Positions 1 through 64,000 are shown, counted from the stretch's first letter. The stretch is 64,000 nucleotides of DNA from Candidatus Krumholzibacteriota bacterium (GCA_963727455.1 CAVSGG010000017.1:32001-96000); one strand, 5' to 3'. The notes: generated from the letters alone by a model not told the origin. Translations and numbers: made by a program.

Positions 1-143
1 GAAGCGAATCGACGAGTCAGGGAAAATACCTGAACGTATGGCGGAAGACAGTCGATGGACAGTGGAGAGTGTTGGTCGATATGGGGAATCAGAGCCCGCC
101 CGCCGAATGAGTTGGTTGGGTTGGTGGTGCAAGAATCCGTCGG

Positions 144-311
144 CTAAAACTCATCGAAGTCCTCGTCTTCTTCTTCGAACTCGTCCCGAGGGTGCTCGGG
201 TTCGCCGCCGCGACGCTTCAGGCGCTTTCGCTCCAGTTTTTCTTCTCGTTTCTTTTTCTTCTTCAATTCCTTCTTTCGTTTCTCCACGCCATAGTTGGTC
301 CGTTTCGCCAT
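144..311 (-). CDS. Small basic/acidic hypothetical protein (55 aa), absent from the ORF track
   Basis: Manual translation MAKRTNYGVEKRKKELKKKKKREEKLERKRLKRRGGEPEHPRDEFEEEDEDFDEF*; AGGAGG Shine-Dalgarno upstream of the ATG at 311. Confidence 0.75.
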   Translation of the reverse strand: MAKRTNYGVEKRKKELKKKKKREEKLERKRLKRRGGEPEHPRDEFEEEDEDFDEF

Positions 312-450
312 TGCGTTGAGCACCTCCTGACATGCTCGGGTTCCTCCGGCGGCGAGAGCCGGACACCCATGCCGCGCCCTTTGCCAAATTTCGACCTGCA
401 GTAGATTTTATCCGATTCGCGCCAGCGAGGGAATTGCCAAAGGCCCGGAA

Positions 451-1104
451 TTACAGCACGTAGCGCAAAACCGCGAAGTAGTGGCAAGCACTGCCCGCCA
501 GCACGAAGAGATGCCAAATTGCGTGATGGTAGGGAACGCGCCGGGAGAGGTAGAAGTAGATTCCTCCAGAATAGGCCGCCCCTCCGGCAGCGAGCAAGAG
601 AATGCCGCCCGAAGGTAAATTCGTCGCCAAGGGCCGGGCCGGCACCACCACGAGCCATCCCATGAGAAGGTACAGGGCCAATGAGATCCAGCGAAAGCGC
701 CGCCGGAGCACCGCTTCCTGGGCCACCCCGATCAGGGCCAGCCCCCAGATCACCCCGAACAGGCTCCAGCCCCATGCGCCTCGAAGCGTAACCAGAGTGA
801 AAGGCGTGTAAGTCCCGGCGATGAGCAGATAAATTGCGCTGTGGTCGAGCGCGCGGAAGACGTTCTTTGCCCGCGAGGGGGGCAGGCCGTGGTACAGAGT
901 CGAGACGAGGTAGAGGAGGAAGAGGCTCGTGCCGTAGACCGAGGCTGCCACGATCCGCCATGGATCGCCACCTTCTGCGGCATCGACCACCAGCACCAAA
1001 AGCCCCCCGAGCGCGAGAAGGGCGCCCAGGCCGTGGGTGAGGACGTGCGCGCGTTCCTCGGCGCGCGTGTGCCGGTACTCGCCGCGGTTCTCGATGGCAG
1101 GCAT
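451..1104 (-). CDS. Hemolysin III / PAQR family membrane protein (TrhA-like)
   Basis: EE-x-A-H-x-L-T-H-G, STLYH, LDHSAIYLLIAGTYTPF and HAIWHLFVLAG motifs; about 7 TM; start trimmed to MPAIEN. Confidence 0.93.
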   Translation of the reverse strand: MPAIENRGEYRHTRAEERAHVLTHGLGALLALGGLLVLVVDAAEGGDPWRIVAASVYGTSLFLLYLVSTLYHGLPPSRAKNVFRALDHSAIYLLIAGTYTPFTLVTLRGAWGWSLFGVIWGLALIGVAQEAVLRRRFRWISLALYLLMGWLVVVPARPLATNLPSGGILLLAAGGAAYSGGIYFYLSRRVPYHHAIWHLFVLAGSACHYFAVLRYVL

Positions 1105-1374
1105 CCTCGCGTAGAAGGTTCGAAGACAATGGATAGGTAGGCTGGCGAGGGCGCATTGCCAAATTGGCAGAGCGGCTCTAATCTGGAAGCTAAGTCTGCG
1201 CGGCCCGCGCCCAGTGGCCGACGCAAACTTACTTTGTGCGTCCCCCACTGCAAAAAGGAGTCCGCGGACACGGAGGCCTGGCTGCACGCCGGAGCTGGTT
1301 CTCTGTGGCCGATCGAGGGTCCTTGCGCGGGGAGTGCGCGGAGTGCTCCTACAGCTCGAAAGCCGAGTGAAGCC

Positions 1375-1731
1375 ATGCCCGAGAACCTGCGCATCGATCG
1401 CGAGCGGGGGATCATCCTGGTCGAGTCCCGTGGCGCCGTCAGTGTGGCCGACATTCGTGCGTCCATCGAGGCAGTGGAGGCGATCTTCGCCGAGGAAGGC
1501 CTCGACAAGACCCTGGTCGATGCGCGAACCCAGGACCAACCCCCCTCGATCACCGAGCTTTACGAAATCGCCTCGAATCTGCCCCGGGGCATACGGATCG
1601 CCCTTTTGACCAGCAGTGGGACTCCCGCCGAGGATGGCCTGCGCTTTTTGGAGACGGTGGCCAAGAACACCGGGCTGGAAGTGAGGGTGTTTCTCGACGA
1701 GGACGAGGCTCTACGCTGGTTGAATCACTGA
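1375..1731 (+). CDS. STAS/SEC14 (SpoIIAA-like) small alpha/beta protein
   Basis: 118 aa from MPENL; LVDAR...RIALL...VRVFLDEDEALRWL is typical of SpoIIAA-like proteins. Confidence 0.65.
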   Translation: MPENLRIDRERGIILVESRGAVSVADIRASIEAVEAIFAEEGLDKTLVDARTQDQPPSITELYEIASNLPRGIRIALLTSSGTPAEDGLRFLETVAKNTGLEVRVFLDEDEALRWLNH

Positions 1732-2780
1732 GCCTTGAGTTCGGCGTGATACACCTGACCGTAGATCTCCCATAGCGTCAGGCACACCGCCGCCAGAATG
1801 GGGCCCAGAAGAAGTCCGGGGATGCCGAACAAACTCAGACCCCCCAAAGTGCTGAAGAGAATCATGAGCTGGTGCATCTGGGTGTCCTTCCCCGCCATCA
1901 AGGGCCGCAGGAAATTGTCGACGGCTCCCACGATCAAGAGGAACCACAGGGAGAGCAAGATCGCAGTGGTCAAGTGTCCAGCCACCGCCAGATAGATCAC
2001 AGCGGGTACCCAGATGAGGCCGGTGCCCACTCCCGGAACCACGGAGAGCACGACCATGAGGGCCCCCCAGAAGACCGGACCGTGGAGACCGGCGACCCAA
2101 AAACCGATTCCGCCGAGAAGTCCCTGCAAGAGCCCGATGGCCAGCGTGCCGCGCAGCATGGCTCGGCCCACCGACACGAAGCGACTGATCATCTTCATCT
2201 CGTCATCGCGTGAAAGCGGAAGATAGTAGAGGAACTTGTCCAGGGCCTTCTGCCCATCCTTGAGCAGAAAGTACATGCAGTAGCCGAAGAGAAAGAAGTG
2301 GAAGAGGAAGTTCGCGGTGCGTCCGGTGACCCCTGCAACTCCGCTGACGAAGTAGTGACCCGTACTCTGCACGATCGCCATCACTTTGGTCAGCACTTCT
2401 TTTCGATCCAAGCCAATGTCATCGAGAATCGGCAGTAGATCGTAAACTCGGGCCAAGGGATCCGGTTTGGCGAGTTGCTGTTCCACCCATGGCCGTATGG
2501 TGTGACTCACCTCGATGGCTTGATTCGCCGCGACCACCACCATGAACAGCAAGGGGACGATCACGATCAGCAGAACGATGAGGAGAGTGGTAAGGGAGGC
2601 GAGGCTACGCTTTCCCCGGAACAGTCGTTCCAGACCTCGATAGAGCGGCTGAGACAGCCCCGAGAAGATGGCGGCCAAGAGAAAGGTGACCAGGAAATGC
2701 TTGACCATCGCGAAGAAGAGCGCGGTGATCAAGAGAGTGATCGCGAGCACGCTTGCCTTGACGAATGTCGGACGACTCAT
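1725..2780 (-). CDS. AI-2E family transporter
   Basis: Multi-TM; VDNFLRP...H-x-LMILFSTLGGLSLFGIPGLLLGP signature. Confidence 0.92.
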   Translation of the reverse strand: MSRPTFVKASVLAITLLITALFFAMVKHFLVTFLLAAIFSGLSQPLYRGLERLFRGKRSLASLTTLLIVLLIVIVPLLFMVVVAANQAIEVSHTIRPWVEQQLAKPDPLARVYDLLPILDDIGLDRKEVLTKVMAIVQSTGHYFVSGVAGVTGRTANFLFHFFLFGYCMYFLLKDGQKALDKFLYYLPLSRDDEMKMISRFVSVGRAMLRGTLAIGLLQGLLGGIGFWVAGLHGPVFWGALMVVLSVVPGVGTGLIWVPAVIYLAVAGHLTTAILLSLWFLLIVGAVDNFLRPLMAGKDTQMHQLMILFSTLGGLSLFGIPGLLLGPILAAVCLTLWEIYGQVYHAELKAQ

Positions 2781-2856
2781 GCGTGGAGGCTAGCATTGGC
2801 TGCGCAGGGGGCCAAGAACTATCGCTTCCCCTCAACCCGAGCCTGTCGCCCCGGGT

Positions 2857-3288
2857 TCAGCCAGTCATGATGTATTTCTCGAGCTGTTCTATGTGGAATT
2901 CGTGCTCCGAGATGATGGCTTTCACGACGTCGCCAATGGAGATGACTCCGACCACGTTGCCGCTGTCCACGACGGGCAGGTGGCGGATGCGGCGCTCTGT
3001 CATCACGGCCATCGCCTCTTCCACCGGAGCGTCGGGAGGGATGCACAGGACTTTAGTCGACATGATCTCCTCGACTTTGCATTCGCGTGAGGACTTTCCC
3101 TGGAGAATGACCTTGCGCGCGTAGTCTCTTTCGGAAAGCAGACCCACGAGTTTGTCGTCGGTCATCACGAGCAGGGCACCGACCCCTTTTTCCGAGAGCA
3201 TTTGGACGGCCTCGTAGACCGTAGCGTCAGGGGAGATGTGATAGATTTCGTAGCCTTTGCTCTTCAACAGGTGTTTGATCTTCTTCAT
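2857..3288 (-). CDS. CBS domain pair protein
   Basis: LVGLLSERDY, RIRHLPVV, GVISIGDVVK; GAGGAG RBS before MKKIK. Confidence 0.93.
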   Translation of the reverse strand: MKKIKHLLKSKGYEIYHISPDATVYEAVQMLSEKGVGALLVMTDDKLVGLLSERDYARKVILQGKSSRECKVEEIMSTKVLCIPPDAPVEEAMAVMTERRIRHLPVVDSGNVVGVISIGDVVKAIISEHEFHIEQLEKYIMTG

Positions 3289-3469
3289 ACGAACTCCTCT
3301 TGAGCGGGCGCAAACGAGAAGGCACCAAGGGACGTCCCTTTCAAAAGATCTACAGCGGCGGAGGGGTGGGCGCAAGCCAAGGTTCCATCCGCCAAGGGCT
3401 TAGGACGGAGTCTTTTGGCCGCGTTTCCGCCTGCACAGTTTGCTAGGCAAGGGGGCCGAGGCATGGTAG

Positions 3470-3509
3470 GAAGTCTCCTAGTGGCTTGTTCCTCAGCCCA
3501 GGAGACTTC
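3470..3509 (+). promoter_or_regulatory. Hairpin sequestering the Shine-Dalgarno of the AGCS transporter gene
   Basis: Perfect 10-bp inverted repeat GAAGTCTCCT (3470-3479) / AGGAGACTTC (3500-3509) plus inner GGCT/AGCC; 3' arm contains AGGAG just before ATG 3512. Confidence 0.45.
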
Positions 3510-3511
3510 GC

Positions 3512-4870
3512 ATGGCGCAGCTCACCTTCCTCTTGAGGCAGGCTTCGGATTTCATTTGGGGTCCGTGGCTGCTCATTCCTCTGCTGCTCTTTACAGGCCT
3601 CTACCTGACGCTGCGCCTCAAGGGTCTGCAGTTCAAGGAGCTGTACGGTGCCCTGTACTTGGCATTGATCGTCCGCAAGGACAAGGGTGCCACGGGGGAC
3701 ATCTCGCACTTTCAGGCGCTGATGACCGCACTGGCCGCTACGGTCGGTACGGGGAACATCGTAGGCGTGGCCACCGCGATTGCCCTGGGTGGACCAGGCG
3801 CCGTTTTTTGGATGTGGATGACCGGCCTGTTGGGGATGGCTACCAAGTACTCCGAAGCTCTGCTCGCCGTCCACTATCGCGTAACCGATCACCGCGGCGA
3901 GCAGGCGGGTGGTCCCATGTACTATCTCTCGCGGGGAATTCGCGCGCAGCCCTTGGGCAAGATCCTCGGCCTTCTCTTCGCGATCTTCGCAGCAATCGCG
4001 GCCTTCGGGATTGGCAACATGGTGCAATCGAACTCCGTTGCACAAGCATTGCACGAGAGCTTCAACATCTCCGTCGTCCTCACGGGGATCGTGCTGGCCG
4101 TTGGCGCGGGAGCGGTGATCCTAGGGGGAATTCGCAGTATTGGAAGGTTCACTTCTGCCTTCGTGCCCGTGATGATCGCCGTATACATGGCGGGGACGCT
4201 CGTCATTTTGCTTCGATTCGCCGGGGCAATTCCCCACGCGCTGGTGCTCATCATCCACGACGCCTTCAACGGAACTGCACTCAGCGGTGGATTTGCCGGT
4301 GCGGCAGTGGCTGCCGCGATCCGCTTCGGAGTTGCCCGGGGAATCTTCTCGAACGAATCGGGATTGGGCTCCGCCGCCATCGCCGCTGCGGCAGCGCAAA
4401 CCGAAGAACCCGTCCGGCAGGCCATGGTCTCCATGACCCAGACTTTCATCGATACCATCGTCGTATGTTCACTCACTGCCCTGGTCATTCTTACCACCGG
4501 CGCCTGGGAGAGCGGCGCAAACGGCGCCCCTCTCACCCAACTGGCGTTCAGTCGTGGTCTTCCCGGAGAATGGGGGGGATGGCTGGTGGCGATCAGTCTT
4601 TCGATGTTCGCCTTCTCGACCATTCTAGGCTGGAGTTACTACGGGGAGAAGAGCATCGAGTATCTGCTCGGAGAACGCTGGATTCCGGTCTACCGGGTTC
4701 TCTTCGTGGCAGCAGTTCTGTTTGGGGCCATTCGCAGTCTCAATTTTGTGTGGACCGTTTCGGACGTAATGAACGGTCTGATGGCTCTGCCGAACCTCAT
4801 CGGTCTTTTGCTCTTGAGCGGGGTCATCGTCGGCCAGACGCGCAGCTACTTCCAAAGGCGAGCGCGCTAG
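3512..4870 (+). CDS. Alanine/glycine:cation symporter (AGCS family)
   Basis: [43 protein letters not shown] motifs. Confidence 0.96.
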
Positions 4871-4892
4871 GAGAGTCTCGAGCCCACGCGTT

Positions 4893-5564
4893 TCAGTGTA
4901 GTACTCTCTTCAGCCACGCGCCGATGGCCTGGATCTCTTCCAGCACGACCTGGTGTTGCATGGGGTACTCGTGCCATTGTACCGAGTAACCCAATTCCCG
5001 CAGACGGTCGCGCGCCGCGGTGCCCTTGTCGAAGGGAACCATGGGGTCGAAGGTTCCGTGAGCCTGAAAGATGGGAATGTCGGCGTTGATCCCACTGCGC
5101 TCCCGCTCGAGACTCGACTCCAGGAGCAAATAGGTGCTCAGAGCCAGGATACCCGCTAGACGCTCTGAGTAGCGCAACCCCGTGAACAGTGAAATCGCTC
5201 CGCCCTGGGAGAACCCGGCCAGGAGGATACACTCGCTGGGGACGCCGCGCTCGTTTTCCCGGACGATGAGTTCCTCGAGCCGTCCCGAGGAATCTCGGAT
5301 GCCCTTTTCGTCGTGTCCACGCTTCAAATCGAGCTCGACGATGTCGTACCAAGCTCGCATGACCATTCCCTGGTTCAGGGTCACCGGGATTCTAGGCGCA
5401 TGAGGGAAGACGAAACGAATCGCGTGGTCCTCGGGAAGTCCCAGGGCAGGCACGATCGGCGGAAAATCGTGGCCGTCAGCGCCCAATCCGTGCAGCCAGA
5501 TCACCGAGCTGGTGGCCTTTTGGCGGGGTTCGATTTCAACGCATTCCAGATATGCGGCACTCAC
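4893..5564 (-). CDS. Carboxylesterase / acyl-protein thioesterase (alpha/beta hydrolase)
   Basis: WLHGLGADG, GFSQGG nucleophile elbow, HGTFDPMVP, MQH. Confidence 0.93.
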   Translation of the reverse strand: MSAAYLECVEIEPRQKATSSVIWLHGLGADGHDFPPIVPALGLPEDHAIRFVFPHAPRIPVTLNQGMVMRAWYDIVELDLKRGHDEKGIRDSSGRLEELIVRENERGVPSECILLAGFSQGGAISLFTGLRYSERLAGILALSTYLLLESSLERERSGINADIPIFQAHGTFDPMVPFDKGTAARDRLRELGYSVQWHEYPMQHQVVLEEIQAIGAWLKRVLH

Positions 5565-5713
5565 ATCGCTTCCTCGCGAAACAGGGTCCCCGGCAAGCTA
5601 TTTCCAGCCGAAGCTGTGGGCAAGTCCAATTCCACTCACCCGATGCTCGCGCATGGCTTCCTTTGCGCGTACTCTTCGAGCTAGGAGTTTCGCACCACAT
5701 CTGGAGGCATAGG

Positions 5714-6376
5714 ATGAAACGCTTCACTCTCGCGCGGGTCTTCGTCCTCGCACTCGTCTTCGGGCTATTCTCTTCGGCTACGGCTACGGCAGCCAAGAAG
5801 GACCGTCAGCAGCCACGCATTGCCAAGCAAAAGGTCGATGTGCCGCTCGACAAGATTCGAGTGAGCGACGGCGATACCATGGTCATCGATTGGGCCGAGG
5901 GTGATCGCGAGCGAGTTCGTGTCTTGGGAATCGATACCCCTGAGATCGCCCACGAAGGCCACTTTCTCACCGAGGATCAACCGCACGGGCAGGAAGCGCG
6001 CGAATTCGCCACGAAACTCTTCGCTGAGGCCAAGCACATTCAGCTCTTGCGTGCCGACCAAACCGATACCTACGGTCGCACCCTCGGCTTCTTCTTCCTG
6101 GACGGGGAAAACTACTCGCCGATGGTGTTGCGCGCGCGGCTGGCCTACGAGACGGTGAGTCATTACGGCGACAACGGCTTCCCTGAGGAGGCGGCAGAGT
6201 GTCTGCAGGCCGCGAAGGAGGCCCAGAAGGAAGGGAAGTTGGACTTCGAGCAGCCCTATCTCTTTCGGCGCATGATGCGCGAGCGTCAGGAGGCTGCCAA
6301 GGCACCCAAGTCGAAGCGGCCGAGCAAGGCTTCCGAGAATGCCAAGGAGAAGAAGGCCGAAGGGGGCGGGCGCTAG
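5714..6376 (+). CDS. Secreted thermonuclease (SNase-like) family protein
   Basis: Signal peptide; VSDGDT, RVRVLGIDTPE, DTYGRTL motifs; Lys-rich tail. Confidence 0.9.
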   Translation: MKRFTLARVFVLALVFGLFSSATATAAKKDRQQPRIAKQKVDVPLDKIRVSDGDTMVIDWAEGDRERVRVLGIDTPEIAHEGHFLTEDQPHGQEAREFATKLFAEAKHIQLLRADQTDTYGRTLGFFFLDGENYSPMVLRARLAYETVSHYGDNGFPEEAAECLQAAKEAQKEGKLDFEQPYLFRRMMRERQEAAKAPKSKRPSKASENAKEKKAEGGGR

Positions 6377-7626
6377 GCGGGGGCTTCGAGCTTGGTTTCT
6401 CCCAAAGTCTCATTCAAAACGCGGTGAAGTCGTTCCCCGCGCGAGTCGGGACCGTAATTGGCTCGCACGAACTCATAGCCCGCCACGGACAGCTCGCTGG
6501 AACGCTCGGGATCCTCCAGGAAGCGCCAGGCTCGCGCCCATTCGGCCGGGTTCTCGGCCTGCAAATAGTGAGTTCCAGCCTCCGCTCCCGATCCCCTGGC
6601 CGCCACCGGGGTGCAGATGACGGGGCGCCCGGCGGCCTGCGCCTCCAGCATGCGATAGCGCAGGCCCCCCGCGTATTCCAGGGGGACCACGACCGCGTCG
6701 CAGGCCGCGAGTTCCCTCTCCAAGTCGTCCACCCAGCCCACTGCAACTGCACCGGCCTTCTCGATGATACGTCTGAGCTTCGAGCCGAGACCGGCGCCCG
6801 CCACGCGTAGCTCCGGCGGGCGCTCGATGCCGCGCAAGATTGCGGGCCAGCTCTCCTGCAGAAAGCGAACGAGGCCATCGCGATTGAAACTGGCTGACCA
6901 GTGCCCGTAGCAGAGCCAGCGTTGGGGCGCCTCGGCCTTTCTCGGTGCGGGATCCAGCGGGTTCGTTCTGACCGGCACCACCGCGGGCCACACGCCAAGA
7001 GCCGGTCGCTTCTTGCCAGGCATGGTATCCAGGGCGTGCGAAGCCAGGCGCATATCATCCTCGGTCAAACACAACAGGGCGTCGCAGGAGAGAAGAGCTT
7101 TTTTCTCCGCGCGGCGCAGACGTTCGGCGATGCGGGGAAGCGGACCTTCGGGATCGCTGTTCAGTCGCGCCGCCTCGCGCTGGTACTCCAGATCGGAGAG
7201 CACGAGTACACGTCGGCCGGCCGGGCCCAGTGCCACCGCCGCGGACTGGTACCAAAACGGGCCGACGACGATCGCCTCGGGATCGGCCGCCACCTCTTCC
7301 CTTACCATCTCCTGCATGCGTTCCGTGCACGCAAAGATCTGGATTCGCGGCACATTCTCCCGCCACGACCGCAGTGACGAATCCAACCTTCTGCGAAGGC
7401 GCGAAAACGCGCGTAGGTCGGCCCAATCCTGATCCAGGCGGATCTGAAAGCCTTCGCTCTGAAGTTGCTGACGGGCCGCTTCGCTGCCCGCTCCCGCGCG
7501 TGAGATCCAGCGGACCTGTCCCAAGGCGAGGAGGCTTCGCGCCAATTCGAGAGTGAAGCGCCGGCTACCCTGGTTGGCGGGCCAGGGGAGGAGGGTCGTG
7601 CTCAAGACGAAGCGTGGACCACTCAT
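6373..7626 (-). CDS. Glycosyltransferase family 4
   Basis: GT-B C-terminal: VGWVDDL...VVVPLEYAGGLRYRMLEAQAAGRPVI. Confidence 0.85.
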   Translation of the reverse strand: MSGPRFVLSTTLLPWPANQGSRRFTLELARSLLALGQVRWISRAGAGSEAARQQLQSEGFQIRLDQDWADLRAFSRLRRRLDSSLRSWRENVPRIQIFACTERMQEMVREEVAADPEAIVVGPFWYQSAAVALGPAGRRVLVLSDLEYQREAARLNSDPEGPLPRIAERLRRAEKKALLSCDALLCLTEDDMRLASHALDTMPGKKRPALGVWPAVVPVRTNPLDPAPRKAEAPQRWLCYGHWSASFNRDGLVRFLQESWPAILRGIERPPELRVAGAGLGSKLRRIIEKAGAVAVGWVDDLERELAACDAVVVPLEYAGGLRYRMLEAQAAGRPVICTPVAARGSGAEAGTHYLQAENPAEWARAWRFLEDPERSSELSVAGYEFVRANYGPDSRGERLHRVLNETLGETKLEAPA

Positions 7627-8777
7627 GCGCGCTCGCCCCCGTGTACCGCGAAGGTGGAGGATGTCATTCTCTGCAGCGTGTGATGCATCTGGTAGCGTTG
7701 TCTACCTGCACGGCCGAAGCGAATGCGAGTGGCACGGTCCGCCATCAGTTCTCCGAGTGCGAAATAGAGGGCTCGCGAATCTGTGGGTGGAACGAGTAGA
7801 CCGTTCTCATCGTGTTTCAGGAGTTCCTTGACTCCGTCCACATCTGTTGCCACCAGGGGAAGTCCCTGACAGATCCCCTCCAAGAGCGACAGCGGCATGC
7901 CTTCTCTGCGACTCGCCAATACCATTAGGTCACAAGCCCGGAGAATCTCCACCACGTCGTCGCGATGGCCCGCCAGATGGATTCTCTCGTTGAGCCCCGC
8001 CTCGCCGATATGGCGTTTCAACTCGGATCGATCCGATCCTTCACCCACGAACCACATCTGAAAGGGAGTTCCCTGACCCGCGAGCCGAGCGAGTCCTGCG
8101 ATCAGCACGTCTCCTCCCTTTCGCAGATCGAGCGCTCCCAGCTGGACGATGCGCGGGCCGCCTCCGCGCTCGCGGGCCGCCAAATCCGCTGGCATCGGTG
8201 CCTCTTCCTCGGCCCAGATCACACCCTGGGGATTTCTATCGGGCACTCCGTTGAGCACCGTGAATACGCGTGCGGGTGAGTAGTGAAATGTGTCGATCAG
8301 GACAGAGCGGTGAGCCTCACACACCGCGATAGTGGCATCCACGGCATGGACTGCGACGCGCTTGGCCCAGTAACGCTTTCCCACTTTGCCCACCCCGGGG
8401 AGGTGCTCGGTGGCCACGATGCGTCCCACCTTCGCCCATTTGGCGGCCAATGGGGCCAGCCCGAAGATTCCGTCGTAGGGATGGGGGAAATTGAAGTGCA
8501 CTATCTCGGGAGCCAGGCTTTCGAGTTCGCGGTAGAGCCCCCTCCACTGCGCCCGCCAAGATCCTTCGGGCAGGCGCCGGACGGCGAATCCGTTCTTCTC
8601 CAGTTTCTCGAGCCAAGGCAATAGGGTGGGCCGCTCGAGGGCGATCAGGCCCAGTCGTTCGGGCCCGGCTGCCTCCAGGTGCCACTGGAGATAGGTTTCC
8701 GCCCCTCCGAAATAGGGGGCGTCACAGTAGAACCAGTGCGGTGGGAGAGACGAAGTTCTCATGGCCGCGGTGACCAT
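7623..8777 (-). CDS. Glycosyltransferase family 4
   Basis: GGAE at N-terminus; SRREGMPLSLLEGICQGLPLVATDVDG (EX7E). Confidence 0.92.
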   Translation of the reverse strand: MVTAAMRTSSLPPHWFYCDAPYFGGAETYLQWHLEAAGPERLGLIALERPTLLPWLEKLEKNGFAVRRLPEGSWRAQWRGLYRELESLAPEIVHFNFPHPYDGIFGLAPLAAKWAKVGRIVATEHLPGVGKVGKRYWAKRVAVHAVDATIAVCEAHRSVLIDTFHYSPARVFTVLNGVPDRNPQGVIWAEEEAPMPADLAARERGGGPRIVQLGALDLRKGGDVLIAGLARLAGQGTPFQMWFVGEGSDRSELKRHIGEAGLNERIHLAGHRDDVVEILRACDLMVLASRREGMPLSLLEGICQGLPLVATDVDGVKELLKHDENGLLVPPTDSRALYFALGELMADRATRIRFGRAGRQRYQMHHTLQRMTSSTFAVHGGERA

Positions 8778-8866
8778 GACACAGAGAGAAGCCCCACGTC
8801 CAGATCGACCTGGGGCTTGCCCGAAGCAGGTGTCGCATCACTCAGCAGCGGCCATCCGCTTCACCG

Positions 8867-9829
8867 TTACTTGGACTTTCGCTCTTCCAGCAGCTTCTGA
8901 AGTTTCTTCTCGATAGCCTCGAGTCTTTTCTGCAGGTCCTCCATCTCGACCTGCTTGTCCTCCAGCTTCTTCTGATACGCCTCGAGCGCCTTTTCCGTCG
9001 GCGAGATGATTCCTACGCTTGCTCCGTCATCGTCCCCACCCTGGCTGTAGAAGCGGAAGGTGTGGGGCAGATCCGGGGTATCGACGTCGTAATTGAAGTC
9101 CTTGTTGAAGTTGAAATTGAAGTTCTTCCCGTCGAGGGCGAAGAACCCGTGACCCTCGTTCTTTTCGGGCTTGGCCTTGATGGTAATGCTCTTGCCCTTG
9201 CGCAAGACGGTCAGGGTAATCGTGTCGCCTTCCTTGATCTCCCGCAGCTTCTTGCGGAGGTCGGAAATGTCACTCACTTCCTCGCCGTCGATGCGGGTGA
9301 TGATATCGTAGGCCTTCAATCCCGCCTTCTCGGCTGGACTGTCCTCGATGACCGAACGCACTAAAATCCCCTCATCTTCGTCCAGTCCCAGTTGGGCGGT
9401 CATGGCATCGTCGACCTCGCCGATGGTGACACCGAGGTAGAGGCCCTGGTTCATCTTGCCGATGGTCCAGCTGTGGGACTTGCCGCTGGGAACCGTTGAG
9501 GAATAGATCACATTTCCCTCGTCATCAACGAGGCACTGGTAGACCACCCGGCCATCGTCATCGAGAACGATGCGGGTGTTTCCATGCTTGATGATCCGGT
9601 CCTCGGGCAGGGGCTCACCATCCTCGAGGATGCTCCATTTCCCGTCTTGCTTCTGCACGACGTAGGAGTGTTGCTGCCCGTCGTCGCCGACGATCGTGAT
9701 GTTGCTGGTGGACTTGTCCTTGGACTTGGCCTCGGCTGCGTTCGCCAACGCTCCCCACAGGGCCAGCGCGCCCATCACGAAGAGCACCGCAACCACGATT
9801 TGAATGACTCGTTCCTTGTTGACTATCAC
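8867..9829 (-). CDS. Exported PDZ domain protein with C-terminal coiled coil and no protease domain
   Basis: Signal peptide; YLGV...GILVRSVIEDSPAEKAGLKAYDIITRIDG PDZ; heptad-like C-terminus. Confidence 0.85.
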   Translation of the reverse strand: MIVNKERVIQIVVAVLFVMGALALWGALANAAEAKSKDKSTSNITIVGDDGQQHSYVVQKQDGKWSILEDGEPLPEDRIIKHGNTRIVLDDDGRVVYQCLVDDEGNVIYSSTVPSGKSHSWTIGKMNQGLYLGVTIGEVDDAMTAQLGLDEDEGILVRSVIEDSPAEKAGLKAYDIITRIDGEEVSDISDLRKKLREIKEGDTITLTVLRKGKSITIKAKPEKNEGHGFFALDGKNFNFNFNKDFNYDVDTPDLPHTFRFYSQGGDDDGASVGIISPTEKALEAYQKKLEDKQVEMEDLQKRLEAIEKKLQKLLEERKSK

Positions 9830-9887
9830 GTCGTTTCCTCCCAGGTGGGCCGTGCAGGCCGAGATGGGGACCCTTGGTCCCCGGCTA

Positions 9888-10499
9888 CTAGAGATGTTCG
9901 CGCCGGTCGGGTTCGTATTTGGCCGGAATGACCACGGGGTTGCCCCATTCGTCGGGCGCGGCTTCGTAGAGACTCTTCACGCGCCGGCGCTCGAGCATGC
10001 GGCGCAGGTAGACGACTTCGGTTCCCTTTCCCTGAGGCGCCGGCTTGCGGTCGACGACCAAAAGGGGGAGTTCCTCCACCAGGCGTCCCTCGCGGGTGCC
10101 CGCCTGCCGGTAAAGGTCGAGGGCTTGCTGCATCGTGGCGGCCTCCGCGGGCGGAGCCGTCGTCGAAGGGGTGCCGGGGATACCGGTCAGCCAGAAAAGA
10201 GCGATGCAGGCGGCGACGGCCCAGCCAATCCAGGGACCCGGACGGAAACGCCGGATCGGAGCGGGGCTGGTCGAGGAGCGCTGGGCGGCCGCCGCGCGGA
10301 GATCGTCCAGCTCCAGGGCTTCGGCTCGGAGCGCGGTATCGGCGACCCCCAGATTCAGCTCGTTCTGGTCCTTCAACGACAGTGCGAGGCGGTGCCAGAG
10401 CTGTGGATCCTGCTGAGCCTTGAGCTCGAGTTCTTCCCAGGCGGCTGGCTCAGCCGAACCGCTGAGTACGCGATGAATGAGGGTAGCTTCGTGTCTCAT
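9888..10499 (-). CDS. Putative single-pass anti-sigma factor
   Basis: 1 nt downstream of an ECF sigma gene; N-terminal helical domain, then TM WIGWAVAACIALFWL. Confidence 0.7.
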   Translation of the reverse strand: MRHEATLIHRVLSGSAEPAAWEELELKAQQDPQLWHRLALSLKDQNELNLGVADTALRAEALELDDLRAAAAQRSSTSPAPIRRFRPGPWIGWAVAACIALFWLTGIPGTPSTTAPPAEAATMQQALDLYRQAGTREGRLVEELPLLVVDRKPAPQGKGTEVVYLRRMLERRRVKSLYEAAPDEWGNPVVIPAKYEPDRREHL

Positions 10500-10500
10500 G

Positions 10501-11094
10501 TCATTCTCCTTGCCGTGCCAACGCGGCAGATGCGGCGGGACGGGGTGCGGAGAGTTGCTTCCGCAAGAGCTGGCGTGCCCGGACCAGGCGCGTTTCCACC
10601 GTGGTCTCGGGCAATTCGAGGCTCTCAGCGATGCTCTTCTGGCTCATGCCCTCCAGTGCACGCAGGAGCAGAGGCTCGCGGTACTTCAGAGGGAGCTCGC
10701 GCGCCGCGGAGAGCGCCCGCTGCGCCGCGAGACCGGCCTCGAGGGCCTCAAAACTGCGCTCCGCCGCGGTATCTGCGACGCCCTCGTGGTGGCTTTGCAG
10801 GCGGCTGAGGATCCGGCGTCTCAAGCCCGCTTTTCGTCCCGCCGAACGGGCAGTATTGAGCGCCACGTGCCGCAACCACGGCCGCAGCTTCGCCGGATCC
10901 TCCAGACTCTGAATTCCCGCCACCACCTTCAAGGCAACCTCCTGCAACAAATCTTCGAGTTCGCCCTCACGGGGCATGTGCGCCAAGAGAACCACCGCGA
11001 GCCAGCGTCGGTTCTCTCTCCACAGCCGATCCAGGGCCGCGGTATCTCCAGCGTGGGCTTGCTGGAGGGACAGGACTTCGGGGCTTGTGTCCAT
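10501..11094 (-). CDS. ECF RNA polymerase sigma-70 factor
   Basis: Sigma2 EDLLQEV...PWLRHVALN; sigma4 LPLKYREPLLLR...EGMS...TVETRLVRARQLL. Confidence 0.92.
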   Translation of the reverse strand: MDTSPEVLSLQQAHAGDTAALDRLWRENRRWLAVVLLAHMPREGELEDLLQEVALKVVAGIQSLEDPAKLRPWLRHVALNTARSAGRKAGLRRRILSRLQSHHEGVADTAAERSFEALEAGLAAQRALSAARELPLKYREPLLLRALEGMSQKSIAESLELPETTVETRLVRARQLLRKQLSAPRPAASAALARQGE

Positions 11095-11294
11095 CTACTC
11101 CACTAGGACGCACCAGAGAAAAGGTTCCGTCCAAAAAATTTCGGAAGACTCCTCGCTGGGGCGCTCGGTCGGGTGAGACGCTTCCTTGTCCGGGCGCAAC
11201 CCAGTTCCTACCGTGGGGCGAATTCCGCGAACCAGATCCTGGCCTCCGCAGGCCTGCGGAAGGCTCCAGTTCCTCAACCCGTCAAGAGTGAGCC

Positions 11295-12434
11295 ATGGAC
11301 TACGATTTCAATGAACGCGAGCTGATGATCCGCGACCTGACCCGTAAGATCGCCAAGGAGAAGGTTTTACCCGTCCGGGCCGAGTTGGACGAGAAGAGCG
11401 AGTTCCCGTATGAGGCCATGGCCGCCATGGCCCAGGCCGACCTCTTCCGGGTGTTCATCCCCGAGGAATACGAGGGAATCGGCGGGGGCTGCATGGAAAT
11501 CTGCATCGTGGCCGAGGAATTGAGCCGGGTCTGCGCCGGCGTGGCCACCACCTACTCGGCGAATGCCCTGGCTGCCCAGCCCATCGTCATCGCGGGCAAC
11601 GAGGAGCAGAAGCGCAAGTACCTCTCGCGCATCGCCAGCGGCAAGAGCTTTGCCGCCTTTGCGCTTACCGAGCCGGGAGCGGGAAGCGACGCCGGAGGAA
11701 TCCAGACCACGGCCAAGGAGACCGAAACCGGTTTCGTGCTCAACGGCACCAAGCAGTTCATCACCAACGGTGAGGTCGCCGAGATCTACACCGTACTCGC
11801 CAGCACCGATCCCTCCCGCGGCGCGCGCGGTCTCAGCGCTTTCATCGTCGAAAAGGGCACCCCCGGATTTTCCTTCGGCAAGGAGGAGAACAAGATGGGG
11901 ATTCGCGCCTCCAAGACCACCGAGCTCATCTTCCAGGACTGCGAGATTCCCAAGGAGAACCTCTTGGGCCGCAAAGGCGCCGGCTTTTTGACCGCGATGA
12001 AGACCTTCGACCATACCCGCCCCGGGGTGGGAGCGCAGGCGGTGGGGATCGCGCAGGGCGCGCTGGACGAGGCCATCCACTATGCCAAGGAACGCGAGCA
12101 GTTCGGCAAGCCCATCACCACCTTTCAGGGCATCCAGTTCATGATCGCGGACATGGCGACGCAGATCGAAGCGGCTCGCGCCCTGGTCTACTCCACGGCG
12201 CGGATGATCGATCGCGGCGTCAAGAACACCGCGCGCGAATCCGCCATGGCCAAGATGTTTGCCAGCGACATGGCCATGCGCGTGACGACCGATGCGGTGC
12301 AGGTTGTCGGGGGTTACGGCTACATGCGCGACTATCCCATGGAGAAGTTCATGCGCGACGCCAAGATTACCCAGATCTACGAGGGCACGAACCAGATCCA
12401 GCGCCTGGTGGTGGCAAACGCGGTACTGAAGTAG
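11295..12434 (+). CDS. Acyl-CoA dehydrogenase (butyryl-CoA dehydrogenase-like)
   Basis: FALTEPGAGSD, NGTKQFITNG, GGYGYMRDYP, QIYEGTNQIQR. Confidence 0.96.
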   Translation: MDYDFNERELMIRDLTRKIAKEKVLPVRAELDEKSEFPYEAMAAMAQADLFRVFIPEEYEGIGGGCMEICIVAEELSRVCAGVATTYSANALAAQPIVIAGNEEQKRKYLSRIASGKSFAAFALTEPGAGSDAGGIQTTAKETETGFVLNGTKQFITNGEVAEIYTVLASTDPSRGARGLSAFIVEKGTPGFSFGKEENKMGIRASKTTELIFQDCEIPKENLLGRKGAGFLTAMKTFDHTRPGVGAQAVGIAQGALDEAIHYAKEREQFGKPITTFQGIQFMIADMATQIEAARALVYSTARMIDRGVKNTARESAMAKMFASDMAMRVTTDAVQVVGGYGYMRDYPMEKFMRDAKITQIYEGTNQIQRLVVANAVLK

Positions 12435-12456
12435 CGCGCGGTACTTTCCGTGGTGC

Positions 12457-13545
12457 TCAGCCCAGCCAGCCCTTCCTCTTGAAGTACAGAAGGAGGACGA
12501 TGGCAACCGCGATCATCAGGCCCCAGGCAAAGGGGTAGCCGAAGTACCAGTTCAGCTCCGGCATGTTCCAGGGGGATTTCTCAGGGTTGAAGTTCATGCC
12601 ATACAGCCCCGCGATGAAGGAGAGCGGGATGAACAGGGTCGCAATGATGGTCAGCACCTTCATGATCTCGTTCATGCGATTGCTCACGATGCTGAGGTAG
12701 AGGTCCATCAATCCGGAGCTGACGTCGCGATACGATTCGACGATGTCCATCAGCCGCAGGGCGTGGTCGTGACAGTCCCTCAGATAGACCTGCGTCGTCT
12801 CATCGATGAGACCGCTCTCGTCCCGTGCCAGTGAGCTCATCAATTCGCGTAGGGGCCAGATGTAGCGCCTCAGAGTGGCGAGGTCACGCTTGACCTGGTG
12901 GAGACTTCTGATCGTTTCTTGGTTCTGGTGATCCAGAACATCCGCCTCCAGATCTTCCAACTGATCTCCGTAGTACTCCAACAAGGGAAAGTACGCGTCG
13001 ACGATGGCGTCGAGAATGGCGTAGGCCAGATAGCCTGCCGATCCTTCGCGAATCCTGGGGCGGCCTTCGCGAAGACGCGCGCGGACCGGTTCGAGGCAGT
13101 CGCCGATCTGCTCCTGGAAAGTGAGCACGATTCCCGGACCCAAAAGCAGACTGAACTGCTCGGTCTCGAGCGTGTCGCTCGACCTCGGCATACGAAGCAC
13201 CACAAAGCGAAGATCCCCGTACTCATCCACCTTGGGCCTCTGGTTGACGTGCACGATGTCTTCGACCGCCAAAAGGTGCAGGCCGAAGGCCTTGGCCACC
13301 TCTTGAATGACATTTTCATTGCCCAGGCCGTCCACGTTGACCCAGGTCACCGCGCGTTCGCGGACTCGCGAGCGTAATGACGACAGATTGGTGATGTCCT
13401 CCTCGACGAGTTCCTGCTCGTTGTAGGAGGTGAGATGCACCTTGCTGGGCGCGGCTTCGGGATCTGAAAAAATCGTGCCGGGAGAGGCCCCGACGGGGGC
13501 ACGCCGCTTGGCGGGGTTCTTACGCTTCTTGGAGTGCTTCCTCAT
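12457..13545 (-). CDS. corA: Magnesium/cobalt transporter CorA
   Basis: YGMNF motif, MPEL, two C-terminal TMs, QRPKVDEY. Confidence 0.95.
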   Translation of the reverse strand: MRKHSKKRKNPAKRRAPVGASPGTIFSDPEAAPSKVHLTSYNEQELVEEDITNLSSLRSRVRERAVTWVNVDGLGNENVIQEVAKAFGLHLLAVEDIVHVNQRPKVDEYGDLRFVVLRMPRSSDTLETEQFSLLLGPGIVLTFQEQIGDCLEPVRARLREGRPRIREGSAGYLAYAILDAIVDAYFPLLEYYGDQLEDLEADVLDHQNQETIRSLHQVKRDLATLRRYIWPLRELMSSLARDESGLIDETTQVYLRDCHDHALRLMDIVESYRDVSSGLMDLYLSIVSNRMNEIMKVLTIIATLFIPLSFIAGLYGMNFNPEKSPWNMPELNWYFGYPFAWGLMIAVAIVLLLYFKRKGWLG

Positions 13546-13974
13546 TGCGGGCTCCTCACGGGGATGGATCGTAAACGCGCGCAATCACGGTGTTGGGCAC
13601 GGATGGGGAGCGGAGGCGATCATATCAGAATCAATCCGTTAGGAAAGGCCGAGCTATTTTTCACAAAGTAGGGGGGATTCCGTGTGGGTTCTCGTCCTCA
13701 ATAGAGAGTCCGCTACTCAGTCGGTGCTGGTCCCGACCAGCCGAAAGAGTTGGGCTCCTGGGGTTGGGGCTGACCGCGCGAGGAAAGGGAGCCTCCTCGT
13801 CGGGAATGCCCCTCCCCACTCGTGCTTCCCGCGGAACGACAAACTCCCGTACTGGCAGGGTCACTGGACAGTGTGCCACGAGACACGATATTATCTATAA
13901 GTCCGCAATATTTTCATAGTGATTCACTGATTGAAAGTGATCTCGCTTTGAGGAGACTCTCCATACTTGGCTCA

Positions 13975-15294
13975 TTGCCTTCCCGGCAGATTCGGCGCCG
14001 CGCCGGACTGCTCGTTCTCTCTACTTGTCTGTTCTGCGCCTTCACGAGCACATCCCGTGCTGAAGTCTCACCGGATATGGCCGAGCATATGATCATCTGT
14101 CCGGCCGAGTTTGCACCCCAATTCGAGGTCCTTGCGACTCACCGTACTGTCGTCGCAGATTTGCCGAGCTGTGTGGTGACTCTCGAGGATGTCCTGAGCA
14201 GCGCGCCCCAAGGGCGCGACGATGCGGAGACTCTGCGCAACTACCTCATTCAACAGCACGATCTGGGTCATCTCCAGTACGTTCTCTTGGGAGGGGACAG
14301 CAGCGTCATGCCGGTGCGGTTTGCGAGGAGCACGTTCTATCCGCAAGGAGGATTCTCGGACATTCCATCCGATCTTTATTTCGCCTGTTTGAACGGAGAC
14401 TGGGATGCCGATGGAGACTCCATCTTCGGTGAGGCCTATCTTGCATACGATGATCCGGGTGATGATGTGGATCTCGATCCCGAGCTTGCAGTGGGACGCG
14501 CGCCCGTGAATACGGTTGTCCAGGCAGAGCGGTTTGTACAGGGCATCCTCGCGTACGATACACTGAATCCAGCTCCACATCTCGCGTCCGCCACGATGCT
14601 CGCGGAGGTACTCTTCCCCAGCGATTGGGACGGCACAGCAGCAATTAATCTCGACGGTGCATCCTATGGCGAGCACTTTGCGGCCGCGCTGGGTACGCAT
14701 CCCTTCCCTCCGATGGTTGCTCGGGTCTACGAGAACTGGTTGGCCTATCCCGGCTCCACGAGACTAACCGTGAGTTCGGCCCTCGACGTTCTCAGTTCGG
14801 GCAACCAGGGTCTTCTGTGCTTCATTGGCCACGGAACTGCCGACGACTTCTCTGTAGGCGACGGCAGTATCACTCTCGCTCAACTCGACGCTCTGGCCAA
14901 CGCGCCGGACTACTTCCTCACCCTCGCCTTTTCGAGTAGCGCGGCGGCATTCACCCGGGATTGCGTGCTGGGGCATCTGGTAACCGCTCCTGCGGGAGGA
15001 AGCGCCGGCGCACTGGGATTCACGAGCGAGGTATTTCCCAGCACTGGCGATGACTACTTCGATGAATTTCTTGAAAACCTCAGCGCAAGTTCTGGCGTGC
15101 TCTTGGGAGATGCCATGAAGGCCGTCCTCAAGAGCTATGTGCCAGGCTTCCCCTCAGAGACTCTCCAGCGTTGGGCGAGCTTTGGTTGGTGCCTCCTGGG
15201 AGACCCCGCGACCCCGTTCCGCACCGAGTTGAACCCCATATCGACTCAGAATTCGAGCCTGGGTGGCTTGAAAGCGCGGTTCGGGCGACACTAG
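13975..15294 (+). CDS. Secreted C25 (gingipain) family peptidase homolog; catalytic Cys apparently replaced; ends in SLGGLKARF tail
   Basis: YVLLGGD, PSDLYF, VGRAPV, FIGHG, LLGDP motifs; signal peptide if started at TTG 13975 (start uncertain, ORF open from 13822). Confidence 0.85.
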   Translation: MPSRQIRRRAGLLVLSTCLFCAFTSTSRAEVSPDMAEHMIICPAEFAPQFEVLATHRTVVADLPSCVVTLEDVLSSAPQGRDDAETLRNYLIQQHDLGHLQYVLLGGDSSVMPVRFARSTFYPQGGFSDIPSDLYFACLNGDWDADGDSIFGEAYLAYDDPGDDVDLDPELAVGRAPVNTVVQAERFVQGILAYDTLNPAPHLASATMLAEVLFPSDWDGTAAINLDGASYGEHFAAALGTHPFPPMVARVYENWLAYPGSTRLTVSSALDVLSSGNQGLLCFIGHGTADDFSVGDGSITLAQLDALANAPDYFLTLAFSSSAAAFTRDCVLGHLVTAPAGGSAGALGFTSEVFPSTGDDYFDEFLENLSASSGVLLGDAMKAVLKSYVPGFPSETLQRWASFGWCLLGDPATPFRTELNPISTQNSSLGGLKARFGRH

Positions 15295-15394
15295 GGCTGA
15301 GCAAATCCCCTTGGAGGCGCGAGGGTTGCCCCTTTTGCTCGATTTGCGGTAGACTTGGCAGGGCTCCTTCCACTCGCCAGATAGGAGGCGCGCC

Positions 15395-16954
15395 GTGTTC
15401 CCCCGACGCCGTATTGGGTGCATCCTTCTTCTATTCACGTTGATCGCGGCACTTAACTTCTCTGCTCACGCCGCGACGCTTCTTGTTCCTGAAGATTTCA
15501 CATTCGAAACTGCTCTGAACAGCACCACTCCCGGAGATACCATTTCCGTCGCGGGGGGCACTCTCGAACACGGTTACGGGAAACTCCCACCAGGCATCGT
15601 TCTTCTCTCGCGCGAATCGCAGGGAAACACCCTGGTACAGTTGCTTGCCTGGGATCTATCCGAACCCTCTGTAGTGAAGGGCTTTCGCTTCGGATCGTCT
15701 GATTACTGGTATTACGACTGGAATCATATATCGCCGAGCTGGCTTGGCGTCATCGTTGACAATTCTCAAGTTTCGTTCGTCGACTGTCGTTTCATCGAGT
15801 TGGGATCGGGGTCCGGTTTCTTTCCCGATGAGGAATATCCGGGAGCTCAATACCAGCGTTACCCGCTCAATTTCGTGAATAAATCCGTGGTGAGTTTGAA
15901 TTCGTGCGTTCTCGCAGGCAACTTCATGGACGTGGACAGTATTCCCACCATGCCGCGCGGGATCAACTGTCACGACTCTTCGCTGGAAATCCGGAAATGC
16001 ATCATTGAGCAACAAGCTTTCGCCATTCGCGCAGACGGTCCTTTGACCATCACCGATAGTACTTTCCGCAATTCTCACGGTTACGTTCTGCAGTCCTTTG
16101 GCTCCCTTTGGATGTTGGGAAACCTGATTGTGGATTGTGGTCCCGAGTACTGGGTTGATCGCTACTTGTCGACGACGAAAGTGGCCTATTGCCGCACATT
16201 CGAAGGGATTCATCTGGCAGGATCGGTCCATCTTTACCGCAATACTTTTGTCGATAATCCAGTCTTGATAACCTCCGATTACAACATCTATTGCGAAGCA
16301 CCTGAACCAGACGCGCGGATGGCATTGGTCACGATCGAGTCGGGCGCCCAGGGTTGGATCGAGCGCAACCTCTTCATTGGATTGACGGGTCCCGCGGTCC
16401 AAGCTCCGGCCTCGATCGAGGTCTCGTGCAACGATGCTTGGGACGGCCTGGGGCAGTACTGGAGGGGCGGGATCGGCGACGTGACCGGAACAAACGGCAA
16501 CATTTCCGAGGCGCCCATGTTCTGCGGACGCAGCGAGGGGGATTATACCCTCAGCATTTATTCCCCGGCGGCCACCGCCGAATGTGGATCGATGGGGGCG
16601 TTTCCCACCGCCTGCGACACGAAGCTGGAGATTCCCGACGATGGCGGGCCCGGGCCCCAGGGGCAACCGGCGAAGCTGCAGACGCGCCTGCTCGGGGCCG
16701 CACCCAATCCCTTCAACCCGCGTACCGAGATCCGCTTCGAGCTGGAGCACGTGGGAGACGTACGGCTCGAGATCTTCGACGTCGCGGGCCGGCTGGTGCG
16801 CAGCTGGAGTCTGCCGCAGCTCGCCGCTGGACCGCATTCGATCCCCTGGGACGGCCACGATGCCCACGGCAATGCGGTCTCCAGCGGGGTGTACTATCTC
16901 CGATTGCAGTATGCGGGGAAAGTGCTCAGCGACCGCATGGCGCTGTTGCGCTGA
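15395..16954 (+). CDS. Secreted parallel beta-helix repeat protein with FlgD-Ig / T9SS type A-like C-terminal domain
   Basis: Signal peptide; PGDTI; beta-helix-like repeats; GNISEAPMFC...DYTL...SPA...MGA; PNPFNP...IFDVAGRLVR...WDG...SGVYY. Confidence 0.82.
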   Translation: MFPRRRIGCILLLFTLIAALNFSAHAATLLVPEDFTFETALNSTTPGDTISVAGGTLEHGYGKLPPGIVLLSRESQGNTLVQLLAWDLSEPSVVKGFRFGSSDYWYYDWNHISPSWLGVIVDNSQVSFVDCRFIELGSGSGFFPDEEYPGAQYQRYPLNFVNKSVVSLNSCVLAGNFMDVDSIPTMPRGINCHDSSLEIRKCIIEQQAFAIRADGPLTITDSTFRNSHGYVLQSFGSLWMLGNLIVDCGPEYWVDRYLSTTKVAYCRTFEGIHLAGSVHLYRNTFVDNPVLITSDYNIYCEAPEPDARMALVTIESGAQGWIERNLFIGLTGPAVQAPASIEVSCNDAWDGLGQYWRGGIGDVTGTNGNISEAPMFCGRSEGDYTLSIYSPAATAECGSMGAFPTACDTKLEIPDDGGPGPQGQPAKLQTRLLGAAPNPFNPRTEIRFELEHVGDVRLEIFDVAGRLVRSWSLPQLAAGPHSIPWDGHDAHGNAVSSGVYYLRLQYAGKVLSDRMALLR

Positions 16955-16969
16955 GGCGGGCGGGAGTTC

Positions 16970-18634
16970 TCAGTTCTGCTGGGCCTTGTGGACTGCGGTG
17001 CGTAGCAATTGCGCCCAGCTGTCGTCAGGCGCGAATTCCTCGTAGCGTTGTAGGAGTTGCTCCGCATCCTTGACTTTTCCCAGTGCCAAGCTCACCTGAA
17101 TCTGGTCATACAGCGCCCGCAGATAATTCGGGGTCGAGCTCTCGACGCGGGTCAGCAGCGCATCGGCTTGCTCGAGCAGCTTGCGGCGCTCGCTCTCCGA
17201 GACCGATTTCAGGGAACGCTGGTACTCCACGATGGCCAGACCGATGAGCGCTTCGGAATTGAGAGGGTCGTGTCGAAGTGCGGTTTGGTAGCTCTCTTCG
17301 GCCAGTATCAATTTCCCCCGGGCGAGCTTCAGATGGGCGAGAGCATTGCTTGTGCCGACCGGATCGATGCCCTTGCTCCGCTGGAGAATGAGCGTTTCCT
17401 CGGCCGCGACCATCTGGGACTCGCTGGAGGCTTCTTGGCTCCCGCGCAAGATTCCGGGATCCTCCGCGGAGAAATCCTGTGCGAGCCGGAGGGGCGCAGC
17501 GATACCGCTGGGATATCGTAGATGAAGTTCTCGGGCCGCCGGAGACTGCTTTCCTCCCAGAAGTGATCCCAAAGGAAGTCGGGAACGCACGAGGGGAGAG
17601 ACCAGCACCACGAGCGCCGCCGCGCACGCCACCAGAGTTTGGACGGCCTGGCGCCGGGGCCAGCGTGGGAAGGGGACGATTCGCGAGGAGTCTCGCTTCC
17701 TGGCTCGCTCAAGGATGGCTGCGTAGTACTCCGGAATGTCCTCCTGGCGGAGGTGCGCCCATTGCTGGGAATCCAGAGGGGCATCCAGGATGGAGACGAC
17801 TTTCGCCAGTTCACGGCGGGCCTCATCGTCGCGGCTCAGCAACTCCATGCGACGTGCAGTAGTCGTCTCGTCCAGCTCTCCCAAGACGAAGTCCAGAATC
17901 TCCTCGGAATCACGCCATCCCTCCCCTGTGGGACCATCGGGTTCGGGGTGGCCATCGTCGACCGAACGGGAACGAGCGCCGGGTCCTCCGAAATTCTGCC
18001 GGAGGATCTTGCGACCCCGCTCGATCACCTTCTCCACGCCGCCCCGGCTCAAGCCGAAGCTCTCGATCGAGGCAATGCGCGCAGCGGATAGTCCATCCAT
18101 GAGAGCCATGTTGCAGATGATGATATCGCGCTCGCAGGTGGGACGATTCTCCCAGTACTTTCGCAGAACGGGCGTGATGCGCTCTTGGATTTGTTTGATC
18201 TCGATTTCTACATCGATGGGCATGCCGCCGTCCCGCGCCTGTGCGATGAGCTGATCATGCGTCTCCTCATCCAAGGCCGCATACTTGGGGCGTCTTTGCG
18301 CGCCGTCCCGTTTCAGCTTGTCCCGAACCACGTTCGAAGCGGTCTTCCGTAAGTACATGTGAAACTCGCCTTCGCTGCGATCAGGATAACTACGGAGGTG
18401 TTTTCGGCCGTTTCCACAGAGTTTGGCCCAGCTGTCCTGACACGCATCTTCCACATCATCGTGGCTGAAGCGGCCGGGCACCTGCACCTGAAACATCCTC
18501 ACCACTGCCTGCCGAACCACTGAATCGAAGCGGCGGATCAATTCCGACCAGGCCCGATCGTCGTCGCTCGTCGCACAGAGTGCGTACACAACCGAAAACG
18601 GGGTGTCCTTTCCGCAATTCACGCTGGCTCCCAC
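16970..18634 (-). CDS. ECF sigma factor fused to an anti-sigma-like domain, TM helix and TPR domain
   Basis: Sigma2 (AWSELIRRF...VEDACQDSWAKL...YLRKTASNVVRD), sigma4 (DGLSAARIA...GVEKVIERGRKIL), EEILDFVLGELD...ARRELA, TM LVACAAALVVLV, TPR (NALAHLKLARG...YQTALRHDP...EALIGLA); start may be GTG 18622. Confidence 0.82.
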   Translation of the reverse strand: MGASVNCGKDTPFSVVYALCATSDDDRAWSELIRRFDSVVRQAVVRMFQVQVPGRFSHDDVEDACQDSWAKLCGNGRKHLRSYPDRSEGEFHMYLRKTASNVVRDKLKRDGAQRRPKYAALDEETHDQLIAQARDGGMPIDVEIEIKQIQERITPVLRKYWENRPTCERDIIICNMALMDGLSAARIASIESFGLSRGGVEKVIERGRKILRQNFGGPGARSRSVDDGHPEPDGPTGEGWRDSEEILDFVLGELDETTTARRMELLSRDDEARRELAKVVSILDAPLDSQQWAHLRQEDIPEYYAAILERARKRDSSRIVPFPRWPRRQAVQTLVACAAALVVLVSPLVRSRLPLGSLLGGKQSPAARELHLRYPSGIAAPLRLAQDFSAEDPGILRGSQEASSESQMVAAEETLILQRSKGIDPVGTSNALAHLKLARGKLILAEESYQTALRHDPLNSEALIGLAIVEYQRSLKSVSESERRKLLEQADALLTRVESSTPNYLRALYDQIQVSLALGKVKDAEQLLQRYEEFAPDDSWAQLLRTAVHKAQQN

Positions 18635-18761
18635 CAGAAAGACGAATTTCTTCGATTCCGGACGAAACCAGTGTGCTGGCTGCCTTCGGGGGCGTCAAGC
18701 CGCGCCCCCATCATTGCCTCTACACTCAAGACGAAAAAGCGTGGATACTTCCTAGTGGGAT

Positions 18762-21700
18762 TTGCGAATTCTCAAACTCCGGTGGGAACCGACATTGAGC
18801 AAAGCCGAGAAGCTGAGCAGTCGGGCTGCGCCCTCCTCTGCGGGGCGGCCCCTCTTGGCGTTGATCTGCGCCCTCTTGGCCCTTTTCGCGGGAGCTGCCG
18901 CGCACGGGGAGGAGCTCGCTCGCTTCACCCCTCTCTTACCTCCGGAGTCCCTGGCCAAGAGCTCCTGGATCGCCTCCAGTCCCGAACAGGCGGAAGGGGA
19001 GCTGGACGAGCTCACCGCCCGCACCGCCACTCAGCCCCAGCGACTGGAAAACTGGACCCACGCGACCATTCTGCAGTTGATTCTGCGTCGCCCCTTGGCG
19101 GCGCTGCGAACTCTGAAGCGGGCACAGAACTTCTCCTGGTCCCCCGAGGGGAAGCTGCAACTGGATTTCCTGGAAGCCGCGGCACAACTCGCGGTGGAGC
19201 CTCTGGAAATCGATGCCTTGGTGGGAGAGGATCACCTGGCCCGGGCCCGCGAGATTTTCCAGGAGCTGAAAAGACACCCTGAAACGGAGCTGCCTGCGAG
19301 CTTCGGGCTCGCCTGGATCGCATGCGAGATGGGCCACCCTGCGGCGGCACAGGAACTTCTCGACTCCACACGCGAACTTCCACTACAGGCCAGACAGCGA
19401 CTCTGGGAAGCCATGGTCCGCGCCTGTGGATCCACCATGGACAGCTGGCTACCGCATTTCAAGCGCGCGCTCGAGCAGAACGACCGTGCTCGACTCTCCG
19501 CCGCCGCTCGCCTGGCGCCCGGTCCCTTGCTCCTCCACTTGCAGCAAGCTCTCGACGATCCGATCGAGGAGGGGCTTGCGCTGGGCAAGGGGGGGAAAGC
19601 GGTAGATTTCTCCGCGGTCGACTCCCTTCTGAATCGAGTGAAGGAACCATTTCCCGGCGCCTATGCCGGCGTGCGCAAGCGCATGAGGAGTATCAGGGAG
19701 CTCGATCGGCAGGAAGGATCCCTTGCCCTGAGACTGGTGAAGGAGCTGCATCGTTTCGATAGCACATTCGGAAATCTGGATCTCCCCTGGGAGGAGCGCT
19801 GCCAGAGGGCCGTCCAAGTCTCGACGGGCAAGGCCGACACCTGCGAGGCCATGGGTCTCTGGTACCTCGCGGGGCGCTGGCACTGGGGTCGCGGCTACGC
19901 GCAAGCGCAGCTCGGGCATCCTCTGCAGCAATTGAGCGAGTACGAAGCCGCGCTCGAAGCGGCCAAGAAGCTGGATGATGCAGCCTATCTCTCCAAGACC
20001 GCGTTCAACCTCTTCATGGTGTGCGACGAGACCGCGAAGCAGGCGCAGCGCTTGGAGCTGCTACCCATGTTGGTGGAGCTTGCCGAGAGGACGGGAGTTT
20101 CGGTCGCGGAAGTTCTGATTGCAGAAGGCCGGGCCTACGAAGACCTCGGTGATCTGAAGAGGGCCTGGCGGCTCACGACCCACGCCTACCGTGAGAGCCG
20201 GCGTCGCGGCGCTCCCTACACTTCGATCAGCGCGCTTTCCAATTTGGCGTGGTTGGCGTTCCGTCAGAGCGAGAATCAGAAGGTGCAGCGTTACGCGCGT
20301 GAAATCCTCATGAGGACAGAGCCGGAGAATCTCCCCAAGAATCTTCCATCGTATAGAGAGACTATTTCCGCGATGCGGACCTGGGCCATGTTGGACCTGG
20401 GCCGGGCTCTGCCTTCGAATGATCCCCAGCGGCTGAAGTGGTACGAGAAGGCCGAAAAATCGGCGCGAGGTCAGGAACAGTACGCTCAGCTTCTTCATAT
20501 CCGCCTGGCTCGGGCTGAGGAGTTCTTGGCCGAGACGGATCTCGATGCCGCGCGGAAGTCGCTTCGCTCTGCCCGTACGCTCGCCCGCAAGAACGACTAT
20601 CGGTACGGTCTTTGGCGAATCGATGCTCTCCAGGCGCGTTACGAGAGTTTGCAGGGCGATTATTCCGCGGCGGCGCGCAGCTACGAGGCCGCCCTTTCGG
20701 GTCTGGAGGGAATCAGCGAACACATCAACGACGCCGAGCATCGCGCGAGTTTTCTCTTACCGGCCTCCGAAGTTTTCGAGGAGACAATCTCGCTCTTGCG
20801 AGGCCCGCTCCACGAACCTGGCGCGGCATACGCGGTCGACGAGCGCGCGCGGGCTCGGGCCCTCCTGCAGAAAGTCAGCGGGCGTGTCAACGGTTCCGAG
20901 CTTCGCAGCGCCGCGGAGGTGCAATCCAGCCTGAAGCACGACCAGGTTCTCCTTCAGTATCGCGTCCACGGGAAGGGCATCGATCTGTGGATACTCTGCT
21001 CCACGCAGCTCCGCTTCGTGGAAATCACCCAGAACGCCGATGAACTCGCGCAAAAAATCTCCCAGTGGCGTGAGGGTATCGAACGAGGTCTGCGGACCGA
21101 GCTGGGGGCACAGCTCGGTTCCCTCCTTCTGGGTCCGGCGGCCGGCGAACTGGCAGCTTGTGAGCACTTGATCATCGTCGCCAACGCACCATTGAGCCGC
21201 GTACCCTTCGCGCTCTTGAAACTGGATGGGCAGTACTTGCTTCAGCGCCACGCCGTTTCCTACGAACTCAGCGGCAGTATTCGCTGCGCCTTGCGAAACA
21301 GAAGGGCGCTTCAAGGAGACGAGAGGCTGCTCGCGGTGGGCTACGATGGGGGCAGCGCGGCGCGAAGTCTGCGACTGCCGGAGCTGCCCTTTGCGGAAGC
21401 CGAGGCCAGGATGGTGGAGGTGACCGCGCCTGCCGGACGACTTCTCTTGGGAAGGAGCGCCACGGCGGACAGCGTCGCCGCCCTGCTTCCCGGCGTGGGA
21501 GTTCTCCATCTGGCGACTCACGCCGGTCTCGACGAGTTCGGCGAGCCCTTCATCTTGCTGGCGCCGCAAGGGGGCGGCGCCGGTCTGATGCGCGAAGAGC
21601 AACTTTCGGCGTGGCCGTTGACGGACGTCTCTCTGGTTACCCTGGCTGGCTGTGAGACCGCGCAGCTCGGCTCCACGGAAGTGCAGGGCGATCTCTCTTC

Positions 21701-21923
21701 GTTGGGAGCCTCTATCTTCGCAGGGGGAAGTCGGGATCTAATTGCGTCTTTATGGAGTGTGGGGGACGACTCGACCATGAAACTGATGGTATCGTTCTAT
21801 CATGAACTTTTCGAGTCGCGCCGTCCTCCCGTGCAGGCGCTCCGCCACGCTCAATTGGAATTGGCACGGACCAATGGGACTCTCGAACGTGAATGGGGTG
21901 CGTTCTGCTTGTTCGGCCCATGA
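18762..21923 (+). CDS. TPR-CHAT domain (caspase-like, clan CD) protease with N-terminal signal/anchor
   Basis: ERARARALL, LSRVPFALL, LPFAEAEA, VLHLATH (His), LVTLAGCET (Cys), IASLWSVGD, ALRHAQL, WGAF; long helical TPR region; start may be TTG 18795. Confidence 0.92.
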   Translation: MRILKLRWEPTLSKAEKLSSRAAPSSAGRPLLALICALLALFAGAAAHGEELARFTPLLPPESLAKSSWIASSPEQAEGELDELTARTATQPQRLENWTHATILQLILRRPLAALRTLKRAQNFSWSPEGKLQLDFLEAAAQLAVEPLEIDALVGEDHLARAREIFQELKRHPETELPASFGLAWIACEMGHPAAAQELLDSTRELPLQARQRLWEAMVRACGSTMDSWLPHFKRALEQNDRARLSAAARLAPGPLLLHLQQALDDPIEEGLALGKGGKAVDFSAVDSLLNRVKEPFPGAYAGVRKRMRSIRELDRQEGSLALRLVKELHRFDSTFGNLDLPWEERCQRAVQVSTGKADTCEAMGLWYLAGRWHWGRGYAQAQLGHPLQQLSEYEAALEAAKKLDDAAYLSKTAFNLFMVCDETAKQAQRLELLPMLVELAERTGVSVAEVLIAEGRAYEDLGDLKRAWRLTTHAYRESRRRGAPYTSISALSNLAWLAFRQSENQKVQRYAREILMRTEPENLPKNLPSYRETISAMRTWAMLDLGRALPSNDPQRLKWYEKAEKSARGQEQYAQLLHIRLARAEEFLAETDLDAARKSLRSARTLARKNDYRYGLWRIDALQARYESLQGDYSAAARSYEAALSGLEGISEHINDAEHRASFLLPASEVFEETISLLRGPLHEPGAAYAVDERARARALLQKVSGRVNGSELRSAAEVQSSLKHDQVLLQYRVHGKGIDLWILCSTQLRFVEITQNADELAQKISQWREGIERGLRTELGAQLGSLLLGPAAGELAACEHLIIVANAPLSRVPFALLKLDGQYLLQRHAVSYELSGSIRCALRNRRALQGDERLLAVGYDGGSAARSLRLPELPFAEAEARMVEVTAPAGRLLLGRSATADSVAALLPGVGVLHLATHAGLDEFGEPFILLAPQGGGAGLMREEQLSAWPLTDVSLVTLAGCETAQLGSTEVQGDLSSLGASIFAGGSRDLIASLWSVGDDSTMKLMVSFYHELFESRRPPVQALRHAQLELARTNGTLEREWGAFCLFGP

Positions 21924-21946
21924 TTTCTCGTTTCAGGAGGTGCCTG

Positions 21947-22612
21947 GTGAGTCATTTCAAAGTCAGCAATCCAAGTCGCAAGAATCCTCAGATAGATGAC
22001 GCCATCCAAGGTGCCAGTCTCTCGGTTCGAAGCGGCAAAATGTCCTTCATCCAATACGGTTTTCTTCAAGATCCTGGTCCGGAAGTAGAGGGCCATTTTG
22101 ACCCAAAGCGAGTGGTCCTCCTCGTATTGAATGATTCCAAGAATGTTCAATACGAAATCGAGGGCGCCGAGAGTACGCGCGCATTAGGCCCTCACGGGGA
22201 AGACCATGTCATCATTCTGTGGCCAAAGAGCATGGAAGGGCCGCCTCCCAAAGCGCTCTCACCGAAGCATCTTTTCGGGTATCACCTGGAAGACGCCCGA
22301 AAAACGGGCCCGAGGGATTGGCCGCGTGAGTCGTTCAGGGGGAAAGACGGCCAAGGCCAGTGGAATTCAGCTTTGGTCTACTACGATCCCTCGGGAAGCT
22401 ACGGCTACTACTACAATACGGGGCCGGGAAAATGCACCGATGACTACCGCTTCGTACTCAAGTCCGAGGAACTCATTGCTTGGGTGTGGGAGAGCGAGGC
22501 GGACGAGCCAAGGCATCTGCTCGAGGACGGAGAGACCGTCAAGAACGCCCTAGAAGCGCAAGCCGGTGGTTCCCAGGGCGAGGGAGGAGCGCTGCCCTAT
22601 CCTCCGGGCTAG
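21947..22612 (+). CDS. Hypothetical protein in the CHAT operon
   Basis: AGGAGG then GTG at 21947; fills the gap between CHAT and S8 genes; no recognisable motif. Confidence 0.7.
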   Translation: MSHFKVSNPSRKNPQIDDAIQGASLSVRSGKMSFIQYGFLQDPGPEVEGHFDPKRVVLLVLNDSKNVQYEIEGAESTRALGPHGEDHVIILWPKSMEGPPPKALSPKHLFGYHLEDARKTGPRDWPRESFRGKDGQGQWNSALVYYDPSGSYGYYYNTGPGKCTDDYRFVLKSEELIAWVWESEADEPRHLLEDGETVKNALEAQAGGSQGEGGALPYPPG

Positions 22613-22621
22613 GAATGAGCC

Positions 22622-24007
22622 GTGTCTCTGTACTCGTCTGACGGCAAGGCGGCGTTGCTGGTCCAGGGAGCTTGGCCCTCGCCGGTGACGCTGCCTCTTC
22701 TTGCCTCTGCGGACCAACGGAATGCACTCTGGGTTCAGAGTGAGGAACTCAGCGCACGCATTGAAGGCGAGTTTCCCGAGGTGCAAGTCCTGGGCGCCTG
22801 TACTCTCGCACCCCTTCTCTTGCTGCGTTGCGACGAAGAACAATGCGCGGGCATCCTCGAGGAACTCTCGCGCTGGCCACAGATCGAACGAGCGGAGGAG
22901 ACGCTTCCCGAAGAGGAAGGCGCGCTCCTTCAGCCTGTGAAGATCCCCGTCCTCGAGGAGGCGAAGGCCTGCATTGCCGGCTTTGCCGAGCTAGGCAATC
23001 CGCTCCTCGTGGAACTCGTATCCAACAAAGGCTGGGAGAGACTTCGAGACGCTCTTCGCCGAGCTCCTGGCAGCGATGGTCCTGAAAGCTCGCATGCGGA
23101 TTCCGTCCTGGCTGCCTTCCTCGAGACCCTGGGGCCAGAGCGCACCCCCCGATGCATTTTCGAGAGTCTGGGGCGTGGCGCGGGCCCCTTTGCATGGCTG
23201 GCGGCGATCGATCGACTCCTCTGTCGAGGGGCGAGCGTGATCAACTTGAGCTACGGCCGCTTGCCGATCGAACGCGAATTGGGCTGGAACGGATTGGAAT
23301 GGGGTACCCAGCTCCTCTGTCAGGGGAGTGGCCGGACAATCGTGGCAGCTGCGGGACGGGTCAACGAAGGCCTCAGCCTGGGAGATGCGCTGTACCTCCC
23401 GGCCTCTGTGCCGCAGGTGTTGGCCGCCGCCGATGAGCTGCGAGTGCAAGCCACCGGCTCAGAGCGGGAGGCCACAAAAGTTCTTCTAGCGTCGCAGTGC
23501 AATCCGCTCGAGGGCCGCTGGGGCTCCTCCTTCTCTGCTCCGCGGATCAGTGGACTGGCGGTGCGGGCCTACGATGATCTGCCGCGCGAGGCAAGGAAGC
23601 ACGAATCGGTTCTTTCCCTCCTTCTGGCCTCGGCCAGACCGTCCGGAACGTCGAGCCCCGGCTTTCCCGACTCGAAGCGGCTGTCCCAGATGATAGCGCG
23701 GGAAGACTATCGTCGTGGTCGGAACGAAGAACGAGCTGTGCTCCCGATCACTTCGGGCTTGCCGTTACGGCTCGCTCTCAGTTGGAGAGACAGCGATCTC
23801 GACCCGGATCTTTCCGTCTCCGCGGATCGAGACCAATCGCTTCTCCGACGGACCGGACAGTGGATGGTGATGGATTACCTCCCGACCAGCTCCAGAATCG
23901 AACTACGGGGTTTGTCAGGCCCTTGGTCCCTCGCCTGGCACCCCCTGAGCCCGGAGGAGTTCGCGATCTCGAAAGATGGATTGGGAAGCGTTGGAAAAGA
24001 GGCCTGA
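22622..24007 (+). CDS. Divergent S8 (subtilisin-like) serine peptidase homolog
   Basis: HADSV (His), VINLSYG, IVAAAG, YLPASVPQVLA, GSSFSAPRISGLA (Ser); propeptide-like N-terminus; PLRLALSWRD C-terminal beta domain. Confidence 0.78.
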   Translation: MSLYSSDGKAALLVQGAWPSPVTLPLLASADQRNALWVQSEELSARIEGEFPEVQVLGACTLAPLLLLRCDEEQCAGILEELSRWPQIERAEETLPEEEGALLQPVKIPVLEEAKACIAGFAELGNPLLVELVSNKGWERLRDALRRAPGSDGPESSHADSVLAAFLETLGPERTPRCIFESLGRGAGPFAWLAAIDRLLCRGASVINLSYGRLPIERELGWNGLEWGTQLLCQGSGRTIVAAAGRVNEGLSLGDALYLPASVPQVLAAADELRVQATGSEREATKVLLASQCNPLEGRWGSSFSAPRISGLAVRAYDDLPREARKHESVLSLLLASARPSGTSSPGFPDSKRLSQMIAREDYRRGRNEERAVLPITSGLPLRLALSWRDSDLDPDLSVSADRDQSLLRRTGQWMVMDYLPTSSRIELRGLSGPWSLAWHPLSPEEFAISKDGLGSVGKEA

Positions 24008-24106
24008 ATCGCCTCCAGCGAATCTCTTTCCCGCGTCCTGCAATCTGGACTTTTCTCACCGGCCAAAGCGCATCATATTCACCTGAGCCTAAAGCAGGGA
24101 GTCATC

Positions 24107-25129
24107 ATGGTGCGCAAGCCGGTTGTTCTGATAACGGGAGCCAACGGGGAGATCGGTCACGGACTGATCGAGAGAATGGCCGCAGACGGGAAGAAGGACG
24201 TCCTTGCGATCGATCTTCTGCCCCTCGATGACACTCTGCGTTCCTATTGCCACGATGCATTTGTGGGCAGCATCCTCGATTCCCATCTGAGTGAGCGCAT
24301 CGTCAGCCAATACGAAGTGGTGGAGATCTATCACCTGGCAGCCCTCCTCTCCACGCGAGCGGAGTTTACGCCGGAGACGGCACACCAGGTGAACGTCGAG
24401 GGCACCCTCGGGCTTCTCCAGCTCGCCCTGGAACAGTCGAGTTGGCGCGGGGAAGCGGTGAAGTTTCTCTTTCCCAGCTCCATCGCCGTCTATGGACTTC
24501 CGGACTCAAAGACCAAGAAGCGTGCGGGACGCGTGAAGGAGCACGAGTGGATCGCGCCGACCACCATGTATGGTTGTAACAAACTCTATTGCGAGGCCCT
24601 GGGCCGCTATTTTTCGCGCTACTACCGCCAGCTCGCTTCCGAGCCCGACCAACGCACCGTGGACTTTCGGAGCATTCGTTTCCCCGGACTCATTTCCGCA
24701 GTCACTCTGCCCAGCGGAGGAACCAGCGATTTTGCCCCGGAGATGCTCCACGCCGCCGCGAAGGGCGAACCCTACGCGTGCTTCGTGCGCGAAGATACGC
24801 AAATTCCCTTCATGGCCATGCCCGACGCGGTCGACGCCATCCTGAGCCTGACGGAGGCTCCGCGGGAGAGTCTGCGGCATTCGGTGTACAACATCGGCTC
24901 CTTCGCGCTCACGGCCGGCGAACTGGCCGCGACGGTGCGCAAGCACTACGCGGGCGCGGACATCAGCTTCGCCCCCGACCTGAAGCGACAGGGGATCGTG
25001 GATACCTGGCCCATGGACGTCAACGACGACGCGGCGCGCGAGGACTGGGGTTTCTCGCCCCGCTACGATCTCGATCGAGCGTTCACCGAATATCTCGTTC
25101 CCGCGATGCGCGAGCGCTACGCGGGCTGA
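24107..25129 (+). CDS. Extended SDR, L-threonine 3-dehydrogenase-like
   Basis: TGANGEIG, YHLAALLS, PSSIAVYG, YGCNK, GGTSD. Confidence 0.88.
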   Translation: MVRKPVVLITGANGEIGHGLIERMAADGKKDVLAIDLLPLDDTLRSYCHDAFVGSILDSHLSERIVSQYEVVEIYHLAALLSTRAEFTPETAHQVNVEGTLGLLQLALEQSSWRGEAVKFLFPSSIAVYGLPDSKTKKRAGRVKEHEWIAPTTMYGCNKLYCEALGRYFSRYYRQLASEPDQRTVDFRSIRFPGLISAVTLPSGGTSDFAPEMLHAAAKGEPYACFVREDTQIPFMAMPDAVDAILSLTEAPRESLRHSVYNIGSFALTAGELAATVRKHYAGADISFAPDLKRQGIVDTWPMDVNDDAAREDWGFSPRYDLDRAFTEYLVPAMRERYAG

Positions 25130-25242
25130 GATCCCAGCACGAGAACTCGAAACTGTCGCCCGGCCTTTCCGCTGCCTACTTTGGAGCGCGCGCGAGTGCG
25201 CCCCTTGAGCATCGTATTGGAAGATTCGCCAGGAGGAATGTG

Positions 25243-26715
25243 ATGAGTGTCTCGGTCTTCGAGAAACTAAAGCCCGCTCTCATTTGGAAACACTTCGAAG
25301 CTCTGACGAGCATTCGGCGCCCCTCCGGCGAAGAGGAGCAAGCGCAGGAATATGTACGGAATTGGGCCCGGGAACATGACTTCGCGCTGCAGGAAGATGC
25401 CACCGGCAATCTGGTGGTGAGGGTGCCGGCGAGCCCGGGCAAGGAGAAGGCCCCGGTGGTGATCATCCAGGGTCATCTCGACATGGTCTGCGAGCGAAAT
25501 TCGGACAGCCCCTACGATTCCTTCGCGGGCAAGCTCCATCTCTTGCGCGAGGACGACTGGATCACGGCGGACGGCACCACACTGGGCGCCGACAACGGTA
25601 TCGGTGTTTGTGCGGGGATGGCAGTGGCGGAGGACCCCGCGGTCGAGCACGGTCCGCTCGAATTGCTGTACACCATCGACGAAGAGACGGGAATGACGGG
25701 CGCGCGGGGACTCTCGACCGAGATTTTGAGCGGTAAGCTGATGCTCAACCTGGATTCGGAAGACGACGACCTGATCTTCGTGGGTTGCTCGGGCGGGAAG
25801 GACACGCAGTATCGTTTGCCCATTACCCGCGAAAAAGTGCCCGCAGGACAGCTGGCAAGAAAGCTGAGCATCGCCGGGCTCAACGGCGGGCACTCCGGCT
25901 TGGATATCAACCGCAATCGCCTGAATGCGATCAAGGCCCTCGTCCAAATCCTCCACGAAAGTAGCAAGAGCGCAGCGTTCGAGTTAATACACATCGAAGG
26001 CGGTAAGATGCGCAACGCCATACCACGCGAAGCGCATGCCCTCCTCGCGCTGGATGCAGCGCAGGAAAATTCCCTGCGGCAAGCGGTGGAGACGGCGGCC
26101 ACTGAGCTGCGCGGGCAGTACGAGAAACTCGAGCCCGGCTTCGGCGTGCAGTTGGAGATGGTGGGCGAAGAGCTTCTTCAAGAGGGAGTCCTCCCGCGTG
26201 AGCTGAAGGAGCGCTTGCTCGCATTTCTTTTGGCGATTCCTAGCGGGGTGGTGGCGATGAGCCAGGACATCGAGGGTTTGGTCGAAACCTCCACCAACCT
26301 GGGAGTGCTGAAGACCGGCGCGAAGGCAGTGGAGGCCGTATCCTGCTCGCGCTCCTCGGTGGCGCCCGCACTGAAGACGGTGCTCGGACAATTGGCCGCC
26401 ATCGCGCGCCTGGCTGGCGTGGAAATCGAGGAAGTCGGCGGCTATCCGGGATGGAAGCCGGACATGGATTCCGTCGCCCTGAAGACGGTGAAAGAGAGCT
26501 ATCAGAAGCTCTTCGGAGAGGCCCCCCAAGTCACTGCCATCCACGCGGGGCTGGAATGTGGACTCATCGGTGAGCACCTACCCGGGATCGACATGGTCTC
26601 CTTCGGTCCCTCGATCCAGGGGGCCCACTCGCCCAACGAGCGGGTGAGCATCGCCTCGGTCCAGAAGTTCTACCGGCTGTTGAGCGAAGCGCTGAAGGAA
26701 TTGGCCAAGAGCTGA
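25243..26715 (+). CDS. pepD: Aminoacyl-histidine dipeptidase (M20)
   Basis: QGHLDMV, TTLGADNGIG, DEETG, NLDSED, GGHSG, IHAGLECG, AHSPNE; AGGAGG RBS. Confidence 0.93.
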   Translation: MSVSVFEKLKPALIWKHFEALTSIRRPSGEEEQAQEYVRNWAREHDFALQEDATGNLVVRVPASPGKEKAPVVIIQGHLDMVCERNSDSPYDSFAGKLHLLREDDWITADGTTLGADNGIGVCAGMAVAEDPAVEHGPLELLYTIDEETGMTGARGLSTEILSGKLMLNLDSEDDDLIFVGCSGGKDTQYRLPITREKVPAGQLARKLSIAGLNGGHSGLDINRNRLNAIKALVQILHESSKSAAFELIHIEGGKMRNAIPREAHALLALDAAQENSLRQAVETAATELRGQYEKLEPGFGVQLEMVGEELLQEGVLPRELKERLLAFLLAIPSGVVAMSQDIEGLVETSTNLGVLKTGAKAVEAVSCSRSSVAPALKTVLGQLAAIARLAGVEIEEVGGYPGWKPDMDSVALKTVKESYQKLFGEAPQVTAIHAGLECGLIGEHLPGIDMVSFGPSIQGAHSPNERVSIASVQKFYRLLSEALKELAKS

Positions 26716-26753
26716 GCGGCCGGCGGGCGGACGCCGTGCTTGATTTTTTCCAT

Positions 26754-26773
26754 TTATGATCATATGTTCATAA
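26754..26773. promoter_or_regulatory. Palindromic operator candidate upstream of the DUF134 gene
   Basis: TTATGA-T-CATATG-T-TCATAA, 18 of 20 positions self-complementary, AT-rich island 21 nt before ATG 26795. Confidence 0.65.
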
Positions 26774-26794
26774 TTGTCACTTTCAGGAGAGTCC

Positions 26795-27217
26795 ATGCCC
26801 CGACCGCAGTCACCCCGCCGCATTTCTGAGGAACTGGCCGCCACGGTTTTCAAGCCGCGCGGGGTGCCGGTGGGGGAGCTGGAGACCCTCGAGCTCACTC
26901 TCGATGGACTCGAGGCGCTGCGCTTGGCCGATTTGGAAGGCCTCTATCAGGAGGAAGCGGCCCGGCGCATGGGGATTTCCCGCCCGACCTTCGCCCGTAT
27001 CGTGGCCGAGGCACGGCAGATCGTGGCCAGAGCTCTGCTGGAAGGCAAGGCCCTGACCGTACAGGGGGGGACGGTAGAGCGGGGCGCGCAGAAGGCGTGG
27101 CCCTGTCCCGTCCACGGACAAAGGCGACGGCGCGGACGCGGTTGCCGTTGCGAAGCGTTGCAATCTGGAGGCAAGAGACATGGAGACAAGTCGGCGGACG
27201 GTGGCGATCGCCAGTAA
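26795..27217 (+). CDS. DUF134 (UPF0251) HTH DNA-binding protein
   Basis: MPRP...FKPRG...EALRLADLEGLYQEEAARRMGISRPTF. Confidence 0.92.
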   Translation: MPRPQSPRRISEELAATVFKPRGVPVGELETLELTLDGLEALRLADLEGLYQEEAARRMGISRPTFARIVAEARQIVARALLEGKALTVQGGTVERGAQKAWPCPVHGQRRRRGRGCRCEALQSGGKRHGDKSADGGDRQ

Positions 27218-27566
27218 CGGCACCTTGGGACTCAAGGGCAGCGTCAGTCAGCACTTTGGTCACTGCCGCAGTTGGGTGTTCGTGGATCTCGAGGGAGACG
27301 AGATTCTCGAGGTGCGGACTCTCGCGAACCCTTTCGAGTACGAACACAGCTGTGCGGAGGTGGCGGAGTTTTTGTCCGAACAGGGAGCGAATGTAGTCTT
27401 GGCCGGAGGGCTCGGGCGCAACGCGCACGGCCATCTCCTGAGTCTTGGAATCGAGGCAGTGTCCGGATTCGGTGGTGGAGTAGAGGAGTGCTTGGGGTCG
27501 TGGTTGAGGGGAGAGACGCCGGGACCAGCCGTGTGTGAACATCACGGGCAAGGCGACCACCACTGA
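27180..27566 (+). CDS. NifB/NifX (dinitrogenase FeMo-cofactor) family small protein
   Basis: VSQHFGHC, ANVVLAGGLG, His/Cys-rich tail. Confidence 0.88.
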   Translation: METSRRTVAIASNGTLGLKGSVSQHFGHCRSWVFVDLEGDEILEVRTLANPFEYEHSCAEVAEFLSEQGANVVLAGGLGRNAHGHLLSLGIEAVSGFGGGVEECLGSWLRGETPGPAVCEHHGQGDHH

Positions 27567-27579
27567 TGCTGCTGGAAGC

Positions 27580-28068
27580 TCATATGCGCTGATAGCTCCA
27601 GGAGAGTGGTTCGTCGTTTTCGTAGGGCATGTAGCCGTGGAAGCAACGCGGATCGTCGTCGAAGACCAGCGGCAAGAAATAGCGATCGCCTTTCCACATG
27701 GGCAGACTATCCAGCTCGCCCAGCTCGTACCAGGCCAGCGTGCCTTCGGCATTCTCTTGAAAGGGAGTGCCTTCGAATTCCTCGATCAAGAAGATGAAGC
27801 CGAGCCAGTCCTCGCCATTGGGACCAAATCCGGTCCAGTTGACGGTGCCCCGTAGCCGCATCTTCCGTACCTGCAAGCTGGTCTCTTCCACGATCTCTCG
27901 CCGCATGCAGCTCACCACGTCTTCGGTGGGAAGCATCTTCCCCCCGACCCCGTTGAATTTGCCGAGCTGGTCGTCGTCGGCCCGGAAAGAGCGGTGGACC
28001 AGAAGAGTTTTGCTGCGATCGGGCGAGAGAATGTAAGCCAGAGTGCCGACGATGGGGGTGTAATGCAT
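27580..28068 (-). CDS. NUDIX hydrolase (8-oxo-dGTP diphosphatase-like)
   Basis: NGVGGK...REIVEET Nudix box, EGTLAW, MWKGD. Confidence 0.9.
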   Translation of the reverse strand: MHYTPIVGTLAYILSPDRSKTLLVHRSFRADDDQLGKFNGVGGKMLPTEDVVSCMRREIVEETSLQVRKMRLRGTVNWTGFGPNGEDWLGFIFLIEEFEGTPFQENAEGTLAWYELGELDSLPMWKGDRYFLPLVFDDDPRCFHGYMPYENDEPLSWSYQRI

Positions 28069-28205
28069 GGAGCTCCTTCCCGAGGCAAGCACGATGCAAC
28101 CATTCGTTGGATTCGTGCGTCTTGCCATAGTAACGTGTACTGACTCCTTGATCATCGATTTTCCGCGCCCGCCCGCGGCGGCTCGCGGCTCCAGTGGAGG
28201 ATCCC

Positions 28206-29354
28206 GTGTCCAAGCGTCTTGCCCGGTGCGCCCTCGCCGCACTCGTTTTTTCCTTGAGTCTTTCTCTTTTCAGCGCCTGCGGCCACCACGGCCCCCACAA
28301 GGATGGTACGGCGGCCGAGTCCGAGGCCTCCGGGGATTCGACGCTGCAGTCCGCGAAGACCGACTCGACGGCGAAGAAGGACGAAGCCATTCCCGTCGAA
28401 ATCGGAGTACTGCGGGAGGGTCCCATGGAGGCGGTGATCAAGTCGTCGACGAACATCGAGGCGGAGAGTCACATCCAAGTGGTCTCGGAGGCTGCCCGAC
28501 GCGTACGCCAACTCCTGGCCGAAGAGGGCGATCACGTCAAAAAGGGCGAGTTGCTCCTGCGACTGCAGGACGAAGATCAACGCAGCGGCGTGGAAAAGGC
28601 AAAGTCACAACTCGAACATTCGCGCGATGAGCTCACTCGCCAACAGGAGTTGCAGAAGAAGGGACTGACCACCGATCAGGCCCTCAAGGACGCGCGTTAC
28701 ACCTTCGAGCAGAACAAGCTGGCTTACGACGACGCAATGCGCGAGCTGAGCTATACCGAGGTGCGCGCTCCGATCGCCGGGACCATTACCAAGCGCCTGG
28801 TCAGCCTGGGCGACAATGTCACCGTCGGACAGCCCCTATTCGAGATCATCGACTTCGAGTCGATGGTGGCGCGCGTTTACATTCCCGAGGACGATCTGCC
28901 TCGACTGGCTCTGGGCCAGATCGCGCGGGTGCGCGCGTCGGCCGCGCGTGAAAAGGCCTACCACGGCGTAGTTTCGAGAATCTCTCCGGTGGTGGATGCG
29001 AAGAGCGGTACCGTGAAAGTGACAATTGCGTTGGGAGAGCAACCGGGCCTGAGACCGGGGCTCTTCGTGGATCTCGACCTGATTACCGCCGTGGACCAGA
29101 GCGCTCTGAGAATGCCCAAACGCGCCCTGGTCTACGACAACGACCAGATCTTCGCTTACCGCCTGGTGGCCGAGCGAAAGGTCGAGAAACTTCCCGTGGT
29201 GCCGGGTCTCACCGGGCAGGACTACTTGCAGCCTCTCACCAATTTCGCAGAGGGAGACACGGTCGTGGTGACCGGGCAGGCGGCGCTGAAAGATGGTGCC
29301 AGAGTGCGCGTTGTCAACGCCGATGCTCTGACTGCGGAGGCCACGCAGCAGTGA
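28206..29354 (+). CDS. RND efflux periplasmic adaptor (MFP), lipoprotein
   Basis: Lipobox-like FSAC; EGDHVKKGELL, VRAPIAG, ISPVVD, LRPGLF. Confidence 0.93.
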   Translation: MSKRLARCALAALVFSLSLSLFSACGHHGPHKDGTAAESEASGDSTLQSAKTDSTAKKDEAIPVEIGVLREGPMEAVIKSSTNIEAESHIQVVSEAARRVRQLLAEEGDHVKKGELLLRLQDEDQRSGVEKAKSQLEHSRDELTRQQELQKKGLTTDQALKDARYTFEQNKLAYDDAMRELSYTEVRAPIAGTITKRLVSLGDNVTVGQPLFEIIDFESMVARVYIPEDDLPRLALGQIARVRASAAREKAYHGVVSRISPVVDAKSGTVKVTIALGEQPGLRPGLFVDLDLITAVDQSALRMPKRALVYDNDQIFAYRLVAERKVEKLPVVPGLTGQDYLQPLTNFAEGDTVVVTGQAALKDGARVRVVNADALTAEATQQ

Positions 29355-32300
29355 GTTCCAAGACGGTTCGTTCCTTTGTGACCGACCGGCCGGTAGCGGT
29401 ATTGATGCTCTTCATCGCTGCGGTCGTGTTTGGTGGATTCTCCTACGGGAGACTCGCGCTCACCTTGATGCCCGAGTTGAGCTATCCCACGCTCACGGTA
29501 CGAACAGAATATCCCGGCGCTGCCCCGGAGGAAGTGGAGAACGATATCTCCCGACCGGTAGAGGAGGCCCTGGGAGTGATCGGGGGCCTGCGCAAGATCA
29601 GCAGCGTGAGTCGCTCCGAAGTGAGCGACGTGGTGCTGGAGTTCTCCTGGGACACCAATATCAACGACGCCACCCAGTCGGTGCTCGAACGCCTCGACCT
29701 GGTCTTTCTTCCCGACGAGGCGAAACGACCCCTCATTCTGCACTTTGATCCCTCCCTGGATCCTGTGATGGAGCTGAGCCTCTCCGGCAAGGGAAAGCGC
29801 TTCGAAGGCGAGGAGGGGCTGCGCAGATTGCGCCGCCTGGCGGATTTGTACGTAAAGCGCCAGCTGGAGCCCATCAAGGGGGTCGCCGCGGTCCGGGTGA
29901 AGGGCGGTTTGGAAGAGGAGATCAACATCCTGCTCGACGAAGGTGAGCTGCGTCGCACCGGCATTCCCATTCAGCAGGTCATCGATCGTCTCGCACAGGA
30001 GAACATCAACGTGGCCGGCGGCACCATTCAGGAGGGCCGCACGGAGTACCTCGTACGCACCCTGAACGAATACGAAAACCTGGGCCAGATCGAAGATACC
30101 ATCGTGGCCAGCATCAATGGCCGCGACGTGAGAGTAAAGGATCTGGGCAAGGTCGAGTTTTCGCACAAAGAGCGGCAGATCGTAACGCACACCGACGGCA
30201 GCGAGAGCGTTCAGATCGAGATTTACAAAGAGGCCGACGCCAACATCGTATCTCTGGCGAAGAACGTGAAGTTCCTCGTGGGCAAGGTCGACCCCGAATC
30301 GGATTCCAACCGCGGACTGTCGGGACAAATCTACAAGGACGAGGGCGCGCTACTCAAAGTCGTGGCCGACCGCTCCGTGTTCATCGAGAGCTCGATCAAA
30401 GAGCTACGAAACACAGCGCTGCTCGGTGGACTCCTGGCAATCTTCGTCCTCTACCTCTTCCTGCGGGAGTTCCGGAGCACTGCGATCATCGCCGTCAGCA
30501 TTCCGATCTCACTCTTGGTTACTTTCGCTCCCATGCACCTCTTCGGGGTGTCGCTCAACATCATGTCCCTAGGTGGGCTCGCCTTGGGGATAGGGATGTT
30601 GGTGGACTCGTCCATCGTCGTGCTGGAATCGATCCATCGCTGCCGGCAGGAAGGGGACGACTTTGTTCCGGCCGCAGTGCGAGGAACCCAGGAAGTGCGT
30701 TCCGCGGTATGGGCATCGACCCTCACCTCGATCGCGGTATTCTTCCCCATGGTATTCGTGCAGGGAGTTGCCGGGCAGGCTTTCGGCGATCTCGGATTGG
30801 CGGTAGTGGCGTCCCTCTTGGCCTCGGCGGCGGTGGCACTTTACCTCATTCCCATGCTGGCCAGCCGCAGCGGAGTCAAGGTGGAGGAACTCAGCGCCAA
30901 CGATCTGGGGCTTGCCCGCTTCGTCAGCTTCAGGAGATTCAAGAGCGCGTTCCGCGATCGCTCGCCGCGCGCGCGCATTCTGCTCATCGCAACGTTGCTC
31001 CCCGCCCTGTACTTCCTGCTACGTCTCTTGGTGGGAATTCTGCTCGAGCTCGTCGGAAAGCTCTTCTTGATCCTGTTCATGCTGGTGGTGGGCATCCTGC
31101 GGCGCATCTTGTGGCCGCTCGGCGCCCGCGTGCTCCACCTGGTCTTGTTCTTGTTCTTGAAAGCCACGAATGTCGGTCTGGGATGGCTACAGAGAGTGTA
31201 TCCCCCCGCCCTGCGCTGGATCCTGGCCAACCCGAGCATCACCATCGTCTTCATGTTGGCCGCCCTGGGAACGACGATTCTCGTGGGCGCTTCTCTCGAC
31301 AACGAGTTGTTGCCCCAGGTTCACCAGGGTGAATTCACGGTCGAGGTCAAGCTTCCGGTGGGTACCCCCCTGCAGGAGACCATGGCGCGGCTGGAGCCGG
31401 TGGAGAATGCCATCCTCACCAACAAGAAGGGGATCGAATCCCTGATCGTCACCTATGGCTACGATCCGGCGCAATCGGAAGAGTCGGACGAAGGGGAGCA
31501 CACCGCAAAGTTCAAGGTTCTGCTCGCCAAGGGCTCACGCGGGGCCAAGTCCGAGGAGAGGATCATCAAGAGCCTCAGAGCGCGCTTGGCGGATCTGCCC
31601 GACGTCAACGCACAGATCACGCGCCCAGTTCTGTTTTCCTCGAAGACCCCGGTCGAAGTGGAGATTTACGGTGACGATCTCGTCGAGCTTCGGCGCATGT
31701 CCGAGCGCGTGGGCAATGTCATGGCTGCGATGCCCGCTCTTGCCGATGTCGAAGCCACTCTGCAGAGCGGCGCGCCGGAAATCCAGGTCGTCTACGACCG
31801 CGATCGTCTGTCCCGCTTCGGTTTGAACATTCTGAAAGTCGCGCAGATGGTGCGCGACAAGGTTCAGGGACACGAGGCCACGCGTTTCAACCTCCTCGAC
31901 CGGCGCGTACCCATCTTGGTGCGCTTGGACGAGCGAGAACGAGAAACCGTCAGTGACGTGGAAGGTCTCGTCGTCAATCCGGAAGGCGAGCGCCCCATCA
32001 CCCTGGGATCCGTAGCAAAAGTGGAAGTGGGAGAGGGTCCGAGCGAGGTGCGACGAGTGGACGGCCGGCGCGTGGCGCTCATTCTCGCCAACCTGAACCA
32101 GGGTTCCTTGAGCGAGGCGGTGAATTCCATCCGCAGCGAGCTGCGGCGACAGGTGGATTGGCCGACGGGAATGGGATTTTACATCAGTGGGCAGAATGAA
32201 GAGTGGGAGCGTAGCAAGGGGAGCCTCTATCTCGCCTTGGCCCTTTCGATCTTTCTCGTGTACGTGATCATGGCAATCCAGTTCGAGTCGTTGCTGCATC

Positions 32301-32776
32301 CTCTCGTGGTCATGTTCAGTATTCCCCTGGCCTTCTTCGGAACGGTCATCGTGCTGAAGTTTCTCGGTTTCGCACTTTCGGTCGTGGTGTTCCTGGGAAT
32401 GATCATGCTGGCGGGAATCGTGGTGAACAATGCCATCGTTCTGGTGGACTACGTAAACCAGCTGCGCCGCCGGGGCCTCGAGATCGAGGAGGCCATCGTC
32501 GAAGCGGGAAGCGTGCGTTTGCGGCCCATTCTCATGACGACGGCTACCACCGTGTTGGGGCTCTTGCCGATGGCGCTGGGCCTGGGGGACGGCTCGGAGA
32601 TTCGCACTCCCATGGCCGTATCCGTCATCAGCGGACTTCTTTCCTCGACCGTGCTCACATTGCTCATCATCCCCAGCTTCTACCTCATGCTCGATACGCT
32701 GGTCTCCCGCATCCGCGAGCGGATCACCACGAAGACCGAGATCGCCGAGGTGGAGAGTGGGCGGAGTGAACCATGA
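29351..32776 (+). CDS. RND efflux transporter permease subunit 1
   Basis: RPVAV, YPGAAPEEVE, GMLVDSSIVVLE, GIVVNNAIVLVD, RLRPILMT. Confidence 0.95.
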   Translation: MSSKTVRSFVTDRPVAVLMLFIAAVVFGGFSYGRLALTLMPELSYPTLTVRTEYPGAAPEEVENDISRPVEEALGVIGGLRKISSVSRSEVSDVVLEFSWDTNINDATQSVLERLDLVFLPDEAKRPLILHFDPSLDPVMELSLSGKGKRFEGEEGLRRLRRLADLYVKRQLEPIKGVAAVRVKGGLEEEINILLDEGELRRTGIPIQQVIDRLAQENINVAGGTIQEGRTEYLVRTLNEYENLGQIEDTIVASINGRDVRVKDLGKVEFSHKERQIVTHTDGSESVQIEIYKEADANIVSLAKNVKFLVGKVDPESDSNRGLSGQIYKDEGALLKVVADRSVFIESSIKELRNTALLGGLLAIFVLYLFLREFRSTAIIAVSIPISLLVTFAPMHLFGVSLNIMSLGGLALGIGMLVDSSIVVLESIHRCRQEGDDFVPAAVRGTQEVRSAVWASTLTSIAVFFPMVFVQGVAGQAFGDLGLAVVASLLASAAVALYLIPMLASRSGVKVEELSANDLGLARFVSFRRFKSAFRDRSPRARILLIATLLPALYFLLRLLVGILLELVGKLFLILFMLVVGILRRILWPLGARVLHLVLFLFLKATNVGLGWLQRVYPPALRWILANPSITIVFMLAALGTTILVGASLDNELLPQVHQGEFTVEVKLPVGTPLQETMARLEPVENAILTNKKGIESLIVTYGYDPAQSEESDEGEHTAKFKVLLAKGSRGAKSEERIIKSLRARLADLPDVNAQITRPVLFSSKTPVEVEIYGDDLVELRRMSERVGNVMAAMPALADVEATLQSGAPEIQVVYDRDRLSRFGLNILKVAQMVRDKVQGHEATRFNLLDRRVPILVRLDERERETVSDVEGLVVNPEGERPITLGSVAKVEVGEGPSEVRRVDGRRVALILANLNQGSLSEAVNSIRSELRRQVDWPTGMGFYISGQNEEWERSKGSLYLALALSIFLVYVIMAIQFESLLHPLVVMFSIPLAFFGTVIVLKFLGFALSVVVFLGMIMLAGIVVNNAIVLVDYVNQLRRRGLEIEEAIVEAGSVRLRPILMTTATTVLGLLPMALGLGDGSEIRTPMAVSVISGLLSSTVLTLLIIPSFYLMLDTLVSRIRERITTKTEIAEVESGRSEP

Positions 32777-32806
32777 CCCCCAGGCCTTCCGGCTAAGGAA
32801 CCCTCG

Positions 32807-35800
32807 CTGCCGCGCTTTTCCCTGCGGCGACCCATTACGGTCTTGGTCCTTTTGGGCGCGGTCGTCGTGGTGGGCGTGGTGGCCGCGCTCGGAATCCCGG
32901 TCGAACTCATCCCCAAGGGCTTCACCAACCCCTCGCTGACCATCTTCGTCCCCTGGCGGGATGCACCGCCACGCGAGGTACTCGAGAAGATCGTGCAGCC
33001 CCTGGAAGACGAGATGGGTACGGTGCGCGGTTTGGACAGAGTGTCGTCGGCGTCCTCGGTGGGGCGAGCGCGTGTCTTTTTGCGTTTCAAGCAGAGCACC
33101 GACATGGATCTGGCCTATCGCGAGGTGCGCGACCGGGTCGAACGGGCGCGCCGTTCGTTTCCCGATGACGTGGACGAGGTCTACATCTTCAAGCACGACA
33201 CCTCGGGGATCCCCGTGTACGTAGTGGGAGTCGCCGTCGATCCTGACGTGAGCGACACCTACAATCTCATCCAGAAACAGATTGTGTTGCCCCTGGAACG
33301 CACCGACGGGGTGGCCAAAGTCGAAGTGCAGGGCCTCGAGGAGAAGGAGATTCTGATCGAGCTGGATCGGGACCGCACCGAGGCCAGCGGGCTCAACATC
33401 TATCAGATGGCCCAAGAGCTCGGCAGCGATTCCTTTACCATGGCTAGCGGAAAGGTCTACGAAGGGGGAAAGAAACTGCTGCTGCGTTCGGTGGCGCGCT
33501 ACTCGAACATCGAGGAGTTGCGCAACCGGCCGGTCGCTCCGGGGATTCGCCTGCGCGACATCGCCACCGTCAAGTATGAAGAACCCGAGAAGCGTTATCG
33601 CGTGCGCGCCATGAGCCGCCCCGCCTATGCCCTGGTGGTATTCAAGGAGGGCGAGGCCAACGCCCGCGCCGTCTGCCGTCGTCTCGACAAGGTCTACGAG
33701 GAGCTCGATTCGGATCCGCGTCTCTCGAGCGTCGAGTTCCTGGAAATCTTCGATCAGGGCGACGTGATCCAAGAGAGTCTCACCACTCTGCTCCAGAGCG
33801 GCGCCATCGGAGGTCTGATCGCCGGTCTGGTCCTCTTTTTCTTCTTGCGGAGATTCCGGGTGACCATGGTGGTGAACCTGGCCATCCCCTTGAGTTTGCT
33901 CGTGTCTCTCACCGTGATGTTCTTCGCCGGTCAGTCGATCAACATCATCTCGATGCTTGCACTCATGGTGAGCGTCGGACTCTTGGTGGACAACTCCGTG
34001 GTGGTGGCGGAGAACATCGACCGCATGCACAAGACCGGTCTCAGCCGTCACGACGCTGCAATCTGGGGGGCGGGGGAGATCGGCATTGCCATCACCATGT
34101 CTACCCTGACCACCGTCATCGTCTTCTTGCCGGTCGCTTTGGTGCAGGGACCCGGCCAGTTCTTCCTCTTACGAATGGCGATTCCCATTTCCGTCGCCCT
34201 CTTGGCCTCCTTGCTGGTAGCGCTGGTCTGTATTCCCCTGGGTGTGTACCTCACTCTTCCCCGGGGAGAATCGAAGCCGAACGGTGGCAACGGAGCTGTG
34301 CGCCGCCAGCTGCACCGCGCCTACGAGCGCAGCTTCGGGCCGATGAACCGCTGGTACAATCGGATGCTCGCCCACGCGCTCGGGATGCGATTGGATCTGG
34401 TGCTCGCGCTCGTCGTGGTCTTTGCCGCCACGATAGGAATCATGAAGGCGAGGAACCTCCGCTTCGTCGACGTGCAGGACAACGAGCGCAGTGGCTTCGA
34501 CATCGACGTGGAGATGCCGGAAACCTACACCCTCGAGGAAACGGCGCAGTGGTTCCTCCGCGCCGAGAAGATCGTTCAGGATCATAGAGAGGAGCTCGGA
34601 CTGGAGGGTTGGTTTCTCTGGCACAGCAAGACCCGCGGCGAATTGGAAGGGTGGTTCACCACTCCTCGAAGTTCCAAGCTCTCTCCCAACGAAGTGACGG
34701 CGCGGGTCATGGCGCTTTTGCCCAAAAGGCCCGGAATGGAGCTGCACTCGGGTGAGGATTCTCCGGTGGAGGATGCGAAGGGGCAAAACACCTTCCGCGT
34801 GACGCTCAATGGAGAGAGCGTCGACATTCTGGATCGCGTCGCCGATCAGCTCTCCGATGTCTTCTTGCGCGTGCCCGGCGTTTTGGCGATGAAGAAGGCC
34901 GATGACCGCCCACCCAACGAATTGGGGCTGGTCATCGATCGCGATCGCGTCCAGCGCTTCGGAGTGAATCCAGCGGTGGTGGCGGGAGTGGTCGGCTACG
35001 CGCTTCGCGGGCAGGCTCTTCCCAAATACCGGGACGAAGGGAAGGAAGTCCCGGTTCGCGTACGTTACCAGGAGAAGGATCGCGACAATCTTGCGGCATT
35101 GGAGAGCTTCATGGTCCCGACCGCGAGCGGAGGAGGTTTGCCGCTGTCCGCCGTGACCGAGGTGAAACCACTCAAGAGTCCATCTACCATTTGGCGGCGC
35201 GACAAGAGAATCTCACGCACCATCACCCTGGACCTCAAGGACGACGAGGCCAAACAAGCTCGCGAAGACCTGCGCGCCATCATGAAGGACCTGGACTTGC
35301 CAGAGGGCGTCTCCTTTTCCGATGCGACGCCTCAGAAGAAACTCGACGAGGATCTGAAGGGACTCATCTTCGCGCTCATGATCTCGGTGGTCTTCATCTA
35401 CCTGCTCATGGGTCTGCTCTTCGAGAGTTTCATTCTGCCGCTCTCGATCATCTTCACCATTCCTTTGGCCAGTCTCGGCGTCATCTGGATCCATCTCCTG
35501 GCTGGGATGGACATCGACTTCTTGGGTGCAGTTGGAGTGGTGCTGTTGGTGGGCGTCGTCGTGAACAACGGAATCGTGCTCATCGACTACGTCAATCGAC
35601 TGCGCGCGGAAGGAAAACCGCGTCGCGACGCCATCCTTTTGGCGGCGGACCGGCGCTTCCGTCCCATCATGATGACCGCGATCACCACCATCGGCGGAAT
35701 GATTCCGCTGGCGCTCAGTGGACGGATGGAATCGGGAATCTCCTACACGAGCTTTTCGTTGACTCTGATCGGCGGGATGACGACCGCGACGCTGCTCACC

Positions 35801-35911
35801 CTGCTCGTGGTGCCGGTCTTCTATACCTTCTTCGACGATCTGCGCGCCGCCTTCGAAGCGGCACTGCGACGCGTGCTGCGCGTGCGCCGTACCGCCACGA
35901 AGAGCGTCTGA
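32807..35911 (+). CDS. RND efflux transporter permease subunit 2 (start anomalous)
   Basis: GLLVDNSVVVAENI, GVVVNNGIVLID, RFRPIMMT; conserved N-terminal LPRFSLRRP lies upstream of the first TTG (32843), so CTG 32807 is used. Confidence 0.92.
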   Translation: MPRFSLRRPITVLVLLGAVVVVGVVAALGIPVELIPKGFTNPSLTIFVPWRDAPPREVLEKIVQPLEDEMGTVRGLDRVSSASSVGRARVFLRFKQSTDMDLAYREVRDRVERARRSFPDDVDEVYIFKHDTSGIPVYVVGVAVDPDVSDTYNLIQKQIVLPLERTDGVAKVEVQGLEEKEILIELDRDRTEASGLNIYQMAQELGSDSFTMASGKVYEGGKKLLLRSVARYSNIEELRNRPVAPGIRLRDIATVKYEEPEKRYRVRAMSRPAYALVVFKEGEANARAVCRRLDKVYEELDSDPRLSSVEFLEIFDQGDVIQESLTTLLQSGAIGGLIAGLVLFFFLRRFRVTMVVNLAIPLSLLVSLTVMFFAGQSINIISMLALMVSVGLLVDNSVVVAENIDRMHKTGLSRHDAAIWGAGEIGIAITMSTLTTVIVFLPVALVQGPGQFFLLRMAIPISVALLASLLVALVCIPLGVYLTLPRGESKPNGGNGAVRRQLHRAYERSFGPMNRWYNRMLAHALGMRLDLVLALVVVFAATIGIMKARNLRFVDVQDNERSGFDIDVEMPETYTLEETAQWFLRAEKIVQDHREELGLEGWFLWHSKTRGELEGWFTTPRSSKLSPNEVTARVMALLPKRPGMELHSGEDSPVEDAKGQNTFRVTLNGESVDILDRVADQLSDVFLRVPGVLAMKKADDRPPNELGLVIDRDRVQRFGVNPAVVAGVVGYALRGQALPKYRDEGKEVPVRVRYQEKDRDNLAALESFMVPTASGGGLPLSAVTEVKPLKSPSTIWRRDKRISRTITLDLKDDEAKQAREDLRAIMKDLDLPEGVSFSDATPQKKLDEDLKGLIFALMISVVFIYLLMGLLFESFILPLSIIFTIPLASLGVIWIHLLAGMDIDFLGAVGVVLLVGVVVNNGIVLIDYVNRLRAEGKPRRDAILLAADRRFRPIMMTAITTIGGMIPLALSGRMESGISYTSFSLTLIGGMTTATLLTLLVVPVFYTFFDDLRAAFEAALRRVLRVRRTATKSV

Positions 35912-35915
35912 ACCC

Positions 35916-35944
35916 GATCCGGGGAATCTGAAGAAATCCGGATC
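35916..35944. terminator. Possible hairpin between convergent genes
   Basis: GATCCGG (35916-35922) / CCGGATC (35938-35944); long loop and no clear U-tract. Confidence 0.25.
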
Positions 35945-36533
35945 AGGGACGTGTGAATCTCGACTTGATCACGCCCCAACTGCGCTCTGCCGTCTCCACT
36001 CCGGCGCAGTCGGTGTCGTTGTAGTCGTAGAATCCGTCGCCATCATTATCCAAGCCCTTGCCGTCGCCGCTGTAGTCCTCGCCGCCGTTGTTCCTGCCGA
36101 TCGCGCAGGGCTGGGTGAGGTTTACGTCCGAGCGGCCATAGTAGGCCGGAAGGGTGGTCTCGGGAGGAGGAGTGCCGTCGCTCGTATGACAGCTGGTCGT
36201 GCAGCTAGTGATGCCGTGGTCCACCGCGTGGGCTTTCCTCAGCCCCTCACCCATGTGACATCCGTTGCAGCCGTGGTTGGGGTCTGTACTGCTGGCGTCG
36301 GTGTGAGGACTGCCGAAGCTGGTATAATGGCAGAGACCGCAGGTGGAGGTCATCTGACTGCCGCCCACGTGCAAGTCGTGCAACGCTCCCTGGTTTTGGA
36401 AAGTGAGATGACAGGTGACACAGCCGCCGCTCCCGTTGTTTGCGTAGGTCTCGTACGCGAAAGCGGAGGTGGTGGCGAAGAACAGGGCGATCAGCGCAAA
36501 GGCCAATACGCCCACCAAGATCCGTTTGGTCAT
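35943..36533 (-). CDS. Small secreted multiheme c-type cytochrome
   Basis: Signal peptide; CVTCH, CGLCH, CNGCH and CTTSCH; DNDGDG Ca-binding-like loop; SWGVIKSRF tail. Confidence 0.85.
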   Translation of the reverse strand: MTKRILVGVLAFALIALFFATTSAFAYETYANNGSGGCVTCHLTFQNQGALHDLHVGGSQMTSTCGLCHYTSFGSPHTDASSTDPNHGCNGCHMGEGLRKAHAVDHGITSCTTSCHTSDGTPPPETTLPAYYGRSDVNLTQPCAIGRNNGGEDYSGDGKGLDNDGDGFYDYNDTDCAGVETAERSWGVIKSRFTRP

Positions 36534-36579
36534 GGAATCCTCCTCGTATGAGTTCCCAAAATAAAAGATAGGTCGACCT

Positions 36580-37911
36580 TTAGATCTTAGCAGAGGGCGC
36601 TGGAGTCTGGGAAGCGGAGCCTCCGCTGGTGGTTCGCGCCGCCAGCATCTGGGCCAGCAATACGCCCAGTGCGGCCCCCAAACCCAGGGAAATGGCGTCG
36701 GTCAGGTCGGCGGTGCGCGCGGGCAAGAAGAGCTGCGCCGCTTCCACCGCGAGGCCGACCAAAAAGAAGATCAGCCCCACCCGGCGCGGGGAACGCCGCG
36801 GCCATACGCCGAAGCTCAGTAGTCCGAGAGGCACCCCCGTGCCCGCCTCACGCAGGAGATCGGCGAGCGCCGCGAACCCCAGCCGCTGGAAGTAGGGGAA
36901 GAAGGGCAACCAGCGTTGCCACTCCCAGTCCCTGGCGCGAGGGAGCGACCAGGAGAAGGGCGCCAATCCCTCGGCCAAAAGCACGATCAGCCAGACGACC
37001 ATGCCGGCCAGGGCCGCGCCTCGCTCGCTCGGACGACGCTGCATCCAGCTTGCGCCGATGAGGGAACCGGCGCAGGCCAGGATCACCACCGTCATGTCCG
37101 TCCCTCTGCTCACCACGACCAACTGCCCGAGTTCGACCGCAAGCGCGGTCAGAGAACTCACGATCACCGCCAGCACCACGCGTACGGCAGCGGTTTTCAG
37201 ATATTTCTCGTGCTCTGCCGCCCAGGCCAGAAAGCCCCCCAGAAGAGAGAAGCGAGCAAGATCCATCAGCCACGCGAGGGGGTGGGCATCGACGGGGGCT
37301 CCGATGAACGTGCTGCCAAAGGGAACGAGGCGCGCTCCCTTCACTGCGCGTTTGAGATCATCGACGTCGAGGCTGAAGTTGAAGGGAAGCGCCCCGGCCA
37401 GAAGCCACGCCACAACCGCGGTCATCGCCAAGAGCCGGTAGGGGTGACGCTGCGCCTCGCGCTCGTACCAGGGCAGGGCGTGTCGCCTCCCCAAAAGGTC
37501 CCAGATCCATCCCACCACTGCACCCAGCCCCGCTCCCATCGTGTTCGTGAACAGATCGCTGGCCGAAGTCGTGCGCAGAGGTGAGAAGAGCTGCAGGGTC
37601 TCCACGCCCAAGCTCAGTACGAAACCGCAGAGCAGGGCACAGAGCAGGGAGTTGAGACGCACGAGAGCGCGTCTGCGCGCGCTCAAGAAAACCAGGAACC
37701 CCAGAGGACAGAAGAGAAGGACGTTGCTGAAAAGATCGGTACGGCTCACGTGATGGGGCCCGGTGAAGCCGAAGACGCGCAGCTGTGCATGAGCCCAACC
37801 GTGGGCCGCGGTTGCTGCGTCAAACTGAAAATCAAAGGGAATCGTGGTGCCATAAATGATGAAGAGCACCCAGAGAATGAGCAGGATCGTGACAAGTCTC
37901 AGTCGGTGCAT
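36580..37911 (-). CDS. VanZ family multi-repeat membrane protein
   Basis: NVLLFCPLG...E-x-x-Q...R-x-x-S-x-x-D-L-x-x-N; three repeats of the E-x-x-Q...R...D motif. Confidence 0.82.
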   Translation of the reverse strand: MHRLRLVTILLILWVLFIIYGTTIPFDFQFDAATAAHGWAHAQLRVFGFTGPHHVSRTDLFSNVLLFCPLGFLVFLSARRRALVRLNSLLCALLCGFVLSLGVETLQLFSPLRTTSASDLFTNTMGAGLGAVVGWIWDLLGRRHALPWYEREAQRHPYRLLAMTAVVAWLLAGALPFNFSLDVDDLKRAVKGARLVPFGSTFIGAPVDAHPLAWLMDLARFSLLGGFLAWAAEHEKYLKTAAVRVVLAVIVSSLTALAVELGQLVVVSRGTDMTVVILACAGSLIGASWMQRRPSERGAALAGMVVWLIVLLAEGLAPFSWSLPRARDWEWQRWLPFFPYFQRLGFAALADLLREAGTGVPLGLLSFGVWPRRSPRRVGLIFFLVGLAVEAAQLFLPARTADLTDAISLGLGAALGVLLAQMLAARTTSGGSASQTPAPSAKI

Positions 37912-37956
37912 CTTCGACTCCTGGAGAGGCTGCTGGCTGCGGGACGGCCGCCTCGT

Positions 37957-39651
37957 TCAAGCCGGACTCGGTTCCTCGAGGAAGTAGTTGAAATCCTCCG
38001 CGGCCTCCGCATGCAGGATCTCATAGGCGTGGGCCGCAGTCTTGGCGCTGTAGAGCTGACGTTGCACGTTCAAGTCGGAGCCGATGGCGCGAGCCATGGC
38101 CGCAATCACTTCCAGGTGACGTTCTCTGCGATTCACAGGAGTTGCCAGGAGAAGGACACAGTGGATGGATTCCCCGTCGGGAGTGCCGAATGCCAGGCCT
38201 TCGCGGCTGATCCCCATCACTCCCATGATCTCCGTTCCCTGCTCCAACACCCCGTGGGGAATGGCCAGGCCGTGGCCGACGCAGGTCGAAATCTCCTTTT
38301 CGCGGGCCATCACGCTCGTAAGGAAAGCCTTGCGATCCAGCCCCACGTGCGTGGTGGCAGCCAGATGGTCTACCAGACGCGCGATTGCCTCCTCGTAGGT
38401 AGAGGCACTCAAGTTCACGAGGATGTGCTCCTCGTGCAAGAAATCGATGAGACGTGCGCGGTCCTTTCCCACATCCCCCGAGCGCACGAGAGCGATTCGG
38501 GTCATGATGGGACCGATGATTTCGTTGAGCGTGACGGAGGTCAGCCCCACTGCGAGAAAGAGCTGACTGATCTCGCGAAAGTTGGGATCTTCCTGCACCA
38601 GCAGAACCAGTCCGACCGCCACCCCGGCCTGCGGAACCAGGGCGAAACCGAGGTTGGAGCGCACCTTTCGCGGTGCGCCGCCCAGTTGCATCGCCAAGCG
38701 TCCGGCGAGGAGCTTTCCGATGATTCGCGCGACCACCACGATCAACACCAGTAGGGCGCTGGCTTTGAGATAGTCGAAGTCCAACTCCATCCCGGCAACG
38801 GTGAAGAAGATTGCGAAAATCGCGTTCTCGAAGTTTACGAAGACGTTGTGACCGATTTCGTCCTTGTCCGGCGTGAAATTGGCGAGAGCCATGCCCAAGA
38901 AGAGGCAGGCGAGGAGGGAGGAGAAATCCAAGAAATCGGCGAGGCCCGCGGTGAGGAGGATCGCGGCCATGGAGGCGGTGGCGAGCTGGTCACTTCGCAC
39001 CAGTTTGCGAGTGGCGAGTACGAGCACTCCACCCAGGCCGAATCCAATCGCCGCGCTTGCAGCCAATTCCAAAATGGGCGCCATGAGGATCTCATGCAGC
39101 CGGGGAGCCGCCTTCGAGCCCAGGCTCACGTGGGCGGCGGTGTGGGCCATCTCGAAGAGCGCGATGCAAGCGATGTTGTTCAGAGCCACCGCCGCCATGA
39201 GGGTCTTCACGAACACTCCCCGGGCGCGCGCCTCTTTCACGATGGCCACGATGGTGGCGGGGGCCGTGGAGACGGCCATGGCCGCCAGCAAGAACGCGAA
39301 GGTCCACGAGACATCGGCCGCCAGGTAGACGGCCCCGAAAACGAGAAGCGGCGTCAGAGTCGACTCCAAAATCAAGAGCCAGAGCAGTCTTCGGCGCGCG
39401 TTTCGTAGGCGCTTCAGGTTGAGGTGATTGCCCACCGCGACCGCGATGAGCCCCAGCGCGAAGTTCGTGATGGGGTGCAGCGAGTGGATGGCCTCGATGC
39501 TCGCCAGGTCCAGGATGCTGGGACCGATGAGCACGCCAGCCAGAATCTGTCCGGTGACTGCAGGCAGTTTTACGCGCCGGGCGAGTTGTCCCGAAAGCAC
39601 ACCTGCCACCAGGATGACGGCCAGGGTCAGAAGAGGAAAGGAATCCAGCAT
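37957..39651 (-). CDS. Cation:proton antiporter fused to a PTS EIIA domain
   Basis: CPA TMs (STAPAT, PQAGVAVGL); C-terminal AREKEIST...GLAIPHG. Confidence 0.9.
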   Translation of the reverse strand: MLDSFPLLTLAVILVAGVLSGQLARRVKLPAVTGQILAGVLIGPSILDLASIEAIHSLHPITNFALGLIAVAVGNHLNLKRLRNARRRLLWLLILESTLTPLLVFGAVYLAADVSWTFAFLLAAMAVSTAPATIVAIVKEARARGVFVKTLMAAVALNNIACIALFEMAHTAAHVSLGSKAAPRLHEILMAPILELAASAAIGFGLGGVLVLATRKLVRSDQLATASMAAILLTAGLADFLDFSSLLACLFLGMALANFTPDKDEIGHNVFVNFENAIFAIFFTVAGMELDFDYLKASALLVLIVVVARIIGKLLAGRLAMQLGGAPRKVRSNLGFALVPQAGVAVGLVLLVQEDPNFREISQLFLAVGLTSVTLNEIIGPIMTRIALVRSGDVGKDRARLIDFLHEEHILVNLSASTYEEAIARLVDHLAATTHVGLDRKAFLTSVMAREKEISTCVGHGLAIPHGVLEQGTEIMGVMGISREGLAFGTPDGESIHCVLLLATPVNRRERHLEVIAAMARAIGSDLNVQRQLYSAKTAAHAYEILHAEAAEDFNYFLEEPSPA

Positions 39652-39669
39652 CGCAGCTTCTCTGGCGCC

Positions 39670-40680
39670 CTACCAGCGCATGAGTACGGAGCCCCAGGTG
39701 AATCCACTGCCGAAGGCCGAACATGCCACCAGCATGCCCTGCTTCAAAACCCCGGCTTTGACCGCCTCATCCATTCCTATGGGGAGAGTAGCCGCCGTGG
39801 TGTTGGCGTATTTCTGGATGGTGTTGAAGACGCGATGCGGCTCTACCGCAAGCGATTCGGCGATCGCCTCGTTGATGCGCAAATTGGCCTGATGGAAGAG
39901 GAAGAGATCGACCTCGGCCACCTGGAGATCATTGGCTTTCAGGGCCTCCAAGATGGCTTCCGGCATGAGCTTGACCGCGCTGATGTACACCCGACGGCCA
40001 TCCATCTTGGGGAAGTGCTCTCCTCGCGCGATCATCCCCTCGTCGATCCAGTGTGCGCCGTTGGCCATTCCCGGCGACTTGGCCCATAGGGTCTGCGCGT
40101 AGCGACCGTCAGCATGGAGATGCGAACTGAGGATATGCGAGTCTTTCGCCGGATCCTTCACCGTGCAAGCCTCCATGACGACCGCGCCCGCGCCGTCGCC
40201 GAAGAGCACGCCGAGATCGCGTCCGTCCGGGCTCTTGTCCAATCCCTTGGAATGCAATTCCGCTCCCACCACCAAGACACGGTGGTACATGCCAGAACGG
40301 ATGAACTGGTCCGCGACGGACATGCCATAGATGAACCCCGTGCACTGCTGCCGGATATCCAGGGCCGCGACGCCGGGGAGCTCCATTTTGGCCTGCAGAA
40401 AGCAGGCGCTCCCCGGGAAGCTGTGGTCGGGGCTCAGCGTGGCGAAGATGATGAGCTCGAGGGTGGACTTGTCTATGCCCGCGCTCTCGACCGCGCGATT
40501 TGCCGCTTCAAGCGCGAGATCCGAAGTCGAGGAGGAATCGTCCGCCCAAAATCTCTGTTCGATCCCGGTGCGTTGCCGGATCCACTCATCGCTCGTGTTC
40601 ATCAATTCACACAGATCGTCGTTGGTCACTACACGGGGCGGAGCGTAGGAGCCAACGCCAATGATCCGGGATCGCTGCAT
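39670..40680 (-). CDS. fabH: 3-oxoacyl-ACP synthase III
   Basis: TSDEWIRQRTGI, QQCTGF (Cys), FGDGAGA, HQAN, NTTAAT, FGSGFTWG. Confidence 0.93.
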   Translation of the reverse strand: MQRSRIIGVGSYAPPRVVTNDDLCELMNTSDEWIRQRTGIEQRFWADDSSSTSDLALEAANRAVESAGIDKSTLELIIFATLSPDHSFPGSACFLQAKMELPGVAALDIRQQCTGFIYGMSVADQFIRSGMYHRVLVVGAELHSKGLDKSPDGRDLGVLFGDGAGAVVMEACTVKDPAKDSHILSSHLHADGRYAQTLWAKSPGMANGAHWIDEGMIARGEHFPKMDGRRVYISAVKLMPEAILEALKANDLQVAEVDLFLFHQANLRINEAIAESLAVEPHRVFNTIQKYANTTAATLPIGMDEAVKAGVLKQGMLVACSAFGSGFTWGSVLMRW

Positions 40681-40778
40681 ATCAGCATCTCCTTCACGAG
40701 ATCCGTTCGGTTTCCCCGAGAACGATTTCATCTCATTTGATCGAAGCTGGCAAGTTCGAAGCCGTCGCTAACGCACTT

Positions 40779-41975
40779 TCAGGACCTATCCGGCTCCGCC
40801 TCCACGACCTGAACATGACGATTCTTCGCTTTCACCGAGAGGGAGACCTTTCCCTCCAGCATCCGCAGAAGGTGCTGGCCGGCGAGCTCGTACCGCCATC
40901 CTTTCATCAAGGGCAAGTGGTTTGCGGAGTCCTCATCGTCCTTCACCCTCTCGATGAACCGCACGAGGTCCTTCTTGGTGGCGACGTAGCTGGTGGCAAT
41001 GCTCGCCCTGCGGGTAATCCTCCGCAGGAATACCGATAGCAGATCCGCGGTGAGAAGGATGTCCGGATCGTCTTCGCGGATGGAGGGCAGCTTGGGCCAA
41101 TCGGATTGTGGAATGCCAAGGCCGCGTTGCACCGCCTCGAGGATCTCCTCCCCGCTGCGTTGAATCTCGCGACTGTGCAGGCGGCGGAGAACGTGCAGTT
41201 CTTCCACCGTATTCGGCTTGCGGCGCGAGAGATCGATGAGAACGTCATCTGTGACCACCCGGTTGCGCGGTATATTGCGTCGCGCAGCACTGTGTTCACG
41301 CCAGTCAGCAAGTTCGCGCAGGACCGCGAGCCCCTTACCGTCCAGGGAACGGTGGCGCGATACACGGCGCCACAGACGGCGATAATCGACTTCGTATTCG
41401 CCGAGCTCTTCGAAGTGCTCGAGCTCCTGGGCGAGCCAGCGCAGGCGTCCTTTTTTCTTCAGTCGAGCCGAGAGCTCGTCACGCAGATCATGCAGGTAGA
41501 TGACATCGTTCAATGCGTATTGCATCTGGGCGTCGCGCAGCGGCCTCTGGCTCCAGTCGGTCACTCGCTCCTGTTTTTTCACCCTCACATCCAGGACGCG
41601 CCGTAAGAGATCGGCATAGCCCGGCTGTTCTCCCATTCCCAAGAGGGCCGCTGCCACCTGGGTATCGAAAATTCCGTGGGGGAGAGTGCGAGTCTTGTCG
41701 TAGAAGATCTCCAGATCCTGGCTCGCAGCGTGCAGGATGGTCTCGATGGCGGGATCGGAGACCAGTTTCCACAGAGGAGTCAGATCTTCCAGGATCAGCG
41801 GATCGATCAAAACGGCTTCCTCACGCGTGGCGACCTGCACCAGCTGAAGAATGGGTTTGTAGGTTCTCTCGCGCTCGAATTCGGTATCCAGAGCGATGCT
41901 CTTCTTGGCGCGGGCCCGCTGGCAAAAGGACTTCAGATCCCGGAGCTCGGTGAGAATTTCGATTTCATGGACCAA
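40779..41975 (-). CDS. rnd: Ribonuclease D
   Basis: ALDTEF, HAASQD, FDTQVAA, DWSQRPL, YALNDV; HRDC domain. Confidence 0.93.
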   Translation of the reverse strand: MVHEIEILTELRDLKSFCQRARAKKSIALDTEFERERTYKPILQLVQVATREEAVLIDPLILEDLTPLWKLVSDPAIETILHAASQDLEIFYDKTRTLPHGIFDTQVAAALLGMGEQPGYADLLRRVLDVRVKKQERVTDWSQRPLRDAQMQYALNDVIYLHDLRDELSARLKKKGRLRWLAQELEHFEELGEYEVDYRRLWRRVSRHRSLDGKGLAVLRELADWREHSAARRNIPRNRVVTDDVLIDLSRRKPNTVEELHVLRRLHSREIQRSGEEILEAVQRGLGIPQSDWPKLPSIREDDPDILLTADLLSVFLRRITRRASIATSYVATKKDLVRFIERVKDDEDSANHLPLMKGWRYELAGQHLLRMLEGKVSLSVKAKNRHVQVVEAEPDRS

Positions 41976-42141
41976 TGTCTACATTCCCGGTCTTGGAGCG
42001 AGAGCCCAACTTACACCGAATGGGAGGTTGGGGCGAGGAATTCAACAAAATCCGCCTGGTTTGCAAGCCAAGTTGGATTATCTATCGTAACTCTGTCGTG
42101 CGGCGGAAGATCGTAGTCTTTAGAGCGGGAGAACGAAGTCT

Positions 42142-43311
42142 ATGGGAAAGCTCCAAAAGATCGCAATTCTGACCGGCGGCGGTGACGTACCGGGACTCAA
42201 TGCGGCCATCAAGTCGGTGGCGAAACGGTGTCACGAGGACGGGGTCGAACTCGTGGGGATTCGCCGGGGTTGGCAGGGCATGGTCGAACTGGAACCGGAC
42301 ACTCCCGATCGCGACGCGGAATTGCTGGTCGAACTCGGACCCGCCGTCGTTCGCACCATCGACCGCAGCGGAGGTACCATTCTCCACAGCTCTCGCACCA
42401 ACCCGGGGGCCATGAGAGAGAAAGTTCTGCCCAAGAGCTTCGATCGTTCCGCGCATACTCCCGATGCCAGGGGGAGATGGGATTTGAGCGACCGGGTCCT
42501 GAAGACCCTGGAGCGCATCGGGGTGGACGCGGTGGTGGTGATCGGCGGGGACGATACCCTCAGTTATGCCGCACATCTGGACTCACTGGGTTGGCCGACG
42601 GTCGGGATTCCCAAGACCATGGACAACGACGTGAGCGGAACCGAGTACTGTATTGGTTTTTCCACGGCAGTGACGCGGAGCGTGGACATGATCACGCAAT
42701 TGCGGACTCCCGCGGGCAGCCACGAGCGGATCGCAGTCATCGAGTTGTTCGGTCGCAACTCGGGGCAGACCGCGCTGCGAATCGGCTACCTATCGGGCGC
42801 GGATCGCACGCTCATCTGTGAGGTGCCTTTCGATGTGGAGAGAATCTGCCGCTTCGCGATGGAAGATCAGGACCGCAATCCCAGCCACTATTGCATCATC
42901 GTCATCAGCGAGGGTGCCCACCCGTTGGGTGGCGAGGTGTTGGAGACGGGAGAGCCCGACGCCTATGGCCATCGCAAGCTCGGTGGAGTGGGTATCTGGC
43001 TGAGCGAGCAGATTCGTCACAGAACGGGACGCGAGACACTCGCCCAACGTCTGGGCTATCTCATGAGGGCGGGCAGCCCCGATTCACTCGATCGGATCGT
43101 CGCGATGAATTTCGGCAATCTGGCCTACGAGCTGCTGCGCAAGGGGCGTCACGGGAACATGACGGCTCTCATGGGCGGACGCTATGTGGCCACTCCCTTG
43201 GCCGCGGTCAATGCCGGCGCGCGCAAAGTCGACGTGGAGAGTTACTACGACGCAGAGCAGTACCTCCCCCGCACGCTGCGCGTGGAGGACCAGCCCATGT
43301 TCTTGAGCTGA
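42142..43311 (+). CDS. 6-phosphofructokinase (PfkA family, GGDD/PKT type, probably PPi-dependent)
   Basis: TGGGDVPGLN, GGTILHSSR, IGGDDT, PKTMDND. Confidence 0.92.
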   Translation: MGKLQKIAILTGGGDVPGLNAAIKSVAKRCHEDGVELVGIRRGWQGMVELEPDTPDRDAELLVELGPAVVRTIDRSGGTILHSSRTNPGAMREKVLPKSFDRSAHTPDARGRWDLSDRVLKTLERIGVDAVVVIGGDDTLSYAAHLDSLGWPTVGIPKTMDNDVSGTEYCIGFSTAVTRSVDMITQLRTPAGSHERIAVIELFGRNSGQTALRIGYLSGADRTLICEVPFDVERICRFAMEDQDRNPSHYCIIVISEGAHPLGGEVLETGEPDAYGHRKLGGVGIWLSEQIRHRTGRETLAQRLGYLMRAGSPDSLDRIVAMNFGNLAYELLRKGRHGNMTALMGGRYVATPLAAVNAGARKVDVESYYDAEQYLPRTLRVEDQPMFLS

Positions 43312-43353
43312 GCGGGACAGCGAAGTGCACCGGTACACCGAGGGGAAGCGAAG

Positions 43354-44190
43354 ATGAGCGAATTCGAACTCAAGAGCGATTTCGAGAGCGAGGTCCTGCA
43401 GGAGAGCACCCGGCAGCCGGTGTTGGTGGACTTCTGGGCGGCATGGTGTGGACCCTGCCGCACTCTGGGGCCAACGCTGGAGAAGCTTGCCAGCGAGGCA
43501 CAGGGACGCTTCAAGTTGGTGAAGGTGGACACCGAGGCGCACCCGGAGATTGCGCAACATCTCAGGATTCAGAGCATTCCGGCCGTCAAACTCTTCGTCG
43601 ACGGTCGGGTTGCCGCGGAGTTCGTGGGCGCTTTGCCCGAGGCGCGAATTCGCGCCTGGTTGGACCAGGAAATCCCCTCGGAGACCGATCGGCTCTTCCG
43701 GGCCGCGGAAGCCATACTGGCGGCAGGCGAGACCGAACGCGCTCGTGAGAGTCTGGAAATCGTCCTGCAAGCCGACCCTGAACACGTCGGCGCGCGCCGC
43801 CGCTTGGCCGAGATCACTCTCTTTTCGGATCCGGACGCCGCCCGCGCTTATCTCGAGCCGATCGCCGGCACCGAAGAGGGCGACGACAGGGTGGAGGAGC
43901 TGCTGCAACTCGCGCATCAGGCCACACTCGTGGAGGCGAAACTCCTGAAGACGGTCGAAGGACACCAGCCCAAGGCGAAGTGGGTGGATCTCTACCTCGA
44001 GGGCAATCGCGCGCTCGCAAAGCAGGATTTCGCCGCCGCATTGGGCGCTTGGATCGAGGTTCTCACCTTCGATCGCGAGCTGGACGACGACGGGGCTCGC
44101 AAGGCCTGTATCGCGCTCTTCCATTACTTGGGAGAGGACCATCCTCTCACGCGCGAACTCAGTTCCGCCTTCAGCTCAGCCCTGTTCTGA
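43354..44190 (+). CDS. Thioredoxin-TPR chaperedoxin (CnoX/YbbN-like)
   Basis: WCGPC followed by TPR region ending DDGARKACI...LSSAFSSALF. Confidence 0.9.
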   Translation: MSEFELKSDFESEVLQESTRQPVLVDFWAAWCGPCRTLGPTLEKLASEAQGRFKLVKVDTEAHPEIAQHLRIQSIPAVKLFVDGRVAAEFVGALPEARIRAWLDQEIPSETDRLFRAAEAILAAGETERARESLEIVLQADPEHVGARRRLAEITLFSDPDAARAYLEPIAGTEEGDDRVEELLQLAHQATLVEAKLLKTVEGHQPKAKWVDLYLEGNRALAKQDFAAALGAWIEVLTFDRELDDDGARKACIALFHYLGEDHPLTRELSSAFSSALF

Positions 44191-44229
44191 GCGCTTCATT
44201 GTGCAGGTGTACATTCTGCCGGCACAAAC

Positions 44230-45633
44230 TCATCGCACCAGAATCAGTTTCAATGCGGACACGCCCACGTCAGCAGGGCGCGCCCAGTAGACTCCACTCG
44301 CGACCGTCTTGCCCGCGCGATCGCGCCCGTCCCAGTGATAGAGCAGCCGATCGGAGTCGCCCTCGCTGGGCCGAAGTCGTGTCACGAGCCTACCGCGAGC
44401 GTCCAGGATCATAAGTTGAGGCCGGCCACTGGCGGCGCTGAGTTCCAGATTCACGCGGGGGTTGAAGGGGTTAGGCCAGGCGCTGAGCCGCGCCCGCTCC
44501 CGCGCGGGAGGTGTCCCGGTGATCGGACCCTCCGGGCTACCGTCGCGCAGCACCAGATCGAAGGGGGGGAGCCCGACGCCGATGGGTCCGGCCAGGGCGG
44601 CCTTGCTAAACGCGTCGTAGACGCGGATCCCCGGATTCTGCGCATTCCGATCGGAGACGTACACTTTGCCCTGCTGTGAGATCTCCAGGTCACTCAAATC
44701 GAAACCGCTGGAGGTGAGAACCGTGTCGAGAACTGCGCCACTGCTCACCTCGAAGCGCAGCAGCAGAGTCTGGAATGAGGAATTGCTCACGATGGCCCAA
44801 CCCAGGTCGCTCGAGGCGAGCCGCGCCGCCTGCAGATTTCCGCCAAGCTGTGCCTCGGTGGTCACGAATCCCTCGCTCTGCCGCGTGAAGGGATTCACCA
44901 CTGCGAGTCCGCCATCCAGCAACGGAAATTCCCCACTGCAGATCACGAGCAGACGATTCAAATTCCGTTCGTACCACAGATCTCCGCTGGGATTTTGTGC
45001 CGGCAGTAGGATGGGGTCGATCGCTGGCGTGCCGGCAACCGCGTCCACCGGTTGGTCGGTGCGCGTGTCGATGACAACCAGGCAGGAGCCTCCAGCGGGC
45101 GGAAGATTGCTCTGCAGGCGATCGAGGCGCTGCAGCGCGACGAAGGCGAAATCACCTACCGCAGCCACCTGAGCCATCTCGGGGATACCATCGGCGTCTG
45201 CGAAAGGTGCGAGATCGACCGTGGCGAGCAAGCTACCGTGCAACGGTTCCACGACCCACAACTGAGTTTCTTCCAAACGCGTCAAGTAGGCGCGTCCGGG
45301 ACGCACGACTTCGAGGTCCTGCGGATTGGAATCGAGCCCGGTGGAGTATTGATCGATCACCCCGTAGCCGGAGGTGGCGTCCAAGACCAGCACGTTATCC
45401 GCGAGATAACGGTTGATCACGAAGATGGTGTTTTGATTGCGGCGCGCGACCGCGTCACCGTGGATAGTGTAGAGATCGTTCGTGGGGGTATAGGGGGCAT
45501 CCAGAAGCATGACCGAGGTGGAACCGGTGGATTCGAAGGTCGTGGTGGTGCAGAAGAGATCCTGTGCGGGAGCCTTCGTAGGGACACCCACCAGGAGAAG
45601 CAACAAAGTGTAGCCGAGTTCAACTCGCGTCAT
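44230..45633 (-). CDS. Secreted beta-propeller protein (candidate cobalamin-binding, BtuG-like) with FlgD-Ig/T9SS-like CTD
   Basis: Signal peptide; NPQD/NPSG/LPPFD blade-like repeats; PNPFNP...WDG...ASGVY; overlaps the TBDR gene under a B12 riboswitch. Confidence 0.72.
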   Translation of the reverse strand: MTRVELGYTLLLLLVGVPTKAPAQDLFCTTTTFESTGSTSVMLLDAPYTPTNDLYTIHGDAVARRNQNTIFVINRYLADNVLVLDATSGYGVIDQYSTGLDSNPQDLEVVRPGRAYLTRLEETQLWVVEPLHGSLLATVDLAPFADADGIPEMAQVAAVGDFAFVALQRLDRLQSNLPPAGGSCLVVIDTRTDQPVDAVAGTPAIDPILLPAQNPSGDLWYERNLNRLLVICSGEFPLLDGGLAVVNPFTRQSEGFVTTEAQLGGNLQAARLASSDLGWAIVSNSSFQTLLLRFEVSSGAVLDTVLTSSGFDLSDLEISQQGKVYVSDRNAQNPGIRVYDAFSKAALAGPIGVGLPPFDLVLRDGSPEGPITGTPPARERARLSAWPNPFNPRVNLELSAASGRPQLMILDARGRLVTRLRPSEGDSDRLLYHWDGRDRAGKTVASGVYWARPADVGVSALKLILVR

Positions 45634-47743
45634 CTTTGCCTCCGATTCCGAGAGAGAGGAGAAAGCGACGTCCGGGAAGCGGCCAACCGTAGAGATCGAA
45701 GAGTTGCCGGTTGTCGCTCAGGTTCTCCACTCTCGCGTCGAGCTTCACCCTCAGGACATGCAGGCGAATCCAGATTCCGTGAAGCGAGCGCGAGGGGATC
45801 TTTTCCCGCCCGTTTCGGTCGAGAGTGTTATCGCCCATTGCGGTGAACTCGTATCCCGCGCTCCAGATTCCGTGGCTGATTGCCGCGCGCGCGCGTAGCT
45901 GATAGCCCGGCCGACCCGGCAGGGGCTGGCCCTGAAAGGTCGCATTGTCACTGCGATCCCGCGTGCGCAGCCAGGTTCCGTTGAAGCCCAGCGTCAGCGG
46001 TCCCAACCGGGAAAGCTGCAAGTCAGCTTCGACGCCCTTGATCTCGGCCGCGCCGATGTTCTGAGCTGTCGCGGTACGCTGACTGTTGCGAACGAATGTG
46101 ATGAGCTGAGAGCTGTCGTTGTGAAAGATGCTGAGCATCAAGCGGCGACTTGCTGCGTGTTGCGTGAGGACCAATCCCAAGTCACGATTGGTTCCCACTT
46201 CCGGTACCAAATCGGGATTCCCGATGACACCTCCGCGGTTTCCAAATCGTTCGATGAGCGTGGGCACACGCTCGTATTCTCCGAGATTGCCTTTCAGAAT
46301 GAGATGCTCGCCGATCAAGTAGCGAAGATCGAGCTGATAGGTATGGGCCCAGGTATCAGCGGACTCGCGCGGACCATTGGGCAAGTCGTAGTTCCCCAGT
46401 GGTGGCACGCCATGAAAGCGATCGTGGTGATATTCGATGCGGGCACCCGGGCTCAGCGAGAGACGCTCATCGAAGGCTCGGAATTCCGGCTCCAATGCGG
46501 CCGCGAGAGTGAGACGGGTTTGAGGTGCTCCCTTCTCCTTCGTTGGCCACAGGCGTCGGCTCTGCAGCCGCGCCCAGCGCGTCTCCAGGCGCCAGCTGTC
46601 GCGACCGCGCTCTGTCAAGGAACCCAGGGCATTGACCCCCATGCTCTGCGTGAGGTCCCGGCGTTCTTCGCGCACCAGACTCAGTTCCCCGTTCTTGTCG
46701 TCGAAGCCCTGTTGATCGATGCGATGATACAATTCGAGTTTTCTCAGGCGGCTGCTCCGCGCGCGCGAGGAGATGAGCGCTGCGCGAAAGTGATGGGTGA
46801 GGGTCGAGCTGCGCGCGTCCTTGGCCTGGAGGTCCCTTCCGGGCAGTCCATACTCCCGGCCGTCGAGTAGTTCGCTGATCTGCAGGTCCCAACGATCCCC
46901 CGCTCGGTACGCACTCAGCATGCCCCCGCCGGCCGAGACATCGTTGTTGCGGCGCACCGCTTCGAAATCGTCACGCGGGTTGTAAGGGGTTCGATTGTCG
47001 AATTTGTAGGAAAAGTCGCCGTTGCTGCTGAGATAGCGTCCTCTGCCCAACAGAGTCCAAGCTCCCAGCCGCTTGGACGATCCGGCTTGGACTTGGTAAG
47101 TGTCATACGAACCGGCGGTGGTGCGGGTCCAGCTACTCTCCGGTCCTCTCGCACTCACCAGGTGAATGGCCCCCCCGAGCCCGGGTCCACCCAGGACCAG
47201 GGGTGCCGCGCCGCGGTACACTTCGATGCGTTGCAGAGATTCCAGGGGTATGTCGGAGAGGTTGACGCTGCCGCTGCCAGGTTCAGCGAGAGGAACTCCA
47301 TCCAGAAATACCGGCGATTGCGCCGCGGTAGAGCCCCGAATGCTGGCGCTGCTGTAGGAGCCGAGCCCTCCCGACTCCCTTACCGTCACCCCGACCGCAT
47401 CCGAGAGCACCGAGGCAGCGCTCTCCAGGCCCCCCGACCAACTGGAGCGGAGAATGACCGAAGCAAAGCCGCCCTCGCGGTCCAGGATTTCTTGCCGACG
47501 TCTTTTCCGCGCACTCACTTCCATGGTGGGCGCGAGATACACTGCGGTCGAATCGTCCATCCGCAAGGGTGTGAGAATGAGGGTCGAGTCGGGGGGAGAC
47601 TTGCCCGGCGAAGGATCGGAAGCGTACGCAGGCGTTGTCCTCGAGACGAAGAGTGAAACCGAAAGCAGAATGAAAAACGCCGAGAGAACCCGGGCCCGCC
47701 GGATGCGGGCAGCGTCCTCAGCCGGACGCACAAGCGCCACCAT
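45620..47743 (-). CDS. TonB-dependent receptor, probably for cobalamin (BtuB-like)
   Basis: Plug motifs SIRGS, VFLDGVP, RIEVYRG; GNPDLVPE; ENLSD...PLPGRRF; downstream of a cobalamin riboswitch. Confidence 0.9.
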   Translation of the reverse strand: MVALVRPAEDAARIRRARVLSAFFILLSVSLFVSRTTPAYASDPSPGKSPPDSTLILTPLRMDDSTAVYLAPTMEVSARKRRRQEILDREGGFASVILRSSWSGGLESAASVLSDAVGVTVRESGGLGSYSSASIRGSTAAQSPVFLDGVPLAEPGSGSVNLSDIPLESLQRIEVYRGAAPLVLGGPGLGGAIHLVSARGPESSWTRTTAGSYDTYQVQAGSSKRLGAWTLLGRGRYLSSNGDFSYKFDNRTPYNPRDDFEAVRRNNDVSAGGGMLSAYRAGDRWDLQISELLDGREYGLPGRDLQAKDARSSTLTHHFRAALISSRARSSRLRKLELYHRIDQQGFDDKNGELSLVREERRDLTQSMGVNALGSLTERGRDSWRLETRWARLQSRRLWPTKEKGAPQTRLTLAAALEPEFRAFDERLSLSPGARIEYHHDRFHGVPPLGNYDLPNGPRESADTWAHTYQLDLRYLIGEHLILKGNLGEYERVPTLIERFGNRGGVIGNPDLVPEVGTNRDLGLVLTQHAASRRLMLSIFHNDSSQLITFVRNSQRTATAQNIGAAEIKGVEADLQLSRLGPLTLGFNGTWLRTRDRSDNATFQGQPLPGRPGYQLRARAAISHGIWSAGYEFTAMGDNTLDRNGREKIPSRSLHGIWIRLHVLRVKLDARVENLSDNRQLFDLYGWPLPGRRFLLSLGIGGKDDAS

Positions 47744-47774
47744 TCCTCCCCCTCGAAGGTCATCGGTGGAACGC

Positions 47775-47955
47775 CCGGGGTCGGTCTCCTGGCTTCCGGC
47801 TCTTACCGAATGCCGCGCCTTCCCGGGGTGTCCCCCAGTGGCGTCGTGCAGCATTTGTCGCCGGTCACAGTGGCGGGGCCGCGCTGGTCTTTCACCAGAC
47901 TTCCACGTTTGTCCCGCCGGGCGTCGATGTGAGTCCCGCGCGAGCGGGACCAAAG
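47775..47955 (-). ncRNA. Cobalamin riboswitch
   Basis: Minus strand: GGAAGTCTGGTGAAAGACCAGCGCGGCCCCGCCACTGTGA...GCCACTG...GGGAAGGC...GAAGCCAGGAGACC (B12 box); boundaries approximate. Confidence 0.92.
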
Positions 47956-48031
47956 ACACTCTAGGACCAATCGGAGAAGCAGCGCAAGCGGGAACTCGAT
48001 CAGGTGGGCAAAACGAGGATCACGCCTGGAT

Positions 48032-49705
48032 TCAGCCCCGAGCTTTCTCGCCGGCCTTTTCGATCCACAGCCGGGAGGAGGCGTAATCGAGGAAGAGATG
48101 GAAGCGCGAGAGAATCCCCGCTCCCAGAACTCCCGCAACGTCGGTGCTGCCCATGACTCCCTCGTTGCTGGTGGAGAAGTTGGTTGGGAGGTCCTCGAAG
48201 ACAAAGCTTCCCAGCTCGAAGCGCCGTAGTGAACCGCGTAGAGCGTGGCTGCTGCCGCCGATTCCGCGCACACCTGCAGGGGACATCTCCCCGCGATTTT
48301 CGGACTTCAGCAGCTCGTGTCGCTCGACGAAAGGCGCACTGAGATCTAATTCGTTGTCGCTCCCAGTATCGAGATGGACCCAGGCCTGGATTCCCTCGAT
48401 CGAGACTCTGGCGGTGGGAACATTCGCGTCCATGCGCAGGGGAATTTCTTCTGCGTGCTTCGGAGGCGTAAAATCGCGCCGCGAATGAAACTGCACCCAG
48501 CGCTCGTCGTAGGCGATCTCGATGATGCTCTGATTGAGCGTGTCATAGCCCAACACTCCGGTCACCGTTTCCTCGCTCAGAAGTGAAGTCACCGAGGACA
48601 GATCCAGACTCACCCAGCTCTGCGCGGGAAACTCCATCCGGCCCAGTGCGAGACTCTCGATCTGTACCAGTGCGGCCGGCGCGTTACCGGCGGCGCCAGT
48701 GGCCTCGAGTTCCCCCTGCGATGAGAGGCCCAGCTGCGGCAACTGAGAGCTATCGAGAATGCTGCTACCGGCGCCGGTATCCAGCAGAAACAGCCCCTCG
48801 TGATCCCGATTCAGAGTCCCGCGCAGGAGGATGTGACCTCCGGCCCCCACCATCGTCAAGCGACCGCTCTCGCTTCCGCCATGGAAGATGGGACCGTTCC
48901 GCTGGCTCGGCGGTGGGCGATAGGCCTCTTTGCCGCGGGGTGGTGCGAACTCGGCCAGCTCCAACTTGGCGCTGAGAATCATGTCGCCGGTCTCCATGCG
49001 GAGGCGGTCGGGTATCCAGGTTCCGTCGACTTCGCGGTAGTGCTCGAAGACCGTCTTCAATTCCATCTGTCCGTTGTTCCAGCTCGATTCGGCCAGCCGG
49101 AAGGTCTTGGGATCCAGAGTCAAATATTCAGGCTCCTTCCCCAAGAGCTGCAGGGAGATCCGTGGGCGGCCGCTTTCATCCGCTGGCGCGAGTTTCAGAA
49201 AGAAGGGTACGGGCGGACGCTTTAAAACGTAGGCTCCCAAATTCACGATCGATTCCAGAATGGCTCCGGTCTCCTCGTTTCCGGGAGCATCGCGCACCAC
49301 TCCGTTGCGATCCATAATCCAGGCCCGAGTGCCGTCGTATCCACTCTCGAGACTCAGAGGTCCCAAGCGGAGACGACTCCAACCGCACAGGGGAGACTCG
49401 TTCCAGCTCTCCACCGTGCCGTGCAGGCCCAGCCCGCTCACATCGGCTTTGATGTGGAGCGCGGAATCAAAGCTGTTGGTCCGTGAATACCCCATGGCCG
49501 CTGCGTGCCGATCGAGCAGTTCTTGCAAGCCGAGTTTACTGGCAAGCGCACGAGTCGAGTCGACCGCGTCCACTCGCGCGGCAAGCGTCTCAGCGAGCGC
49601 GGACGAAGGCCTCGGCGCACTCAGGGCGAGCAGCAGCCCGAACGCGGCCAGGAAACTGATGAGCTTGATTCTGGCGCGAATGGTCCCGTCCTCCGCCGTG
49701 GTCAT
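48032..49705 (-). CDS. Exported protein with tandem retropepsin-like aspartyl protease domains
   Basis: Signal peptide; LLDTGAG...GVLGYD and HLDTGSD...GVLGAG; beta-rich N-terminal domain. Confidence 0.85.
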   Translation of the reverse strand: MTTAEDGTIRARIKLISFLAAFGLLLALSAPRPSSALAETLAARVDAVDSTRALASKLGLQELLDRHAAAMGYSRTNSFDSALHIKADVSGLGLHGTVESWNESPLCGWSRLRLGPLSLESGYDGTRAWIMDRNGVVRDAPGNEETGAILESIVNLGAYVLKRPPVPFFLKLAPADESGRPRISLQLLGKEPEYLTLDPKTFRLAESSWNNGQMELKTVFEHYREVDGTWIPDRLRMETGDMILSAKLELAEFAPPRGKEAYRPPPSQRNGPIFHGGSESGRLTMVGAGGHILLRGTLNRDHEGLFLLDTGAGSSILDSSQLPQLGLSSQGELEATGAAGNAPAALVQIESLALGRMEFPAQSWVSLDLSSVTSLLSEETVTGVLGYDTLNQSIIEIAYDERWVQFHSRRDFTPPKHAEEIPLRMDANVPTARVSIEGIQAWVHLDTGSDNELDLSAPFVERHELLKSENRGEMSPAGVRGIGGSSHALRGSLRRFELGSFVFEDLPTNFSTSNEGVMGSTDVAGVLGAGILSRFHLFLDYASSRLWIEKAGEKARG

Positions 49706-49728
49706 GGTCTCTCGACTCTCTCTTGGAT

Positions 49729-50493
49729 TTAGCTCAGATGGAAGCTCTCGGCCACGAGCTTGATCGCAAACGCGACGACGCAGACCACCAACAGCCGTCT
49801 CACCCACACTTCACCCCGTTGCACCTGCAAGTGCGTGCCCAAGTAGCCGCCGAGCATGGTGCCGCCTCCCAGGACGAGCCCCGGGAGCCAACGCACCTGG
49901 CCGGCGTGCCAGAAGATGATGAGCGCGAAGACCTGGAGAAAGAGCACCGTGAAGACCTTGGTCGCGTTGGCGCGCACCAGATCCAGGCCTCCCAGACGCG
50001 CCAAGGCTGCAATGATCAGAAAGCCGGCACCGGCTTGAATGACTCCGGCATAGATTCCCAGGAAGAAGTAGCTCAGCGCCAAGAGTATGGGGTGCCGAGC
50101 CGGTGCCTGGCCGGGACGATCGCCTCGCTTGCGCAGAATGATGTAGAGGACGAGAAGAAGGATGACCGCGAGAATGCGACGAAACCAGACTTCGTTCAGA
50201 TCGAGAGCGATGCGCGTTCCCAACCAGGCGCCCGGTAGCGAAGGGAGAAGGAGAAGCAGACCCAGGCGCAGGGGCAGACGCCCGCGTTGCGCGAAGGTCG
50301 CCGAAGAGACCGAATTCTGCAGGACCAATCCCACGCGGTTGGTAGCGTTGGCCACGGTGGTAGGCAGCCCCAAGAAGATGAGGGCGGGAAGAGTGATGAG
50401 AGAACCGCCTCCGGCATTCACGTTGATGAAGCCGGCCACCCCTCCTGCGAGCAGTAGGAGGAAGAGACGCAGGGGCTGAAATCCTTCGAGCAT
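49729..50493 (-). CDS. Sulfite exporter TauE/SafE family protein
   Basis: AGFINVNAGGGSLITLPAL, ANATN, GIYAG...GAG, ANATK. Confidence 0.92.
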   Translation of the reverse strand: MLEGFQPLRLFLLLLAGGVAGFINVNAGGGSLITLPALIFLGLPTTVANATNRVGLVLQNSVSSATFAQRGRLPLRLGLLLLLPSLPGAWLGTRIALDLNEVWFRRILAVILLLVLYIILRKRGDRPGQAPARHPILLALSYFFLGIYAGVIQAGAGFLIIAALARLGGLDLVRANATKVFTVLFLQVFALIIFWHAGQVRWLPGLVLGGGTMLGGYLGTHLQVQRGEVWVRRLLVVCVVAFAIKLVAESFHLS

Positions 50494-50673
50494 GGGAGCA
50501 GGCTAGAGCCAGCAGAAGCTCGTGTCGAGCTTTGCCTGCAGCTCGAGTGAATTCCGCAGCGACTGGATTTGGAGCTGGTTTTCGCGCATTTCGGTTGCCT
50601 TGCCCGGCAAGGGCTTGTGGTTTAAGGTGGGATGGCTCACGAAGGCTCACACCCGCCGCAAGGGGCGTCTTCC

Positions 50674-51519
50674 ATGCAGGATGAACGTTGGAGCGTCGCG
50701 ATACTCAGCGACGGCTTTTACTTACTCGACGGCGGCTCCATGTTCGGAGTGGTACCGCGAGTGTTATGGGAGAAGAAGCACGAACCGGACGACAAGAACC
50801 GCGTGGTTCTGGCTCTGAACTGTCTGCTCTTGCGCAACGGGGAGCGCATCGTTCTGGTCGACAACGGAATGGGGGATGGGTGGAGTGAGAAGGAGCTCGC
50901 GATCTACGGCCTGCAGCGGCCCAACGGCAACTTGGTGGAGGACCTGAGCCGGCACGGTTTGGCGCCGGAACAGGTGACCGACGTCATCCTCACGCATCTG
51001 CACTTCGATCACGCGGGCGGCACCATCACCCACGAGGGCGAGAAGTCCCGGCTCACCTTCCCCAACGCAGTGCACTGGCTCCAGAAGTCGAACCTGCAGT
51101 GGGCCGAAAGCCCCACAGAACGCGACCGTGCGAGCTACCTGCGCCCACGGTGGGAACCCCTACTGGAAGAGAAAGGCCGCCTCGAGCTGGTGGACGGCGC
51201 CAAAGAAATCATGCCCGGAATTCGCACCCTGCCGGTGAGCGGTCATACTCCGGGGCAACAGTTGGTGGTGGTGAACGGTGAGGAGGGACCTGTTCTCTTC
51301 GCGGGAGATCTCATTCCCTTCGCCAGCCAACTCCGCGTGCCTTGGATCATGGCCTACGATCTGAATCCTCTGCTCACTCTCAGCGAGAAGAAAGACATCC
51401 TAGCCCGCGCAGCGGCCGAGGACTGGACCCTGGTCTTCGAACATGACAGGGAAATTCCCGCCGCACGAATCGAGTCCACGGATCGCGGCTACGCAGTACG
51501 GGAACAGGTGGAATTCTGA
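50674..51519 (+). CDS. MBL-fold metallo-hydrolase (YtnP-like)
   Basis: LDGGSMFGVVP, THLHFDHAGG, GHTPG, AGD, FEHD. Confidence 0.92.
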   Translation: MQDERWSVAILSDGFYLLDGGSMFGVVPRVLWEKKHEPDDKNRVVLALNCLLLRNGERIVLVDNGMGDGWSEKELAIYGLQRPNGNLVEDLSRHGLAPEQVTDVILTHLHFDHAGGTITHEGEKSRLTFPNAVHWLQKSNLQWAESPTERDRASYLRPRWEPLLEEKGRLELVDGAKEIMPGIRTLPVSGHTPGQQLVVVNGEEGPVLFAGDLIPFASQLRVPWIMAYDLNPLLTLSEKKDILARAAAEDWTLVFEHDREIPAARIESTDRGYAVREQVEF

Positions 51520-51520
51520 G

Positions 51521-52417
51521 GTGAAGCAGGAGAAACGCACTCGACACGTGATGGGCCAGCCCCGCCTCGGCAAACCGAGCTGGCTCCGGGTGAAACCGCG
51601 TTCGGGGCAGGAGTACTTCGAACTTCGGCGTCTTTTCCAAAGCAAGCAACTGCACACGATCTGCAGCGAAGCCAAGTGCCCGAACACGGCGGAGTGTTGG
51701 AGCCAGCGCACGGCGACCTTCTTGATTCTGGGAGAGAAGTGCACGCGTCGCTGTACGTTCTGCAACGTGGGATACGGCTGGAGCGGCGAACTCGATTGCG
51801 ACGAACCAAGGCGTTTGGCCGAAGGCGTGGATTCGCTGGACCTCCGGCACGTGGTCCTCACTTCCGTCGACCGCGACGATCTGCCGGACGGAGGAGCCGC
51901 AATCTTCGTGGAAAGTATCCAGCGCCTGCGCGGACTGAAGAAGGATCTCCGGGTAGAAGTCCTTACTCCGGACTTTGCGAAGAAGGAGGGCGCGCTGGAG
52001 CGTGTACTCTCGGCCGGTCCGGACGTCTTTGCACACAATTTGGAGACGGTCCAGCGTCTCTACCCCGGGGTTCGGCCGCGTTCGTCCTATTCGGGCTCGC
52101 TCGAGGTCCTGCGCGCGGCGGCCCGGCATCCCGCAAAACCGGTGGTGAAGACGGGCATCATGGTGGGCTTGGGGGAGAGCCCGGAGGAAATCGACGAGCT
52201 CATGCGCGATGCCACCTCAGCTGGGGTCCAGATACTGACCGTGGGACAATACCTCCAACCGAGCTCGCGTCACCACCGAGTCGAACGTTTTTACACTCCC
52301 GGAGAATTCCGGGAGATCGCGGAACGGGGGCGGGCTCTCGGCCTGCCCTGGGTCGAATCGGGTCCCCTCGTGCGATCGTCCTATCATGCCGCAGAGCAAC
52401 ACGGAGCCCTCAGCTAA
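51521..52417 (+). CDS. lipA: Lipoyl synthase
   Basis: CSEAKCPNTAEC (CX4CX5C), CTRRCTFC, VRSSYHA. Confidence 0.96.
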   Translation: MKQEKRTRHVMGQPRLGKPSWLRVKPRSGQEYFELRRLFQSKQLHTICSEAKCPNTAECWSQRTATFLILGEKCTRRCTFCNVGYGWSGELDCDEPRRLAEGVDSLDLRHVVLTSVDRDDLPDGGAAIFVESIQRLRGLKKDLRVEVLTPDFAKKEGALERVLSAGPDVFAHNLETVQRLYPGVRPRSSYSGSLEVLRAAARHPAKPVVKTGIMVGLGESPEEIDELMRDATSAGVQILTVGQYLQPSSRHHRVERFYTPGEFREIAERGRALGLPWVESGPLVRSSYHAAEQHGALS

Positions 52418-53780
52418 TCGTCCCATCACTCTGCCCACACGACAGTGGGTCGTGGTGGCCACGCTTGCCATTTGCGTGTTGGCAGCGGTGGGTGGAGGGC
52501 TCTGGCAGTTCGACCGTCATGCGCGGGATTATTTGCGTGAAGCCCTGGGCGACCAGCTCCAGGACCAGGCGGTGGGGGTGGCGTCGACAATCCCCGGCGA
52601 TTCCCTGGCTTTCTGGGCCCTGAGCCGAGGGGATCCCCGTTGGCAGACTCCGCTCTTGAAATCGTTGGGGCGCATACGTCAGGACAACGAGCTCGCCAAT
52701 ATCTTCCTCTGCCTTCCCGGAGGGGAAGTGGTCCTGGACGTGAATCAGAGCCTACTCCCCGGATTCAAGAACCCGTTTCTTTCGCTGGACCCGGCGGAAA
52801 TCGCAGCGGCGCGTTCGGGAATCGCGAGTCATTCCAGGCTCTACCATGCTTTGGGTGATCGCTACTACATGACCGGCTATGCGCCGGTATTCGACGTCGT
52901 GGGCGATGTGGCGGGTTTCGTGGGCGTGGACGCTAGCGTGGGATACTTCGATGCCCTTTCGGACTTGCGCCGCACGCTTTTGCTCATCGGCGGAACGGTG
53001 GTCGCGCTCGTCGCGTTGCTCATGATTCTCTGGGTCGTGTATGCGCAGCGCCTGGCCCGCGCACGCACTCTTCTGCTGCGCAACGAAACGCTCTCCGCGA
53101 TGGGCCGTATGACGGCGGGAATCGCGCATGAGATTCGCAATCCGCTGGGCATCATCAAGAATACCGCGCAACTCCTCAAAGAGGATCTGGAGGAGCAGGG
53201 CGTTGACGCGACCATGGTCGATTACATTCCCGAGGAAGTCAATCGTCTCAACGAGATCCTGACGGGATATCTCGACTTTGCCCGGCAGGCTCCTCCGCGC
53301 TTTTCCAAAGTGGACCTCACGAAACTCTTGCAACGCACTCTCCAACTGCTCGAGCAGGACTTTCAAGAGGCGAAGGTCACGGTCAGCGACGGTTTGAGCC
53401 ACTGTGGGGAAGTGAGCGTCGAGGCGGATACACGCCGATTGCAACAGGTCTTCCTGAATCTGTTCCTGAACGCCTTGCAGGCCATGCCGAACGGGGGCAC
53501 TCTCGAAATCGAGATTCAAGAAGAAGGAGACTCGGTCACCGCAAGAGTTCTCGATACGGGCGTGGGACTTCCAAAAGAAGAACCCGGACGCATCTTCGAA
53601 CCCTTCGTTACGACCAAGGACAAGGGAAGCGGATTGGGCTTGAGCGTGGTCCGGCGCATCGTAGTGGAGGATCATGGGGGGAGAGTGCAGTTGGAGGACC
53701 GTCCGCAGAAAGGTGCTGTCGCCACGGTGATTCTTCCCCGCCGGCAGAGGGCGAGAAGCAACTCACGAAGAGGAGAATAG
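52386..53780 (+). CDS. Two-component sensor histidine kinase
   Basis: Two TMs, AHEIRNPL, NALQAM, DTGVG, FVTTK..GSGLGL. Confidence 0.95.
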   Translation: MPQSNTEPSANRPITLPTRQWVVVATLAICVLAAVGGGLWQFDRHARDYLREALGDQLQDQAVGVASTIPGDSLAFWALSRGDPRWQTPLLKSLGRIRQDNELANIFLCLPGGEVVLDVNQSLLPGFKNPFLSLDPAEIAAARSGIASHSRLYHALGDRYYMTGYAPVFDVVGDVAGFVGVDASVGYFDALSDLRRTLLLIGGTVVALVALLMILWVVYAQRLARARTLLLRNETLSAMGRMTAGIAHEIRNPLGIIKNTAQLLKEDLEEQGVDATMVDYIPEEVNRLNEILTGYLDFARQAPPRFSKVDLTKLLQRTLQLLEQDFQEAKVTVSDGLSHCGEVSVEADTRRLQQVFLNLFLNALQAMPNGGTLEIEIQEEGDSVTARVLDTGVGLPKEEPGRIFEPFVTTKDKGSGLGLSVVRRIVVEDHGGRVQLEDRPQKGAVATVILPRRQRARSNSRRGE

Positions 53781-53781
53781 A

Positions 53782-55149
53782 GTGGCTCGGATTTTGGTGG
53801 TGGACGACGAGTCCAAGATGCAGGAGCTATTGGCGAAATTCCTCGCGCGCAAAGGTCACGAGGTGCGCACGGCAGGAGATGGCGTGGCAGCAATCGCGCA
53901 GCTCGAGGAGTCCGAATCCGAGCTCGTGTTTTCGGATCTGCGCATGCCCGGATTGGACGGAATCGAACTCCTCGCCAAAGTGCGCGAGCGGTGGCCGAAC
54001 ATACGATTGGTCATCATGACCGGCCACGGTGACGACGTGCGCACCGCGGTGGAAGCCATGAAGTCGGGCGCCTTCGACTATCTCACCAAACCACTCGATC
54101 TGGATGAAGTTGCCATCATCGCGGAACGGGCGGCGCGGGAACGCGAGCTTTCGCTGGAGAATGCTCGTCTGCGCAAAGTCGTGAACCGCCAGAATCCAGC
54201 GAGGGAAATGGTGGGTGAAAGCGCAGCAATGGCTCGCGTCAGGGAGCTGGTTCTGAAGGTTGCGCCGACGGACGCCACGGTGCTCATTCGCGGTGAGAGC
54301 GGCACGGGCAAGGAACTCACTGCGAGGTCGATTCACGAGCACAGTCCTAGGGCGAAGCGCCCCTTTCTGGCCGTCAATTGTGCCGCAATCGCTGACACCC
54401 TGCTCGAGAGCGAGCTCTTCGGTTACGTGAAAGGAGCATTCACCGGCGCGGAGCAGAACAAGGCGGGGCTCTTCGAGCTGGCCCACAGAGGCACCCTCTT
54501 TTTGGACGAGATCGCGGAAGCCAACGCGTCGGTGCAGGCCAAGCTGCTGCGCGCCCTGGAAGAAAAGAGATTCTTGCCGGTGGGCGGGCATCGTGAGGTT
54601 CAAGTCGATGTCAGAATCGTCGCCGCGACCAACAAGGACCTCGAGAGCTACATCGACCAAGATCGGTTCCGTAAAGACCTCTTCTATCGCTTCAATGTCT
54701 TTCCCGTGCAGCTTCCCCCGCTCAGAAATCGCATCGAGGATCTGCCGGGGCTCGTAGGTCATTTTCTGAATGGCTTCGGCCGGGACGCGGATGAGATCGA
54801 TTCGGAGTCTCTCTCGATGCTGCGTGCGTATCCGTGGCCGGGAAACGTGCGCGAGCTGCGCAACATCTTGGAGCGTGCGCATATCCTGGCGCAGGCAGAG
54901 CGTATTGGAGTGACTCACTTGCTCTTGCCGGAGGCTCGGGGTGACGGAGAGCAGGAGCTCGCGGGATCGAGACCGCTCAATCTGCGCATCGAAGATCACG
55001 AGCGAAGACTGATACGTTTGGCCCTGCAGCGGGCCGGGGGGAACAAGACCAAAGCGGCCGAGCTTTTGGGACTCACGCGCCGCGCCCTGTACAGCCGGAT
55101 GGAGCGCCTCCAGTTGCCCATCGACGGCCTCGAGCCAGGCACCAGCTAG
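53782..55149 (+). CDS. Sigma-54-dependent response regulator (NtrC/AtoC family)
   Basis: Receiver VVDDE...SDLRMP; GESGTGKE; GAFTGA; WPGNVREL; Fis-type HTH. Confidence 0.96.
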   Translation: MARILVVDDESKMQELLAKFLARKGHEVRTAGDGVAAIAQLEESESELVFSDLRMPGLDGIELLAKVRERWPNIRLVIMTGHGDDVRTAVEAMKSGAFDYLTKPLDLDEVAIIAERAARERELSLENARLRKVVNRQNPAREMVGESAAMARVRELVLKVAPTDATVLIRGESGTGKELTARSIHEHSPRAKRPFLAVNCAAIADTLLESELFGYVKGAFTGAEQNKAGLFELAHRGTLFLDEIAEANASVQAKLLRALEEKRFLPVGGHREVQVDVRIVAATNKDLESYIDQDRFRKDLFYRFNVFPVQLPPLRNRIEDLPGLVGHFLNGFGRDADEIDSESLSMLRAYPWPGNVRELRNILERAHILAQAERIGVTHLLLPEARGDGEQELAGSRPLNLRIEDHERRLIRLALQRAGGNKTKAAELLGLTRRALYSRMERLQLPIDGLEPGTS

Positions 55150-55329
55150 AAGGGCGGTCGCTCACCTCCGGCTGCCGTTCCAGCCGGGACAGGGTGTCCC
55201 TCGCGGTACGCCACAGGTGGGTATCGGCCCCCAGCCGCGCTCGAAGTCGGGAAGGAAGCGAATTCGGAAGTGCTTGGAAAATCAGCACTTCATGGCCATA
55301 CTCCGGCTCGAACCGGGGGGCGCCGCGAG

Positions 55330-55346
55330 TGGGAATGAGCATTGCA
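55330..55346 (+). promoter_or_regulatory. Possible sigma-54 (-24/-12) promoter
   Basis: GG(55332-33)-N10-GC(55344-45) in TGGGAATGAGCATTGCA, about 45 nt before ATG 55391; partial consensus match. Confidence 0.4.
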
Positions 55347-55390
55347 GCGTACGGGAACAGCGATCCATTCTGGATGAGCCAGGAGCATCA

Positions 55391-56485
55391 ATGATGAGAA
55401 CCCAGCGCGCATTTTTCAGGGCCCGCGTCTTTCGCCACTACCGGGCGGCCGTGGTCCTGCTCGGACTTTGGAGCCTGAGCTTGGGGGCGGCCGGCGCCCG
55501 CGCGGCAGACGACCGCGACTTACTCAGCTTCGAGCTGGAGCGGACGGACACCGTGTTGGAGCACGTGCAGGAGAATCTGCGCGAGGCCAACAACCCCCGT
55601 CTCCACGAGCTCTTCAAGCAGGCAGTTGCCGTGCAGGAGATGGCCCGGCGGCTTTTCGAGGCCAGCCCGGCCACGATCGATGCCGCGGGCAAGCTGCGGG
55701 TTCTCGGACTGACGCGGCGTGCACGTGACATGGCGCTGCGCATCCAACGGGAAGTCCGCAAAGACGTCACCTTTCAAGAGCAAGCGCGCCGGCTACTTGA
55801 AAGGTCCCGCGCACTTCTGGAGCGTATCGACGAAAACAGAGACAGAATCCGTGATCCACGAGTGCAGGCCGTGCTCGACAAAGCGCGCCGGCAGTTGTCC
55901 ACGGCGGAGCAGCAGTATGCGGACGGAAACTTCGAAGCGGCTCTGCGCCTTGCCGACTCCGCGAACTTACAGCTGAGAAATCTCCTTGAAGCGGTGCGCG
56001 ACAAGCTCAGTGTCGGGAGAGTCGAGCGGGAACTCGACCGGACCGATGGATTCTTGCTCAGAGCCAGGGACCGCTCCGACGCGAGTGACCCGAAGACTCA
56101 ACAGCTCTTGAAGCAGGCGAGCTTGCTGCAGGCCCGGGCCCGCGAGGCGGCCTCCTCCCAACGCTTCATGCAGGCGATGAAGCTCACGCGTCAGTCACGC
56201 AAGCTGCTGAGAGAGATCCTAGGCGAGTTCACGGATTCGGTAAGTCAGGAAGACTTCCAGCAGGCGCTTCAGCGCTTCGATGCCCGTCTGGAAAGCCTAC
56301 GAGAGGAGAATGAGGGGAAGTTCGTGGGTCCAGCCAACCAGCTGGTGAACCAGGCACTGCAATCGCGGGCCAGCGCGATACAGGCAGCTGATTCGCAGGA
56401 CTACTCGGCCGCTCTTGCGCGGATACGCGTAGGGCTCGATCTCCTCAACCGGGCGGGACGGCTGCTCGGGAACAGCTCCGGATAG
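55391..56485 (+). CDS. Exported all-helical repeat protein
   Basis: AGGAG RBS; signal peptide; repeated ELERTD/ELDRTD-type helical hairpins. Confidence 0.75.
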   Translation: MMRTQRAFFRARVFRHYRAAVVLLGLWSLSLGAAGARAADDRDLLSFELERTDTVLEHVQENLREANNPRLHELFKQAVAVQEMARRLFEASPATIDAAGKLRVLGLTRRARDMALRIQREVRKDVTFQEQARRLLERSRALLERIDENRDRIRDPRVQAVLDKARRQLSTAEQQYADGNFEAALRLADSANLQLRNLLEAVRDKLSVGRVERELDRTDGFLLRARDRSDASDPKTQQLLKQASLLQARAREAASSQRFMQAMKLTRQSRKLLREILGEFTDSVSQEDFQQALQRFDARLESLREENEGKFVGPANQLVNQALQSRASAIQAADSQDYSAALARIRVGLDLLNRAGRLLGNSSG

Positions 56486-56491
56486 AACGAC

Positions 56492-57811
56492 GTGGCGAGG
56501 GGGGTATCGCGGAGCTTCCTCATCTCGGCTCTGGTGGCGGCGATGCTCTCATGCGTCGCCGCTGTCGTGCGTGCGGCTCCCCCGCAACTCAGCAGCGCCA
56601 TCGAGCTGGGCTACGATCGTTTCGCTCAGGTCTTCAAGATCACCGACTCCATCCTTTTGGATTCGCTCGGTCCCAGCGCGAGCTTCCGAAGTAGTTCGAA
56701 GGACACGACCGACGTCTTCACGGAATTCAGGGCCCAGGGGGAGCTTCGCTTGCGGAATCCCGAGGGGATTCATCGCTATGACTTGCTTCTCTTGGGCTCC
56801 TTGGGCACATCCCTGAACCGCGCCACATTGGATGCCGTTTACCGTTACCGCGCACAGGAGAGTCCCACGAAGTGGGACCTGGAAGCGAAGGTGGAGGGGC
56901 GACAGTTCGTGTCGGACTCCTCCTTCAGTCTGAGCCATGACAATCTGCGGGCCTTCACCAGTGCGCGCTGGCGTCGGCGCGCCTCAGACCTGGTCGAATT
57001 CGGGCTCAAGCTGAAGGACGAAGATCTGCGATACGACGGCAGAAGCGCGTTCGAATACGACCAGAATCGCTGGACGGGGAGCGGATTGTTGAGTCTGGAT
57101 CAGGGACTTGGTCTCACTCTCGATCTGGAAGCGGGGGGAGGAGCACGGACGGTTCCCGACAGCACGCAGATCAGCTACCGGCGCGGCTTTCTCAATGCGG
57201 ATCTGCTCTGGCTCTTTGGTGCAGGTCATTCGCTGTCCTGCTTCAGCACCTTCGAGCGACGCATGTTTCACGATCCCAACACTCGCTCTGCCTACTGGGA
57301 CCTCGTGCTCGAGCCGCAACTGCGCATTTTAATGTCCCCTCTGTGGCGCTTGAGTCTGGATCTCTCTCAGGAGCTCCTGTTCTACGATACTGACGGTGAG
57401 GTCTATCAGGACACCTGGATCGGAGAGCTGGGGATCGGCCTGACCCGCCGCCTGGGTGAGCTCGAGCTGGGCGTGCAACCGCGCTGGTCATGGGACTCTT
57501 CCCCTCGTTTCGCCGACGACGAGTATCACCAGCCTTCGGTGGTGGTGAAGGCCGATCTCTATGGCACCGGCCGGCTCTGGTTCACTTTCAGCGAGGAGAT
57601 CGGTCGCAGGTTCTATGCGACTCCTCCGGCGAGTTCGATCCAGCTCTACACGGACTACACTTTCTTCCGAACTACCCTCATGGCCACGCTCAGTGTCTCC
57701 AAGAGATTCAGTCTCAACGCCTTTGTCAGCGACCAACCCGACAATCACCTCAGGGAAGAGGACGACAGCCGGCTCACCCTGTATAGTCTTTCGCTCAGAG
57801 CCAGTTTTTGA
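56492..57811 (+). CDS. Putative outer-membrane beta-barrel protein
   Basis: Signal peptide; alternating amphipathic strands; C-terminal LSLRASF beta-signal. Confidence 0.72.
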   Translation: MARGVSRSFLISALVAAMLSCVAAVVRAAPPQLSSAIELGYDRFAQVFKITDSILLDSLGPSASFRSSSKDTTDVFTEFRAQGELRLRNPEGIHRYDLLLLGSLGTSLNRATLDAVYRYRAQESPTKWDLEAKVEGRQFVSDSSFSLSHDNLRAFTSARWRRRASDLVEFGLKLKDEDLRYDGRSAFEYDQNRWTGSGLLSLDQGLGLTLDLEAGGGARTVPDSTQISYRRGFLNADLLWLFGAGHSLSCFSTFERRMFHDPNTRSAYWDLVLEPQLRILMSPLWRLSLDLSQELLFYDTDGEVYQDTWIGELGIGLTRRLGELELGVQPRWSWDSSPRFADDEYHQPSVVVKADLYGTGRLWFTFSEEIGRRFYATPPASSIQLYTDYTFFRTTLMATLSVSKRFSLNAFVSDQPDNHLREEDDSRLTLYSLSLRASF

Positions 57812-57835
57812 GCCCTTGGCAAAGCGAGAGCGGAG

Positions 57836-58723
57836 ATGATCGAACGAACCCTCGAGCACGTGTTTCAAACGCTGCACGAACGCACGGAGCGTCCTGTTCC
57901 CTGGAGTGGCAATGCGGAGGCCCCCTGGAGCGAGGCGGAGTTTTCGCGCAACTATGCCCGCGCCGCGGTTCGAGACGCGATCATTAGCTCCCAAGAACTC
58001 GAGCACATCGTGGCGGCGGCTCAGCTCTCGGTTCATCCCACACCCCAAGATGTGCGGGACGTGCTCGACTTGGGTTGCGGAGATGGTCGTCTGCTGCTTC
58101 CCCTGGCGCGGATGGGTCACCGCGGCTACGGCTTCGATTTGGGTCCTTCTCCCGTGAACTCCCTGAGGGAGCTCGCGACGCGTCATTCTCTTTCTATCGA
58201 AGCGCTTACCGCCGATCTGCGGAGCTGGGCCAAGGGGGAGTTCTCGCTGGGGCCACCCGACGGATTCGATCTGGCGCTCCTCTCCTTCGGGACCCTGGGA
58301 GCAGTCCCGAAACGCGAGGGAGTCGAGCTTCTCGCGGCGCTCAGCCGGCGCCTGAGGGTGGGGGGGATCTTGCACCTGGACATGGGTCTCTCGCTTGGCT
58401 TCGCCGAGGAACTGGACGGGCGGCAGGAGTGGTGGACGAGTGAGGACTTCGTGCCCGGCAGGGGCGCCCAATTGGTGCTCGACGACCAGGCCTTCTATGC
58501 GCGGGAGCGCGTTTTCGTGCGCCGAACCTATTCCATGTTTCTCGACGGATCGCTTCGCTTCACCGAGCTCACGCAGACGAGTCAGCTCTACGAGTGCGAG
58601 GAACTGTGTGAGATCTTGAGCGGGGAAGGGCTGGAGGTGGAGGAGAAAAGCGGGGACTTCCTTGGAACTCCTTACAACTCCACCAGCAGCGAAAATCTCG
58701 TCCTGGTGGCCCGCAAAAAGTAG
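57836..58723 (+). CDS. Class I SAM-dependent methyltransferase
   Basis: VLDLGCGDGR motif I, GFDL, FDL, GGILHLD. Confidence 0.9.
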   Translation: MIERTLEHVFQTLHERTERPVPWSGNAEAPWSEAEFSRNYARAAVRDAIISSQELEHIVAAAQLSVHPTPQDVRDVLDLGCGDGRLLLPLARMGHRGYGFDLGPSPVNSLRELATRHSLSIEALTADLRSWAKGEFSLGPPDGFDLALLSFGTLGAVPKREGVELLAALSRRLRVGGILHLDMGLSLGFAEELDGRQEWWTSEDFVPGRGAQLVLDDQAFYARERVFVRRTYSMFLDGSLRFTELTQTSQLYECEELCEILSGEGLEVEEKSGDFLGTPYNSTSSENLVLVARKK

Positions 58724-58810
58724 GTGCGAATCTGGCGCGTCATCTGCACTATGTTTCCAGCGCGGTCACAAGCTGATTTCCGATGATGGTTCGTTCCTTC
58801 TGGAGGTTCC

Positions 58811-61396
58811 ATGCGACGCCCCCTGGTCCCATTGGCGTTGGTTCTCGTTGCGTCGATTTCCGCGGTCCCCCTACGGGTTCTGGCCCAAATCGTCTCCCCG
58901 CGTGACGGTGGGGACTTGCCCGCGGCTTACCATGAACTGATCGCGCGAGATCCTCACGCTTTCACCATGAGGCACGCCTGGATCGAGAAGGCCAAAAAGC
59001 TTCGCAGCGAGCGTGGTCGCGCGATCGCAGAAGGCTCGACCAAAGCTGCCGCTTCTTACAAGGTGAGCGGAACCTACCACATTCCGATTTTTCCCGTGAC
59101 CTACGCGAATACTTCCGCCGAGCCGTATCCCGTGAGCGATTTGCAGAGCGAACTCTTTGGTCCCTCGCCATCGGGCTACGATCTCAGCGAGTTCTACGAC
59201 GAGATTTCCTACGGCAACATCCAGGCGAGCGGCACCGTCTACGATTGGGTCTCGCTCCCGCAGGACGACACCTACTACGAGGGTGGAGTCAACGGTCTCG
59301 ATCCGTCCCAGGCCAAGGTTGGCGAAATTATCAAGACGTGCCTCGATACCTACGATCCCAGCGTCGACTTCGGGCTCTACGACAATGATGGGCCGGACGG
59401 AATTCCCAACAGCGGCGATGACGACGGCTACGTTGACTTCGTGGCCTTCGTGCAGCCGGAGCAGGGTGGGGAATGCGGGGGAAATGGCAACATCTGGTCG
59501 CATCGCTGGGTCTATCAGGCCTGGAACATCAGCGGGAACATGCCCTATCAGACCAACGATCCTTCCGCCAATGGCGGCGTGATTCTCATCGACGACTATA
59601 CGATCCAACCCGCGCTCTCTTGCGCCATGGGGGCCCCCATGGTGGAAATCGGCGTGTTCTGCCACGAGTTCGGCCATGCCTTCGGACTGCCCGATCTCTA
59701 CGACACCGATGGCGGCACTTCACAGGGACTGGGGCACTGGGGTCTGATGGCGGCGGGTAACTGGAACAAACCGGATTCACCGGCGCACATGTCGGCCTGG
59801 TCCAAGGCGGAGTTGGGCTGGCTCACTCCGATCGCGGTCGATTGGCAGGGGGCGACGGTGGATATCCCTCCGGTGGAGACCAATCCCGTCGCTTACGAGC
59901 TCTCTTTCAACGAGGATCGCTGGAAAGTGCGCAGTGACTGCGCACTGAACGGAAGCAAGAGCTTGACCGTAGGTCTCGACAACACCGAGGCCGCGGTCCG
60001 CGGTTGGGCCGCGGGCAGGGGATACGGGAATTTCTGGCGCGAGACGGTGGCTCACGACTTCCACTTCGACGGCACTGGATCGGTATCCCTCAGCTTCGCC
60101 TATCGCAAGGACAGCGAGGGCGGATACGACTACACCTATTGCGTGCTCGAAGTGGGCTCGGTGGAGACGCTCTTGGCCGCCTATGACAATGTGGGCAGCG
60201 GCAATGAAAACTTGGACCTCACTCCTTATCTGGGAAGTTCGGAGACCGATTACCGGGTCAAGTTCCGTTTTGTCTCCGACGCGGGCTACTCCGACGAGGA
60301 TGGAAACTACCTTACGGCCTGTGCTCCTTTCGTAGTGGATGATGTTCAGGTGACGGGAGGAGGCGAGAGCTATTCCACCGATTTCGAGACGAACCGCGCG
60401 GGCTGGTATCAGCCCGACGATGCACTGGACAATCCAGTTTCCGAAAAGTGGCTGGTGGAGAACCGCCAAATCGCGGGCAGTGAGACCTATCTGCACGGAA
60501 CGGGGTTGGCGATCTACCACGTGGATCAGGAAGTCGCCCACAGCTACCTGGGAAACGATGGGGGCGTTTCCAACGCAACGGTGCGGGGAGTGGCCATGGA
60601 GCAGGCCGACGGTGACGAGGATCTGGAGGCAGGGTTGAATCGCGGCGACAACGGAGACCTTTGGCCGGGGATCAGCATGCAGTCCACCTTTGGTTCCACT
60701 TCGAATCCCTCTTCCGTCGACAATTCTGGTTATCCCACTCTCATCCAAGTCTCTTCCATTTCCCAGAACGGCAGCGACATGACCGCCACTTTAGTCGCGG
60801 GAGATCCCGCGCCCATCCTCAGCGGAATCGACCCCGTTAGCGAAGGAAATGGGCGGTCCATCCACCTCGATCTGCTCGGGGAGGAAAACGTGCGGCACGG
60901 GGCCACGCTCGTCCTTTCCAAGAGCGGTTCGCCCGACCTCCCGGCCACCTTGCACTGGACCGATTTCGATACGGTCGACGCGGAGTTGAATCTCTCTGGT
61001 GCCGAGCCCGGCCAGTACGACGTCGTGCTTCAGAATCCGGACGGCCAGAACACAGTCCTCGCTCAGGGCTTCGAGGTGCTCGCGGTCACCGCGGCCCCTG
61101 TAGTGGGTGCGGGTCCGGCGCGGATGGCATTGGCGCAGAACTATCCCAACCCCTTCAATCCCGTCACCACGATTCGCTACCAGCTCGATCGGAGCGGTCC
61201 GGTGCGGTTGGTGGTACTGGATGTGAAGGGTCGGGTCGTGAAGACCCTGGTGGAGGAATCGCGGGATGCCGGCTGGTACTCGGTGCGCTGGAACGGGACG
61301 GACGAGCGCGGCAAAATGGTCGCAAGCGGCCTCTATTTCTACCAGATGACCGCGAACAATTTCGAAGCGCGTAAGAAGCTACTCCTTCTCAAATGA
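58811..61396 (+). CDS. M6 family (immune inhibitor A-like) metalloprotease with FlgD-Ig/T9SS-like CTD
   Basis: IWSH, HEFGHAFGLPDLYD, WGLMAAG, LVENRQ, AIYHVD; QNYPNPFNP...ASGLYF. Confidence 0.92.
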   Translation: MRRPLVPLALVLVASISAVPLRVLAQIVSPRDGGDLPAAYHELIARDPHAFTMRHAWIEKAKKLRSERGRAIAEGSTKAAASYKVSGTYHIPIFPVTYANTSAEPYPVSDLQSELFGPSPSGYDLSEFYDEISYGNIQASGTVYDWVSLPQDDTYYEGGVNGLDPSQAKVGEIIKTCLDTYDPSVDFGLYDNDGPDGIPNSGDDDGYVDFVAFVQPEQGGECGGNGNIWSHRWVYQAWNISGNMPYQTNDPSANGGVILIDDYTIQPALSCAMGAPMVEIGVFCHEFGHAFGLPDLYDTDGGTSQGLGHWGLMAAGNWNKPDSPAHMSAWSKAELGWLTPIAVDWQGATVDIPPVETNPVAYELSFNEDRWKVRSDCALNGSKSLTVGLDNTEAAVRGWAAGRGYGNFWRETVAHDFHFDGTGSVSLSFAYRKDSEGGYDYTYCVLEVGSVETLLAAYDNVGSGNENLDLTPYLGSSETDYRVKFRFVSDAGYSDEDGNYLTACAPFVVDDVQVTGGGESYSTDFETNRAGWYQPDDALDNPVSEKWLVENRQIAGSETYLHGTGLAIYHVDQEVAHSYLGNDGGVSNATVRGVAMEQADGDEDLEAGLNRGDNGDLWPGISMQSTFGSTSNPSSVDNSGYPTLIQVSSISQNGSDMTATLVAGDPAPILSGIDPVSEGNGRSIHLDLLGEENVRHGATLVLSKSGSPDLPATLHWTDFDTVDAELNLSGAEPGQYDVVLQNPDGQNTVLAQGFEVLAVTAAPVVGAGPARMALAQNYPNPFNPVTTIRYQLDRSGPVRLVVLDVKGRVVKTLVEESRDAGWYSVRWNGTDERGKMVASGLYFYQMTANNFEARKKLLLLK

Positions 61397-61416
61397 ACTT
61401 CCCGGCCATCCGCTGA

Positions 61417-62946
<1,530 letters not shown>

Positions 62947-63094
62947 GGGTTTTCGAGCGATCGCGCAGGGCTTCCCGTTCGCTCGCGTTCGAATTGCCCC
63001 GCCCTCGGCGGGCACCTATACTATGAACGAATAGCGCAGGGACTCAGGATGTACGGGATCGAGAACTTGCGGCACCCACGCGGGAGTTAGCGAA

Positions 63095-63988
63095 ATGAGT
63101 AAGCAAAGCGGTGAGGACCGGCTCCGCCTAAAGGTCGGCTTGGCCGAAATGCTCAAGGGTGGCGTCATCATGGACGTCACCAACGTCGAGCAGGCCAAGA
63201 TCGCCGAAGACGCGGGAGCGAGCGCGGTCATGGCTCTCGAGAGAATCCCCGCGGACATTCGCGCGGACGGCGGAGTCGCCCGCATGTCCAACCCGCGCAT
63301 GATCCAGGACATCATGGATGCGGTGAGCATCCCCGTCATGGCGAAATGCCGTATTGGTCACTTCGCGGAGGCTCAGATCCTCCAGGCGATAGGGGTGGAC
63401 TTCGTGGATGAGAGCGAAGTTCTCACTCCCGCCGACGAGGAACATCACGTCGACAAGTTTGCCTTCGAAGTCCCCTTCGTGTGCGGATGCAGGAACTTGG
63501 GAGAAGCTCTGCGCCGCATCGGAGAGGGAGCAGCGATGATGCGCACCAAGGGCGAGGCGGGTACCGGCGACATCGTAGAGGCAGTCCGTCACATGCGCGC
63601 CGTGCAGGGAGGCATCCGAAGACTCCAGATGCTCCGTGAGGAAGAACTCATGGCCGAGGCGAAGAACCTTGGTGCCCCGTACCACGTATTGCTCGAAGTT
63701 CGCGAGAAGGGCAAGTTGCCGGTTCCGAACTTTGCCGCCGGCGGTATCGCAACCCCAGCAGACGCATCCCTGATGATGCAGCTGGGTGCGGAGTCGGTCT
63801 TCGTCGGCAGTGGCATCTTCAAGAGTGACGATCCGTCGGCAAGAGCGAAGGCGGTGGTGCAGGCCGTCACTTTCTTTGACGATCCGAAGAAACTGGCAGA
63901 AGTCAGCCGCGAACTCGGCGATGCGATGCGCGGCCAGTCGGTGGAGAAACTCTCCAAGGAAGAGCTGCTCGCCGGCCGAGGTTGGTAG
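63095..63988 (+). CDS. pdxS: Pyridoxal 5'-phosphate synthase lyase subunit
   Basis: [47 protein letters not shown]. Confidence 0.97.
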
Positions 63989-64000
63989 TGACGCAGCCGG

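Follow-up and report, generated by a model that had tools for sequence, protein, structure and literature searches.

A conserved four-gene locus of Krumholzibacteria pairing a membrane-tethered ECF-type sigma fusion with a predicted exported CHAT protease

The window analysed here, a 64-kb stretch of DNA from a Candidatus Krumholzibacteriota bacterium, contains a conserved cassette in which the gene for a fusion protein, made up of an ECF-type sigma factor, an anti-sigma-like segment, one transmembrane helix and a TPR domain, faces an operon encoding a CHAT protease, an orphan protein and an S8-like (subtilase) protease. The most economical reading of this locus is protease-gated release of the tethered sigma, whereby the CHAT protein would make the site-1 cut in trans in a pathway of regulated intramembrane proteolysis, a role that we assign tentatively and at somewhat less than an even chance. 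Given that the CHAT protein is predicted to be exported and the orphan and S8-like proteins are not, the closest known system is DdvA/DdvS of Myxococcus rather than the type III-E Craspase, and the cassette resembles a known protease-triggered alarm switch whose parts have been split up. With DdvA as a precedent in print, the locus is less novel than a preliminary description of this DNA had assumed.

The four open reading frames at 16970-24007 match that description in their outer coordinates. The sigma fusion frame spans 16970-18634 on the minus strand (554 aa in the longest frame) and is followed on the plus strand by the CHAT gene (18762-21923, 1053 aa from TTG 18762, with another possible TTG at 18795), the orphan gene (21893-22612 in the longest frame) and the S8-like protease gene (22622-24007, 461 aa). 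A conserved GGGAG located 6 nt upstream of GTG 18622 favours a 550-aa sigma fusion (16970..18622) over the 554-aa frame. For the orphan, a start at GTG 21947 (21947..22612, 221 aa) agrees with the MSHFK/MSHLR N-termini of its homologues and yields the 23-nt gap to the CHAT gene given previously; the 9-nt gap upstream of the S8 gene is exact, and the divergent spacer, put at roughly 130-170 bp, measures 127-172 nt depending on the choice of starts. The locus is flanked by housekeeping genes (acyl-CoA dehydrogenase, CorA, epimerase and M20 peptidase). The divergent gene arrangement is equally compatible with the operon being the regulon.

The sigma fusion was found in 7 of 121 genomes of the Krumholzibacteria class, all from one family and representing 3 genera, and in none of the remaining 114 class genomes searched; strong S8-like matches (E<=2e-43) come from the same seven genomes. 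In every one of the seven, the CHAT, orphan and S8 genes adjoin the sigma fusion in the same order, and this synteny holds at protein identities down to 22-33%. Such recurrence indicates that the arrangement is no chance neighbourhood: the four genes form a single conserved unit, and the objection that they might not co-occur in other genomes fails. The distribution of the cassette is patchy, with three genomes of a fourth genus in the same family lacking it. The sigma fusion of genome G001 is split over two reading frames; faulty assembly could account for this, or the tether may not be essential.

The minus-strand protein has the fusion architecture originally proposed for it, that is, ECF-type sigma-2 and sigma-4 regions, a linker, an anti-sigma-like segment, a helix, a further linker and a TPR domain (coordinates of this protein are all on the minus strand, and residues follow the 554-aa numbering). 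The helices of sigma-2 (residues 13-113) and sigma-4 (140-215), encoded at 17990..18598, appear in the AlphaFold model of the fusion (mean pLDDT 68), and residues 28-214 match positions 2-164 of the 165-position model TIGR02937 (sigma70-ECF; E 2.1e-8, 34.0 bits); Pfam Sigma70_r2 matches 8/8 orthologues at E<=0.05 (best 5.4e-5). By domain match and modelled helices, the protein belongs to the ECF (group 4) sigma-70 factors, but it stays under the curated annotation thresholds (TIGR02937, 34.0 vs 42.9 bits; PF04542, 14.1 vs 24), and we therefore speak of a divergent ECF-type domain, not of a certified family member.

Downstream of sigma-4, a stretch predicted to be disordered (residues 217-237) contains the hinge GGPGARSR (17966..17989; pLDDT below 50), of which GGPGARS is invariant in all eight sequences from the three genera and occurs just once when the genome is translated in six frames; this hinge could be cleaved or recognised in the cytoplasm. 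The helical segment that follows (residues 243-313; 17696..17908; helices at pLDDT about 60-67) has the position and the helices of a class I/ZAS anti-sigma, and the corresponding zinc motif, HxxxCxxC between sigma-4 and the membrane helix, occurs in 2 of the 8 aligned sequences (G005 and G006, from other genera) and is replaced or degenerate in the six from the window's genus, so that self-inhibition of the sigma is uncertain in that genus. In one of eight orthologues, zf-HC2 matches this segment (E 0.0048), and NF010501 ('putative anti-sigmaE') gives E 0.022. A single transmembrane helix (residues 328-350; 17585..17653) is apparent from hydropathy (Kyte-Doolittle 19-residue maximum 2.29) and is the same helix as in the AlphaFold model; one hydrophobic helix was found in 6/6 orthologues scanned, and the G006 protein has a second, weaker hydrophobic peak at residue 485. 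On the outer side of the helix, within a linker predicted to be disordered (residues 346-402, pLDDT below 50), lies the motif PLRLAQDFSAEDPGILR (17444..17494), in which the P, L, R, L, Q, E, G and R of PLRLxQ...E..G..R are invariant in 8/8 sequences that are otherwise 32-90% identical; this motif is the candidate site-1 (CHAT) cleavage or recognition site. The C-terminus is a 150-aa extracytoplasmic TPR domain that lacks CHAT (residues 405-553; 16976..17422; pLDDT 72-94), with TPR_16 (E 1.9e-8) and TPR_19 (E 2e-7) both over cut-off across residues 431-544 and TPR proteins as the best Foldseek matches (TM to target up to 0.77).

The first plus-strand gene had been described as encoding a TPR-CHAT protease, and the CHAT half of this claim is upheld by a match over positions 2-288 of 289 of PF12770, a family of clan CD peptidases (residues 780-1052, plus strand; E 5.8e-43, 147.8 bits vs a cut-off of 24). 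The motifs HxAxHG (His920, 21519-21521) and LxxC (Cys964, 21651-21653) are invariant in 6/6 aligned orthologues and visible in the seventh (G006), so that, judging from the sequence, the His-Cys dyad is intact. The TPR half is weak: matches in the N-terminal 700 residues reach E of about 0.005, below cut-off, and the profile of the protein matches a solved helical-repeat protein at E 8e-5. At E<=1, the same profile retrieved none of the solved CHAT proteins, among them DdvA, and the resemblance to DdvA is therefore confined to domain family and architecture. An N-terminal signal-peptide-like hydrophobic segment (at about residues 31-49) is present in 7/7 orthologues, from which export is predicted by hydropathy and by N-termini judged by eye; one orthologue falls under the 1.6 hydropathy threshold yet has a clear MRWIRLLLLTLLCLV. 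Together with the one helix of the sigma fusion (6/6), this signal places both CHAT and the TPR domain of the fusion outside, where the two proteins are predicted to meet.

The reading that we prefer builds on the observed domain identities, topology signals, synteny, invariant motifs and RseP homologue, whereas each cleavage event and the cue are what we infer. The locus would be a self-contained envelope-to-transcription switch of the DdvA/DdvS kind, with its parts otherwise distributed. The sigma would be kept inactive at the membrane by virtue of its fusion to its own anti-sigma segment, the helix and the outward TPR domain, and the TPR-like/CHAT protein would be exported into the compartment of that domain. 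A cue, probably a protein, would bind to the helical-repeat region of CHAT and activate it; active CHAT would then cut the sigma fusion in trans within the disordered juxtamembrane linker, at the PLRLxQ...E..G..R motif, after which an RseP-type site-2 protease, an M50 homologue of which is encoded in the genome (227 bits), would cut the membrane helix and free the sigma part in the cytoplasm.

DdvA, as described in parts of PMC11506125, is a transmembrane anti-sigma with a cytoplasmic N-terminal ZAS domain and a periplasmic TPR-CHAT domain, for which the authors propose a CHAT cut of the TM-proximal linker followed by RseP, and DdvA-like proteins were found by them only in Myxococcota and one Comamonas. 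The cassette shares with DdvA/DdvS an ECF-type sigma, a putative anti-sigma segment of the class I/ZAS type, one helix, a TPR predicted to lie outside the cytoplasm and the His-Cys dyad of a TPR-CHAT whose outer location is predicted, along with the proposed CHAT cut at a membrane-proximal linker and the subsequent action of RseP. Because in DdvA the anti-sigma and the periplasmic TPR-CHAT are joined in one chain, it lends Rosetta-stone support to the pairing of CHAT with the sigma fusion. Unlike DdvA, the anti-sigma segment is fused here to the sigma, and TPR-CHAT is a separate exported protein encoded on the opposite strand, so that cleavage would occur in trans between two gene products and the fusion falls outside DdvA-like proteins as defined by those authors. 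Other differences are the loss of the zinc motif in the window's genus, the addition of the orphan and the S8 protease, and the lack of adjoining CBASS or CRISPR genes.

Tethered sigma factors of related design have been described. IutY of Pseudomonas putida (ECF243) is a sigma/anti-sigma hybrid released via Prc and RseP, and ECF48, ECF52 and ECF53 are predicted sigma/anti-sigma fusions released by proteolysis (PMC8999054, in part); as in the cassette, the ECF sigma continues at its C-terminus into an anti-sigma segment followed by a membrane helix. In that account, the outer parts of these proteins are FecR-like or combine a zinc finger with carbohydrate-binding domains, in contrast to the TPR domain here; dedicated CHAT, orphan or S8 neighbours do not figure in it, and the proteins come from Proteobacteria and Actinobacteria, not Krumholzibacteria. 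The neighbourhood itself recalls the ECF54 sigmas, which have conserved carboxypeptidase, subtilase and CHAT-domain neighbours and for which proteolytic control has been proposed (PMC8999054, in part). The ECF54 sigmas, from Actinobacteria, are described without an anti-sigma in the relevant part of PMC7826278, whereas the cassette has a fused anti-sigma segment and its conserved unit includes no carboxypeptidase.

The S8-like protein is recognisable as a divergent subtilase through its orthologues. The single sequence scores just under the PF00082 cut-off (21.1 vs 21.8 bits), and a profile of six orthologues matches solved S8 enzymes, the PatA/PagA-type cyanobactin leader proteases (4h6v, 3zxx, 3zxy and 4h6w) being the best at E 2.3e-15 and subtilisin BPN' following at E 2.4e-5. 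These alignments cover about residue 177 onward, and hence we placed the acid and the His by S8 motifs that we take to mark the catalytic residues, as we did the Ser: Glu123 (22988-22990) where the catalytic Asp is expected, His158 (23093-23095) and Ser303 (23528-23530), all on the plus strand. The His and Ser (GSSFSAP) motifs are invariant in 6/6; the acid is Asp in 4/7 and Glu in 3/7, including the window protein, and the oxyanion Asn of 'AAGN' is retained in G005 and G006 but replaced by Arg or Gln in the five sequences of the window's genus. The protein also has an N-terminal propeptide-like region and an extra C-terminal domain. PatA-type enzymes are cytoplasmic and sequence-specific. Like them, the S8-like protein has no export signal and adjoins a small gene for a dedicated candidate substrate; unlike in PatA/PagA systems, the product of this neighbour is folded and has about 220 aa, as opposed to a short precursor peptide, the cassette has no other peptide-maturation genes, and the triad acid and oxyanion residues vary as above.

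The orphan has no Pfam, NCBIfam, PADLOC or PHROG match, and a search of 1.84 billion representatives yielded 14 relatives at E<=1e-3. It is modelled as an all-beta domain (pLDDT 78.7, pTM 0.80) for which neither PDB nor BFVD gave a fold match at E<=1e-3, and ends in a conserved tail, GG.Q..GGALPYPPG (22565-22609, plus strand), that is predicted to be disordered (pLDDT below 50). By hydropathy and by eye, neither the orphan nor the S8 protease has an N-terminal export signal in any of the seven orthologues of each. The two might be a co-inherited cytoplasmic pair, either substrate and protease or regulator and protease, that would finish sigma release, for example at the GGPGARS hinge, or else would be the output of the operon. 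The preferred reading assigns them no necessary role, though their position is as strictly conserved as that of CHAT.

In another reading, possible but on balance unlikely, the whole operon is output: a cue sensed by the TPR domain of the sigma fusion itself would lead general envelope proteases and RseP to free the sigma, which would transcribe the CHAT-orphan-S8 operon, with the exported caspase-like protease and the processed all-beta protein as the response, perhaps to remodel the envelope, to compete or to feed back positively. This fits with the encoded RseP homologue and with the fact that ECF sigmas often control the genes next to them. The spacer holds two blocks that are kept in 5/5 same-genus loci and occur once each in the genome, as a very small regulon would predict. 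One of these, CCAGTnTGCT...CGTCAAG (18668..18699), can be read on the plus strand as GTnTGC-N16-CGTC, with an ECF-like -10, directed towards the CHAT operon, but the other strand gives TTGACG-N17-CAnACT directed towards the sigma gene, so that as a putative promoter it is ambiguous in strand. The other, GACGAnAA-N13-TCCTA (18730..18754, plus strand), lies directly 5' of the CHAT gene. A consensus scan detected no sigma-70-type site; promoter assignments and regulon are conjectural. Regulators and targets are generally hard to separate in ECF neighbourhoods (Casas-Pastor et al., PMC7826278, in part). Treating the operon as output leaves unexplained both the anti-sigma/TPR-CHAT fusion in DdvA (PMC11506125, in part) and a second sigma/anti-sigma pair that faces an exported TPR-CHAT in the same genome. 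Since a feedback loop could combine the two, this explanation is compatible with CHAT-gated release.

Less probable still is that the locus is a conflict system, anti-phage or inter-bacterial, in which CHAT and the sigma fusion would detect an attack on the envelope, and a fast-diverging orphan/S8 pair would meet a rapidly evolving opponent or represent a protease effector with its inhibitor. The DdvA/DdvS system governs a phage-protective CBASS-CRISPR island (PMC11506125, in part), and the patchiness of the cassette within its family is in line with such a role. So is divergence: when G000 is compared with its nearest relative, protein identity is 60-61% for the orphan and S8 and 86-91% for sigma and CHAT, and at four-fold silent sites of identical residues the orphan and S8 genes differ by 0.73 and 0.92, compared with 0.38-0.49 for the sigma, CHAT and M20 genes and 0.10-0.12 for three flanking genes, a contrast that comes mainly from one genome pair. 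These values suggest that the orphan/S8 segment is an older or exchanged allele. Against a conflict role, the dN/dS of the orphan and S8 genes (0.23-0.31) indicates purifying selection with no positive selection overall, the flanks are of the housekeeping kind, no PADLOC match was found for the four proteins and four neighbours, and the only PHROG match among the cassette proteins is a weak one of the sigma. This explanation overlaps the others in that it bears on the biological role and not on the mechanism.

A more elaborate form of CHAT-gated release, which as a whole we regard as a long shot, gives the conserved pair a task. In this relay, CHAT would cut PLRLxQ outside, RseP would cut the helix, and the cytoplasmic PatA-like subtilase (Glu/Asp-His-Ser) would cut the GGPGARS hinge, separating the sigma from its fused anti-sigma; two compartments and two proteases would be involved, and a separate anti-sigma would be unnecessary. 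The orphan tail (GG.Q..GGALPYPP) would be a competing pseudo-substrate or a licensing factor for the subtilase, and lineages would swap orphan and S8 as a single polymorphic cassette, since the pair also watches, or is watched by, an opponent such as a phage. If true, the locus would represent a new kind of envelope alarm, compact and independent of CRISPR.

In contrast to the CHAT protein here, which is predicted to be exported, Craspase works in the cytoplasm under RNA guidance. A Craspase-like mechanism, in which TPR-CHAT would cleave the orphan, a sigma holder in the role of Csx30, and thereby free the sigma, is very unlikely: although TPR, CHAT, a small protein and an ECF-type sigma recall type III-E loci (Cas7-11, the TPR-CHAT Csx29, Csx30 and RpoE; PMC10028731, in part) and the sigma part weakly matches the type III-E sigma model NF041236 (CAS_III-E_sigma; E 0.0035), this match gives 17.3 bits vs a cut-off of 100 and is outscored by ordinary ECF sigmas of the same genome, the orphan has no NCBIfam match, and the sigma is membrane-bound already through the anti-sigma and helix fused to it. 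The analogy in logic drawn in the preliminary description is accordingly weak, and the cleavage of the orphan by CHAT fares poorly, since an exported CHAT (signal in 7/7) is predicted to be unable to reach a cytoplasmic orphan (0/7). The same description's statement that the locus lacks cas genes and an array agrees with the finding of no tandem array in the 64-kb window and no PADLOC match among the 8 proteins of the locus and its flanks; on this coverage, and from the sigma score, a type III-E Craspase module was rejected.

The second sigma mentioned above, whose pairing counts in favour of the preferred reading, is an unrelated ECF sigma encoded divergently from another exported TPR-CHAT; next comes the gene of a probable membrane anti-sigma, the start of which overlaps the sigma stop by 4 nt. 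In relatives, this sigma adjoins that CHAT in 3 of 5 orthologous loci.

The outer coordinates of the locus in the preliminary description coincide with four long ORFs, namely the sigma fusion on the minus strand (16970–18634) and, on the plus strand, the CHAT gene (18762–21923), the orphan gene (from the GTG at 21947) and the S8 gene (22622–24007). A profile search of 121 genomes of the class identified the sigma fusion in 7, all from one family: the window's own genome and all four other members of its genus (4/4), along with the single representatives of two further genera (1/1 each); it was found in none of the three genomes of a fourth genus. All the genomes compared are MAGs, the window's own being an assembly of 3.46 Mb in 18 contigs (89% complete), with the window at 32001–96000 of contig C17. 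The preliminary description had staked the association on co-occurrence of the genes in other genomes, and the CHAT, orphan and S8 genes indeed follow the sigma fusion, in the same order and orientation, in all 7 genomes that encode it. Toward the two other genera, the lowest protein identities are 33% for the sigma fusion, 28% for CHAT, 22–26% for the orphan and 28–29% for S8. No genome among the 121 other than these 7 has a strong S8-like match, and three further genomes yield generic S8 matches only (E about 1e-6), in much longer proteins. A single-protein query detected the orphan in 6 of 41 relatives, and tblastn added the seventh genome.

The cassette is flanked by housekeeping genes that differ between the genera, and the genes adjoining the 3′ end of the sigma gene are patchily distributed. 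A Peptidase_C25 (gingipain-family) gene (13822–15294) is present, among the relatives, only in the congeneric G001, and a gene whose product ends with a FlgD_ig domain (15395–16954) is present in G001 and in the closest relative, G003 (60% identity); neither gene is found in the congeneric G002 and G004 or in G005 and G006, the representatives of the two other genera. These two genes thus form a variable insertion beside the conserved cassette and, given also the variation of the housekeeping flanks, the conserved unit consists of exactly four genes. On the other side, an HlyD-type membrane-fusion gene followed by two AcrB/RND genes (1141 and 1022 aa; 28194–35911) makes up an ordinary efflux operon and has no relation to the cassette. 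A search for the empty site in the genus without the cassette located the epimerase in a different neighborhood.

The ECF sigma model TIGR02937 aligns along its whole length with residues 28–214 of the sigma fusion (554-aa frame, E 2.1e-8), with a single-sequence score of 34.0 bits that is below the curated cut-off of 42.9, so that the sigma assignment combines a sub-threshold score with support from profiles and orthologues; Sigma70_r2 is detected in 8 of 8 orthologues at E ≤ 0.05. In the AlphaFold model, built from 7 sequences (mean pLDDT 68, pTM 0.35), sigma-2 helices (13–113) and sigma-4 helices (140–215) are followed by a disordered stretch (217–237), further helices (243–313), a single long hydrophobic helix (328–350), a second disordered stretch (351–404) and a confidently modeled TPR domain (405–553), in which TPR_16 and TPR_19 score above their cut-offs. 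Both a Foldseek search with the whole model and a comparison of the family profile with PDB sequences retrieved TPR proteins only, so the sigma part is unconfirmed by searches of solved structures. Residues 243–313 form the putative anti-sigma segment, an identity best supported by the HxxxCxxC motif that orthologues from the two other genera carry at the aligned position; these residues are lost in the window's genus. The protein is likely to be 550 aa long, starting from the GTG at 18622, given that a conserved GGGAG lies 6 nt 5′ of this codon and that the start codons of the orthologues agree. The idea that the fusion's TPR domain derives from the repeat region of CHAT was tested and rejected (BLASTP E 0.27, hhalign probability 11%). 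The sigma fusion of G001 (locus L008, 3575–5234) matches in two reading frames that overlap near residue 395, in the outer linker; either the gene carries a frameshift or the assembly is in error. A metagenome relative with 67% identity, P0013, is intact at 550 aa.

Two motifs are invariant among 8 sigma-fusion sequences that are otherwise 32–90% identical: PLRLxQ....E..G..R, between the membrane helix and the TPR domain, and GGPGARS, between sigma-4 and the anti-sigma segment. Both fall inside predicted disordered linkers. Because conserved motifs in disordered linkers here adjoin two proteases, this pattern suggests that they are candidate recognition or cleavage sites.

The CHAT protein contains a readily recognizable CHAT domain (PF12770, E 5.8e-43, residues 780–1052), with invariant H920 and C964 motifs, whereas TPR signals are weak across the 700 residues that precede it; no solved CHAT protein was retrieved with either the single sequence or the profile. 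The N-terminus comprises a positively charged stretch, a hydrophobic run and a small-residue site in 7 of 7 orthologues, and is predicted to be a Sec-type signal peptide or a signal anchor. This predicted export signal, absent from the preliminary description, is central to the topology of the system.

For the orphan, the preliminary description had assumed a start at the GTG at 21947, which is indeed the most likely one, judging from the homologues that start with MSHFK or MSHLR at that place; the triplet at 21962 is GTC. The orphan has no match in Pfam, NCBIfam, PADLOC or PHROGs, and its profile recovered 14 matches at E ≤ 1e-3 among 1.84 billion representative proteins, 11 of them at E ≤ 1e-10; the three weakest (E about 1e-5) are long PKD/MBG/SprB repeat proteins, which we discounted as chance or generic beta-repeat matches. 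The model of residues 6–221 is all-beta (pLDDT 78.7, pTM 0.80) with a disordered tail, and the best conserved part of the family is in this tail, GG.Q..GGALPYPP[GK], always at the C-terminal end. Foldseek searches of PDB and BFVD with this model returned nothing at E ≤ 1e-3, the best-ranked chains being immunoglobulin-like or cupredoxin-like with TM < 0.2, and the ESM Atlas gave no usable match. A metagenome scan for orphan contexts yielded only 5 short contigs (1.5–4.6 kb), and a cluster look-up for six distant orphans yielded only contigs of 7 kb or less.

The S8 gene encodes a divergent subtilase, an assignment based on a single-sequence Pfam S8 score just under the cut-off together with support from profiles and orthologues. 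The family profile matches solved cyanobactin proteases of the PatA/PagA type (E 2e-15) ahead of subtilisin BPN′ (2e-5); PatA/PagA-type subtilases are sequence-specific peptide processors. The Ser and His motifs are invariant, and the acid position is occupied by Asp in 4 of 7 orthologues and by Glu in 3 of 7, including the protein in the window; the roles of the acid and His residues are those that we take from the S8 motifs. The S8 protein of G006 (locus L037, 13899–14978, 359 aa) has no N-terminal propeptide-like region and that of G002 (locus L009, 6581–7768, 395 aa) has a different N-terminus, so that this region is not a constant part of the protease. An N-terminal hydrophobic segment is absent from the orphan and from the S8 protein in 7 of 7 cases each. 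The peptide-processing relatives, the missing export signal and the conserved terminal tail of the orphan fit a cytoplasmic pair made up of a dedicated protease and its substrate or regulator.

Taken at face value, the predicted topology puts CHAT in its entirety, together with the fusion's TPR domain, outside the cytoplasmic membrane; the sigma domains and the anti-sigma segment would be inside, as would the orphan and the S8 protease. The closest precedent is the DdvA/DdvS anti-sigma/sigma system of Myxococcus xanthus. DdvA is described as a zinc anti-sigma that has a single membrane helix and, in the periplasm, a TPR-CHAT region (PMC11506125); its authors show that removal of TPR-CHAT exposes DdvA to RseP, propose that CHAT cuts the linker adjoining the membrane helix, and state that their central proposal, CHAT as a site-1 protease, cannot be validated before the signal is known. 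DdvA joins the anti-sigma and TPR-CHAT in one polypeptide, whereas the cassette encodes them in two genes and hence is not DdvA-like as the authors define the term. The fact that a single chain in DdvA corresponds to two neighboring genes here argues that CHAT and the sigma fusion act on each other. The cassette is predicted to work like DdvA/DdvS combined with IutY-type or ECF52-type hybrids of sigma and anti-sigma, as these are described in a review (PMC8999054). Under this scheme, the exported CHAT would cut the sigma fusion in trans as a site-1 protease, inside or next to the outer-linker motif PLRLAQDFSAEDPGILR, and a regulated intramembrane proteolysis path would then free the fused sigma. 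An RseP-type M50 protease is present in the window's genome. We put forward CHAT as the trans-acting site-1 protease of such a path tentatively, as a possibility with somewhat less than an even chance of being correct.

Any model is weakest where the orphan/S8 pair is concerned. These two proteins may bring the release of the sigma to completion, with the GGPGARS hinge as the obvious candidate target, may be what the switch produces as its output, or may do both. A different reading, in which the divergent CHAT-orphan-S8 operon is itself the regulon controlled by the sigma, seems to us less probable. The intergenic spacer contains two blocks that are conserved in 5 of 5 loci of the genus and are each unique in the genome, and one of these allows a promoter reading on both strands, whereas a generic promoter scan detected no sigma-70-type promoter; control may thus run in either direction. 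The preliminary description had proposed that the locus follows the logic of the type III-E (Craspase) module, but the locus does not belong to that type: the cassette CHAT is predicted to be exported, the sigma scores far below the cut-off of the type III-E sigma model, the 64-kb window contains no array, and PADLOC gave no match for the 8 proteins tested from the locus and its flanks.

The bare association of ECF sigma factors with both protease families is already in print, given that the reviewed neighbors of group ECF54 include a subtilase and CHAT, according to that review (PMC8999054). We found neither the split arrangement nor the invariant linker motifs nor the orphan family in the literature, the coverage of which did not extend to the supplementary list of DdvA-like proteins (PMC11506125) or the ECF group texts (PMC7826278), and no reports on such a locus from Krumholzibacteria. 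The two-protein version, with protease and substrate separate, makes the site-1 step of the DdvA model directly testable, and the invariant PLRLxQ motif provides a concrete prediction. Two further additions are a very small protein family without a known fold and, strictly coupled to it, a PatA-like subtilase that has Glu at the acid position, all in a candidate phylum without genetics.

A second sigma/CHAT arrangement, unrelated to the cassette, is located on contig C3 of the window's genome (locus L028, 5931–9739). An ECF sigma gene on the minus strand (6563–7186; TIGR02937 52.6 bits, above the curated cut-off) is followed by a gene for a probable membrane anti-sigma (5931–6566; read by eye, with no family match), the start of which overlaps the sigma stop by 4 nt, and a TPR-CHAT gene encoding a signal-like N-terminus (7271–9739) diverges from this pair. 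The C3 locus contains no orphan or S8, and proteins with a Peptidase_S74 domain and with Por_Secre_tail are encoded downstream. The C3 sigma adjoins the CHAT orthologue in 3 of 5 relative loci (those of G003, G001 and G008) and was not seen within the 1.5-kb flanks of the two G006 loci; the remaining CHAT gene, the third in this genome, lacks a sigma neighbor. The presence of a second exported TPR-CHAT that faces an unfused sigma/anti-sigma pair suggests that, outside Myxococcota, ECF signaling may recurrently use CHAT proteases at site 1, as a class that has been overlooked.

Comparison of the window with the closest relative reveals uneven divergence along the cassette, the orphan and S8 genes diverging jointly, with protein identities of 60–61% for the orphan and S8 and 86–91% for the sigma fusion and CHAT. 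Nucleotide identity drops to 61–72% across 22060–24160, compared with 76–99% on either side. Silent-site divergence, measured at four-fold sites of identical residues, is 0.73 for the orphan (33/71 sites) and 0.92 for S8 (95/179), as against 0.38–0.49 for the sigma, CHAT and M20 genes and 0.10–0.12 for three flanking genes. The dN/dS values of the orphan and S8 (0.23–0.31) indicate purifying selection, and the segment looks like an older or exchanged allele rather than the product of a burst of positive selection, a picture that comes mainly from one genome pair. The acyl-CoA dehydrogenase, CorA and epimerase genes (within 11667–13821 and 24460–25360) are 94–99% identical at the nucleotide level to their counterparts in the G003 locus, L007, compared with 76–90% for most of the region, a mosaic that points to recent recombination, around the cassette, between the two lineages. 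Farther downstream, a 285-aa ORF on the minus strand (26895–27752) without a Pfam match diverges fast, with 72% identity in G003, 46% in G001 and about 32% in G002 and G004.
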